A stretch of 64,000 nt of DNA from Lytechinus pictus (taxonomy: Eukaryota). Position 1 is the first letter of the stretch; every line of letters starts with the position of its first letter. The stretch spans positions 1,054,001 to 1,118,000 of the forward strand of contig NC_087248.1 in assembly GCF_037042905.1 (NCBI RefSeq). The letters run 5' to 3'. This document shows, one piece after another, positions 1 through 64,000 of this stretch. Under the pieces are notes generated by a model that was given only the letters and a program-made list of their open reading frames with translations, was not told where the DNA came from and searched no databases. A program made the translations under genes and the position numbers.

Positions 1-576
1 GAGAGTGGAAACTACCAAGACTGTGATCAGAATAACATGGATAAAAACGTCTATAAAGTAAAATAGGCTTGCGTAATCAATTGGCGGTGTTTTGTAGCAA
101 TACCAGGCGTAGTAACTAAGTTTGATATGCGGTAAGGGTAGTAAAGGAATGGAACATAAAGTTGATAATAGGACCATTAATACGACAGTGAGTTTTACTT
201 TGAGTGGCGTCAAGAAAATGTGGTAACGTAGAGGGCGCGTTATGAGGAGAAGTTTACAACCGCTGATGAAACAGTAACAGAAGAGCTGTGAGAATAATAT
301 TGTGAACGTCATGAACGAGAAAACGTTCGAAATTGTTTCACAGAAATCCACATTGTCGGAAATGTAGAACAAAACGTCCCAAATGCACCAAGTCACACTC
401 AAAATTATCTGAAGAACGGTTGAAACTCTGTATGTTAAACGTGTGGTGTCGTCTATCTTCTGTTGCTGATGCAAGATGAAGAGCAGAAACGCGTTTGCAA
501 GCAATGAGAACGAGAGGTTGATGAAAGGTAGAATAACCATAGGACGATCAAAATGGAATGACGTCAAGTTCAACAT
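1..576 (-). CDS. Rhodopsin-class (class A) GPCR, intronless, N-terminal 192 aa (TM1 to ~TM5); continues beyond the left edge
   Basis: Hand translation from ATG 576 is open to base 1: MLNLTSFHFDRPMVILPFINLSFSLLANAFLLFILHQQQKIDDTTRLTYRVSTVLQIILSVTWCIWDVLFYISDNVDFCETISNVFSFMTFTILFSQLFCYCFISGCKLLLITRPLRYHIFLTPLKVKLTVVLMVLLSTLCSIPLLPLP...YAWYCYKTPP...VILITVLVVSTL. Shows an N-glycosylation sequon (NLT), TM1 Asn (LAN), a TM3-top Cys, the ICL2 motif ITRPLRYH and an ECL2 Cys. In-frame stop upstream at 616-618. Absent from the ORF track because it has no stop inside the window. Confidence 0.88.
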   Translation of the reverse strand, partial: MLNLTSFHFDRPMVILPFINLSFSLLANAFLLFILHQQQKIDDTTRLTYRVSTVLQIILSVTWCIWDVLFYISDNVDFCETISNVFSFMTFTILFSQLFCYCFISGCKLLLITRPLRYHIFLTPLKVKLTVVLMVLLSTLCSIPLLPLPHIKLSYYAWYCYKTPPIDYASLFYFIDVFIHVILITVLVVSTL

Positions 577-1754
577 CTTCAAGCATACTGTGTCAGATCT
601 TACTCCATGAACAATTCAGTTGGTTATCAATTCGATGACAATTTGTATAATTAGGATTTAGTTGAAGAAATGCACTTCGGTAAAACGAAGATACTTCATA
701 TAGTTCGTAGATGGGATCGGTGGGGTCACAATATTTGACGTTGTTTTTAATGTTTTTCCTGTAAATATTCTGTATGTATTTCTATGCCAGAGTTGAAGAC
801 AAATAATCTAATCCACTCCTGGACACGACCAAACAGGTTTTAGTTGTGATTATATCAAATCACGTCTTTCCGTATAGATTTATCTCACCTTTTATCCATG
901 AACAGTAATATGGTAACGGCACAAAATAAGATCACTTTGCCCCCACTACCCCGCTCTCTGTTGCTGGACTTGTCTTTTTTTTTGTCATTATTCAGTGTCA
1001 TCAGTTAGAGATAAAAGTAGAGGCCAAAGATGCATAATTGTCCAAGTGATGCAGTAATGGTAATTGCCGTAATGGTTTGGATGCACTATCTGGTAATTTA
1101 GAGATTGCCGCTTTAAGTAATTAGTATCACAAACGCGTTAATGAAGATAATTGGGCACCATCATAGGCACCATAAAGCGTCGGCGGCACTATAAGGACGT
1201 TTTTACCCCCCTCCCCAATACATCCGCGAAATCATGAGAGCTATTTTAAACAAAAAGGACACGCCCATGACGTAATATCAAACAGAAGCAGTGAAGGAGT
1301 CAGTGCTTTGCAAAGAATAGGTGTTCATTTTTTTCGGGGGCGAGGGCCTTTATTGCTTGGTAGCTCAAAATTGCACTTACCATGTTTACAACAACGGCTA
1401 TATCTACATTACAAAAAAAAATGTGCCGTGGGGCGAATCTCAGACAAATGTAATCTTTGTAACTCTATACTGGTACTTAACACCATGTTCTCAATAATTG
1501 CGAGAAGGTGCTCGACCGAGTACCTGGCAACATACACATCATACTCATAAACATCAAACCTACCTGAAACAATACCAATAAAGTTCATGCAGACATCGAA
1601 GGGAAAAACATTAATGGGTGCACCATACCACCACATATATACCATCCCAACAAAAACCAGATATTTGCTGCATTGACAACAATGATAAAACCACCACCAT
1701 CATCAAATTTACAAATATTATCCGAAACATTTTGAAAACGCCCACCAACGTTAA

Positions 1755-2725
1755 AGGGGTACTCCAGGCTGAAAATAATATAATCTGAACATATTAAAAA
1801 ATCAGTCAAACAAAACACTGAAAATTTGATCAAAATCGGATCACATGAAGTTATGGCATTTTAAAGATTTGCATTATTCTGGTGAAACATTTTTAGGCAT
1901 GTCTTCATTAATATTCAATGAGCAAACTGATGATGTAAATATCCCCACATGTTCTTTTGTATTTTATTACATGAAATAAGGTTTATTTAAATTATTTTCT
2001 TCAAGAACCAGAAATATTGGAATAACAAGTGATTAAGTGCATTAGATATTCATTGCTGAAACTTATTTCATTATAAGGGTGACATAATATATCATTCACA
2101 CATGTATAAAAAAAAACTGAAACAATTATGATTTCATGTAATAACATAAGAAAAGGGAAAGTGGGGATGTGACATCATCAGCCCATCTAATGAATATGGT
2201 TTATTTCCAATTCGTCTTATGCCAATTCGTCCAATTGCCAACTCGTCTACTACCATTTAGTCTACATCAGTTCAACTACTAACCAGATGGTCTACTTTCA
2301 TTTAGTCTTATGCCATTCTGTCTCATAACCAGTTGGTCCAATAGCCATTTAGTCCACATACCATTTAGTCTAATTAAACTAAATTGTTAATTGTGCAAAA
2401 TGGATGAAAAGAAAATGGGTATTAGACCAACTGGTTATTAGACGAAATGGTGATTAGACGAAGTGATCATTGTACCAAAATGGTTATTGGACCAATTGGT
2501 TGTTAGACGAAATGTTGATAGACGGAATGGTATAAATGAAGGTAGACCATGTGGTGAGTGGACGAGTTGGAAGTGGACGAATTGGCAATTTACCACGAAT
2601 ATATAACTGTTTTCACAATTTATTGCTTAACTGTAAAATTCAATAGCTTCGCTTTATTTGTCATCAGATTTTGATGAAATTTGCAGCATTTTGCTTTGTG
2701 AATTTTACTCTATTTAATTATATAT
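1755..2725. mobile_element. Palindromic MITE, same family as 14041-14974, right end lost; interrupted by a nested MITE
   Basis: Starts TTAA|AGGGGTACTCCAGGCTGAAA and aligns by eye to 14041-14974 (gatgtaaatatccccac...gtggggatgtgacatcatcagccc). Confidence 0.75.
2198..2594. mobile_element. MITE with ~19-bp TIRs and 18-19 bp sub-repeats, near-perfect 8-bp TSD (hAT-like)
   Basis: Left end GGTTTATTTCCAATTCGTC; right end reverse complement GGTAAATTGCCAATTCGTC. Flanks ATGAATAT (2190-2197) and ACGAATAT (2595-2602). Decayed relatives at ~25335-25580, ~29745-30415 and ~51000-51130. Confidence 0.75.
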
Positions 2726-4844
2726 AAAGGTTGGACGAGCAATCTCATATGCACTGTAATAGGTTCACGCGGTCTAAAAATGTTGAAAACTCTTTTTTAT
2801 TACTTTTGTTTTTATTTATTTATTTTTTTGGCTTGTCAAACTTTTCGGGGTGTACGAATTTCAGCTTGAATCCCCCCTTTCAAAAATCCTGCGTACGCCA
2901 CTGGGTCTAATAACCCCTGAAAATACATAACGCATGAAAGAAATATACTCAAACTCAGCAGTAATTCAGATAGATATCTAGATGTTAGGGACCAAATAGT
3001 TAAGACCGTTCTGTTTCAAGGCAGGTGTGAGCCAACATGGCAGACTAATCAATATATAATAGATATTTATAGGCATTATCATCAATATATCAATGCAGTG
3101 GAATTATATAATCAGTTAATGTTGACTAAATTTACTGTTCATTAGCAGATAGTTAACACATTTTGAATATATCAACCCATATTTAAAACTGTCATTCACT
3201 GGCATGCCACAATAAATTAATGCAATTTTAGAAAGAGATTTAGTTAATATTGTACCCAAGATCATGTTCGTATATACAAGTTACAAAAGCACTCCCCCCC
3301 CCCCCTCTCTTCGATCTCTCTATCTCACCTCTCCTCTTTCTTCTATTTTTCTCTATCTCTCTCTTCCTGTCTCCCATTCTCTTGATCATACTGCTGAATA
3401 CGTCTGGTTGGATCTAATTATATCGTTTATTTTAACAATTCCATAACATTGTTGTATGTTATTGTATTGAACAATATCATGATGTATTATTCCAATTTCT
3501 ACCCCCCCCTCCCCTCCCCTCCCCCTCTCCTCCCCCTCTCCTCCCCTCTCTTTCATTATTTCTCTCTCCCTCTCTGTCTCATCCCTCTTCTTTCCCTTTA
3601 TTTCTCTCCATCTCTCTCTCTCACAGGCTTCCTCTCTCTGTCCTACTGCTCGGTACCACGCGTGTTTGCATTTATCAATGTTTGAACTTATTTGTACATT
3701 GTTTTGTATGTTAGATTAAATATTTAATGTAATTATCGTATATATTGCTGTATCGAACAGTCATATAATAATGCATTGTGATTGTAACGTGTAATGTACT
3801 GTGGTTTATATGCTCTTATAATGTAAATTTAACCTGCCGGTTAACATACATAGGTTGCCGGGCCTGGTTCTTGTTTGATCTCTAATAAAGACAGTACTAC
3901 TATAGCTGGAAGACAATGCATGCGTCAGTGTAATTTCGCATGTGTCGTTTCAGTATTTCGTGGAAAATGAATAGGCCTCATGAGTAAAATCAATTAAAAG
4001 GCTGCACAAAGCGAACAATCAACCTTTACAGAATCGTGTCACGTTAAAAGGGATCTACTTGAAGTGCGAGCAAGGTTAACCTTTGTTTAATTTTTTTATT
4101 GATTTTTTTAGAAAGGGCAACATTCGATTCAAGGATGTGAAGGAAAGCTATTCAAGTATCATGGTAATCAATAGACCTTTACATTAACATCACTCCTTAA
4201 AGGTGAGTCTCAATCATGGAACATAATCATGCATCACTAAGAATGACCCCCCCCCCCCCTCCACCCCTAAAAAAATGATGATAGGCCTAATAATAATAAA
4301 AACAGCCCCAACTGATGAAAAGGAGCAAAATATGAAATCACCAAACTTCAATACGCAATTCATTAATAAAAAGAGTAAGCAGACACTTTACGTGCAAATA
4401 GTTATCAGGGGCTGAATGTGCTTTAATTTCAATTCAATGAAATCAAAGAATATAAATTTTAATTTAGATTTTTTACACATTTCATGAACATGCATAAAGA
4501 ATTGGCAGGTGCACTTCCAGGGCGAGCGAGAATATAATTGTCCCCTCTTTTTTTTTTTTTTTTTTTTTTTTGGCGGGGGGAGGGTGGGGGCTCGGATATT
4601 TTGGGGAATAAGTCCGGCCCCGTCTGCAGGTCAGTCTCCGGCCTGATCCAAGGTATTTTTAGTATTCACGTTTAGTTCACTTTTCTTTAGTTCCTTTGAA
4701 TGTACTCTACATGTTTGGAGTGATACCTGATTATATTTCCTTTCATATAAAGGGTAGGTCTGCTGTGAACCATGCTATTTTATTTTCCCTTCGGCCTCGG
4801 TCCAATCCACTGATCTCTCCATCTCGGGCACAAACTTTTCAATA

Positions 4845-4925
4845 AGTCAACGCAGATGGCGCTTGAAGAAAAACATACGTCATCTCATTTGCATAACATA
4901 GTTGTGGAAACAGTCAACATGGACG
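4845..4925 (+). promoter_or_regulatory. Putative CEP126 promoter
   Basis: CTCF/YY1-like CGCAGATGGCGC (4851-4862), CRE-like TACGTCA, ATTTGCAT octamer and X-box-like GTTGTGGAAAC (4902-4912). Lies ~180 bp upstream of the predicted first coding exon, which is followed by a CpG-rich stretch (5160-5250). Confidence 0.4.
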
Positions 4926-5088
4926 TCGATTGTGTCAATTTGGACAGTATTAGGTGACTTGTTTTCAATATTATTTGTGAGATATCTTCATATTGACATT
5001 TTTAATAGACTGATCCTGAAGATATTGAAATGTGCAACATGATCGTGGAGAAATATTCGCAAAACAGTGTCACTATAAGGAGTCTACA

Positions 5089-8000
5089 ATGTTGACAGAT
5101 ACAGCAAGAGGATATTATTCGTATCCTTTTCGTTCGCAACCGTACTACAAGCCTATGTACCGGTACGTAGGCCGCTCCGGGCTGGGCGGCCCGGGCGCGA
5201 CGGGGCCTAAACCCCTCGAGGTCCGGTAGGCGGTAGGCCCGAGGTAGTAGGATGGGGGGTCAGGTGTCCGGACACTTTATATTTTTGAAGCCTTCTTTTT
5301 TGTCTTTGGATTACACTAAGAATATGAATTCAATCTGTGCCTTCAATCTTTGTAGTCACCTTTCTATTTTGTTCTTTATAATATTTCCTAACATTTTGTA
5401 GGCCCTACTAAAAATTGCTGAAACTGTGCTTGTAGGCCTACTTGTAAATTTTTCTAAATGACTTTCTAAAATTGATTGTCCGGACACTTACTTACTTTAC
5501 TTTACTTTAAGTCCACGATGCTGTAGGCTTGAGTTGAGTGCCTGTTCATCGATCGTAGTATCTCCTCTGGTGGTAGTACAGTATCCATGTTAATTGTTAT
5601 TAAAACAAAATATATATACCGGTACTTAACACGAGAAAGGACTATCAGAAGTTTGTACATGTGTGCTAAAAACCTTGGGAAAACAAAGACAATACTGCCT
5701 ACACTGGCTTATAGAGCAAATCATAATTCTTTGACCAGTGCCTATCTAGACAAATTTTGAAGGAGTTGACTGAAGAGGCTGAAACAACACTGTCAGGAAG
5801 ACTATTCCACATATCTACGACTCTGTTACTGAAAAAGTACTTTCTAATATCAAGCCTAGAAAATTTCTTTTCCAACTTCAACCTATGACCTCTAGACCTC
5901 CTTTGCGACTTAGTGAAAAGGTTGTGTTGTGTGTAATATATTCCAGTCATGTACTTGTAGACATCAATCATGTCACCTCTCCTTCGCCTATGAGCCAGAC
6001 TCGGTAATTTTAGTTTCATGAGACGTTCCATATAAGACAGATTTCTAAAACCTGGAATCATTTTTGTGGCTCGCCTCTGTACACTTTCTAACTTTCTTTG
6101 TTCACTCAATTTATATGGTGACCATGCGGCTTGTCCATACTCTAATAGGGGTCTGATAAGACCTTTAAACAAATATGACATTGTAACTGCATCCAGACAA
6201 ACAAAAGATCTTCTAATGATTCCTAAGACTCTGTTTCCCTTTAATGCTGCTTGTGACACTTGGTCTTTAAAAGACAGCTTTGAATCAATTAATATCCCTA
6301 GGTCTTTTTCTGCTTGTACCTCCGTAAGAGTAATTAGATTAGACTCTCCTTTCATGTAATACTGGGTCTGCTCTTCTGTACTGTTTTTTCCTAGCTTTAA
6401 GACGGTGCATTTATCCGGATGGAATCGTAGCTGCCATTTTTTAGCCCACTCTTCTAAAAGGGAGATATCTTTTTGGAGTTGTTTGACACCAACAACACTA
6501 TCAGAACGTACATACATCTTTGTATCATCTGCAAACATTACAATATTAGACTTAACAACACTTGGCAGATCATTGACAAAAACCAAAAAGAGGGTCGGAC
6601 CCAACACACTACCTTGCGGTACGCCGCTCAGTACTTCTCCCCAAGATGACGATTTTCCACCAACAACTACACGCTGCCGTCTTCCCGTTAAAAAAGACAT
6701 AAGCCATACGTGGAGTTTACCACAGATACCGAAGGATTCCAACTTTAGAAGGAGACGCCGATGAGGCACCGTATCAAACGCTTTCATGAGGTCCATGTAT
6801 ATGGCATCAATTGTACCACCCTCATCCAGTACCTGTGTCCACTCATCAAGCACCTCTAAAAGATTAGTGACAGTTGATCTTCCATCAACAAAGCCATGTT
6901 GACACATAGAAATTAAATCATTCTCTACCAAATATACACACAATTTATCACAGATTAACTTCTCCATAATTTTACAAACAATGCTTGTTAGACTCACTGG
7001 TCTATAGTTTTTACAATCAGCCTTACTGCCTTTCTTGAATATAGGTGAAATATTAGCAGACTTCCAATCCAATGGTAACAAGCCACAATTCATACTCTTG
7101 TTAAACAGTAAGGACAACGGCAGCGCCAATACATCAGCCAATTCTCTCAATGGAAAAGGATGAAGACCATCAGGTCCAGGAGATTTATTAGTCTTCAAAT
7201 TTGACAACAACTTAAAAACATCGCCTGAAGTTATTTCAACATCACTAAGAGGGGAATCATAATGCATTTCCTGTGAGAGGGGAGGAATATCATGAACATT
7301 CTCCTTTGTGAAAACAGACGAAAAAAAGGCCTGCAAAATCTCTGCCTTGTCCTGGTCAGAAGAGGTAACACTTCCGTCTTCCTTTGTAAGGTTTGCTACA
7401 TTTTCGCGAGTTGTTGTCTTTGATTTGACATACGACCAAAAACCTTTTGCATTTTGTTTGACACCTGAAGCAATTGAGCGCTCAAAATCACTAGCAGCTT
7501 TCCGACAATACCACCTCGCCTGATTACTTGCCCTCTTATAGCGTTCTTCCTGTTTTTTGAGCTCTGAGGGAGTATATTTTCCATAACTTTTCTGACTATG
7601 CATGTAGCGCCACTTTCTGAACTGCCTGTGTTTCTCTCGAACAAGATCAAGTGTTTTTCCTTTGACCCATGACTTATTTCGTGTATGTTCTCTATATTTT
7701 TTCTTAGGTATGTAGCGATCAAATACATCAAGCAACGTTTTCTTGAAAAAGATCCATGAGTCCTCCATTGACTTTACAGAGAATTCATCAGCCCATTCAA
7801 TATCAACTAACTTATCATGCATGGCATCATAGTCTCCTTTACCATATACCAGTCGTTCTCGATCATCGAGCCTCGAACGGCCACCAACTTTCAAGTTAAA
7901 AATCAGAGTACAATGGTCACTTTTACCAAGACCTGCTGAAGTAACAATACTCGAGATAGCACTCTCATTTAGAGTAAAGACAAGATCTAAAACATTTGAA

Positions 8001-11000
8001 CGCTGACCTTCACGGTGGCGTGTAGGCTTAACCTGGTGCTGAATCAGAAATGCATCTTTACTACAGTCCAAAAACTTATGAGCTGGGTGCTCTTCACCAG
8101 ATGAACATGACTCCAGCTCCCAGTTAATTTCTGGGTAATTAAAGTCCCCAAATAACAAAACTTCCTGAAATTTGCTTTGTCCTATTTCCTGAAGTAACAA
8201 ACATAATTTATCATTGATTTCATCACTTGCATTAGGGCTTCTATACACAAGACCAACTAAAAGAGAACCGCCATCTTTCAGTCCCACACAAGCAAACACT
8301 GCTTCCTTAAAAGCAAGATGAGAAAAACCTACATATACCTCTGCTTTGAGGTCTTTAGAAATATACAAACAAACACCACGACCAGCGTCATGAAGATTAT
8401 GAAAAACATCAAAACCATCCAGCTTAACTTCAGCTGGGTCAACACTATAACGCGAATTTTTAGGTTTGACTTCACTTAAACCAATAACATGAGGATGATG
8501 CAATGAAATGAAAGTTTCTAACTCGTGTCTCTTATTTAACAATGAATCTACATTAGTATATACACATTTTACTTGACCTACACCTAAGGACGGGCACCTA
8601 TTAGAGGAAAATCCTCGTTGCTCGCTAGATTTGGAGGAGTCGGCGTGTTTACCCTGACTTTTTCTCTGACAACTTCCTCCTTTTTTTGAAACTGACTTTG
8701 ATTTTACACACAACAACTGGGTATATAAGATGGTGGTCCCAGGGCCCAAGTCTGCGCACCTAACAATTGGAGTTAAGATTTAACATGAATTTCTTTATAT
8801 TTCACAAAATCTTTCAGTTAATAACGTTCCTTATATTTTTATGAGTAGGCCTAAGTGTATAAACTATAATATCTCATCAAAATTTGAAAGAAATTTTAAA
8901 AATTATTATAGGATTTTCTTGGAAAAAAACTTCAGGCTGGGGCACTCACACTGACTCTGTCACTGCGAGGAGTATGGTCAGTTCCCCCATGTCTGCGCGG
9001 TCTCCCAAGTCTGCGCACCCGCGTATCTGCGCGATTCGTAGTAAACGAAGATACGCAACGAGCACGAACTTTACACATGCAATACATAGACAGGTATTCA
9101 TAAAAAAATCCGACTCAAAATGGTGGAAAAATAATGAATTCAGGGCATTTCATGTGACGGCCTCAAAATGCAGCCTTTGTCATCAAAATCCCTGAATCGT
9201 GTGCAAAGTGAATGAGTGCGCAGACATTAAAGCTCCTACTTCTGGGACAGATTTTGTGCACCGACATGGACAGGATAGAACGAAGGATGCTTCTTCATGG
9301 TATCTGTGCCAACACCAAATCCATACAAGAATGGCGTAATGCACTTCAACAACTTAGCCTTCCCCCACTTGATGAACTTGTAAGGAATCCCCCTAACTAC
9401 CATCTGTGGAAGCGAATGGTTCAGTCGGCAGTGATTCAGGTGTCTGAGGCCAGGCAGCACAACGCCCTCACCAAGAAGACATCCTTGTCCTTATGGACTA
9501 GAACACCTAAACCAAAGGCGAAGGATCTGTACCCTTGGCACATTTCCAATCCAAGTCTGCGGTCAGCCATCACCATCCGTGCCCAGATCTCCTGTCAAGT
9601 CTATCTGACCCAAGTCCGGCTCGCCAAGATTGGCAAAGCACCTGATGATTGCTGTCGTCTGTGCATGTCAGCCTGCGAGGATGTGGAACATCTGGTTGCT
9701 ACCTGTCCAGCCCTAGCACCTGTCCGACAGGACCTTATCCAGCGGGTTAAAGCTAATCCCAACACCAAGCAGTTCGGACCATGCTTTGAATCCACCCCTG
9801 CTCTTTTTGTAGAGTCGGTCCTTTTTTTACCTCCTGGGCGTATTAGCTGCAACACAAAAGCCCAATTACATACGCTTATTCTATACTTCTTACGCAACCT
9901 CCACACAACTCGTCAAAACTTACTCAGTACTTCATGATTGCAACTTAGAGCCTTAAATGAATTGCGGCCCTTCCAACGGCGCCGTTGATCTCCGACCTTA
10001 GCGGAGGAAGAACACAAGAGAGAGACATGGGGTACCTTTTTTTTTCAATCTGAAAATGACTGCCCGAGGTTTTTTCAAGAAAATCTTATATTTTCTTTCA
10101 TTTTTTAATGTGAACTTTGGTACACTTACTCTTAATAATATAAGGAACACTATTAACCAAAAGATTTTGTGAAATAAGAAGAAATTCATGTTAAATCTTA
10201 ACTCAAATTGTTAGGTGCGCAGACTTGGGGACCACCATCATACTATTAGTACTAACCTCGCACCATGAACTGCGTTTGGCAGTGGATTTCTAACTAGTGC
10301 CAGTGGGTCACACGTGCTGAGACCCACTATCTTATTTCACAAAATCTTTTATTTCACAATATCTTTCAGTTAATATAATAATGTTCCTTATATTATTATG
10401 AGTAAGTAAGTGTAAAGTCTGTGTTTGTGTTTGTGAAGACTTTGTGATTATATTATTATTTTATCTAGTCTCTAGACCCTAAACCTGTATTCTGAAGTTG
10501 GGTTTAATTTAAACTCTGGTTTTAAGTTGTGGTTTGAATACATATGGAAAGCCAGTTGTTACATAAATCTGTAACAGTAGAGGTTTAATGTATCAGCTCA
10601 TTTGACTCCCAAACATTAACTGCCTGGGGAGGATAAGTATGACAGTTGTCTTCACCATTAAAGAATTAGTAAAGAGCACAGTAAACATGAGAAGCAATCA
10701 CTGCAAACAAAATTTTGAAACGTTTGGCTTCCCATAATTTTAGCACTGAGTTAGACCATGATCTAAGTTAAACCCGACTTCAGAATATGGGCCTAAGTCT
10801 TTTAATCACAGAGCCTAGATCAAGACACGGACCGAATAGACCTGTGTGTCGAAGTGTGTAGTAAACAATGATGGATTTCCCTCGAAAGTTTACATTTCCC
10901 ATTGCCATTTGCTAAAACGCCTCCCTGCTACATGTATTAAAGTTTGAACTGGTGACATATCTCAAGATAATGCCAAAACTATTGGCTTGGTGTTCTGGGT

Positions 11001-14000
11001 ATTTGCAGTGGTCCTTTTATGTGTAATCTGTGTGATTGATTTGAGTCGGTTATTTCACCAAGTCTAAGAAGGCCTTAAAACACAGTCTCTATCGGAATCA
11101 TGTGTAAAGTGAATTGGTGTGCAGACATAGAAATGGAACTTTTCGGGAATTGTACCAAATTTGTATGCCCCTGCAGACGAAGTCCGGACGGGGCATTAAG
11201 CGTTGCCCCTGTCCGCCCCCCCCACTCGGTTTCCGCACAATAACTCGAAAAATATTTAATGGATTTTTAAAAATGTAGGTGTGTAGGTAGATGACACTAA
11301 AATACAGGCTAAGTTCGAATTTGGAGTCCGCAGGTCAAAGGTCACAGCTCATTAAATATGCAAGTTGGTTTCCGCGCATTAACCCAAAAAATATTTAATG
11401 GATGGAAAAATAATTTGGTGTGTAGGTAGATGACACCAAAATACAGGCTAAGTTCGAATTTAGAGTCTGCAGGTCAAAGGTCACAGCTCAATAAGTATGC
11501 GAGTAGGTTTCTGCATGATAACTTATGAAATATTCAACAGATTTTAAAAAAATTGGGTGTGTAGGTAGATGACACCAAAATACAGGCTAAGTTCGAATTC
11601 GGAGTCTGCAGGCCAAAGATCAAAGGTCACAGCTCATTATAGATGCGAGTTGGTTCATATGTCTAAATTTGTTCAATACATGTATATGAATATTGGTTTC
11701 TGCATGATATTAGGTTCAATCATATTAAATTAATTTTTGATCGCGTTAAGCGGGAACATCTGTGTCCGTTGGACACGTCAAATTTCTAGTTTAATATGAA
11801 AGGGATTAGATCTATGTGCTTATACCATGATACACACAGTGCGCATGTTGGAAATACTTTAGATTTAAATTAGATTTAAATACTCTACAAAATAATGAAA
11901 CTCTGTTTCTGCACAGGTAGTATTATAGGAAAATGGAACCTTTAATAATCATGAAATGATGTGCACATGTACTTTCCTTGACTTGGTTGATTCCATCAGT
12001 AATAATAAATACCAGATCCTAGAACAAGAGCAGTTAACTCGGATGAAAGATGTGGGATCTGAGCATGCCAAGCAGATTGCTGCCAGGGACAGAGCCAAAA
12101 AGCTCTCGGTCGAAACTAATAGAAGACGCAAGTAAGTGAGATCATTTGAAGTTGAAAAGCATTTTTTTTCCTTCCATATTTATGACCCTCCCCATCTGTT
12201 CACAGTTTTCAGATTATCATTTTTAGTTTCATCTTTAACTTTAACTTCCTATTTTTGTTTTTGTTTTGATAAAATAAGTAATTCCAAGGGAGATGACCAT
12301 TTTCCATCTTTTTTAGCTAATAGTGTTGTGAAAGAAAAATTTGCCAATAATTTAGGCTATCCCAAATAAGAGACCATTGTCACGTTTGTTTTCTTATGAC
12401 GTGACTAGCGTCATAAGAAAACAGATTGCATTTCACTGTTTTCAATCTTGTAGCCTTGTAGGAGCATCATGAAAAATATACACGACCCAAATTTGATAGA
12501 AATTGGTTCTACAGGCCAAGATCGAGATACATGTATAAACACATGAATACCTAGAATTGGTCCCATTTAAAGTTGATGTACACTGTACTATTGGCTTGGT
12601 TTGAAATATTTACATGTAGAACCAGGCTAATAATACTGTTTGTACCAAATTTGGGCTTTGGGTGTTTGTGTTTTTCATCATGCTCAAAGAAAATTACCGG
12701 TAATAAAAAAAACAATAAAAAAAAATTGCCATCAGCTCATTACTCTGTAGCCAAAATTTAAGTCATAGCGTTTTAAAAGTGTTCTGAATAGTGAGCATTC
12801 CTGAAATGACTATAAATCCATTTTGTCCAGCCATAATGGTGTCAAAGGTAAAGTCAGATATGTAACAATATAAAGCATCATACATTGTAGGTCATCTGTC
12901 ATTGGATAGATAATGACAATATTGTGTTTAATTTTGCTCCAGAGCTCTTGAAACCAAAAAGAAGCTAGAGGCACAGAGAGAGGCTAAGAGACGACAAGAA
13001 GTACTTGATGAAAGGCGTCAGAGACAAAGGGAAGCTACTAATAGATATCAGAGACAAAACAAAGGCTCAGCTCGAAGGCATCATGACTTTCATCATACAG
13101 GTATTATAAAGTGAAAACAAATGTGTGACCAAATTATTATCATTATTTTCATTTTTTACTTTGCATCTCCTAAGATAGTTAAAAGTGCTCTTGATACAAT
13201 AAGGTAAAAAAAATTAAATAAAAATAATCATTTAGAATTTTGATGAGGAATTTCCTATTTAGTGAAGTGACACAGTCATTGCCTGCTTAAAATTCTTGTT
13301 GCTGTTTCTCACTACCAACATAAAAAAAATAGTTTCTTGCAACTGCTTGAAAGTGATGGCCACTCAGTGATCACGTGCTACATATTTAATTGCCGGTCCT
13401 TTACTGACTCACACAGATTGTGCTGTAATATTGAAAATATATGCAATTGCTACATGAGTCTTCACAGTTCACTATGGAAGTATCCACCGATGAGTTGCTT
13501 ACAATGCCTCAGCCCCTCCCCCCAAAAAAATAAAAATAAAAATAAACAAATATTTTGTTGCTGTACTATCAGTTGGTGCTCACACATTCACTACCCATGT
13601 GCATGGGGGTAAAGAGGGGTTTGTGTAGATCAATGTCTTAAGTACCAAAGGACATTTTAAGGCCACCGCACACCTTACGACCCGACTTGTCTGTGACTGA
13701 GTGAGGGGAAATGTGACGTCACAGCTTGAGAGTCGCAGACCGGTCAGAGACAAATCGCAAGGAAAATCGTAAGGATTTGACATGTCGAATCCTTACAACT
13801 GGATCGCTAGCTCAATCCATCTTCCAGCCAATCAGACAGCAGATGCGTACATGATATGCAATGCGCATATGCAGTAATAAGCGTAATTTTCTCAGTTGCT
13901 ATGGCAAAGCAGACAGCTGGGTAGTCGGATCGCAAGGTGTGCGGTGTCGAGGCTTATGACTACCTTACGATTTATCTCCACTCACTCAGTCGCAGACCAG

Positions 14001-17000
14001 TCGTAAACCAGTCGGATCGTAAGGTGTACAGTGGCCTTATAGGGATGGTCCGGGCTGAAAGTATTTATAGCTTCATAAATAGAGTAGAATTCACTGAGCA
14101 AAATAATAAAAATAATAGCCAATTTTTATAAAGCGCTTATCCCAGAATGGCTCAGAGCGCGTTACAGCATATTATTACCCCGGTCATTGGATTTATTTTA
14201 ATCCCGCACGAAAAGTGCACAATTTCCACTCCCTGGGGAGCATTCCTTGCATTCATCGCAGCCTCATTATGGCGCTGGCAAATTCAAACGTACAATATCT
14301 TTCGCATCCTACCGGGTACCCATTTAGCACCTGGGTCGAGAGTGGCAAAGTGTGGATTAACGCCTTGCCAAAAGAAGCTAGACAGCGGTGGGATTCGAAC
14401 ACACGACCCTCTGTTTACAAGGCGAGAGTCAGAACCACTACACCACGGCTCTTCCAAAATGCCGAGAATTTCATCAAAATCGGATAGCAAATAACAAAGT
14501 TTTTGAATTTTAAAGTTCAGCAGTATTTTGTGAAAACGGTCGTCATTAATATTCATTAGGTGGGCTGATGATGTCACATCCCCACTTGTTCTTTTATATT
14601 TTGTTATATGAAATTAAGTTTATTTAATTTTTTCCTCCAAGAACTAGAAAAATTGGATTGACAACTGATTTAGTGCATTAGATATTTATTGCTGCAACTT
14701 ATTTTATTATAAGGGAGACATATTATTCACACAAGTATGAAATAATGAAAAAATTATGATTTTATGTAATAACATAAGAAAACAGAAAGTGGGGATGTGA
14801 CATCATCAGCCCACCTAATGAATATTCATGACCACTGTTTTCACAAAATATTGCTAAACTTTAAACTTCAATAACTTTATTTGTTATCCGATTTTGATGA
14901 AATTTTCGGCATTTTGCTCAGTGAATTCTACTCTATGTATTAAGATATAAATATTTTCAGCCCAGACCATCCCTTTAAGAGATTAGATTGTTCATATTAC
15001 CAGGACCTCCTGAGGGGAGTATTCTGCTAGCTACACAGCTATAGGATATTTAATCCCAAAATTTCTTACTCATTACTGTATATTCCGCTGACCTTATTAC
15101 GTGAATGTCAAAACTAATGTAATTTTTAAGTGCCATATCTCTTCTGTAGAGTTCTTGCTTGTTGATAGGTGTACTCCTGTATCTTTAATTTTCTTTTTTT
15201 TTAATCCTTGCTTTTTTCACCCTATTCAGCCCCTGCATATCCAGGTGCTCCCCTGCATGACAATGTTCACATTGCCAGAGGTTATCGCATGGAATCGCCC
15301 CAAAGTATGTTATTGCTCTCTTCATATTGCCTTTCACGTTTAACTTTTGGATAAGTTATGCCTGCTTCTCAAATAGACCATATTCCAGCATTAAAACTAA
15401 ACGAAAGTTTTAAATTACAAAGAAATAATATCTCTGTAATTTAGAACTCTTCTAGAGTGTTAATGAATAAGGTCTATTTGAGAAGGAGGCATAACTTATA
15501 TGTACATGTACATACACATTTGCATGGTTGGGTAACTCCTATTGCCTGTAATAATGTAATTTTGATCATAAATATAGATCAATCTGTTATGTTACAAAAC
15601 ACATCAAGATCTTTTTGATTAAATTTTCACAAACTTACATACATGTATTTCCATGTACACTACTCAAAAAAAGTTAAGGACCACTTTTTAAAACGTACAT
15701 AAAGATTTTATACAAGGTGTTTTATTTCTGGAAATACCTCAGTACAACTGTCCTAAATGTCCTTAAACACGCTGTAATCAATTTCACGCATGGGTGGTTT
15801 CAGTTGTTGCACAATGTTTCTCGCATCACTGCACATCCTGAAAAGTGGGCCCCGAGGGGTATCAGCTACCGACATGAAGTGGTAAAAACGAATGTCTGAG
15901 TGTCTTTCAGGCAGTTCAGTAACGAGTGTGACCACCTCCTGCAGCAATAACGGCTTCACAGCGCTGTCTCATGGAGCTGATGAGGCGATTGATGTCTCTG
16001 ACGTCCAGTGCATCCCATGCAGCCTCCAGAGCCACACCCAGCTGCTGCAGTCCAAGTGGATGGGCTTCGAGCTGCTCGAGACTCCTCCCCATCATGTCCC
16101 AGACGTGCTCTATCGGGTTTAAGTCCGGGGACCTCGCTGGCCACTCCATACGCTCAATCCCCTGGCCCTCAAGGAACTCGGTCACCACCCTAGCTCGGTG
16201 GGCACGGGCATTGTCATCCATGAAAATGATGTTTTGTCCCACATTTTCTGCAAATGGCACCACTATAGGTTCAAGGACCTCATCCCTGTACCTCACTCCT
16301 GTCATTGCTCCCCCTGGGACCACGTAGAGACGAGTACGGTTGGCGTAGGTGATGCCTCCCCACACCATGACGCTGCCTCCCCCATAACGGTCATGTTCTG
16401 CAATACAGGGGTCTGCAAATCTCTCTCCTGGTCGCCTCCAGACTCTCGAACGTCCATCATTGTGGTCAAGGGAAAATCTGCTCTCATCTGTGAACAGAAC
16501 TCTACGCCATTGCTGTCTGGTCCATCTGACATGCTCCCGGGCCCAGTTGAGACGAATTCTTCTGTGAGCAGGGGTGAGTGGGACACACTGAGCTGGCCGT
16601 CTGGCATGCATATTGGCTCTGTGAAGTCGGTTACGGATTGTTTGAGTGGAAACAATCACTCCAGTTGCTGCAGCGAAGTCATTGTTGAGGCGGCGTGCAC
16701 TGTGAAAGCGGTTGCGGAGGCTGAGATTCGTCAAGTAGCGATCATCTCTAGGGGTTGTCGAAACTGGTCGGCCACTGCGGGGTCTCTCGGAGTATAGCCC
16801 TGTCTCTCGGTGTCTTTGATTTGCTCTGCTAATGACACTGTGTGACACGCCCATCATTCTGGCTACTCTTCGCTGACTGAGGCCAGCTTCCAGCATCCCT
16901 AGGGCTCTGGCTACATCTGTTTCACTTAGGTGGTGTCTTGGCATTGCTGTTGTAGGCAAGTTGTTGATTGTACAGACTAAAGAGGGGAAAATGCTTTGGA

Positions 17001-20000
17001 AGACACTTGTCTTATGGCCCACTGCAATGATGCCAGAGACATCATGAAAGAACTGCATGTGTGAAATTGATGTCATTGTGTTTGATGGCATTCTGGACAG
17101 CTGTATCTTGGCATTGCTATTGTCAGCAAGTTGTTGATTGTAGAGACTAAAGACAGAAAATGCTTTGGAAGCCACTTTTGTACGGGCACATTGCAATGAT
17201 GCAAGAGACATGAAAGAACTGCATGTGTGAAATTGATTTCATTGTGTTTGATGGCATCCTGGACAGCTGTATCTTGGCATTGCTGTTGTCAGCAATTTGT
17301 TGATTGTAGAGACTAAAGACAGAAAATGCATTTGAATCCGCATTTGTACCACTTCACAATGGGCCCACTTTTCAGGATATGCAATAATGCGAGAGACATC
17401 ATGCAACAACTGAAACCACCCATGTGTGAAATTGTTACAGGGTGTTTGAGGAGATTCAAGACAGCCATATTCGGGTATTTCTAGAAATACAACACCCGGT
17501 TTGAAAATTGTATACACACATTAAAAAGTGGTCCTTAACTTTTTTTGAGTAGTGTATTTGCGATTGAGATCAGCTAGTCTTTTCCTTATATTTTTCTTCT
17601 TTCATGGTATATTTTTATGAAGCAGTGTGAGATACTGAGATTATGTATTAGGGGTTCATGTTGATAAATTCATTCTGACTGCTTTCACTTCTCTTCTCAG
17701 GTCATGGGAGTGGAACGCCTTCACTAGATGATGTTCTTCAGATGGTTGGTGTGCCCACATCATTGTCCCTCAAATATGGGCAAGGTTATTCCACCTACCA
17801 ACACAATGGAACAGTCCCAGCGTCCACATACCCTACGACATCCAATTACAGTGGAGCTTATGTAGACAGTAATGCCAACATTGCTTCTGGGAGTGAGGCT
17901 AGAGGGTATGCAAAACCAACACAATCTGCACTCCAATCTGTTGCAAAGCAAGGAAGGACAGATTCACGGACCAGTTTGATTGAACAAGAGATTGCAGAGC
18001 AGCAACAGAAGCTGATTGAGCAACAGCAGAGGACGTTACAGGAGTTCAGTCAAGCCATTCAACATGAAGCGAGTAAAGCGGGTAGTGAAAGTGGTCTTCA
18101 CCGGAGTGAAAGCTTGTCAAGTGTTGATAGTCTTGAAGAACATCGTAGAGAAAGAGAAGATTTGACCCAGAACTATGGGACCAAACACCAGAGGGCTCAT
18201 GCAACTTCAAGTTATGAAAATATCAATGGTGTGCACGTTTCCAATGGCCCTGGGGTTGGGCAGAATTCTGAAGTGAAGAAAGATCTCAGTAACTACAGTT
18301 TATATCACAATAATGTTTTGATGAGAGGTAGCAATGATAAACAGACTCAAGGTGGCCAAGAGACTAAGCAGTCAACTAGAACTACTTTGAATATCAAGAA
18401 TGATTCGGTTTATGATGGCATTCAGCCTAAAGGGGTTGCTTTTAATGGAATCACACAAACAGCCACTGCTTCTGCACACAACGCCACCAATGGTACACTG
18501 AATGGTACTGCAGTTAGGTCACAGAATGGTAAAACTGAAAAGACCACTACTGGTAATGGAACTTATCAAGAGAAAAATGGTACAGCTCATGCTTGGTCGA
18601 ATTCCAAAGCCAGTAAACCCCCTATTCAGCAACATGTCAGTGCACCAACAGCAAGCACTAGTCAAAGATCTAGGCCATATTCAGCAAGGACCACAGCAAC
18701 CGTAGTTACTGTTGCTCCAGCTGTATCATATCCAGCAAGAACTCAAGAAGCTGAGCAGTCAAATGCTTCCGCTAGAGGAACTGATGCCTATGGAGGAATG
18801 AGTTCTGTGATGCCATATCCCCCTCAAGATAAAAGGTTTGAGGAAACTCCTCAACAAACAATTGCACGTGAGGACATCACACTAGAAGAGGAGGAAGAGC
18901 CAGAAGTTGTGTCACCTCCTAAGAGTATCTTAAAACGGCACAAGAGTGAGACCCCTACCAAAGATCGTAAAGCAAAAGGACTGGCAGCTGCAATCATGAA
19001 GGACAGCCTTGATATTGGCAAACAGAGCGGAATCAAATCCCCAAAGAAAGGTGTTCGTTGGACAGATTTGACCTACAGCGATGATGAGAGCGTAGAGACA
19101 CAGGCAGCAGCTGAAAATGCGACACCTGTTCGCAAACCAAGGATCATATCAAGTGTTGATGCAAGGACTGTACAAGAGAGGTTAGGTGGTAAGACGGACA
19201 GTGTTGTTTCAGGCATTCCACCAAGACCGAAGTCTGGAAATGCTAATGGCTCAAAAGGAAAAAGCATGCAATTGAAAAATAATCGCTTCCCAACTGGTAC
19301 TGAAAGTAAACAGAATGTTGTTGATAATGATAGGGCTGCTGCAGGGAAAGCACCTGTCATTCAGAATGGAGTAAGATTAGACAAGACGCCCACGGATGAT
19401 GAAATCAATTGGTTATGGGATAAGGTTAGGACATGCTTGAATACACGAGAAGATGGGACAGACCAGAAGAATGGGCATGTTCCACAGACACCTAACACAA
19501 GGCAGTCATCCAGTACAAACCCACACCAAGATCAGAGGATAACAGCAAATCTTCGAGTGGCCCCACCATCCAACAATCCACGGTTCAGCCAGTACAATGA
19601 TACACTCAGAAGACAGGTCATAGTCCCTCGTTACAGGACTAACAGTGATTCTGGAACCCATGTCCAGCAGACGCCTGTATCTCAGCAACGGCGCCCTCAT
19701 GTGAGGAGTTCCAGTGCATCTAGGACTAATGGACAGCGTGGACCAGAGCCTAGCCAACAAGGACCAGGAAGATCTGCTACTGTGGCTCAGCAATATAGTA
19801 CACCAGGCAGTAAGTTCACACTGTTTATTTCCCCACCATAATGTAGAAGTGATATTAATAATAATATTCCGCATTTATATAGCATTTATAGATATTGCAT
19901 ATAAGTGGATGTACAAAAGTAATACTGCACATTATATGTGATGAAATTTGAGTGTACATTTACATGGTCACATTTACAATTCTGTGGAGACTCCATCATT

Positions 20001-23000
20001 GATTATGAGCTATTGGTGAGAAATAGTCATGCAAATAGTGTAAACTAAGCACAAAGAATGAATATTCCTGTCGGGTACCCATTTACTTCACCTGAGTTGA
20101 GTGAGTGCAGCGTAGCGGAGACAAATTCTCTGCAAAGAAAACTAAACAGCTGTTGTACTCTCAATCATATTGGCCCGAATTCATAAAGGTACTGTAGTTT
20201 TTAAAACCAACGGTTAAACCCATGGTTTATGCAGATTTCCTGTATAAATTACGCTTATTTACTGCGTATATTAAAAATGTCCAATGCTAATGCGCGCTTT
20301 GTCACAGTGTGCCAAATTGATGCCTGTTGCCATGGTTAAGTACGCAATTTTATTAATGAGTCCACTGTTTCAAGAGTGGACTCATTAGTTCAAAACATTG
20401 GACTCATGAATAAGATAGCATGGATAACCATGGCAACATGCTTCACTTTGGCGCACTGTGACAAAAGCGCACATCAGCATTGGACATTTTTTAATATACA
20501 CGGTAAATAAGCGTAATTTTTACAGGAAATCTGCATGAACTATGGGTTCAACCGATCGTTTTAAGAAACGATCTATGTGAATTTGGGCTATTTACTTTCA
20601 TAAAGGATATTTCAGAATATACATTATAATTGTATATACATGTAATCCATGGTAACAGGAAATCCTTTCTTTCTAGTTGATAGTCAAATTGCAATGTACT
20701 AAATGCATTGATAGTTTACTATAACCTGTCACTACACACATGTTTTACATAAACTTTTTATTTGGGTCATTAATGTTATCAGATATTCCTTTTCCCCAAT
20801 GTTTGATTTAAATACATGGTCTATTTGCCTCTCACACAGTGACGGATAGTCTTATGGCCTTCCAACAAGCTGAACAGATGGTACAGCAGAATGCTGATGA
20901 AGCTGATGTAGCAGAAGTGATAGATCAGCAGAGATTACATCACCAAGGTCATCAAGATCACAAAGGTTAGGTCAAAGACATGACAAAATTTCATTTCCAC
21001 ATATCACTGCTGGGTAGATCAGCAGAAGTTACATCACCATAGCCATCAAGATCACAGAGCTTAGGTCAAAGACATCACTAAATTTCATTTCCACATATCA
21101 CTTCTTTGTTAGATCAGTGGAAACTACTGCATCAGAGCTATCAGGAAAGCATATGTTAGGTCAAAGACATCACTAAATTTCATCTTCTCATTTATTACTT
21201 TTGGGTAGATCAGCAGAGATTACATCACCATGGTCGTCAAGATCACATAGGTTAGGTCAAAGACATAAAATTTCATTTCCACATATTCTTTGTTAGATCA
21301 GTGGAAATTACTGCATCAGAGCCATCAGGAAAGCATATGTTAGGTCAAAGACATCACTAAATTTCATTTATCACTGCTGGGTAAGATCAGTAGAGATTAC
21401 ATGGACGAGGACGGCACAGGGATCCCTATCCCATCAGGTTTATCGCAATCCTACTCACACTGATCGGTACTTGAACTATCGTTCATTTCACCACCCATCA
21501 GTGCTGAGATCCATCAATAAGACGTTGGTCAAACGAGCCCATGAGGTTAGTGACCAGATCTACCTGAGAGGTGAGCTTGAGCATATCAAACGTGTTCTGA
21601 AATGTAACAACTACCCCTCACATAAGATCTGCACTGAGCTTCCCCCCTCGCGGAACCCACATGCAGCACGGCCCAAGGCGAGAGTTGTTCTTCCCTATGT
21701 GGGAGTAGCCTCTCACAAGATTCAGAGGATTTTGAGAGAAGCCGACATTGAGGTTAGCCATAGTTCCTCAAATAAGCTTCAATCTGCCCTCACTACCTAT
21801 AAGGACAAGCGCAACTCCAAGGACCTCCCTGAAGTTTACCGAATTCCTTGTGAATGCGGTAAAGTTTACATCGGCAAGACGGGTCGTTCCTTTAACACTT
21901 GGATTAAGGAACACAAGGCCCATAGTAGGAGAGATTAGAGGGACAAGTCTGCAATCATCGATCATGCTCATACGCACAATCACCGGATCTTCTGGGATGA
22001 GAGTAGACTAGTCACCCGTGTCCCCTACTGGCATCAGCGGAGAGTCAGAGAAGCGTTGGAGATTGAGGAACATAACACTGTTCCTCAAGACAGCGGCCTC
22101 CAACTCAGCAATATCTGGCTTACCGTTCTAGACAAAGAGGCTAATTAAACTAATTAGCCTGCCGGGACGTTCCACACACATGTGAGCATTGCAGTGTACG
22201 GGCGGAAGTGGTGGCTTTTGTCATTCATGCTAATCTTAGCGGGAATGATAATTGACGGCATTTCCGGTCGTCGCTGGTTTTGCGCGCCCAATTTTGTGTG
22301 TTTTTACCCACGTCCGCATATGTGGATGTCATGTGACTTATCTAGCCAATCAGAGACATGTACCCTGCAAGGTACCGTGCATATGGCACTTTGAAAGAGT
22401 ATGCATGTATAAGGCCTGCTTTTACAAACTTTGCTCATTGTCCTGAAGACGACAAGAACACACTTGTCGAAACGTCGAAATTGGGTGGTCCTTTTCAGGA
22501 CCAACACTTTCCCAAGAAAGATGCATGGTGTACCGTGAAACCTTCTACACTATTCTTCTTCGCCATGGAAACCTTAAGAACTTACGACATCATCATAGTC
22601 GTCAAGGTCATCAAGGTTTAATAGGTAAAAGATGTTACAGAATGTATGTATATCAGCAGATATTACATTACCAAGGTCATCAGGAACACATAGGGTAGGT
22701 CAAAGACATTACAAAATTTCATTTCCACATATCACTGCTGGGTAGATCAGCAGAGATTACATAACCATGGTCATCAAGATCACATAGGTTAGGTCAAAGA
22801 CATCACAAAAGTCATCACATACCATTGCTGGCTCAGATCAACAGAGATTACATCACCTCAGGATTGTGCAGATCAAAGATATCACATATTGTTGCTGGGA
22901 TGATAGATTTTTTACTTAAAAACTTTTGTGTCAAGAGATTGAAATAATGATGTTGCTATAGGCCTAACACTGGTCAGATATTCCTCCCTTTAATATGGTG

Positions 23001-26000
23001 TAGTGGCTTCATTGAGCATTTCTTCCCTTTCATGTGGCATAGTCAATACAGTGTTTTTGGAAAATAGATGCTACTTTATTCCTTATTGCATTTTATTTAT
23101 TCATTTTTAGCTCATCCGGCCCAAAGGGCAAGATGAGCTTATGCCGTGGCATGGCGTCCGTCGTCTGTCGTCCGTCCACAATTTCAAAATGCTTCTTCTT
23201 CGCCATTTTAAGTCCGATTTCAATTCTGTTTGCTTTATATGATAGCACTAGGTGGGAGATTCAAAACTTCTACACAGAATTTTGAAACTCATTAAATATG
23301 CTAATTTATGCGCATTTTTCAAAATTCACAAAAAATGCTTCTTCTTTATTTGTTGATTGATTTTAATTATTTTTGTTCCATCTGAGAGCTACATGAGGTT
23401 CTACACAGAGTTTAGAAATTTTAACTATAAAATTATTTATGCTTAATTTATATGAAATTTATTCGTAGATCACAAAAAATATTTCTATGTCATTTCTTCA
23501 TCAATTTCAATTCTATATTCTCAATTTATGTCACCAATATAATTCACTACAGTGTCAACTGGGCTCAAATTAGAATTGTTTTAAATTTCGTTGCGAGATG
23601 CTGGATGAGCTCCACATCATTGATGTGCTAGTTTATGAATTGAGAGGGATGGGGGCAGGGAGGAGGTTGCATTGAACAACAGCTTACATCATGGGTTTGC
23701 TTCGGTTTTTCTTCTCATGAATGGAAGGGGGTATGGAGTCATTGCATATATGTTTACCAGTATTGTAGTATCACAATAATGCTACATTTCTTAGGAATCA
23801 TCATTTTCAAATAAGGTATTGTTAAAAATGAAATATGATGTACCATTGTATAATGAGTGGGTAGCAAATTTACATCTAATCTAAATAAATTATTTTGTAT
23901 CTTTGTTTATTTCAGCCAATCCAAGTGCACTCTCTATTGAGGAGGCCAAGGTGTTAGAGTCATTAGATCGACTGAATGCAAGACTCAAAAGTAAGTGTTT
24001 CAATGGCTTGATTCAAGTAAGATTATTATTTATTCTCAATCTGTGTTCAAATTATGTTATTTAATAATCAAGAATCCAAACTTATTGTAAAGATACTGTT
24101 TCAGTGGAATGCACCCATTATCATCAGATGGGAGAATGAAATTTTGTTGCATTGTAGAGGCATCTATGTGGCCCATGAAGCTGCTTTTGTGAATGTGTAT
24201 GTAAATGGGCATACTGCAGAAATGGAAATAAAATCGCAAATTATTTCCTTTTCACAAGCTTCTTTTATCTTGGTGTACATTGTGTAAATTACTTTATATA
24301 TTGTTGATATGATATTTGAGAAACATTTTGTTTATTTTGTTAATTTGTTTATTTCTAGCTGTGACAGCTGACATGAATGGATCTTTTAGTCCCATATATC
24401 CAGTAATGCCACCTAGACCTCCGCAACATGTAAGTAACAACTTGTGTCTGTTTCAAGTTCGATGATATTGTTCCCTAGTCTCTACTTGTTTTACCAGCTT
24501 CATAATCATCTATGAAAGAATTGAAATTAAGGAACAGTTGGCTATGGCATGGTCAAAGGGGGGAATAGAATCTCCCACCCTTGACTTTTTAAAACCACAT
24601 TGCCTGTTGACTTGTTTCCCCTTTGTTTTTTGTCCATACATTGTAGAATTGTGTCTTCATATCAGAATAATTGGTTTCAATTTAGAATCTATCAAAATGA
24701 GTTTACATTACATGGATGCATTTTATATTTTCCTTTTCTTTTTATAAAGTTTTATGATACAGATCTAAAGAGTACTGTCATTTCCATGATTACATGGAAA
24801 TGCGAAAACATAATGTAGCATTTTACCTTTAATTTCCAACTCCGTCTATTGAACACTACATGTAATTATAAATGGATTAAAACCCCTAAATATATGATAA
24901 AGCACAGTTGTAGTAAATGTACATTTTGTACTTCAATGTAATAGTTTATAGTTATTTCGACACATCGGAATCACCATTTCATAGTTTCACATTTGCATCA
25001 TGTATAAACTCAGATTTAGTTTATCATAATCATCAGCAACCAAAGAGATGCATTGTATGTCTTCACTAGATCATTATCTTGTTTTATTTTATTGCTACCC
25101 TCATTAGAAATCCCCAAATGAAGTCGTAGATGATGAGAATGTAAGCCTTTCAATCATTGAGTAGTGTTTAGTATTGTATGTTGAGGTAGTTCATCCTAGT
25201 TGTACCACCCACTGTAGTAGCTTCATTTCATATTCAGCCATTAAAATCCATCACAGTAGTTTATTTTCCTTCTTTTTAAAGACCTTTAAAAGTGCATGTT
25301 GTTTTCAAAGAATTTTTAAAAGTGCATATTAAATAGGTGAATTGCCACTTCGTCTACTAGACCCACTTTGCCTGCTATCTGACTGGTTTTATCCCACATG
25401 GTCTCTTCCTCTTCATTTGACAAAATACTAAGTAGATAAGTGAAAGATTAGACTAGTGGAGCATCAGACAAAATGACTGATGAAACAAGAAAATATTTAA
25501 CCAATCAGTAATTAGCCATGATGGTGTTAGTCGATGCATCTGCTAGTAGACTATGGTAGATACAAACCATTGAGAAATAAACCAGGATCAAAACTTTTGA
25601 ATTCAGAGAAGTTTTAGGTACATGTACTTGTCTTATCATTTTTGGTAGAATGTCAGAAGTTGCTAATTTACACGATGTTGGGTAATTTGAGTGAGTCTAC
25701 ATGATTTGTACTGTAATCGTAATATTTATAAATTTCGGTGGTGGTGTTTTTCCCCATAGATTATTTTGTTTAAATTTTGTGATGTAGTATACATGTTTCA
25801 ACAGAATCACATTATTGTCTCAATCCATCTCACCCATTCTCAGTGCATGTACTTCATTGCAACTGTGATTTTTTTTCTTTATTTCTGTCTTTTACATTTG
25901 CTCATTAACTTGAGAAATTAGATGATTTTTTTTTCATTTAAAGTGTGGTCATCCTTTTCTTTTGTTGCATACATCTATTTGTATTTAAGTGTTTGTTTTG

Positions 26001-26334
26001 TTGACTATTTTTCTTTTACTCTACTTGCTTATATTATGTGATGATGGTGCCCACCAACAACTTTTCTTTCTTTACCCAAACTTTTTATGGGCTCCTTTTT
26101 CAGTGAATGATTAAAATAAGTCAAAATTGCATTTTTTGTTTAATTGAAAGACTGCATTACTCTCAGTGCTCACCCTGTCTTGTTTGAATTCTTTTATCTC
26201 ACCAGTCTGCAGGGTTCAGGGGTCATCGTCCTATGAGTTCACGACCGGGGGCTAACGGTGTAACGAGACCAAGTTATCGGACAAGGGCACAGTCAGCAGA
26301 CAGGAGCAACGGTAGAATGGGACATCACAGATGA
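5089..26334 (+). CDS. CEP126: Centrosomal protein CEP126 (KIAA1377) homologue, ~993 aa with all candidate exons
   Basis: Phase-consistent GT-AG exons: 5089-5162 (tentative first exon), 12000-12131, 12943-13100, 15230-15304 (symmetric), 17701-19809, 20840-20965, 23916-23990, 24359-24429, 25108-25140 (symmetric), 26206-26334 (TGA). Motifs recalled from CEP126: N-terminal coiled coil QIAARDRAKKLSVETNRRRKALE...REATNRYQR, LDKTPTDDEINWLWDKVRTCL, MTDSLMAFQQAEQMV and C-terminal SALSIEEAKVLESLDRLNARLK. Confidence 0.85.
5487..8720 (-). mobile_element. CR1-type non-LTR retrotransposon, 5'-truncated, antisense in CEP126 intron 1
   Basis: Open EN+RT ORF, ~190 nt 3' UTR with a small terminal stem-loop, and a (GTAAA/GTAA)n tail at 5487-5508. 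The 5' end abuts a MITE at ~8728; no ORF1 is visible. Confidence 0.92.
5699..8749 (-). CDS. LINE ORF2: AP endonuclease + reverse transcriptase (CR1 clade)
   Basis: 1016 aa open frame. APE motifs YTNVDSL, GLSE, VYRSP, GDFN, LDLVF, SDH. RT motifs KSPGPDG, YRPVSLTS, QHGF, DLMKAFD, GVPQGSVLGP, FADD. CR1-type C-terminus LESVQRRATK...RGDMI...RGH...FFSNRVV..WNSLP. The first ~8 codons come from the adjacent MITE. Confidence 0.95.
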   Translation of the reverse strand: MGPGTTILYTQLLCVKSKSVSKKGGSCQRKSQGKHADSSKSSEQRGFSSNRCPSLGVGQVKCVYTNVDSLLNKRHELETFISLHHPHVIGLSEVKPKNSRYSVDPAEVKLDGFDVFHNLHDAGRGVCLYISKDLKAEVYVGFSHLAFKEAVFACVGLKDGGSLLVGLVYRSPNASDEINDKLCLLLQEIGQSKFQEVLLFGDFNYPEINWELESCSSGEEHPAHKFLDCSKDAFLIQHQVKPTRHREGQRSNVLDLVFTLNESAISSIVTSAGLGKSDHCTLIFNLKVGGRSRLDDRERLVYGKGDYDAMHDKLVDIEWADEFSVKSMEDSWIFFKKTLLDVFDRYIPKKKYREHTRNKSWVKGKTLDLVREKHRQFRKWRYMHSQKSYGKYTPSELKKQEERYKRASNQARWYCRKAASDFERSIASGVKQNAKGFWSYVKSKTTTRENVANLTKEDGSVTSSDQDKAEILQAFFSSVFTKENVHDIPPLSQEMHYDSPLSDVEITSGDVFKLLSNLKTNKSPGPDGLHPFPLRELADVLALPLSLLFNKSMNCGLLPLDWKSANISPIFKKGSKADCKNYRPVSLTSIVCKIMEKLICDKLCVYLVENDLISMCQHGFVDGRSTVTNLLEVLDEWTQVLDEGGTIDAIYMDLMKAFDTVPHRRLLLKLESFGICGKLHVWLMSFLTGRRQRVVVGGKSSSWGEVLSGVPQGSVLGPTLFLVFVNDLPSVVKSNIVMFADDTKMYVRSDSVVGVKQLQKDISLLEEWAKKWQLRFHPDKCTVLKLGKNSTEEQTQYYMKGESNLITLTEVQAEKDLGILIDSKLSFKDQVSQAALKGNRVLGIIRRSFVCLDAVTMSYLFKGLIRPLLEYGQAAWSPYKLSEQRKLESVQRRATKMIPGFRNLSYMERLMKLKLPSLAHRRRRGDMIDVYKYMTGIYYTQHNLFTKSQRRSRGHRLKLEKKFSRLDIRKYFFSNRVVDMWNSLPDSVVSASSVNSFKICLDRHWSKNYDLLYKPV
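8728..10240. mobile_element. MITE with long (>80 bp) TIRs carrying an inserted LINE fragment
   Basis: Left GATGGTGGTCCC...CCCAAGTCTGCGCACCTAACAATTGGAGTTAAGATTTAACATGAATTTC matches the reverse complement of the right end ...GAAATTCATGTTAAATCTTAACTCAAATTGTTAGGTGCGCAGACTTGGGGACCACCATC. Confidence 0.85.
9228..10022 (+). mobile_element. 5'-truncated non-LTR retrotransposon 3' end (C-terminal CCHC zinc finger), inserted in the MITE
   Basis: Open frame to 9937 with CRLC-x4-EDVEHLVATCP, short 3' UTR and AG-rich tail. TSD AGACAT at 9222-9227 and 10023-10028. Confidence 0.8.
10484..10793. mobile_element. MITE with TIRs
   Basis: CCTGTATTCTGAAGTTGGGTTTAATTTAAAC... pairs with ...CTAAGTTAAACCCGACTTCAGAATATGGG. 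Confidence 0.65.
11160..11791 (+). mobile_element. Helentron-associated non-autonomous element (HINE/DINE-like) with internal ~126-bp tandem array
   Basis: 5' subTIR/IR ATGCCCC...GGGGCAT, 3+ copies of a ~126-bp unit (GGTGTGTAGGTAGATGACAC...AAAGGTCACAGCTC), 3' subTIR GCGGGAACAT, hairpin TGTCCGTTGGACA, terminal CTAGTT in a T-rich site. Confidence 0.7.
13661..14036. mobile_element. MITE with TTAA-type target (Kolobok-like, 5'-GG termini)
   Basis: TTAA|GGCCACCGCACACCTTACGA...TCGTAAGGTGTACAGTGGCC|TTAT. Confidence 0.75.
14041..14974. mobile_element. Palindromic MITE with TTAA-type target (Kolobok-like), interrupted by a SINE
   Basis: TTAT|AGGGATGGTCCGGGCTGAAA...TTTCAGCCCAGACCATCCCT|TTAA with long inverted arms. 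Confidence 0.8.
14105..14455 (-). mobile_element. tRNA-derived SINE
   Basis: Minus-strand head GGAAGAGCCGTGGTGTAGTGG (A box)...GTTCGAATCCC (B box), body containing CCCAGGTGCTAAATGGGTACC, (TAT)n-like tail, short AAAAT duplication at the junctions. Confidence 0.85.
15352..15497. mobile_element. Small MITE/hairpin
   Basis: AAGTTATGCCTGCTTCTCAAATAGACC pairs with GGTCTATTTGAGAAGGAGGCATAACTT. Confidence 0.65.
15658..17554 (-). mobile_element. Complete Tc1-family DNA transposon in a CEP126 intron
   Basis: TA TSD at 15656-15657 and 17555-17556. Perfect outer TIR CACTACTCAAAAAAAGTTAAGGACCACTTTTTAA; imperfect TIR extends ~195 bp. Encloses an intact transposase ORF. Confidence 0.95.
15916..16944 (-). 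CDS. Tc1 transposase, DD34E, 342 aa
   Basis: Starts MPRHHLSE; paired-like HTH, GRP AT-hook (RSGRP), catalytic FTDES / FMDDNARAH / SPDLNPIE with 34 residues between the second D and E, ends GGHTRY. The track ORF extension to 17211 comes from upstream tandem duplications. Confidence 0.95.
   Translation of the reverse strand: MPRHHLSETDVARALGMLEAGLSQRRVARMMGVSHSVISRANQRHRETGLYSERPRSGRPVSTTPRDDRYLTNLSLRNRFHSARRLNNDFAAATGVIVSTQTIRNRLHRANMHARRPAQCVPLTPAHRRIRLNWAREHVRWTRQQWRRVLFTDESRFSLDHNDGRSRVWRRPGERFADPCIAEHDRYGGGSVMVWGGITYANRTRLYVVPGGAMTGVRYRDEVLEPIVVPFAENVGQNIIFMDDNARAHRARVVTEFLEGQGIERMEWPARSPDLNPIEHVWDMMGRSLEQLEAHPLGLQQLGVALEAAWDALDVRDINRLISSMRQRCEAVIAAGGGHTRY
20172..20589. mobile_element. 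Near-perfectly palindromic MITE (second copy at 36319-36736)
   Basis: GGCCCGAATTCATAAAGG...TGTGAATTTGGGC termini with ~200-bp inverted arms. Confidence 0.8.
21403..22586 (+). mobile_element. Penelope-like retroelement, 5'-truncated (RT C-terminus + GIY-YIG endonuclease + 3' region)
   Basis: HQVYRNPTHTDRYLNYRSFHHP..KRAH, LPYVG, VYRIPCECGKVYIGKTGRSF..IKEH, then a premature TAG at 21936-21938, continuing in frame KSAIIDHAH..NH...REALEI...QDSGLQLSNIW to ~22147. ACAT is repeated at both junctions. Confidence 0.9.
22435..22485 (+). ncRNA. Minimal type I hammerhead ribozyme motif in the Penelope-like element
   Basis: CTGAAGA (22443-22449), C, stem II GACAAG/aacaca/CTTGTC (22451-22468), GAAA (22469-22472), CGTC (22473-22476). 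Stem I pairing is weak. Confidence 0.72.
23104..23633 (+). mobile_element. Helentron-associated non-autonomous element (HINE-like)
   Basis: TTTTAGCTCATC...GATGAGCT 5' IR, (CGTC)n microsatellite, 3' subTIR GGATGAGCT, hairpin CACATCATTGATGTG, terminal CTAGTTT. Confidence 0.7.
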
Positions 26335-29300
26335 GTTGGGACTTCCTCAGAGGAGAGAAGTTCTGCCCAGGTGGATGTCTGAAAAAAATCATACTTCTTC
26401 TGCTTTCATAGCTGTGTAGGACATCACAGATGAGCTTGAGACACACTGAGAGAAGGGTAGTTCTGCCTATGGCAGATGTGTGAATGAGTAATTTTTACTT
26501 CTCAGACAAGGTTGAAACAAAAAGCTCTTCTCATTGTAGATGTCAGTACATGCTCCTATGTAGAGTAGCCTCCAAAAACTTCCTACAGGAACATAAGTAT
26601 GGCTTGTGTTGCTCCTAAAGCTCCTTCTCCTACATCAAAGAGCTGTTGCTGCTCCTGCACCAGTGGTGCAGTGGTCCCTGATAGACTTCTCTACATTCAT
26701 CTAGATCATCAACTTACCGCTTAAAATCAGGGAGATGGGGATGTTGTAGGAAAGTTGTTTGAAATCAATTTCAAATCTCATTTGAATTGTGAAATTTGTG
26801 TTATTGATGGATTGATTTGGACTGTAGAAAATCAGTTTATCCTTTCTGTTGCAAGAAACAGATTGGTAATTGCAAATGACTTCACACACTTGTGATTGAT
26901 TTTGAGATTGACTTTTCATGCGACACTTCTCTCCAAGGGAAGCTTGTCAACAAAGAGAGTAAAGCCTTGTACAGTCATTGTAGCACTCTGTTTCACTCTG
27001 ACCCTGACTCTCATCCATAACATTGAAATCATGTGACTAGTCATATGACTAATGAAGCCTAAAATGCACCTTGAGGAGACCCTATGTCCATTCCTTTCCT
27101 GCTTGGCTTGTAAAGCTTTTATTGTGTGTGTGATCTTTTGTAAAGATAGCCAATAGCTGCTATGCACTGTATCTTCATTTCAAAATCACAAAAAAATAGA
27201 ATTAGGATGCTGGTTTCGCCATCCATTGCAAATTTGCCTTACAAAAGTTTACTGTTGCAAATCATGAAACCTTTATAATGTCTGTGGTAGTGCCTTTGTA
27301 GTGTGTGCAAATGATACTGGTCATTCCGTGTCTACTAAAATATACATACTTTTATTAAGAACATAGGAATGTTTTTTGAAGAGTTCATTCATTAAGTTGT
27401 AGGTACAAGTTGCCTTACCCACCACAGGAATATGACCTGTCATATGTTTTTTTTCTATGATGTTTAGAATGATGCAATGTTCCAATGAATGAAATCATTT
27501 ACAGTCAAATTTCAGTTCACACTTACATGTACTTGTCTGAACATCTTTTGATACATAATCTTCTTGTCATTTGTAACTTTATGAAACACCTTTTAGGAGT
27601 TACATGAAGCTGTTGTTGTTCATTTGATCTCATTGTGTTATAAAATCTTGTGCCTTTTTAATGCAGAAAGGCATTTACTTTGCCTTTTTTTGTTACCTTA
27701 AACACACAATTTTAATAGGAGATACATATAGTTTTATTGATAGCTTTATGTACAGCTAAAAAGTTTTGTTGGATAGGTGTCTTGCATTAAATACTGTTGC
27801 AAGTTTTGACCAATGAGAAACTGGAAATATTTCAATAATATAGAGAGGCCTTGATAGATAAATATAGTATCGTCCATATGAGAACACACAGTCATCTCAC
27901 CAACATTTGTCATTTAACAATTTTCCTTGGTTCCTAATTGGCTGAGAAGCACAATTGTATGACCGTTACTAAGGTAATTGTAGGGTAATGACAATTTTTA
28001 TGAAGCAGCTCCCATATCTCCCAAAGCTAATATAGTGATATGATATGAATCAAGCCAATGTAAATGTATTAAGGTAATATTTTGGAAAGGCAAATCAATT
28101 TTATTCTTTGATATCTCAAAGCAAAGGTGTTTCTTGTTTAATAATTCGCTGGTTGATCTCATCTTCATTCAATATGCAGTGTTTATAAGCTGTAGTTACA
28201 TGTAGCTACATTAATGAACTAGGATTCATTTAGCACTGTGCACACTACAATAGAAGTTTAATTTCATTGCCTTTTTGCATTGAAAAAATACCGAGTAAGC
28301 AAAGTCTTCTGACAAATAAAAAAGTTAACAAAATGGTAGACCCTTTTCGTTATCCTTAGGCAGCATATTCAAGTATGGACAATTTTGTTTGTGTGTGTTT
28401 CATTTTTGTCAACTCCTGCCAAATGAGAGTAGCTTATGCTTTAATAAGTTTTCTACATTAATATTGCTAAGAATTATGTTTGAAGTGAACTGACCAGTAG
28501 TAGTTTTATTTCCAGTTATTACTAAATCTAATTATATATTATACTTTGCATTGACAATCTAAACATAAGATTATTAGATTATTAGTAGATGACATGTACA
28601 TTTAATTTAGAAAAATAAATGTTGCAGTTTGCTGAGCGACGATGCAAAGTTTTGCCAATAAGTCATAAAAGCTAAATGAATTTATGTGATGATATGATTA
28701 TAGATGAAAGATTACTTCATTTCTGAAATGTTAATGTACTATTGATTTGATTTCCCAATTATTACTTTTCATTTGCTGTAAGTGAATGCACTGCTTATCT
28801 GAATGATAAAAAATGCCAGAAGTTCCTAATATGCCCTTGATTTACGAACTTATGAACATAACATATAGATTAACTTTTTCCATAATCTCATTTTGTGAAC
28901 AGTAAATGTATTTTATTCCTTACACATGTATAGCTATTGATAAGAATAACATGATTATATATAATTGTATTCACCTTGCAATTCTTTTCCGTCCACTTTA
29001 AAATGAATTTTCTCATCTTTATTTTAATTAATGTTCAAAGTAATTTATAGTTTTAATTGGTGGTTATGGCTCCCTGTATTTAATGACTCTATATCTATTT
29101 GATTTGAATTGAAGGTTTTATTATCATTTCATCGCAGCCAGTGGCTGAATTGAGAAAGATTTACAAAGTAAAAACATAATATATAAACATAAACAGTGAA
29201 ATACAACAGTGAAAGTTAACAAATATTTTTTGAAAGAAATGTCCAATAACCAATTAATATTCTAGTAAACTTTGGAGACATGATAAACCCATGTGTATAA

Positions 29301-29915
29301 ACTTACTATTATAGAGTTTTACTTGAAGTTGAATTTGTTGGTATATGAATAGTGTTTTAAGAAATAAATAGCAAAAATTTGAATATCGTGTAGAAAGTTA
29401 TGGAAAAATTGCAGAAATAAAGGTTTCACGGAGTGCATAATTGAGTAGCCTAGTATTATCGGAAAATTCTAGTAATTTAACAAATCTATTCCTGGGATTG
29501 AAGTTATAATAGTTGATTCAATTAGCTTTTATAATGCCAAGAATTCCATTATTGTATCCTTTATATGAATTATAATAAGAAACTTAATGTTTTTATTCTT
29601 AAGGGGTAGATGGTATTATATGATTGCTTTTGGTATCACAGTGGTCTGTGTATTATTAAGAAGTTTACACATGTATATAATGTGAATGGGTGAGACATTT
29701 AAATGAACAGCTTATCTTCTGAGCATCATGTACCCAACATATTGTATTCTATTCAATTGGTCTACTAGCAGTTGGTCTACTACTCAGATAGTCTAATACC
29801 ACATCAGCTAAACCCTTTACTGATTGGGCCAACTATTGTTTGGTCTAATACCCACTAAGTCTAATCGTCATTTAGTCTAATTGCCCAGATTCCCACTTCG
29901 TCTACTATTACTCTG

Positions 29916-30162
29916 AGGGCGTCGTGGTCTTGTGGTTACGACTCTTGTCTTTCAATCAGAGGGTCGCGACTTCGAATTTAGAATCCCATCCATGGCATGT
30001 CTTCAGCAAGAAATTTACCCACATTGTTCTGCTCTCAACCTGGTAGGATTTATTAGCTCGGCTACAGCCGGGTTATAATATGATACCAAGTATCAAGCGC
30101 AGTAGAGTATATGCAAATATAGTAGCTGCGCTATATATATGAATGGACCATATTATTATCAT
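29916..30162 (+). mobile_element. tRNA-derived SINE inserted in a decayed MITE (~29745-30415)
   Basis: Head GGGCGTCGTGGTCTTGTGG...TTCGAAT, (TAT)n tail, ACTCTG repeated at both flanks. Confidence 0.7.
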
Positions 30163-30509
30163 AACTCTGCACTGTCAAATGACAATGTAGCTCATTAAAC
30201 AGTTCATCTATTTCATTTAGACTACATGTAAGTGGTGTGAGACCAAGTGGATATTATACAAAATGGGTATAGCCTAGATAGAAATTAGACAAGATGGTAA
30301 ATGGGTAAAATGATAATTAGACAAATAGTATAAAATGAAGTAAAGAATAGATGATGTGGGATGAGACCAAACAGAAAATCAAAGAGATTGTAGACTAAAT
30401 GGTATTTTACTGGTACCATAATCATGTATTCCTTCTATAACAGAACACCATGAGCATTCCATAATACATTTTTTAGATGATATACGTTTAAGTACTTTAC
30501 CAGTAATGT

Positions 30510-30903
30510 GGAATTCGTATTCAATCGATACTTCAGCCAGAATTTTAAGTATTTTACTCAGTATTTTGCGTAAGTAAAATACTTATCCATCTTTGATATT
30601 CAATTGCATTTTTGGCTAAGTATTTTGCTTAAATCTAAGTCAGCCACCTATCAGACTTTGGTCTGGCTTGCATGCAGTTTACAAACATGAAATGCGTAGC
30701 CATACATTCATGTATTGCGTGTTATTTGGCTCAAAATTTACGATGTCACAATGATTTTAAATAAGTATTTCGCTTAAATTTGGCTTGATAAAGTGAAATA
30801 CTTAATGTGATCTGAATACAAGTTTTAGCTTGTTGCTTTAATAGCCAAGTAAAATGCTAAGTAAAATACTTACAAAATCAATACTTTAAATTGAATACCA
30901 GCC
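30510..30903. mobile_element. Probable MITE with AAGTATTTTACT sub-repeats
   Basis: GTATTCAAT near the left end and ATTGAATAC near the right end; inverted AAGTATTTTRCT motifs. Confidence 0.45.
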
Positions 30904-31929
30904 CTGGCCAAATGCTGTTTCTCTGGATACATCCATATTCTGTGAAGTAATATGATACTATATCATACTTCCATCTTTAACACCTATGAAGTCAACAAAA
31001 CTGCTTATGTAATGTATTCAATCTAGTTTAAGGAGTTATAGAATATAATTCAAGCTATAAATGTATTCATATTTATTGTACTGTGTCACATACTAGTAGC
31101 TTGTACTGGCCCAGTTATGAATAAAATATTCAAAAAAACATTGGTACATGCAACTTGATTTGATAGTCTGCCAGGCAAAGAATTTTTTTCTGGACAGGGA
31201 CATTTTTTTGATCCATTTACTGATGTCATTTATGAAAATTTGGTATTGAACTCAATAACAATTTACCTTTATGAAATTAAGGTGTGGTTGCTGTTTTTTT
31301 TTAATGTCTTGTTTCATATTTAAACCTTACATGTATGTAGCCCCTGTGCCTGAAAGGCATTATGATTTGTGAGGTAGCTTGTGCAATTTGTTACCAGTGA
31401 TATTCTTGTGATTTTTAATTGTAAAAGAAGAAGAAAAAAGGGGGATAATATATTTGTAAATCTCCAAATCTGCACAAAATATCAATATGATAATTCACAA
31501 CGGATTCCTGCATAAGTAATGAAGTGCATATCTTCTGTGAGATGTTGTTTGGAAATTATTGTAGGACTTGGTTTCATACAACATAAGAAGTGATAGACAT
31601 GTAAATTAATATATTTTATGGAGTGTAATAAATGAATTGCCTTGTGTTATACCACTTTATTTGATATTGTAGATAGCAGACTCTATATAGAACATTAAAT
31701 TATGGCTGACTGGCTCTGATGTATTAGAAACATTGACGCTTTTGTCATTTATTGAGGTTTAATAATATTGTTTTTGCCATCATCCTCATCATTATCAAAC
31801 ACCCAGTTCAATGAAAATATTTTCCTCTTCCCTCTCTCTTTCTCTCTATCCATGTATATCCTCCATCCTACTTAAAGTGAACTATCATTGTCAAGATATA
31901 CCACCACATGGTACAGTACCTAATAATTA

Positions 31930-32150
31930 TTGTTTTCATCTTCCTGATCATCTTCATCATCATCATCATCAGCCTTATCATTATCAGCAGCATCATCATC
32001 ACAATCGCCATCATCTTCATTATCATTACCGTCGTCATGCTCATAATTATCTTCGTCATCATCACCATCATTACCACCACCACTATCATCACCACAACCA
32101 TCATCATCAATATCATCATCACCACCGTTATCACCATTATCTTCATCAAA
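31930..32150 (+). repeat. Degenerate (CAT/CAC)n microsatellite between ~140-bp direct repeats
   Basis: CAT-rich tract; the flanking unit ACCCAGTT.CA.TGAAAAT...CCACATGGTACA occurs at ~31800 and ~32152. Confidence 0.8.
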
Positions 32151-34374
32151 GACCCAGTTTCATGAAAATGTTCTCACTCCCTCTCTTTTCCCCTCTTATA
32201 TCTTCCATCCTCTACTTTTCTTCACTTCTGAAGTCAACTTTCACTGTCACGTTCTATCACCACATGGTACATGTAAATCATAATTGTAGTTTTCCTCATC
32301 ATCATCATCAACACCGATATTTAACTTTGCATTCTTTCCCTTCTGTCTTAGGAGACTGTAACTCAAACCTTAGCAATTAATTGTAGAACAAATCTTTATG
32401 ATTGATCACATTACCCACCATGTACTATCAGTCATGAACATCAAACATACAATCAATTGCTATGCTTTATGTTAGGACACCCTGATGAGGATTTTGTCTC
32501 ACAATTGAGATGAAAAGGTTGGGTAATAAAAAAAGAGAATACTAAAGTGACGAACAGGATTTGTTTTTCATTTTTATGTAATATATTTTATTTCAAATGG
32601 TAATTTTGTATTTTCATGATCAATATATACATCAAACTCCTTGATGTGCAACATATTCAATTACTCTACATGTACATACAACAGTGAATACGGTAAATTA
32701 TAATCATTCATATGATTATTCCAATCAATCATAAAGCCCAACAAACCCAAACAACAGTTGTATATAATCAAACCCACAAAGTGGATAAACTTCAGATCAT
32801 TAGAGAAAACCAGACCGTCTTTCTCTCTCTTGATGGCATAGATGCTAATTGCAAATTTCGTTGTTCATTGTTTACATTTGTAGTGCATAGCAACTGGTAC
32901 AATATTTCCTGAAGGTCATATCTTGTGATCAATTACATGTAGAAGAGAAAATTATGACATTGAATGCTGACATTCTGATAGCAGGTGAACGCAATTAATA
33001 TGACCATGACAGGAAATTGACTTCCATTTCACCAATACAAACATGCATTGTGTCTATATCACAATCAATATTGACCTAACAAGTATGTTATGTGGCCTAT
33101 TATTTAGACGGTCTGCAATGACATCTGTCAACGGATCACAGTTGAAAGTACAAATAAAATGTCCTATGATAAAATATCTTCAGAATTATCAGCACAGGAA
33201 AAAATAATAATACATAAAGATTTAGCATTTTAATGCAGCTAATTGTAATTCAAGTAAACAATGTAAGAAGTGATCAACAACAAACATTCCCTCCCCAAAT
33301 TTCTCTTTCTCTCTCTCTCTCCCTCCGTCCCTCCCTATCTCGCACTCTCTCCTTCCTCCCCCCTCCTCCATGTCTCTCTCTCTTTCTCTCTCTCACTTTC
33401 TTTGCCTGTCTCATATATATCCCTTCAAATTGCTTTTCCCACATTCTCTACATTCTACATGTATGCACAATTTTCCTTTAAAATCAAGAACTTCACAACA
33501 AATATATTAGTCTATTACTTCCTCTAGCACAATTAAAAATCAAACATAAAGGCAGATGAAATTGCATGATATAAAGGTCACTTGTGCATTATTCTTTGAA
33601 TATAACGTGCAAGGCATTTCACTCAAATCAAGACACTTCATTATTTGTTCATCTGACTCAAAGGGTCTGCATTGTAAAATACAAATAACAAAATACTGGA
33701 ATAAAAAAAAAACATGGTTCCAATATTGGTAATTAATTTTCTTTAAGAAGTACCTGACTTTCTGCAAGGTTAATCAACCTCCTAATGCATAAATTTGATT
33801 CAAATTTTAAATTCATTCAACAATAATCACTATTTAAAAATAGGAAGTATTTAATCAATGCAGCCTGGCCACACACCTGTCATATAACAAACTTCATCAC
33901 ATGTATGCTACATGTATGATTTAAGTTTTATCGGGCACAATGGCACACTAGTTTCAATTGCATAGTTGCAACCAGCATTTTATATCAAGCATGTTCCAAA
34001 TATTCTGAAGCTTAGTGGATGGATGGACGGTGAAATTTGATAGTATCGAGTGTATGAATCTGATGAAATCTACACATAAAGAAATACTAATGTATGCTAG
34101 ACTTAAATGAGCATGTCACTTTGTCTTAACATGATGACTTCTTTAAACTGCATTTATGTTATTAAATAATTCTTCAGAATATCATAAAAAAATATACAAA
34201 ATGCAAAGCACAAATACAGCATTTGTAATCTTTTTTCACAAAACACAAAATAGACACAGATTTCACATCTGCAAATACAAAAGCAGAGCACAGCTTCACA
34301 ATCTTTGCATAAATGATGTGGAGAAAAGAAAGCCATAGATCTATCAAACATTTAAAAATACATATTATCCAGCA

Positions 34375-37300
34375 TTATGATGCGACAGCTGCTTGTGATT
34401 GAGGCGATGATTGCAGAGATTGTTGATGTAGTCTGACGTTCGCAGGATCATAAAACGGCTGAGAGAAATCATAATGGGCATCATTGAAAACACCATGCAT
34501 TCTTCGTCTGCGGGGGAAACAAAATAAAGAAAACAAATGATTTAGTATGGTTTCCATGGTTTCATTCATCTTACCTTGATTGATTTGAGATTAAAAAATC
34601 AGTTTAATCTAATTACAAAATTCAACTACCATATTTTTTAAAAATTAATCTAAGAAACACAATATTACCAAATAAAATATAAAAACTCAATATAACAAAA
34701 TGGTTAGGATCATAAAGAATCCATTATCTAGTAGCATGTATAAGCAAGGTCATACAATATACAAAAAAACAAAATGAAAATACAATGACAGTATTTTGCA
34801 AACAGAGATTTATGTAGTGATTGATATATGACGTCATACAGGAAAATAATAATCGAGATTCCCCTTTTATTTTTTATTCTTGACATGAAATAAATTTGAA
34901 ACCTAGTGAAATTGCATGCCTTGAGTAATTCCTCCACAGATATGCGGTATAATGAATTCCTATAGATATATTTATTACCTAAACTTAGGATTATATCATA
35001 ATAAATGAGACCAGAAATTAAGGGGAGTTATCACCATCCTCTACAACTGTTGCTTTCTAAGTTAGATTAATGATTTGAATGCATATCTTACCTGCTTGCT
35101 AGTCTGACAGGGCTTTCTATATCATGTAGAGGCATGGCCAACCATGTAGCACACTCGGTACCATGACGACCAAGCGGTACCAGCGGGAGCGGGGGCAAGC
35201 GGTGGCGCTCTACTGCTTTGTCCGGTAAAACTTCACCTAGATGGAGTTAAAAAGGGAAATGATCTTAGAAATCTAAACGAAGTGTGATTAATGCAAAAGG
35301 TAGTATGTCATTGAACAACATTAGAAGAAATACCAAATCACTCTCCATTAAGACTTTCTATCTATTTGACATGATCATCTATATAAGGCAATTTTTTCAG
35401 TTTCTGATTTAGCAATTAAAACAATGTTTGATGCTTCAAAAAAAAATGTACACAAATAAATAGCCATGAAATTGATAAAAGGCAACAAATAATATTGCAA
35501 TATTATACAAATCTTAAAAATTTGTTGAATATGACACCCCCTTCCCCCAGTACTTGTACAAAAGCCATCCTCATAGGGTTCTCAATCTAAGGGGAGTCAA
35601 CTTTTCAAATGATATACAAGGCTTCAAAATTATTACTGTGTGCATCATATTAAATTTATTCATTGAATTAAAGTCCTACTGACACTCACCTGTTTGGCAA
35701 GCTAGGGTAGTCCTGTCCTCATTATTCCTCTCTCGTTCCTGTTGCAATGTTGGGTCCTCTTGGGTGTTTCTATGGATCTTAAGAGGAGCTGGTCTAGGAA
35801 CTACAAGCTTCATAGGATCATACTCCTGTGTGTCATAGGTATCTAGAAATACAAAACCCTGTCAACAGAAGAGAAACATGTAAGTCAATAGAATACCACT
35901 GTTACACAGAAATCATGGAAATATACATGTACCTTTTAACTGCACATTAAAAAAAAATTGACATTCAGAGGTCATTTAACAGAGTTTCTATTAAAAATTG
36001 TCCAAATTAATATATTGTATTCATTTCCATGACAAGAACCTTTTCATTTTTTAGAATAAAAAAATCAATATTGAGTTTCCTTCTGATAAGAAATGCCTAT
36101 CTATCTTAATTTGAGGGCAGGAGAATCGGGAGGTAGGGAGAAAATGATATTATAAAATGTCATCTATATTCTTTTTGCTAATTTTCCTTGCATATCATAC
36201 AAAGATTTGACTTGTAAGATTGATCCCCTACTGCTATTGCATCACACTGTATAAATTTTGGTTTGGCTTACTGTTACACATAGTATAATTCTAAAAAATA
36301 AGTGGGATCAAACACAATGGCCCAAATTCAAAATGGTACTTCTTTTAACCATCAGTTGAACCCATTTTTTATGCAGATTTCCTGTATAAATTACGCTTAT
36401 TTTACCGCGTATATTAAAATCATGTCCAATGCTGATGCACACTTTTCTCACAGTGAGCCAAATTGATGCCTGTTGCCGTGGTTATCCATGCTATTTTTTA
36501 TCATGAATCCACTCTTTTGAATTAACGAGTGTACTCTTTAAGCAGTGGACTCATTAATAAAATTGCGTACTTAACCATTGCAACAGGCGTCACTTTGGCG
36601 CACTGTGACAAAAGCGCGCATCAGCATTGGGCATTTTTTTAATATACGCGGTAAATAAGCGTAATTTATACAGGAAATTTTCATAAACCATGGATTCAAC
36701 CGATGGTTAAAAAAAACACCTTTATGAATTTGGGCCTATATCTCCATACATTTGTAATAATTTGAAGAACTAAATGAAGGAGAGTATATCTTAATTTTTC
36801 TGTTAACAAATTGCAAATAATTAGTGTGGAATCAATCATGATGTAACAAATGACAGTTTCTTTTGAACTGTGACTCACAGCTTCTCAATCATCTTACTTC
36901 TGCATCATCAGCCTGATAATAATATTTCATGAGCAAACAATGGACATGTGATTCTTCTTACCTTTTTATTGCCATGCCTGAGGTATTCCTTATATATACT
37001 TCTTTTCCTCTTATCCACCTTAGGGTAGTTCTTCATCTCTTTATATATACTGCTATCTATTGGCTCCCAAATCTTCTCACTCCATTTCTTATAAAGCATC
37101 TCCTTCTTACGCAGGTCAAGAAAATCTTTGTTCATCAAGTAGTTGTCTACATCCTGTCAAAAAAATACATCAAAGCTTTGAAAAATGATAATCAAATACA
37201 TAAATATTTCTGGTTTTAAAAGAAGAAGTAACGAGATATCCAAAATAGTAACAATATCACAAGTTTTATGATCAGTTTTTGGTTAGTGGTAAAGGCAAAG

Positions 37301-39024
37301 TATGCAATCTATAATACGTTATTCTAAATGATGGCACAATATGAAAATAATTCAAATAACAAGAATGATACAAATAGTCTAACTAATATTTATCTGCAAA
37401 AATAAATAATTTTATCACTTGAGGGTATATAATCAGTTTCAGGATAAGGGTTTACTAGCAATGTCTGATTAAAAAAGCAAAAAATGTTTAGTCGCTCATA
37501 ATACTTACTTTGACAAATGTTTTCTCTGTATTTAAAACTCCCATATACATCTTCTTGGTTTCTTTTGATTCTGGATCTGCTTTCTCCTGTGGATGGAGAA
37601 AAAAAAATACTTTAAATAATAAACAAGAAAACAGACAATTATTTGGTCTTTTTGCAACAGAAACAACAACACATTTAAATGAATTTAATATCCCATGCAG
37701 AATGGATAATGATCACTTGACAATTTGAAACAAAAAGCAAAGTGTCTAATGTCTACATTAGAAGTATAAAACTGAAAAAATGCAATTAACATTATTGATT
37801 TATCACCATGGCAACCTCTCCGCTCTCCCACAATTCCATGTGATAGTGGGAAACAATATTTGCACAATGGAACTTCTTCTATATATTTCAATTAGGGCTT
37901 AAAGCACAATGTGTTTATCACATCTACCACACAACCAAGAATCTATAAGCAAATACCACAAGTTGAATGAGAGCTAATTAGTTATCTTGAGATACACACC
38001 AAGATTATAAGGTGTGTACAATAATTGTACTTTATACTTTATCTTCTCTACTCAGTTCTCAGTAGATGTACAGTATTCACTGCCCTTTATTTTTGTTTCT
38101 TTCATGGACATGAACATAATTTTTTTCTTTTCTATCAAACTACTCTCTGAGTTCCTCAACCATATACAGTGTAGTAGTTCCCTTTTATTCTTTTACTTTA
38201 TGTTCTATTTCATTTTCTATTTCTTTCCTGTTTCTTTAAAAAAATTAAACTATTATAGCAATAATTTTCAAACATAATTGTTTTTTCTGTCTATTTTCTG
38301 TAAGTCTATCCATCAAATCACCCTTTCCCCCTCTCTATTTCTCTCCCTTACTTTCTTCCACAAACATTAAAAATGTAAGAAATCAAATTTTTCCCTTCGA
38401 TATATAGGGTTCCTGTCCATGTTTTTTCCAAATAGCAATCCCTCCTGCTCATTATCTTACGTCAATGGCCATATAATGAAATATGTTCTATTTCATTTTC
38501 TATTTCTTTCCTGTTTCTTTAAAAAAATTAAACTATTATAGCAATAATTTTCAAAACATAATTGTTTTTTCTGTCTATTTTCTGTAAGTCTATCCATCAA
38601 ATCACCCTTTCCCCCTCTCTATTTATAATAATAATAATACTTTTCTTATATAGCGCATAATAAACTGTACGTTTCTCTATGCGCTTTACAATAAAGGTTA
38701 CAAAGTAAACATGCTACAAACAAAGAAAATAGACTTGTGAATTACAGAATTACTTAATATTTAAACTTACAATTATTATCTATAAAATAAATACCTATAC
38801 TACACCTAGTTATGGGTTTCGGAAAAGATGGGTTTTGAGTAAGGATTTGAAAGTTGAATAAGTGGATGCCTGTCTGATATGTAGGGGTAAGGGGTAACAG
38901 AAATACAACAATAAGATTGTATCGATGTTGGTGCAACAAAAGAAACCACATGTGCTATGAATATTTTTGAGTATATAAAGGTTAAGTAATCAGCCTAAAT
39001 ACTCAAGTTTTCACTTGTTAAGAC

Positions 39025-39074
<50 letters not shown>

Positions 39075-41280
39075 GGATAGATAAATTATTTTTAATTAAG
39101 TAATTTATTATTCAATCAATAAAGAAAAAGGACAACAAAACAGCATATGACATTTTTTCTTTAAAGATTGAGACGTTGTTGAAATTTTTGTCTCCATATT
39201 TGGCTATGTGCTGCAACAACCATTATCAATTACCTCAATAGTCGCAAAATGGAATACATTGTTACATGTACAATAATATTCACTCTAAATTAAATTTTCT
39301 CATAAAAATAAAGCTTTTGTTCAATTAGGCCAAAAATAAATATCTAGTTTGTAGCCCATGATTATGGATGTAATATTGATTTAAGTTCAGTAATATTACA
39401 GTAATATTCCTATGGATATGGAATAATGAAAGTAATCAGTATAGCATTTTTAAACAATGTCACATTTCCTGATAATTACTGGCGACCATGAAAGCATCTC
39501 AACATTTAAATTGAAGAGATATAACCATTATGCATTATAATATAATAAAAACTCAAGATTGAACGCATCCCTAGTCACACTCTATAGAATCTCCTTTTCT
39601 TTACCTAGGCTAGAGCTAGGATTATATTCAAGAGAAAGGAAAATTGAACGCTCATCCTTTTTTTTTTGGGGGGGTGGAGTTGTTTTGTAAGTGTTCTTGA
39701 AACCATGGTGATCTCAGAAACAGTTGGCCCTTCATGTATAGAAGTTCCCTGTCCATTTTAAATCCAATAGGTACACATTGGTATCCCACATGTAATTGTA
39801 TTCCCTTCTAAACAAATAAATAGCATTGTACTCTTCTTTTCAAGTGAACAAATACTCTTACTCCTGAATGACTTGAAGTGATAACAGATACATCTAGCGT
39901 GACTTAATACCATTAGAATATCCCTGTAAAATGTGTGAGTCTATTTGTTAAGAAGTGAGAAAATATACACATTCAGATAAACATGGATGAATAAATTCCC
40001 TTTTACAATCATTCCATACTCAAGATCTCATACAAGCAAAATAAATTCCGTCTTTTAGGGAGGACTTTCCCTAAAATATTATATGAATTTAATAGTATTA
40101 CCAGCATTTAAAAAATTAAATACTAAAAAGCTTACTTGTTCCCTGACGACCCCCCCCCCCCCCCGACACCAGGGGACATAATATTTCTTACACACTTTTT
40201 ATATTGCCTTATTTTTCATATCTTCTTTTTTCTTTTTCTGGAGAAGTTTAGAGGGGTGGAGGGTGCCACCCCTAGATATCTGCTTCTGCCTAAACAGCAC
40301 CATTTTTTAACCAACCTGTACATGTCTGACAGCTTTCTGGCATAACCAGTTCTGTATCTTAGCCGTTTGATCTAGAGCTGATCCAGTGCTTCCTGCTGAC
40401 ATCATACTGGTTCTACTAGCTAGGGGTGTACTCCAAGGACGCTGAGGAGATGAACAGGATGGTTCCGTTTGCTCTGGTAATTCTTCTAGTTTCCTCCTCC
40501 ATGTGTGTCTTTTAGTGAACTGCATAGTAAACAAAATATAGGATGTAAAATAAAGGATATGTCATTCCATTAATTGAATAGAGCATATTTCAATGCTGGT
40601 GAATCATGATGCAAAAAAAATCATGACGGTAAAAATGAACAAATATAGTGATAATAATGATGAAAAATATAATAAGAATTATCATAATTTTCATCATTAT
40701 CATCATTATATCATCATCATCACAATCACCACCATCATCGCCAATATCACCACCATCGCCAATATCTTCACCATCATCATCATCATCACTATATATGTAC
40801 TATCATCATCACCATCATCATCATATCGTCATCATCATTAGAATTAAAATGAAGGATATACACCGCATGTAATTGATGATGGTGATGAATATCTTTTTTT
40901 TTTAGTATGTTGATAATTAATGATTATAATAATCAAGCATTATAATGATAACAGAATAATAATAATAATGATAACAAATAATAATAATAATAATAACAAG
41001 AACAATAACAACAACAACCTATAGGCCTAGAACTTAGGCAAAACTTACAGGCACAATTTAAACTTATCAATGTATTTCCATAGTCAATGTCACTGATTAA
41101 TCAATACATAGAGCGAGGCCTACGACTATTTTGTACAGCCAGGCCATTCCACGCCCACATTGTTATACATACCAATTTCTGGGTATCATTTTCGCGTGCA
41201 TCGTCAAGTAATATCTCCCTCACTTCTGGAGAATGAATTCTAACATTTTCCAATCTATCTCTAGATCGTAGACCCTGCAT
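34375..41280 (-). CDS. FAM228B: FAM228-family protein (FAM228B-like), 342 aa, 7 coding exons
   Basis: Phase-consistent exons 41280-41173, 40519-40316, 37586-37509, 37153-36962, 35858-35690, 35236-35092, 34507-34375 (TAA), total 1029 nt. Core recalled as FAM228-like: LNTEKTFVKDVDNYLMNKDFLDLRKKEMLYKKWSEKIWEPI...YKEYLRHGNKKGFVFLDTYDTQEYDP...EDP...WLAMPLHDIESPVRLASRRR. A vs B paralogue assignment cannot be resolved by eye. Confidence 0.85.
36319..36736. mobile_element. Palindromic MITE, same family as 20172-20589
   Basis: GGCCCAAATTCA...TGAATTTGGGCC termini; arms match the 20 kb copy. Confidence 0.8.
38627..38860 (-). mobile_element. L2-like LINE 3' remnant flanking a ~140-bp local duplication (38202-38340 / 38483-38625)
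   Basis: (AAT)n tail plus TATATAGCGC...GCGCTTTACA terminal hairpin. Confidence 0.5.
39027..39082 (+). repeat. (GATA)n microsatellite
   Basis: About 14 tandem GATA units with one variant. Confidence 0.95.
40680..40840 (+). repeat. (CAT)n microsatellite
   Basis: Degenerate CAT/CAC triplets. Confidence 0.85.
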
Positions 41281-41399
41281 CGCACTTTCTTGGTGTTGTG
41301 CTTCTTAATCTCTAAAATTAACAACGTTCTTATTCCTCCATTTTAATCCAATAAATAGTATAATTCCAGATATGATCGAATAGCGAATATATATGTTTG

Positions 41400-41890
41400 C
41401 GGTGATGTGTGTCTTTCACTCAATCAACCGCACCGATCGTATTGTTGATTCTCGTTCCCTCACAACAAACACATGCTTCCGCGGTATCAATGGAGACGTG
41501 ACTCGGCCTATTGTTGCGCGGTTTGTTCCACGATTTCGTAAAGTTAAAATAACATTTTCCTGCAAATATACAATTGTAGGGATAAATACTTTCACATCAT
41601 ATTTTCTAACCTTTTTCTCGAAGTTTTTCACAAAATTTGAACAATTCACTCTATATATTTGCAATAATAAACGAAGTTTTAATTCGAACTATATTTCTTG
41701 CCCAATAATACCAATGAACTTTTCCCAAACTTTTCGCGTATAGTCTAGTCTCTATGGAAATGACCCAGAATGACCTCGGGTCACCAGTTGACCCTTACGT
41801 TATTATCGCATATTGTAAACACGATCAAGAAAAGAAAATCTGAAGTTCTGAATCTCCTGATTGTTGTATGATTAGCTGAAATACGTAAGT
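41400..41890. promoter_or_regulatory. Putative bidirectional promoter for FAM228B (-) and PFN4 (+)
   Basis: CpG-enriched patch. Minus-strand acceptor at 41312-41313 just before the FAM228B ATG exon; strong plus-strand donor AC|GTAAGT at 41885, consistent with a non-coding PFN4 first exon; X-box-like GTTCCCTCACAAC at 41454-41466. Confidence 0.5.
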
Positions 41891-42500
41891 TTTTTTTCTT
41901 CATACATTTTACATGTTCCATCATAATTCGATTCAGCACCCCATCCATGCAATAGTTGCCGCTGAGAATTGGGGAATTTCGACGATCATGATAGACATGA
42001 ATGCAGCTTATTGACTCCGGGTTCCAGGCGGGCTGCGCTATTGCGCTAGGCGGGTGGATCGGGGTACTTTGTTATTCCGTGCCCGCTCAGCTCAGGTGTA
42101 CGTGGGTTGTACAGTGACAGTGTAGATAAGTACCAAATGTATATACTTGTATATGAATATGTTATTATATCCTTTTTCTATGTCTTTTTGTTATTCATTT
42201 GTTCAACAGTATTATCTTTTGCATTCAAGGCTTTCATCACCTTTTTTTGCCATCTTGTTATAGCTTTTTATATTTATCCATGTTTTGTTATGTAGGCCTC
42301 ACTCACACGTATTGCGAGGTTAGTATTAGTATACTAACCTCGCACCACGAACCGCCTTTGGCAGTGGATTTCTAACTAGTGGGTCGCGCGTGCTGGGATC
42401 TCACTTCTTTGGTCCACAACACACGACTTCTATGGCTTGAATTTTCTGTGCGCGGCGGCATGTAATGAACCCTTGGGTGTGTAGGCCTATACGTATTTAT

Positions 42501-43025
42501 GTATGATGGGGGGACCTAAAGCTACGCACTTTGTTTACAAACGATAAAAACTCTGCCGATTTTTATATTCTATCAAACCATCTTTCACAAATTTGTGTTA
42601 AATATTGTAAAGATTCATAACCAAAAAGAAAATATCACAAAACTCACTAATACGAAAATCCCGCCGTGTTTTCCGAACACCTCTTGATTTCGCCGCCCGA
42701 TGTAGAAGGGGTCCTAAAGCTATGCACTCAATTTATCATGCAAAGAAAAAGTATTTCCTGTGCCTTAACTTCTAAATAATGTTCATATTCTTATAGGAAA
42801 ATATGAAATCAAACTGAATATAACTCCAAAATTCCAAACAGTTGCTGGTTTTCTCTGTATTTAGCGATTTATTGCAGCCTCTGTAGAAGAAAATGAATAG
42901 GAATCGTTCGTCACACTGCAGTCACTAGCTCCACACAGAGTGCGCATTTTGCAATTGAAATTGCATGCGCATTGGAATGGTGCGTAGCTTTAGGACCCGC
43001 GTAGCTTTAGGGCCCCCTACCATAC
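42501..43025. mobile_element. MITE with ~27-bp TIRs
   Basis: GTATGATGGGGGGACCTAAAGCTACGC pairs with GCGTAGCTTTAGGGCCCCCTACCATAC. Confidence 0.75.
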
Positions 43026-46000
43026 GTATGCATACTATGTATGAATTTGATGTACATGTATGTATAACTATGTATATTCTCATACTCCGAAAGGGGTCGA
43101 CAGATTAAAGTTTCAGTTCAGTTCAGTCAGTAGTTCCTGCCTAGCTGCCGAATGTTATGACCTAATTATGTTGAATAATAATAAGATTAAGAAGGAGAGG
43201 AGGAGCTACACTAGAGCCTAGCTAGGCTCTGTCCTAAGTTACCGTACTTTAGACAGCTGCCAGTCGTCTGTTTCGAGAATAGAAGAGTTTTTTCATTTTA
43301 ATATTTTAAATTTTTTCTCTCTTTGACTTTGTACAGACGGCATGCAATCGTGCAGCTGCCATTAGGGGGTTAACAATGCAAATTCCCCCCGACGGGGCTC
43401 ATCTATTTTTGTCTTTATTTCATAAAAAATATATAAAAAGAACTGGACCAAAATAAAGACTAGATCTAGTATCATCTATATGTGGTCGCATTTCATAAGA
43501 CGGCAAAAAGGGTGGTGGATAAACAAATTTCCATGCAGTGCTGTGGATAAATTGTAAGTTGGCTACATCACAGCCCCATGGCCAAATTTGTTGTGTAGTG
43601 TAAGGTCTCATTTTGAAGCTAGAACTATAGGCTAAATATATTACTATATAGTATAAATTAGATCAATACAATATCAGCAACAAAAACTAGAGTCTACAGC
43701 ACATTAAGTTTGAAGTTACAGGGGTGGCGGAGCCGGTGGATGCGAAAAATGATAAAAATGGGGGTCCCCTCCGCGGCACATACCCACTATGCATTATATA
43801 CTGAGTGCCCCCCCCCCCTCCTAGCCATGCATGTTCCAACTTACCCCGTATATGGGGTAAGTTTGAACGCTTGCGATGGTCTTGTTCGAAGTGGATTTTT
43901 TCAGTAACCATCATAGAGTTAAAAATTTTATGGGGTACATTTGAAGCCTTTAGATATATGCTTTAAGCTGATATTGATTGTTTCTTGAATAAATTCTATG
44001 TGGATTTTACAGCCATTTTTGTCGAAAATGTTCCAACTAACCCCAATCTCCCCTACAACTTAAATACTTCATCACTTAGTTCAAACTTGTACTCCATGAC
44101 TCCGTCTTTCTTTGTACGTGGGCAGCGCAAGATGGCGGGCGGCCACCGGTCTTCTTGCAAAGCTGTGCCACTACATAAACAAGACTTAATAATAATAATA
44201 ATGTTAATGATAATAATAATTTCATAACTTCATCTATTTATTTTGTGCTTAGTTGCTTGCTTTCTTTACTTGTAGGTAAAGTACTTTCGTTATTCAGTCA
44301 TTATTCAATTATCAATTAGTGTGTGATTCCATCTCCAGCCCTTGTACAGAACACCAATCTGTATTAAGACTGAAGATGACCCTCCTTATCTCTCCTTTGA
44401 TTCTCAAAGATCTGAAGAAGCCAATTTACATTGCCATCATTGACACAGTGTTGAGTCAACTTAAGATGACAATGAAATGCTTTTAGCACATGGAAGGAAG
44501 CAAACATTTAGACTTTTCATGAGAAACAAATAATGATTTTCACCAGCTACTGTTAGCAACTACAAATCTGTTGATCTCATTTAATTAATCAGTGAAAATC
44601 ACTGACAATAGAAATGTTCTCAGTATAATGAATTCTGAAAAACAACACAAGATCTTAGTTTGCCTTTGTTACAAACTGCTGCACATGAAATTTTAAAGAA
44701 GAAACTTCTTAAAACAGTATCATTGCTAAAACAGAACGTGACAATAACTATCCACATGATTCTTAAACATGGTAAAAGCTGAGATGAAACAAGCAAATAT
44801 TTGAATTGTGCATCCTGGGAAAAACCAATCATTATACATGTAGTTGCATCAAATGAAATATGGTGATCTAAATGTGTGTGCCATTTTTTACTTCATGTAC
44901 ATTATGATTTTATTGTGTCTTTGTGGGTTTTTTTAATGCTTTTTATTTTCACAAGAAGGGCTGCTTCATGTGCTGTATTTCTATTTATTTGTTTGAATTT
45001 GTTTATTAGGGGGGGGGGGGACTTGTACCAATCAGTTTTATTAGAAGTGTCAAATGCTCAGAATGCACCCTCTACTGAATATTAAGCGGAATTGCTCAGT
45101 TCTAAATTGTCAAAAATGTAGATTCACTTAATATTAGCAGAAATTAGAAATGCGAGGTACATGTAGATAACATTACAGCTATACTGTATTAGTATCTGGG
45201 ACATGGGGGTAGATCCTCTATGTTTTGATACACCCAAGGGGTCTATAAATGGAGCAAATGGTATTAATTTATTATCAAAATTATCTGATTTTATTTAGTT
45301 GTATCTTCTTCTTTTTTTCAGTAGTGAACATTACATTGCAATTATTAATTTTGGATGTTCTGCTGTTTGTTTGACCTGCTAATAAAACTGCCCCAACCCA
45401 TTGGATTATCTTCTTGTTATGAAGTAAGAGTTGAAATGGTTAGTGTTCCATGAAGCACACAAAGTATAGAGCAAAGCAGAATCCTTCATCTGTACATGTA
45501 AGTCCCAAACTTAAAAGTAATTTTTGTTCACAATAGATGTGAGTTATAGCCTGTGGTTATTATTAGGAGCATTACAATGGGTAGTACAAATCTGGTATGA
45601 TTAAAGCCCTAGGGTTCTGTGTAGGATAAAGGTATAGAGGGGGATAGGATTAGTCAGAGATCTGTAAGGCAAAAATCCTGATTAAACTTTCTTCCAATTC
45701 TCCTTGAAATCTATTTCATTTTGTCCTCCAATTGTCTCATTTATACTTGTAGAGTAAATACATTTGTTCCCAAGGATTGAGACCTATCAGAAAGGAATAC
45801 ATGTATATCTCTAAATTGTATTATATCCCTAGGCAAAGACTTCATCAAGTAATATGTACTTTGAAGAATTATTGTTCGGTAGTACCGGCATAGAGAAATG
45901 TATTGTAAAGCACTCTCACTGGAGAGAAAACTTTAAGATCTCATTTGGCAAAGGGATTTTGATAAATTAGTTCTTGGAGCATTTTGTCTCCACAAACAAG

Positions 46001-46321
46001 AATTCAATCTGATGTCAGCATTAAGCGATGTACATGGCCTTAATATAGAGCTCTACCGTATGCCTAAATTGCTAGATGTTCATGTATGCAGGATCTTTGA
46101 AAAGGAAGCATTTTGGAAATTCATGCATTTTTTTACTGGAATGTCGTGCCATACATGCGAGTTCTAATTTGAAGAGTTGAGGTGAAAGTATTATTTTGAA
46201 ACAAGGAATTATAATGTCTATGGAGCGTGATAAAGGAGAAGACGTGATACCTGAACATCCAGATCTTAAGTGGCTTGATTCTTCATTACCGGTAATATAC
46301 TGTAAATATAATTGTAATATA

Positions 46322-46906
46322 CCATGTGAGTCAACAAAAAACTTGACACTTCACAAATCCCCACTTAAAGAGTATGTTCTCCCAAATAATTTTGATACCA
46401 TATTTATGTGGTATGTGGTAACGCTTAGATGACCAGGAGGTATTCTTTGCAGTGATGTAAATTTTGATTTGTACCAAATTAATTCATGACTGCAATAATG
46501 AATCTAGATGTCAATGATGACATAATTCTACAAGGATTGCATTAAATTCATTTCAAAGCCCCTTTTAAGTAACTTACATTATTTTTTGTTTTAAAAATAA
46601 ACACATTTTAGTATCAATTCTCAAGTTAATTTCATTGAAATTGGATTTATATGTTTAATAACTCATGAAGGATTTTGACATCTGGATTCATTCATTGCAG
46701 TCATGCCTTACTTTAGCGCAAGTCAAAATTTACATCACTGTAAAGAATACCTACTGATTATCCAAGTGTGAAGACAAACCACATAAATATAGTATCAATT
46801 TTTTGGGAAGATCTTTAAAGCCATATAAAATAATTATGTGTTCATCACATATTTTTTCCTTAAATTGGGGATTTGTGAGGTGTCAATTTTTTTTTTTTAC
46901 TCACGG
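46322..46906. mobile_element. Palindromic MITE (uninterrupted copy of the 57293-59310 family)
   Basis: CCATGTGAGT..AAAAAACTTGACACTTCACAAATCCCC pairs with GGGGATTTGTGAGGTGTCAATTTTT..ACTCACGG. Confidence 0.75.
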
Positions 46907-47502
46907 TTGTTTCATTTAATTCATTCACCTACGAAAACACATTTGTTTGCAAGATTCAAGCACAAATTATATATATTTTCTTTTAAGATATGATCAATAA
47001 ACACACAACAAAAAATGGGAGAGGATGCAATATAAAAGCATATTGGCTTATCCCCCAAGGAAATAAAATGTGATTTGAGCGTGAAAGATGACCGAGAGGG
47101 GGATAAAAACAATACATGTTTAGACAAAAATTGAAAGTGTTTTTAGATTCTTATGAAATTTTTAATGAATAGTAATACTGAGGTCTCACAATAGCTGTTT
47201 TGAAATATATATTAACTTGTTGTGAATTTGTGGCATTACATCTGTATATAATACCAACAGTATTGTATAAAATTCATTTTAGAATTTTGGTTCTTAAACA
47301 GTATAATATCTACCAAATGACTTTATTCTTTAGAATTTTATTTAATGTATTATTCATCACAAAATTTCTATATCCTAGATTTTCATTCTTATAATGTTCA
47401 TGGAATGCTTGTACTCAAAATTAATATCTCATCTAGTATTCTACATGTACATGTAGTTTAAAAAATAGAAGAAAACAATGTGTAATTTTTGTGCATTGGC
47501 CT

Positions 47503-48154
47503 CCCGGAGGGGCCACTTCCATTGATGAGTGGATACCATGCGCGACCACGGGGTCTTGAAAAGCACCCTAAACACGTATTTTCCATATTCTGAAAATGCA
47601 CCCCTTAACAAGTATTGGCGTGTGAAACCCTACCCTTAACAAGTATTGAAAACAAATACTATTGGCAAGTATTCACAGAATTGAGCCCCTAAACAATTAA
47701 GTACAGCGATGTATTTTCCATATTCTGAAAATGCACCCCTTAACAAGTATTGGAAACAAAACGGTACTCTTGGCAAGTATTCCCTGAAATGAACCCCTAA
47801 ACAAGTACAGCGATATTTTATTGTTATTTCACGGGTCCGTTGGTCGTCGGTTTTACCTTTACACACCATTATTTCTACACCTCGCGCAAATCGGACTCTA
47901 AACACGTAGTGTTGGGGCAAAAAAGACATCCTTTATAAAACATTTTGATTTTGTTTTATCATCTCCGCATATTTGACCCTAAACACGTATATTTTTCCGA
48001 GCGAAATAGATACCCTTTTTTCAATATTTTTGTGTTTTTGACACCCTTATCACGTTACGTACGTAACGTGCCTTATCTTGAAAAAGACATCCTTTTTACG
48101 TGTTTTTTTGGTCGCGCATAGTATCCACTCGTCAATGTAAGTGGCCCCCCCGGG
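47503..48154. mobile_element. MITE with perfect 8-bp TSD (hAT/P-type)
   Basis: TSD ATTGGCCT at 47495-47502 and 48155-48162. TIR CCCGGAGGGGCCACTTCCATTGATGAGTGGATACCATGCGCGACC. Internal ACCCTAAAC/CCCTTAACAAGTA sub-repeats. Confidence 0.88.
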
Positions 48155-49388
48155 ATTGGCCTATAAAGTCTGTTGCACATGATAACCAAACTTCAAATTA
48201 ATGTTTGATCATTCAATTCTTAATATAATTTTCTTAATGGCAAATATGGATGAAGAAAAAAAGGAAACTTTCAAAGTCTTTTTAACTGGATTAAAAACAT
48301 TTCCCACTCGTAGCTCTTTGGTAAATATATAAATCTTTAATTCTCTTTGATGTAGCTTCTCAAACCTTGTCAATAGAGTGTGCTCTTACACTCAATAGAC
48401 CTTTAGAAATCAATCCTGCATTGATATTTCTTTGAACAGTGAGTGCTAGTAGAACCACCCACACAATGACCTATTGAACCAAGCTATCTCCATGCAACCC
48501 CAAACAATTGAACGCTCCCTTGTAATTCTATAGCTCTGTGAGAACGTTAATCACTCCATGGTTGTAGAGTGTATGTACCAAGCCTGTGGCTGATATGGAT
48601 TGAATGTATTCTCTTGGCTATTTGGGGGTGATCTGAAAGAGAAAAATGGTGGATAAAAAATCTTATGATCAGTTGGATAAGATTGAAGAATTAGTGAAGC
48701 TTGTCATTAATCATGTGGACCCAGACGTACCTCATCGACCTGCGCAGGTATATATGATTGTAAAGCTGTATGTTTGTTGTATCCTCGGTATGTGTACACA
48801 GTACACTCATTGAACGTATTTGAGGTTGTGTGTGAACATTCCATTTACTGTCATGTATTGTAGGAATGTTCATGCTCATGTATATGTACAGTAATTGCCA
48901 TTAAACAATGTACAATGCTTGAGAATTCAGCAACATAAAGACTTTCAAACAATACAAGCTAAATGCTAGTATTATTCATACATATGACTGGAGTTTATTT
49001 AGCCTACATTCTTCTTCCCTTAAAAATCATTTGCTTCAGCAGCGCAGAATAATTGATATCAATTATAATATTTGATGAAATACGTATGTATTATGTATCT
49101 ATAACTCAAATTTGATGACAACATACCGTATATGTACTGTACATCTACATGTATATAATTTATATTTGACCTTCCTCTCTTTTTCCCATTGTCATTGCTT
49201 TATGATCATATTTTCTTTAACACTTTCTCTTATTTTTACCTTTTTAAAATTCATCCTCATACTGAAACGGTTTGATCCCCTCTTTTTCTCCAGATCTATG
49301 TTTTATTCCTTATTTGATTCATATACATGTATGTCAGGATATTTTTATGATTGTAAAATTGACTAAATTGTTTTTACTAAGAAAAGTA

Positions 49389-49841
49389 CCCCGGGGGGGG
49401 GGGGGGGGGCCAGTCAAATATATTTCGGTACACACGCGTGACCAAGAAATTTTCAAACACCCCCTAAATGAGTTTTTCTCTGTGTGCAAAATAACCCCCT
49501 AAACAAGTTTTTTGCGGGCTTTATTTACACATTTTGGCCCCTAAACAAGATGTCGCCACAATATGACCTCGGAGAAAAAGCTTGGGAAAAAAACATACCC
49601 TAAACACGTTTGGCTAGTCTTAAAAAAAAGCTTTGGGGAAAAAAACATACCCTAAATACGTTTGACCCCGCGATTGACCATTGACCAGTCTTTCAAAACC
49701 ATCCTTTTTCTTGAAAATCTGTGTTTTTGATACCCTTAACGAGTCCACGCGCGGGCCGCGTACAAAACTGAAAAAACACCCCTTTAAACACGTTTTTGGG
49801 GTCACGCATGTGTACAGAAATATATTTGACTGGCCCCCCCG
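49389..49841. mobile_element. MITE related to 47503-48154
   Basis: G-run-CCAGTCAAATATATTTCGGTACACACGCGTGACC pairs with GGTCACGCATGTGTACAGAAATATATTTGACTGGCCCCCC. Confidence 0.8.
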
Positions 49842-49936
49842 TAATGAATAGGAAATCGATACTGAATTTAATTCTCTCCTCTATCTTTATCTCCCTCCTC
49901 CACCCCCCCCTGTCTCCTCTACAGGATCGTGTTAAG

Positions 49937-51920
49937 ATGAATCAGCTTCAGAATCTCCTCCATGATGCTTTGATAGCTACAGGTCATGTAGAGAACTGTG
50001 CTATCATTAGAAGAAAAGATATCTCTCTCAGAGCAAGCTCAGCTGGATTCACAGTATGTCCTACTTTCTTTCCTTTGATCTTTTTAATTTTAATAATTCT
50101 TTATGGGTATATTGATTATCAAATATAATCATGATACATTGATAATTATATTAAATAAAATTAATGAAAGAAAAAGGTGTCCCAAAATAGCCTCAAAGGC
50201 TTGATAAAGGGGAAACCACAAATAAAGCAAACAAAAATGATTCACAAATAGAGCAGAGAACCATAATGTATTGCCAAGAAAAGCTATGGATTTAAAGTAA
50301 TTTTTTATTATAAAAAAAAGGTGATTTTCGGATTTTATAAATAAGCTTCTTTTTCACCATTCTGTGTTTTGTCTTTAAGTGCTTTACTAACCACCTTATA
50401 TCATATTCCTATAGCTCACAGGAGATGAGATGCAGAAGATGATAGATGCATTCAAAGACCCTCCCAGAACAAGATTAGAAGGTCTATACTTCCATAATAG
50501 ACTATACAAGTGTGTCAGGGCAGACAAGAACTCCATCTATGCTAAATGTGTAAGTTTAGACAATCAAAACAGAAAACTGTTTTATAGAGATATCCAGTAC
50601 ATAAATAAGTAATGTAGAAATATACTCTGTATTTGAATAGGTAGTTAGACAAATATACTTTTAAAAGGGTTAGTTATTATTAATAGGTCATCCCTTTTTA
50701 CATGTGTAGGTAAGGACTTGTTGTCAACACTTTCACTTCTTTTTAATCACCCCACCCCTTATTAACTTATTTTTGTCTCGCCTGCAAAGCAAAGCGAGAC
50801 TATAGGCGCCGCTTTTCCGACAACATTGAAATTTTAACCATGGATAAGTTTTTGAAATGTCATCATAACTTAGAAAGTATATAGACCTAGTTCATGAAAC
50901 TTGGACATAAGGGGAATCAAGTATTACTGAACATCCTGCCCGAGTTTCAGGTCACATGACCAAGATCAAAGGTCATTAACAGTTCATCTTATCATAAAGA
51001 CTACTACTGTTAGACCAAGTGGATACTAGATGAAGTGGGTATTAAAGCATTGATGGAAATTAAGACAAAATTAAAAATGTTCTTAAATAGCAGTTAGACC
51101 AAACGGTTAGTAGATGACTTGTATACACACCAGGATTAGACTATGTGGCAGTTTATCGTGTTATTTAATTTAATTTTTTTTTTACAGGATAAAGATGGTA
51201 TCGTGCTAGTGAAGACTGCTACTCTAGTTATCATGGGAACATACTCGGACAATATGTTTCCAAGCGTGTGCGTGGAAGCCATTGAAAAACTAGGTGAGTT
51301 CACACTGCTTCACTTATACATCAGTTAATTATGATTATCTTTAATCACCATGTATTAAGTTGTATCAACTGTTCTGATTTTGATAAACTTTTGTTTCCTA
51401 GAACATTGATTGCTAGATAAAGTCATGTAATTTCTAGTTAGAGTTTGTTTGAAGAAAAAAAATGCATTTGGAAAATATAGTATAATAGTGGAATATTAGT
51501 CTGAACATTTACCTTATTGGCTTATTGATTACATGAAGTGTGAATTTTTGGGACAATACTTACGATAGCATCTTGATCTATCACAAACATTCAGTAATAT
51601 TGTGATATATTTTATTCAGCACCTTATTGAGGTACATGCAGTTGGAAAGTATTATAGAACTATTATTTATATTAATTTTGGGGGAAAGTGAGAGTAAGAG
51701 TTCTTGAAATAACTTTTAACATACTGTTTTTGGACCTGAAAAGAACCTCTCAAACTCTACATTTATTCATAATGTGAGGTGAGTGGGAATGTTCATCATG
51801 GCTGTAGCATATATTGAGTGTTGTACATTAATTTAGAATTCCTGTTTCATTGATATCTTTTTTCTTTTCCTTATTTTCCCCCATACCACAGCATCATACT
51901 TCATAGAGAAGAGCAAATGA
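49937..51920 (+). CDS. PFN4: Profilin-4, 128 aa, 4 coding exons
   Basis: Exons 49937-50053, 50415-50549, 51188-51293, 51892-51920 (387 nt): MNQLQNLLHDALIATGHVENCAIIRRKDISLRASSAGFTLTGDEMQKMIDAFKDPPRTRLEGLYFHNRLYKCVRADKNSIYAKCDKDGIVLVKTATLVIMGTYSDNMFPSVCVEAIEKLASYFIEKSK. Matches recalled PFN4 signatures (EGLYF..Y.CVRAD..S.YAK; M.PS.CVEA.E.L) and lacks the N-terminal W..Y of canonical profilins. Confidence 0.93.
50770..50980 (+). mobile_element. Truncated HINE-like element in a PFN4 intron
   Basis: TTTTTGTCTCGC...GCGAGAC 5' IR followed by GAAACTTGG...GGTCACATGACC.AGATCAAAGGTCA. Confidence 0.5.
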
Positions 51921-54059
51921 AAGACTGCTGGTTCTGAAGATTCAATGTCTCATTCCAGACAACAGAGGGAGCACTCACTCTATCAATGAAGATAGCAATG
52001 CCTACCATCCAACATATCTTTATAGCATTCACAGGGTGCTCTCTCTATGATGCACTTTTTACGAGGATATAAGCTTTCTTAAAAATGAAAGTCAAAACAG
52101 GTGAAAAAAAGGGCAAGTGAGAATGAGAAAAGTTTGTCCTTTTCCAAAAAGGTAAAACTCTTTCTTTGCATGTATGGGTTGGCTGGGCCCAAGATATTCT
52201 AATTCCGTCCAAGATTTTTTATCACTATCCCATGCGAGAGAAATTTGAGAATAACATGTACAGATAAGTCTGCCTAAATCTCTTTTGACCACATACATGT
52301 AGATTAGTTATATGCAGGTAATTTCATACTTTGCATGTTTCTGGTCTGTTGTAGAGAGAGAGTTGTGTCTGAACACAAATCATAAATCTTTGTTTCCTGG
52401 TTCAAAACTATTGCTTTTGATGTTTAGGAGTTGTGTGTGTTTGATTACAACTCTTTCTGCAACGAACCGAGGGGGGATGTTTCACAAAAAGATTTAAGTA
52501 TCACTAATGGAGCGTTGCAAGAAGCTTGCAATGAATTGCATGTCTGTTTTCTGTCCCTCAATAATCAATCATAAGCTTTGAAATTAAATGCGATTTTGAG
52601 ATTGATTGCTTATCTGCTTCTTGAAACAAGCAGTTTATTAAATTGGTCTATCAATTGTATAATTGGAACAGCATATTCGTAATTGATTGCAAATATTTTA
52701 TCGCAACACCCTCTTAGAGTCATGATTAAATGCCTAGTTTCGTGCACTATAAAATGCATGACTGCAGTGGTCAGATCATGCCAAGAGGACGCACAGTACT
52801 GCGTATTAATCTGTAAGAGTGCGCGTTGCTTATATCGTATACTCGTCGGCATTTAAGTACGGCTCTAGGTCATACTTGAATCTTCGTGAACCACCCCACC
52901 CCCTGGCCTGGAAAAGTTCTTCCAATTAGCTGATTACTTGATGTATACATGTAGGTCGACTTAGAGAAACTTACATGTAACTGTACATGAAATGTACTTG
53001 ATGTGTTTATGTGTTTAAGAAAAACAGCAGCTGAATTGATCTAGTCATCTCCTATTTGTTCCAAAGATTTCTCACCTTGGCGGTCATTTTAATTAGGTTT
53101 TTAGAGGAATTTGATGTTATACAATGAGATTACATGCTTATGCATGGTTTTCAAATATTTAATTTCATTTTTCTTGAAAGTTTGATATGAGAAGTTCTGC
53201 AAAAAATAACTTTGAGCCTTAAAAGCTTTTAGGGAAGTTATATTGATTGTCATGCTTGTGTATTGAAATACTTGCATGTGAATTCTGTTTTCTGTTGTGA
53301 AGTTAACACTCAGATGATATGACGAAAATTGATGTTAATCAAGCATTGGAGAGAGAACAGGCCTCAAATTATGAATACAGTTTTCAAATTTGAATGTTTT
53401 TTTTTAGAGGGGTTTTGGAATGGCTTTGTACTGATTGTAGGTTTCAATTGTGTACCTCTTGCTTCAAAATTATATTAAAATGTTTTTTTTTTATTCAAAA
53501 TTGAAACTGTCAAACATTCCATATCAAGAATCATAGTTCTATACTCTATATTTTGGAGCTATTTTATTTCAGCTTCACAACAATGCAGGAGAATAACGTT
53601 TTCTTGGATTTCTTGTGTCTTGTTAGTTACATGTGTAGAGGTTAACATCAAGTATCATCAGACTTATATGAGCCCCAAACAATGTACTAGAAAACTCCAT
53701 AGAGACTGCTTCATGGAGAAATACAGTTCTAGGCTTTACCTTTCTAGTGTAAGAAGTGTAGGAAGTTCATCATTTTAAATGTTCTTTTGAAATTTAAAGT
53801 GCAATATTAATGTAATATGTATTGCAAAATGTCTGTGTATTCTACATGATGTAAAATTGGATACAATTTAAATTGTTTTTCTTGTAGTTTATCCTCCCTT
53901 GGTTTGTCTCTCTCTATCTCTCCCTCTTTCTCTTCCCCCTCTTCTTCTTTCCCCTCTTTTTTTTCCTTTCTCTACCAAGAACTTCAGTAGCTTATAACAA
54001 CAGTCGGTAAAAATCACTGATAAAAATTGGTTTCATGAAATGCTCCTACAATGAGATGT

Positions 54060-54355
54060 CAGGGCCCCGTCTTACAAAGAGTTACGATTGATGCGATCAA
54101 TCGCCGATTGATGCGATCAGTCGCAAGTATGGACGGCCAGCAACGTCAACATGTATTATTCATGTTTCTTCAAAATATTTTCTAACTATGATCTATATTC
54201 ATGCATTCATTGTTTTCTTGAAAATTCACTGTGCTTCTCTTTGTTTACCAAGGACATTTTGCAAATTTCCTATAGAAAAAATTATGACACTGAAGGATTT
54301 CCATAGAGTTACGACTGATTAGATAAATCGTAACTCTTTGTAAGACAGGGCCCTG
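54060..54355. mobile_element. MITE with ~27-bp TIRs
   Basis: CAGGGCCCCGTCTTACAAAGAGTTACG pairs with CGTAACTCTTTGTAAGACAGGGCCCTG. Confidence 0.85.
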
Positions 54356-56643
54356 ATCAGACTTGTGAAGTCAATTAAGCATATTAGGTTATAAATAGTT
54401 TTTTATTTTTGCTGGCAATTATTATAATATACTGAAATCATTTCATCTGATTGGCTAAAGAGCAATTTGTCAGTGACAATCACTGACAAGTTGCTTCAGT
54501 GACACAACATTTCCTCCTGCGACATTTGTTCTAGTCTTAACATCTCAGAGAGCATAGGTTTAGAGTTAGGATTGTAATAGACTCTTTGGTTCAGAATAAT
54601 GTAAAGATAAGGATTAGGGTTTATTTAGTTTTGGAGGTAAGATTTTATGTTTGGCTGAATGTGCAGATTTTCTATCGGAGCAATTGTCGCCGGAGCAAAT
54701 GTCATGGAACCGTTGCTTCATGACTTACTACCCTGGTGGAGTATTGAATTACCATCAGAGGAATCCTGAGAAAATTTCTTTTGTTGTATGGTCTCAAATG
54801 TCTTACCAGTACCCATACCAATTTTGTGGGTCGACATTGGGCTTCTTATTCAATAAAATCACTGGGAGGGGGGGTACTATACTGTAATATCATATTATAG
54901 CATAGAAACTTATGTCTTTATTGAATGTGATCTTGAACATACCTAATGCTACATGTATGGTGACAGCAGCAAAACTGACTTTAAAATGATCGATTATATA
55001 CAATTCATAATAGCTTTGATCAATCTGGAGTTAGTTTTGTTGGTGTTATAGTAGCATTATGCCAAAACATGTTAAACTTTGAGTGACCTATTATGGAGAT
55101 TCTGTCATCAACAAGTTCAACAACATTTTAATGATTTTCAGGGTTTTTTATTTACTGGTAGAGTGTGTAATGTTATTGGAAAATGACATTAGATGACTTT
55201 CCATACCTGAAGTTTGAAGGAAGGAGTATGTTTATAGTTGTTACCTTGTCTTTCTACTGATTTATTTTTCAAAATTATTTTCAAGAAGATCTTGATGTAT
55301 ATATTTTTCTCATGAGGTATTATTCTGTAATGTTGATGGATTATTTTATAAAGAAAATTGTAAAAGATAAAATCTGAAAGAAATTACCTTTTTTATTGTT
55401 TAAACTTGTAGTGCTTATCTTCACTGTGTTGTGATAAACAATCAAGGGCGGAAATCTCTCCCCAAAGGTAGGGGGTCCAGGGGCTAGAAATTTTGACAAG
55501 CAAAAAAAAAAAGTTATCACCCGAAAAGTAAGGTCAACTCGTCCAAAATACATGATTTATTTCGATTTTGAATGATTTATTTCTTTCCATTATAAAAGAC
55601 CACAAATAGTAGGGGGGACATTTTCATTGTGTCCCCCTACTATTTTGGGTAGGGGGGACGCATCCCCCTGGGATTTCCGCCCATGTAACAATATTCCCCA
55701 AGTGTTAGGAGCTATCTCTGCCTTTTCAGTTAAATTGAGATAAACTTATGAATTTGCTGGAAGTTGGAGAGAGAAAGAAATAGGGTGTAGAGGGAGAGAG
55801 GGGGGGGGGTGAGATAAGGGGATAGTAGACTTTTGGGCAGATGTTACAAAACGTGTAATCAATTTCAAATAATTTTTTGTCACAAAATCAATTACAAGTC
55901 TTCTAATTACATTAGCTGCAATTGAGTGTGGATAAGTATCTTCCCACAGAGAAATACATAAAATATTTCTACCAAGAGTGTTTATATCGGAAATCAAACT
56001 ACAACGATGGAGTAATCGTCACAATCGCTCAAGGGGGTGGGGGAAGAGCACCTACAGTATATGAAAAAAATATTCATTTAGTTTTGATGAACAGAAGTTT
56101 GGATTGAAAGTGCTTCTACAAGTGGTGGTGACTGGTTTCTGGTTTGCTTTTTATTGTCAGAAATGTTTTGCCCCTTCTAACAAGATTCGCCAGGAATTAA
56201 TTGTAATGATTTTTTTTCCTCTGAAGACTTTATTTCCAATAGACATAAAATATGCCATCTTTAGAATCTTAGGCGTATTTCTATGATTGCTACTTTCTCA
56301 CATCCTAATTCTCACCAATCTACGTTTTTCCTGTCATTTTGCTGTAAAAAAAAAAATGTTTGGGGTTTTATCCCCCCAATAGGAAACTAATACCATAACT
56401 TTAACCACTAACACCATCACCAAATTAATGCAGTACAATCAGCTCGCACACTTCGTGGCGCCTTTTCGGAACAATCGATGCATGGTTTCATCAATTGCTA
56501 CAAGAATCATTCATCATCAGCTCGCCAAGCCTGATCATCATCACTTTCATCATTCTCATCTTCACCACTGATCAACGAGGAGCATTCATTTGAAGCTCGC
56601 CTGTGTGTGATTGATCCTCTTGTATTACATTATAACGCCAAAC

Positions 56644-59600
56644 ATGATGATGAGGCTCACAATTGGAATGTTATATTTGTCTTTGATTATATTACATGGT
56701 GGTTGTGGTAAGTAAAAAGTTGGCTTCAATATCTACGATATCTTTCATAATGATTTTTAGAGAGAAAGATACAGGGGCAGCGGAGCCACAGTGGAATCGG
56801 GGGAGTGCCCCCCCCCCTCACCACTTTTCTTCAGAAACAACGAACAAATATGTGAAAGTGACCATCAAATTATGGGTTTGTGCATGTTAATCAGCCCCCC
56901 CCCCCCTCCGAGATGAGGAGAAAGATGTGATAGAGAAAAATAGGAGGGGGTAGAGAGAGAAAGAGGAAAAAGATTTGGCCGCGTTCAATATGAACTTTCT
57001 TCAAAATGACGGAATTAAATGGCAAGGTATTAGCTTTGAGGATTGGCTAGAAACAAGAAAAATAATAGACGAGAAAGGGGAATATCTTATTTCTTCTTCT
57101 CTCTCTATGATTATTAGTTTTTATTTTATTTATATTTATTTCAAGTAAATAAATAAGTGTTTGGTACCGCAATCGTAAAAAGCTTCAATATGTCCGTTTT
57201 TAGGCTATTTTATATTTATTTATTTCCCATTCGTGGGACGTAACACGCTACCAGCAAAAAACCTGTTTTCTTCTTTAGTTTCCAATAATAAACCATGTGA
57301 GTAAAAAATTGACACCTCACAATCCCTAATTTAAGAAAGAAAATGTCATGAATGTCTAATCATTATATTTGGTCGGAAAGTGTATCATCTCCCAAATAAT
57401 TTGATACCATTATTTATGTGGAATGTGTTAACGCTTGGATGATCAGTAGTTATTCTTTGCAGTGATGTAAATTTTGATTTGAGCCAAAGTAAGGCCTGAC
57501 AATGATGACTGCAATATGAATTGAATAAAGATGTCATGATCCTACATGAGTTATTTAACATACAGTATTTGTAATTTTCAATGAAATAAACTTAAGAATT
57601 GATATTAAAATGTGTTTATTAAACAATTATATTGTACATTCTTTTTTAGTTTTTTTATTCTATTATAATGTACATTGCTGAAGAGGTTATTTGAAATTGA
57701 TTTTGATGCAACCCTTGTAAGATTATGACATCATTGAGTTTTTGACATCTGATTAATTCATTGCAGTCATACCTTAATTTGGCGCAAATCAAAATTTACA
57801 TCTCTGTAAAGAATATCTCCAGGGGCCCGTTTCATAAAGCTGTTCGTAAAGCCCCTTTCACAATTGACGTACGACCTGTTTACGACCACCTGCAACAGTT
57901 TTTTCTTGTTGTTGCGCGATCGATCCCTTGGTGTCTTGCGAGCACTCGCAGTCGTTGTAGACGATCGCACAAACTCGAGGTGGTCGGAGGTGATCGTGAG
58001 TGGTCGCATCTGAACTTTGAACATGTTCAAAATCCAAACGCGATCAAATACGATTGATTCACTCGCAACAAGTCGTACCATCGGTCGGGCGACCATCGTG
58101 TTAGTGTTGTTCAACGTTGTACGACTTGGTGCGAGAGGTGGCACAACTAAGTATAGTCGCATTTAGTCGACTGGAGGTCGTACAACACTTGCACATGTGC
58201 TGGAGACCTACAGAGACCAGTCTTGCGACTGGGTGCGATAATATAAGACTGTTGCAAGATCGATCGAAATTATGGCTTACAACATTCCACTACCGTTGCA
58301 TTCGCTTGTATGCGACTGTTCAGCCCCTTTCACAATTGACGTCCGACCAGTTTACGACCGCCTGCAACAGTTTTTTCTTGTTGTTGCACGATCGATCTCT
58401 TGGTGTCTTGCGAGCACTCGCAGTCGTTGTAGACGGTCGCACGAACTCGAGGTGGTCGTGACTGGTCACATCTGAACTTTGAACATGTTCAAAATCCGAA
58501 CGCGATCAAATACGATCGATTCACTCGCATCAGGCCGTACCCGGGGTCGTACCATCGCTCGGGCGATCATCGTGCGAGTGTTGTTCAACGTTGTACGACT
58601 TGGTGCGAGAGGTGGCACAACTAAGTAGTATCATTTACTTGACTGGAGGTCGTACAACACTTGCACATGTGCAAGCGACCTACATGTACATAGACCTGTC
58701 TTGCGACTGGTTGCGATAATAATATGGGCCATAAGACTGTTGCAAGACCGATCGCAACGGCTTACAACATTGCACTACCGTTTCATTCGCATGTATGCGA
58801 CCGTTCCACTCGCAATCCCTCGTGCAACACTCGCATGTGATCGCACGAGCACAATAAGAGCATATGCGACTTACTCGTGCAACGGGGTTTACTGGTTGTT
58901 TTTGTTGTACGACGGCTGTTGCAACTGTGAAAGCCTCTGTGCGATCTTATGAGATGACTAGCGATTGATGCCTGTTGCAGCCTATCGCACGACCAAAAGG
59001 TCGCAAATTGTCGTACGTCAATTGTGAAAGGGGCTTTAGTTAAGAGCGACTTTAAGAACGACTGGTGATCCTTTCACGCGCTAAACCATCCCCAATGAAT
59101 CTCCAATTTGCCACAAGAAATGATAACCAGTCGTTCTTAAAGTCACTCTTAACTTACGAACAGCTTTATGAAACACCCACCAGGTCATGCAGGCGTTAAC
59201 ACATACCATACAAATATTAAATTATTTGGGAGAACATACATGTGTTCATGACATTTTTTTCCCGTTAAATTTGGGATTTGTGAGATGTCAAGTTTTTTTT
59301 TTACTCACATCAATATGATCAATCAACAAAATTAACCGAATATTCCAATTTCAGATATATATTGCGCGTACTTTACAATATTGTCAACATTTTGTGCAAT
59401 TTCATTCTCAATTATTCTTAAATGCAAGTTCAATTCAGGGGCCGTGGAACGGTTTTGAAAGAGGGGAGGTTGAGTCGAAAGTGACGGGCTGACCATGCAA
59501 AAAATCACAATCAGGGTTCCGTAACACAAAGGTTAAAGCGATTAATTGTATTCGCTTGATTTTTACGATTAATTGTACATTGTAGTCAATGGAATCAATT

Positions 59601-61950
59601 GTAGAAAAATGTTCGACGATCATTGCTAACCTTTGTGTTCCGGGCCCCAGATGGTAATTTTTACGTTTTTGTACACATTTTTGGGAAAAAGTGGGGGGGC
59701 TGAAGCCCCCTCCCAGCCCCTCCCCCGGTTCTGCGCCCCCTGCAATTTACAAGCAGGCCGTTTTGAAAAGGATGCAAATCTCATAAAAAGGGTGAAAATT
59801 GCAAAAATTCAGATTTTGTATGTTAAATTGGTGGGTTGATTTCGGTATTGTTTGTCTCGGTTATTATTTTTTGGCCCTATTTTATTTGTGTTTTTAATCG
59901 TACGATAATGTAATAATTAAGGGAGTCGGCTTTGACAGGTCAATGGCCTGTCCGACTTCCTACATCCGATAAATTTTCTTTTCATTTCTTTTACATACTA
60001 TTGTTTATTACTTATTTTGTTATTTGAATTCTTTTACTAATTTTGTTGTTGTATAATTATCCTTGTACATGTGTTTGTATATTTTTAAGGGATGTCAAAT
60101 AATTTAATTGAATTGCAATTTAATTTCACCAAATATTTGATTTGTTTCCGATCTGTTATTGAATAATAACAACATTAATAATCTGGTGGGTGTATCCATG
60201 GACCTATTACAAAGCTGTCCGTGAGTTAAGAGCGACTTTAAGAACGACTGGTGAACCTTTTTTACGCTCTAAATAATCACCAATGAACATTGATGGTGAA
60301 TATCATTTACCATATGAAAGGATCACCATTCTTTCTTAAAGTCACCCTGAATTTACGAACAGCTAATGAAACGCCCCCTGGTTTTTTGTAAGAAGCTTAA
60401 GGCATGTAGTTCATTTTTAAATAGTTTAAATCGATCGCTCGATGTAATTTAAAGTTTTTGTTCTCCCTGATTTATATGTTTTAGATGCAAGGAGGAATAA
60501 TAGAACTAACAGGGGTGACCAAGGGCGCCTTATACGTCATCTACTGGACACTGGATATGACGTCAGAGAAATGCCCTTTGTTGAAGATGGTGGACCTGTT
60601 CTCTTCAACTTGTCTCTATTACTTGTCGCTATATCAGATCTTGTAAATAATATTACACATTTTATTTTCAAACAATTCCATATTGACTGATAGCCAAGTG
60701 AATGAGGGAGGTGCTACCAAAATATTATATAATTTTGTGAATATGATGCCAAAATTTGCTTTTTGTATTTATCAAGGTCAAATTTTTTGCCCACTTCCAT
60801 TATTTTATTTCTTAATTTTTAACAGATATTGATGCATCCACCACACCTGGTGTCTCAAATCTTCTTGTCTAATTACCCTCACTGAGCCGGGTCGGATACT
60901 GTCTTGTAATATAATTTAAGGAGGCGTATATTGTTTGTACATATAGTAGGGAACTTTAAAATACTATTTTTACTGTTTCAATCCGGCTTTACCCACGAAT
61001 GTGGAAGGGGTTCACGTGGGTCTTAAAACAGCGTGCAACAATTTGATTGTCGAGCGGGCCCATGATTAAATTATTACTCAATATCAAAAGAAACTTTTGC
61101 ATTCAAATTAACAAAACGTAGTGCAATTCGTTTTTCCGGCCGCGAAAACTATAAGAGCACACACCCCCTACTGGAGAATAATATTCTTTATCGCATATTG
61201 AATAAATTCACATGGACTGTATGGGATGTTTAAATTGATAAGGTTGATATTTTTATTTTTAACAATTATCGTGCTTCAGAATGGAAGGTTATGATGAGAG
61301 ATGAACAATTGCATTTATTGTCTTTTGTTTTACCTAACACAATGTCAAAGATAAGGGATATTCTTATCAGCTAAAAGATACTCAAGCTTTCGAATTATGA
61401 ATAAAAAAGAAAGGAATAAAATAATGATCCAAAATGTTGAAAAAAAATTAGTGCTGTCCTAGCTTCATAATTATGCATTTTTTTATCGTGATAAAGGATA
61501 AATATATATATATTTCTATTCTTATAGGATGCTAAAACCCAGATACTTCATGGAACATCATGGCTCGTGGTGGTAAGTCATATTGTCATATTCATTTTGA
61601 TTTTTTATTGATTTATTTTAATTTTGTTTGATTTGTAACTTGCTTCGTAATAACTGCTTAGATAATAAATTAACTTATAAAATTTACCAATCACAATCAT
61701 CCATGAACTTGATAAAGATGATGATTACTCATATGGTGACGGTGATGCTGANNNNNNNNNNNNNNNNNNNNNNNNNNNNNNNNNNNNNNNNNNNNNNNNN
61801 NNNNNNNNNNNNNNNNNNNNNNNNNNNNNNNNNNNNNNNNNNNNNNNNNNNNNNNNNNNNNNNNNNNNNNNNNNNNNNNNNNNNNNNNNNNNTATGTGAT
61901 GATGATGATGGCGTTGGTGGTGATGATGGTGGTGGTAGTAGTGATGATGG

Positions 61951-61984
<34 letters not shown>

Positions 61985-62475
61985 AATGATAATGGTTATG
62001 ATAGTGGTAATGATGATGACAAGGAGGCCAGATGATGATAAGGATGATGAGGATGGTGATGATTATAAAGATGATAATCATGATGATTATGATGATGATC
62101 ATGCTGATGATGAAGATGTCGATAATAGATAATGATATGCTGGTGATAGGCCTCTAATGATAGGCCCTTATTACTGACGATGGTGATTATAACGATGATG
62201 CCAAGACGACAATGCAGAACACTCCAATTCACACGTATATCCACGAAATGAGATATCTATTTGATTCCCATGCTCACTGATACAAAAATGTTTATATTCG
62301 AAGTGTTTGTACTTAATATGTTAAAGGCCTATCACTTGTTGTGATTTCTGTTTTACTATCTTTAGGATTGGTACGATGATAGGCTAATCTGGGATCCTGA
62401 GTTATATGGCGGGATTGAAGGTGTAGTTGTCAACATCGATCAAACATGGTCACCAAAATTATACCTACAAAATGC
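56644..62475 (+). CDS. Divergent nicotinic acetylcholine receptor-like (Cys-loop) subunit, N-terminal exons only; continues beyond the window
   Basis: Exons 56644-56707 (signal peptide MMMRLTIGMLYLSLILLHGGC), 60485-60642 (DQGRLIRHLLDTGYDVREMP...LLVAISDL), 61528-61572 (45 nt, DAKTQILHGTSWLVV), 62366-62475 (110 nt, DWYDDRLIWDPELYGGIEGVVVNIDQTWSPKLYLQNA). The 45- and 110-nt exon sizes and the W.D..L.W.P..YGGI motif are nAChR hallmarks. Confidence 0.88.
57293..59310. mobile_element. Three-level nest: outer MITE (57293-59310) > middle MITE (~57822-59180) > Harbinger-like element (57850-59035)
   Basis: Outer element matches 46322-46906. Middle element GGCCCGTTTCATAAAGCTGTTCGTAA...TTACGAACAGCTTTATGAAAC matches ~60185-60378. 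Inner element TAA|AGCCCCTTTCACAATTGACGTACGAC...GTCGTACGTCAATTGTGAAAGGGGCT|TTA. Confidence 0.85.
60185..60378. mobile_element. Short MITE, empty copy of the middle element of the 57.8-59.2 kb nest
   Basis: AAAGCTGTCCGTGAGTTAAGAGCGACTTTAAGAACGACTGGTGA...CTTAAAGTCAC...TTACGAACAGCT. Confidence 0.7.
61727..62200 (+). repeat. (GAT/GGT)n microsatellite containing an assembly gap (N, 61752-61892)
   Basis: Triplet repeat on both sides of the N run, inside a receptor intron. Confidence 0.9.
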
Positions 62476-62909
62476 GTAAGTGTAACGCCACTGGCGTATC
62501 TGAGGGGTGGGGGTAACCCCTCCCGTGACGGAATTTTAAGGCGTTTTTTTTCAGATTGTTTTATGACGTGAAACTGCTTCTTGAATTGATGACCTTTTTT
62601 TAGTTATTAATATTTACCCCTCCTGACGAATTTTGCCAGATACACCACTAGTAACCCTAGTACAGTCTATGCTGAAAAAAAAAAAAAACCTTGAACACGT
62701 AAATTATGAATGAGATGCCTACATCTTCAGGTTGAAAATGCTAGAAATGGATTATTAAAGTCAGATATTCAAACGAGCAAACAATGAATTTAAATGATAT
62801 AATGGCAAAGTTTAAGCCATGTGGAAAGTGACTTATTCATATTCAATATGAAATGCTCATTCGATATGTGTCAGGGGCAGCTCCAAGATATTTTGAGGGG
62901 GCATAACGA

Positions 62910-63250
62910 TAATAATAATAATAATGTGACTTATAATCCAAATCCACTCTGTAGAGTGCTCAAGGCGCATAAAGAGCTAAGAGTTAAATAAAAAAGTTTT
63001 TAGAAGATTTTTGAAAGTTTCGACAGAGGTACATTTTTTTATGTCTTCAGGAAGGCTATTCCACAAGTGGGGCATGCAAAAGCAAATGATCTTTCCCCAA
63101 AGTTTTTGAAACTTTTGGAATAACAAGGAAGCCAGAAGTGGATGAGCGCAAAGACCTGCTTGGTCTGTAGTAATTGATAAATGAAATTCTATATTGTGGT
63201 GTTATTCCAAGAATACTATGAACAATATCAAGATTGGGTAATTTTCTCAT
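62910..63250 (-). mobile_element. Decayed L2-like LINE 3' end
   Basis: YRPSRSLRSS..FLVIPK..KT remnant of the L2 ORF2 C-terminus, GCGCCTTGAGCAC terminal hairpin region and (TAT)n tail. Confidence 0.65.
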
Positions 63251-64000
63251 TCATAAATAAAGGCCTGATCAGAGTATAAATATAGTAGTACAAAGACATT
63301 TATTTTATCAAATCATTCTTTGTTCATTTATTTTTTCTTTCTTTACCCTTTCCCCCTTTTTCACTATACTTGAAAAATTATAGGGACTGACTTCCCATGA
63401 CCCCCCCCCCCCCTCCCGCCATGACGTCGTCCCAGATTTTTTTTTTCATTTTTTTTTTCTGCTCTGACTCAACTGAGTTGCGCAATTTTGCCCCTGAATC
63501 TATTCTCAAACGCTAACACAGAAAACCTCATTATATATAGTCCAACCTCTCACAAAATAAGAAAGCTAAAATTTAAACATAGGAATGCTCTGTATTTTCG
63601 TGTGTTGATTTTGTGGGCTTCCTCATTAAGATTGAAATATAATTTTCAAAAGTGCCTTATTGGCCCTGCTGAATATATTCCCCCAAAAGAGCATTGTCAT
63701 CAGTTCAAATTGAAAATGATTTAAAGCATTAAATACGCCGTGGTATAAACAGTAATTAATTTATTGCTGTTGCTGCATGGCGTAGTGTGGCTAATGTTAA
63801 TTTACTTTACTTTTTTTCTGATTCGGGGATCAATCAAATTAAGTGATTCAGTGTGAAGTATATAGTTATTCTGAGAAAGCATTGAATATTGGATATTTTC
63901 ATTAAGCTAATACAGAATAAGCGTCTATGCCACCACCCAATCCATATTATATATTAAATATCACGCATTCTCCGCAACACCGATTGAATATCGAATGAAA

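What the first reader, a model, noticed from the sequence alone, without database searches (positions are those of the whole stretch)
34375..51920. Head-to-head FAM228B-PFN4 pair: candidate ancient co-regulated module
Seen: FAM228B-like (-) and PFN4 (+) diverge from a CpG-enriched patch at ~41.4-41.9 kb, with no other gene detected between them despite many TE insertions. Recalled knowledge: human PFN4 and FAM228B are adjacent and divergent on 2p23.3. PFN4 is an atypical, testis-enriched profilin linked to spermiogenesis; FAM228B is essentially uncharacterised. Inference: if this is an echinoderm, the arrangement has persisted since the deuterostome ancestor. That would point to a shared promoter and possibly a joint cilia/sperm function, and give a functional lead for FAM228.
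Basis: partly seen in the sequence, partly recalled or inferred. Interest (0 to 1): 0.72.

Follow-up and report, generated by a model that had tools for sequence, protein, structure and literature searches.

The report
Ancient head-to-head FAM228–PFN4 gene pair
This sea-urchin window holds a sperm/cilia central-apparatus gene (FAM228) and the atypical profilin PFN4 back to back, an arrangement I also found in a sponge, an anemone, a worm, a brachiopod and a mammal, so it dates to the first animals, although whether the two still share one promoter in the urchin is not proven.

Summary
An intact 342-aa FAM228 gene lies on the minus strand (CDS 41280 to 34375). The single-copy PFN4 orthologue lies on the plus strand (CDS 48646 to 51920) and is 100% identical to Lytechinus pictus profilin-4-like X1. 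They diverge around a single-copy, CpG-rich patch (41.3-41.9 kb) conserved in Strongylocentrotus.

It is head-to-head in a sponge (51 bp between start codons), an anemone (518 bp), Capitella, Lingula, three echinoids and a rodent.

FAM228B is no longer uncharacterised. Cryo-ET places it on the C2 microtubule of the sperm central apparatus, as the homologue of Chlamydomonas FAP239.

A shared promoter in the urchin is only partly supported:
- PFN4's coding first exons lie 4.9 kb (1a) and 7.4 kb (1b) from the FAM228 ATG, separated by transposon insertions.
- RNA reads show exon 1b is transcribed and are compatible with its own start near 48.5 kb.
- RNA data also imply a further 5' exon outside 44.1-49.9 kb.
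- The patch carries a plus-strand splice donor at 41885 conserved in three urchins, a candidate non-coding PFN4 exon.

Class: a new (or unlisted) member of the known conserved divergent gene pairs. Co-expression and protein binding remain untested.

The parts
34375..41280 (-). FAM228 (FAM228B/FAP239-family) gene, CDS span. Seven coding exons: 41280-41173, 40519-40316, 37586-37509, 37153-36962, 35858-35690, 35236-35092, 34507-34375. Intact 342-aa product.
   Evidence: tblastn with holothurian, oyster, Lingula, Capitella and Exaiptasia FAM228B proteins. Spliced model with GT-AG borders and no stops. Single copy in the genome.
41281..41900 (.). Single-copy, CpG-rich, conserved intergenic patch directly upstream of the FAM228 ATG. 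This is the FAM228 promoter region and the candidate bidirectional promoter.
   Evidence: CpG o/e 1.38 against 0.56 for the window. Unique in the genome. Blocks 41145-41545 and 41685-41783 are about 76% identical to S. purpuratus.
41459..41493 (.). 35-nt block identical in L. pictus, L. variegatus and S. purpuratus (CTCACAACAAACACATGCTTCCGCGGTATCAATGG). It contains a forkhead-like TGTTTGT on the minus strand.
   Evidence: Alignment A1; motif scan. The transcription-factor assignment is inference only.
41748..41761 (+). X-box-like (RFX-type) motif GTCTCTATGGAAAT, one mismatch to GTHNYYATRRNAAC, identical in three urchins.
   Evidence: The motif is not enriched in the window (16 found, 16.4 expected), so only its conservation speaks for it.
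41728..41884 (+). Candidate non-coding PFN4 exon 0. The 5' end is a guess from the 157 unplaced nt of an RNA contig. The 3' end is set by the conserved donor tac|GTAAGT at 41885.
   Evidence: Donor conserved in L. variegatus and S. purpuratus. An in-frame TAG lies before the junction, so the ORF would start at ATG 49937, as in the 128-aa isoforms P0173 and P0174. RNA runs cover exon 2 without 1a or 1b. Not directly observed.
42499..43025 (.). Young 527-bp interspersed repeat inside the CpG-rich zone.
   Evidence: About 3950 candidate copies in the genome, up to 99% identical.
43830..44057 (.). 228-bp multi-copy repeat carrying a strong plus-strand donor at 43857 (ggg|GTAAGT). This is the rival site for the unplaced PFN4 5' exon.
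46214..46291 (+). PFN4 alternative coding first exon 1a (MSMERDKGEDVIPEHPDLKWLDSSLP), donor ccg|GTAATA.
   Evidence: 92% identical to S. purpuratus isoform X2. 93% DNA identity to S. purpuratus. No reads in the three raw RNA runs.
47492..48166 (.). L. pictus-specific insertion of an expressed multi-copy repeat. It accounts for the second CpG peak (o/e 1.52).
   Evidence: Absent from the L. variegatus alignment. Reads are 95-99% alike, on both strands, with loose ends at 47503/47509 and 48151/48154.
48351..48645 (+). Conserved flank upstream of exon 1b. Likely an internal PFN4 promoter and 5' UTR.
   Evidence: 72% identity to S. purpuratus over 48351-48841. Stranded reads in run X23 appear only from the 48500-48699 bin (depth 6, none in the bin upstream). 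An RNA contig spans 48355-48725.
48646..48747 (+). PFN4 coding exon 1b (N-terminal extension MVDKKSYDQLDKIEELVKLVINHVDPDVPHRPAQ).
   Evidence: 100% identical to P0170 and P0003.
49925..51920 (+). PFN4 core exons 2-5: 49925-50053 (core ATG at 49937), 50415-50549, 51188-51293, 51892-51920 including the stop.
   Evidence: Pfam Profilin hits on three exons. Exact translation to P0170. A spliced RNA contig piece ends exactly at 49925 and 50053.

Best explanation
The region holds two single-copy genes arranged 5'-to-5'.

**The two genes.** One is the urchin FAM228 gene. It belongs to the FAM228B/FAP239 family, whose mouse and Chlamydomonas members are structural proteins on the outer surface of the C2 microtubule of the ciliary and sperm central apparatus. 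The other is the urchin orthologue of PFN4, a profilin that does not bind actin and is needed for the manchette, acrosome and flagellum in mouse spermatids.

**Age of the pair.** The divergent pairing is ancestral to animals. It is found in a homoscleromorph sponge, an anemone, an annelid, a brachiopod, echinoids and a rodent. In the sponge and the anemone the start codons are only 51 and 518 bp apart. The ancestral state was therefore most likely one bidirectional promoter driving both genes in cells that build motile cilia or flagella.

**What changed in echinoids.** The spacer has been stretched to 4.9-8.4 kb (start codon to start codon) by transposon insertions and by two alternative coding first exons, 1a and 1b. 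These add an N-terminal extension to PFN4.

**How it most likely works now (inferred, about 60%).** The conserved single-copy patch at 41.3-41.9 kb drives FAM228 leftwards. It also drives a non-coding PFN4 exon 0 rightwards, ending at 41884 and spliced to exon 2, which gives the 128-aa isoform. A second, internal PFN4 promoter near 48.4-48.6 kb gives the 166-aa isoform.

**Shown versus inferred.** Shown: gene models, orthology, copy number, cross-phylum adjacency and orientation, transposon content, transcription of exons 1b and 2. Inferred: use of exon 0, RFX/forkhead control, co-expression.

**Confidence.** The figure given (0.7) is for the whole statement. The ancient divergent pair alone I put at about 0.95, and a still-shared promoter in the urchin at about 0.6.
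For: Gene models and identity:
- establish both gene models.
- PFN4 orthology: every named hit is profilin-4, vertebrate PFN4s are 48-59% identical, and the urchin's own canonical profilin is only 22% identical.
- FAM228 identity: the exon 4 region finds 111 relatives, named FAM228B in sea cucumber, oyster, Lingula and Exaiptasia.
- The sea-cucumber homologue matches PDB 9ijj chain q 'Protein FAM228B' at E 4e-29 and Chlamydomonas FAP239 (7n61/7som) at E 6e-6.
- Both genes are single copy.

Head-to-head adjacency, from gene calls with Pfam PF28229/PF00235 and confirmed by tblastn:
- L. variegatus and S. purpuratus
- Exaiptasia, 518 bp
- Lingula
- Erethizon, 1.5 kb
- Corticium, 51 bp
- Capitella

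The patch:
- CpG o/e 1.38, unique in the genome.
- Blocks conserved with S. purpuratus, including a 35-nt perfect block, an X-box-like site and a plus-strand GTAAG donor at 41885.

RNA:
- Exon 2 is covered in X22 (depth 5) with no reads on 1a or 1b.
- Contig record 8 of X1 (depth 38) has 157 nt 5' of exon 2. The binned X1 depths (1.8 at 46100-46299, 2.2 at 48700-48899) are fully explained by low-depth contigs, which excludes exons 1a and 1b as the source.
- Exon 1b is transcribed on the plus strand in X23.

Other:
- The anemone spacer holds a perfect palindromic X-box. My estimate of the chance expectation is about 0.003.
- Function: PMC12297659, bioRxiv 10.1101/2024.08.06.606614, bioRxiv 10.1101/2022.01.23.477438, PMC9481974.
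Against: - No read or contig was laid on 41.0-44.1 kb. The single read-laying run covered 44100-50099, so exon 0 and the FAM228 start are not observed.
- The donor at 41885 has a weak exon side (tac|GTAAGT). A stronger donor exists at 43857 inside a repeat.
- The splice joint 48747>49925 was not among the 15 joints listed (29 others were not shown), so the share of each first exon is uncertain.
- The X-box-like motif is not enriched in the window. No X-box within one mismatch was found in the rodent spacer.
- In Branchiostoma belcheri no FAM228 lies within 10 kb upstream of PFN4.
The linkage can therefore be lost.
- Co-expression was not measured.
- The human arrangement is recalled, not checked here. 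A rodent was checked instead.
Confidence: 0.7

Rival explanations
1. Independent promoters. In the urchin the 41.3-41.9 kb patch serves FAM228 only. PFN4 is transcribed solely from its own promoters: exon 1b near 48.5 kb, exon 1a near 46 kb, or a repeat-derived exon ending at 43856. The genes stay neighbours because of shared distal enhancers or chromatin domain, or simply because no break has happened there.
For: Exon 1b has a conserved 295-bp upstream flank. Stranded coverage appears only from the 48500-48699 bin. The coding first exons lie 4.9-7.4 kb from the FAM228 ATG. There is a strong donor at 43857. Spacers of 4-8 kb are also seen in Capitella, Lingula and other echinoids.
Against: The conserved plus-strand donor at 41885 and the conserved block 41685-41783 have no obvious role for a minus-strand gene. 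RNA shows a PFN4 5' exon that is neither 1a nor 1b. The 43857 donor lies in a multi-copy repeat and is not conserved with S. purpuratus, which nevertheless has the same 128-aa isoform. Retention with the same orientation from sponge to mammal is hard to explain without a cis constraint.
Confidence: 0.3
2. The two proteins are physical partners. For example, PFN4 could be an assembly factor for, or an unassigned component near, the FAM228B site on the C2 microtubule. Selection for balanced dosage would then keep the genes on one promoter.
For: The evidence is circumstantial. The pair is deeply conserved. Both knock-out and structural data point to sperm microtubule structures.
Against: PFN4 is not mentioned in the main text of either mouse sperm central-apparatus paper, nor profilin in the Chlamydomonas and Trypanosoma ones. 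No PDB axoneme entry matches PFN4. Mouse PFN4 is reported at the acrosome-acroplaxome-manchette complex.
Confidence: 0.12
3. Chance neighbours, or mis-assigned orthology. On this view the profilin or the FAM228-like gene is a paralogue, and the resemblance to the human 2p23.3 arrangement is coincidental.
For: None found. The genome does hold three other profilin loci.
Against: Only this locus matches PFN4. Identity is 48-59% to vertebrate PFN4 and 22% to the canonical urchin profilin. FAM228 is single copy. The same two families are adjacent and divergent in seven further species from six phyla.
Confidence: 0.02

Closest known systems
Conserved ancestral microsyntenic pairs (CAMPs) of the co-regulated 5'-5' type, such as HSPD1-HSPE1 (Irimia et al. 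2012, PMC3514665)
   Same: Two unrelated genes are kept adjacent and divergent across animal phyla. The spacer is very short in some lineages (51 bp in the sponge, 518 bp in the anemone), which is the signature of a bidirectional promoter.
   Different: I could not check whether PFN4-FAM228B is in that paper's list, because its supplements are not held. In echinoids, the annelid and the brachiopod the spacer is 4-8 kb, and extra PFN4 first exons have been added. Co-expression has not been measured.
Mammalian PFN4-FAM228B locus (human 2p23.3 from recall; checked here in the rodent Erethizon dorsatum)
   Same: Same two gene families and same divergent orientation. There are 1.5 kb between the coding starts in the rodent.
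   Different: Vertebrates have two FAM228 paralogues (A and B) and a 128-129-aa PFN4 without an N-terminal extension. The urchin has one FAM228 and PFN4 isoforms of 128, about 154 and 166 aa from alternative first exons.
FAP239/FAM228B, an outer-surface protein of the central-apparatus C2 microtubule (PDB 7n61/7som and 9ijj)
   Same: The urchin FAM228 shares the conserved core (LDLRKKEMLxKKW ... NKKGxVFLDT ... PLVPLGRHGT) that aligns to both solved proteins through its sea-cucumber homologue.
   Different: Location and function in the urchin are inferred by homology only.
RFX/FOXJ1-controlled motile-cilia gene promoters
   Same: The anemone spacer holds a perfect X-box. The urchin patch holds a conserved X-box-like site and forkhead-like sites.
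   Different: Motif matches only. They are not statistically enriched in the urchin window, there are no binding or perturbation data, and none was found in the rodent spacer.

Membership tests
Profilin-4 (PFN4) orthologue group | Profilin fold (Pfam PF00235) across the 128-aa core | tested here: met
   Three core exons each hit PF00235 over the cut-off. PDB profilins match at E 1e-17 and weaker.
Profilin-4 (PFN4) orthologue group | Closer to PFN4 of other animals than to canonical profilins; single orthologue in the genome | tested here: met
   All named hits are profilin-4. Vertebrate PFN4s are 48-59% identical. Identity to the urchin's own canonical profilin is 22%. Only this locus matches PFN4. 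No formal tree was built.
Profilin-4 (PFN4) orthologue group | Shared exon structure of the core (breaks near residues 40, 84 and 122) | tested here: met
   tblastn pieces break at the same residues in urchins, Lingula, Exaiptasia, Corticium and Branchiostoma.
Profilin-4 (PFN4) orthologue group | Loss of actin and poly-proline binding; testis or spermatid expression | not tested
   Known for mouse PFN4 (PMC9481974). Residues and tissue expression were not examined for the urchin. The tissue of the RNA runs is unknown.
FAM228 (FAM228A/B, FAP239) family | Sequence membership (Pfam PF28229 or significant similarity to FAM228B) | tested here: met
   The exon 4 ORF finds 111 relatives, named FAM228B where named. 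PF28229 is recorded on the orthologous gene calls of L. variegatus and S. purpuratus. The local Pfam copy lacks PF28229.
FAM228 (FAM228A/B, FAP239) family | Homology to the solved central-apparatus proteins FAM228B (mouse) and FAP239 (Chlamydomonas) | tested here: met
   Sea-cucumber homologue P0057 matches 9ijj_q at E 4e-29 and 7n61/7som FAP239 at E 6e-6. The window exons are 48-75% identical to P0057. The link is therefore one step removed.
FAM228 (FAM228A/B, FAP239) family | Binding to the C2 microtubule at the base of the C2a projection | not testable with these tools
   Known from cryo-ET of mouse sperm and cryo-EM of Chlamydomonas.
Conserved ancestral microsyntenic pair (co-regulated type) | Orthologues adjacent in several distant phyla with conserved 5'-5' orientation | tested here: met
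   Porifera, Cnidaria, Annelida, Brachiopoda, Echinodermata (three species) and Mammalia. Not within 10 kb in Branchiostoma belcheri.
Conserved ancestral microsyntenic pair (co-regulated type) | Correlated expression of the two genes | not tested
   The one read-laying run covered only the PFN4 5' region.
Bidirectional promoter (opposite-strand starts less than 1 kb apart) | Two transcription starts within 1 kb on opposite strands | tested here: inconclusive
   Implied by a coding-start spacing of 51 bp (sponge) and 518 bp (anemone). In the urchin the coding starts are 4.9-7.4 kb apart. A conserved donor at 41885 suggests a non-coding PFN4 exon about 450-600 bp from the FAM228 ATG, but no reads were laid there.

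The most novel reading that the evidence does not exclude
PFN4 is not a cytoskeletal profilin but part of the same ancient motile-cilium and sperm-flagellum module as the central-apparatus protein FAM228B/FAP239. The two have been held on one RFX-type bidirectional promoter since the first animals because they act together, for example if PFN4 helps deliver or assemble C2-microtubule components. The urchin's extra first exons would then be a later overlay on that ancestral promoter.
Probability: 0.2. Interest if true: 0.75.

Novelty: new member of a known kind. Interest (0 to 1): 0.55.

Why it matters
Gene order is almost completely scrambled between sponges and mammals. A divergent pair that survives in at least six phyla, with only 51 to about 500 bp between start codons in the earliest-branching ones, is one of the rare cases where position itself seems to be under selection.

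The pairing gives a testable hypothesis for PFN4, whose molecular job is still unknown although its loss makes male mice infertile. It may belong to the motile-cilium and flagellum programme and may be controlled together with a central-apparatus component.

The urchin locus also shows how such a promoter can be pulled apart by transposons and new first exons without the pair being broken.

Tried and rejected
- **Pfam scan of the FAM228 exons:** blank. The local library lacks PF28229, so this says nothing.
- **Transcript look-ups:** exact look-ups of the L. pictus and S. purpuratus PFN4 isoforms P0170, P0173, P0174 and of amphioxus P0014 found nothing on record. No transcript contig with the 5' UTR could be fetched.
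- **Second CpG peak (47.8-48.2 kb) as a PFN4 promoter:** rejected. It is an expressed multi-copy repeat inserted only in L. pictus.
- **X-box consensus scan of the window:** 16 hits against 16.4 expected. The urchin motif has no statistical weight on its own.
- **Structure-based test of FAM228 with PFN4 (Lingula pair):** no verdict. Scores were 0.35, 0.09 and 0.18 against a mark of 0.34, and the controls were not run. This is neither support nor evidence against binding.
- **Literature:** no paper in the held library discusses PFN4 and FAM228B as a pair. The two co-mentions are livestock and dog GWAS gene lists. The supplements of Irimia et al. 2012 are not held, so prior listing cannot be excluded.
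- **Chance adjacency or paralogy:** considered and rejected.

Full report
**What is in the window**

The window is G000:C4:1054001-1118000 of an 812-Mb echinoid assembly. The PFN4 exons translate with no difference to Lytechinus pictus profilin-4-like isoform X1 (P0170).

On the plus strand the PFN4 coding exons are 48646-48747 (exon 1b), 49925-50053, 50415-50549, 51188-51293 and 51892-51920. All have GT-AG borders. An alternative coding first exon, 1a (46214-46291), matches the N-terminus of S. purpuratus isoform X2 and L. variegatus isoform X1. Three core exons hit Pfam Profilin.

On the minus strand, seven exons between 41280 and 34375 give an intact 342-aa protein. That is the length of the L. 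variegatus gene call carrying PF28229.

**Orthology**

With the 128-aa core as query, every named hit is profilin-4. The hits run from echinoderms (91-99% in echinoids, about 71-80% in the other classes) through hemichordates, amphioxus, molluscs, annelids, brachiopods, cnidarians and a sponge to vertebrates (48-59%).

The genome has three other profilin loci. The full-length canonical one is only 22% identical to the urchin PFN4. Only this locus matches PFN4.

The FAM228 exon 4 ORF finds 111 relatives in an exhaustive HMMER search. Where a source names them, they are FAM228B or FAM228A. The gene is single copy. A sea-cucumber homologue, to which the window exons are 48-75% identical, matches PDB 9ijj chain q 'Protein FAM228B' at E 4e-29 and Chlamydomonas FAP239 (7n61/7som) at E 6e-6.

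**What is known about the two proteins**

FAM228B is no longer uncharacterised. In-cell cryo-ET of mouse sperm places it among the outer-surface proteins of the C2 microtubule. There it forms, with KIF9, CFAP20 and SPAG16, the base on which CFAP65 of the C2a projection sits. It is the homologue of Chlamydomonas FAP239, which inserts a helix and a loop between protofilaments 10 and 11 (PMC12297659; bioRxiv 10.1101/2024.08.06.606614; bioRxiv 10.1101/2022.01.23.477438).

PFN4 lacks the actin and poly-proline binding sites. Knock-out mice are infertile, with malformed manchette, acrosome and flagella and reduced motility (PMC9481974). PFN4 does not appear in the main text of the two mouse central-apparatus papers, nor does profilin in the Chlamydomonas and Trypanosoma ones, and it matches no PDB axoneme entry.

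**Microsynteny**

I fetched the locus around one of the two genes in other species. I read the recorded gene calls and confirmed both genes and their strands by tblastn.

| Species | Phylum | Distance between coding starts |
|---|---|---|
| Corticium candelabrum | Porifera | 51 bp |
| Exaiptasia diaphana | Cnidaria | 518 bp |
| Erethizon dorsatum | Mammalia | 1.5 kb |
| Capitella teleta | Annelida | 4.1 kb |
| Lingula anatina | Brachiopoda | 5.6 kb |
| L. variegatus | Echinodermata | 6.4 kb |
| S. purpuratus | Echinodermata | 8.4 kb |
| This window | Echinodermata | 4.9 kb (exon 1a), 7.4 kb (exon 1b) |

All are head-to-head.

Contig lengths suggest that the two genes also share a contig in the snails Candidula and Babylonia. 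They lie on different contigs in Dimorphilus and Styela. In Branchiostoma belcheri no FAM228 lies within 10 kb upstream of PFN4.

The pair is therefore ancestral to animals and has been lost or stretched in some lines.

**The spacer in the urchin**

CpG observed/expected is 1.38 at 41401-41800 against 0.56 for the window.

Only 41281-42110 is single copy. Its conservation with S. purpuratus is confined to 41145-41545 and 41685-41783. The three-urchin alignment shows four features:
- a 35-nt perfectly conserved block (41459-41493), with a forkhead-like TGTTTGT on the minus strand;
- a conserved X-box-like site, GTCTCTATGGAAAT (41748-41761);
- a conserved TTTTCGCGT;
- about 100 bp further on, a plus-strand splice donor conserved in all three species (L. 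pictus tac|GTAAGT at 41885; S. purpuratus tag|GTAAGC).

The rest of the spacer is largely transposon-derived:
- a 527-bp repeat with about 4000 candidate copies (42499-43025);
- a 228-bp repeat (43830-44057);
- a repeat at about 46.3-46.9 kb;
- two L. pictus-specific insertions (47492-48166 and 49390-49842).

The second CpG peak, at 47.8-48.2 kb, is one of these insertions. Reads on it are 95-99% alike, come from both strands and have loose ends at its borders.

**RNA evidence**

- Exon 2 is covered on the strand expected for a plus-strand RNA, at depth 10.8, 5.1 and 1.2 in X23, X22 and X21.
- Exon 1b is covered only in X23 (depth 6 in the 48500-48699 bin, none in the bin upstream).
- Exon 1a has no reads in any raw run.

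In X22, exon 2 is therefore expressed without 1a or 1b.

Contig record 8 of X1 (842 nt, depth 38) places exon 2 at its positions 158-286, with borders exactly at 49925 and 50053. The binned X1 depths at 46100-46299 (1.8) and 48700-48899 (2.2) are fully accounted for by separate low-depth contigs. Its first 157 nt therefore come from neither 1a nor 1b.

A major PFN4 5' exon thus lies outside 44.1-49.9 kb or inside a repeat. This fits the 128-aa isoforms annotated in L. pictus and S. purpuratus, which begin at the exon 2 ATG. An exon ending at 41884 would put an in-frame TAG four codons before the junction, which gives exactly that ORF.

The rival site is the strong donor at 43857. It lies in a multi-copy repeat that does not align with S. 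purpuratus.

I put about 60% on a PFN4 start inside the patch. That would place it within roughly 450-600 bp of the FAM228 ATG. It is not shown.

Separately, exon 1b has a 295-bp conserved upstream flank (48351-48645) and a contig spanning 48355-48725. An internal promoter near 48.4-48.6 kb is therefore likely real.

**Regulatory motifs**

The anemone spacer contains a perfect palindromic X-box (GTTGCCATAGGAAC, L004:9886-9899). By my own estimate the chance expectation is about 0.003 for 518 bp.

The urchin site has one mismatch. It is conserved in three species but is not enriched in the window (16 found, 16.4 expected). No site within one mismatch was found in the rodent spacer. RFX/forkhead control is therefore a lead, not a finding.

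**Comparison with what is known, and novelty**

The finding belongs to the known class of conserved ancestral microsyntenic pairs of the co-regulated 5'-5' type (Irimia et al. 2012, PMC3514665). I found no paper that discusses this pair. I could not read that paper's supplementary list.

I rate it a new member of a known kind. Its value is as a functional lead for PFN4 rather than for FAM228.

**Not done or without result**

- Co-expression was not measured.
- The human locus was not examined. A rodent stands in for the recalled 2p23.3 arrangement.
- The fold-based binding test gave no verdict and is reported only under Tried and rejected.

Noticed in passing
window 48646-48747 and 46214-46291: PFN4 has two alternative coding first exons, both conserved between Lytechinus and Strongylocentrotus. 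Exon 1b encodes an extension (LDKIEELVKLVINHVDP...) conserved in echinoids, a crinoid and a sea star, but not alignable outside echinoderms. It looks like an amphipathic helix. Other invertebrate PFN4s carry unrelated extensions, and only the D-x-V-K-M stretch just before the core Met is shared.
   Followed up: partly
L004:9886-9899 (Exaiptasia diaphana): A perfect palindromic RFX X-box (GTTGCCATAGGAAC) lies in the 518-bp spacer between PFN4 and FAM228, about 100 bp upstream of the FAM228 ATG.
   Followed up: partly
L005:21112-24261 and L009:17017-19447: A 297-aa cyclophilin-type (Pro_isomerase) gene follows FAM228 on the same strand in both Lingula and Capitella. This may be a third member of the conserved block in lophotrochozoans.
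   Followed up: no
window 47503-48155 and 49300-49900: Multi-copy repeats with high RNA depth on both strands (up to about 150x in 6% of each run). Both insertions are absent from L. variegatus, so they are recent.
   Followed up: partly
window 5699-8749 (-): Uninterrupted 1016-aa ORF with endonuclease and reverse-transcriptase domains: an apparently intact LINE-type retrotransposon.
   Followed up: no
window 15916-17211 (-): 431-aa ORF with HTH_Tnp_Tc3_2 and DDE_3 domains: a Tc1/mariner-type transposase that looks intact.
   Followed up: no
window 17742-19841 (+): A 699-aa open frame with no Pfam hit in a GC-richer stretch. It lies just upstream of the place another note of this scan calls CEP126.
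   Followed up: no
L002:21289-26869 (L. variegatus): The next gene downstream of PFN4 in L. variegatus is a Cys-loop ligand-gated ion channel (Neur_chan_LBD/memb). I did not check whether it is also in the window beyond 52 kb.
   Followed up: no
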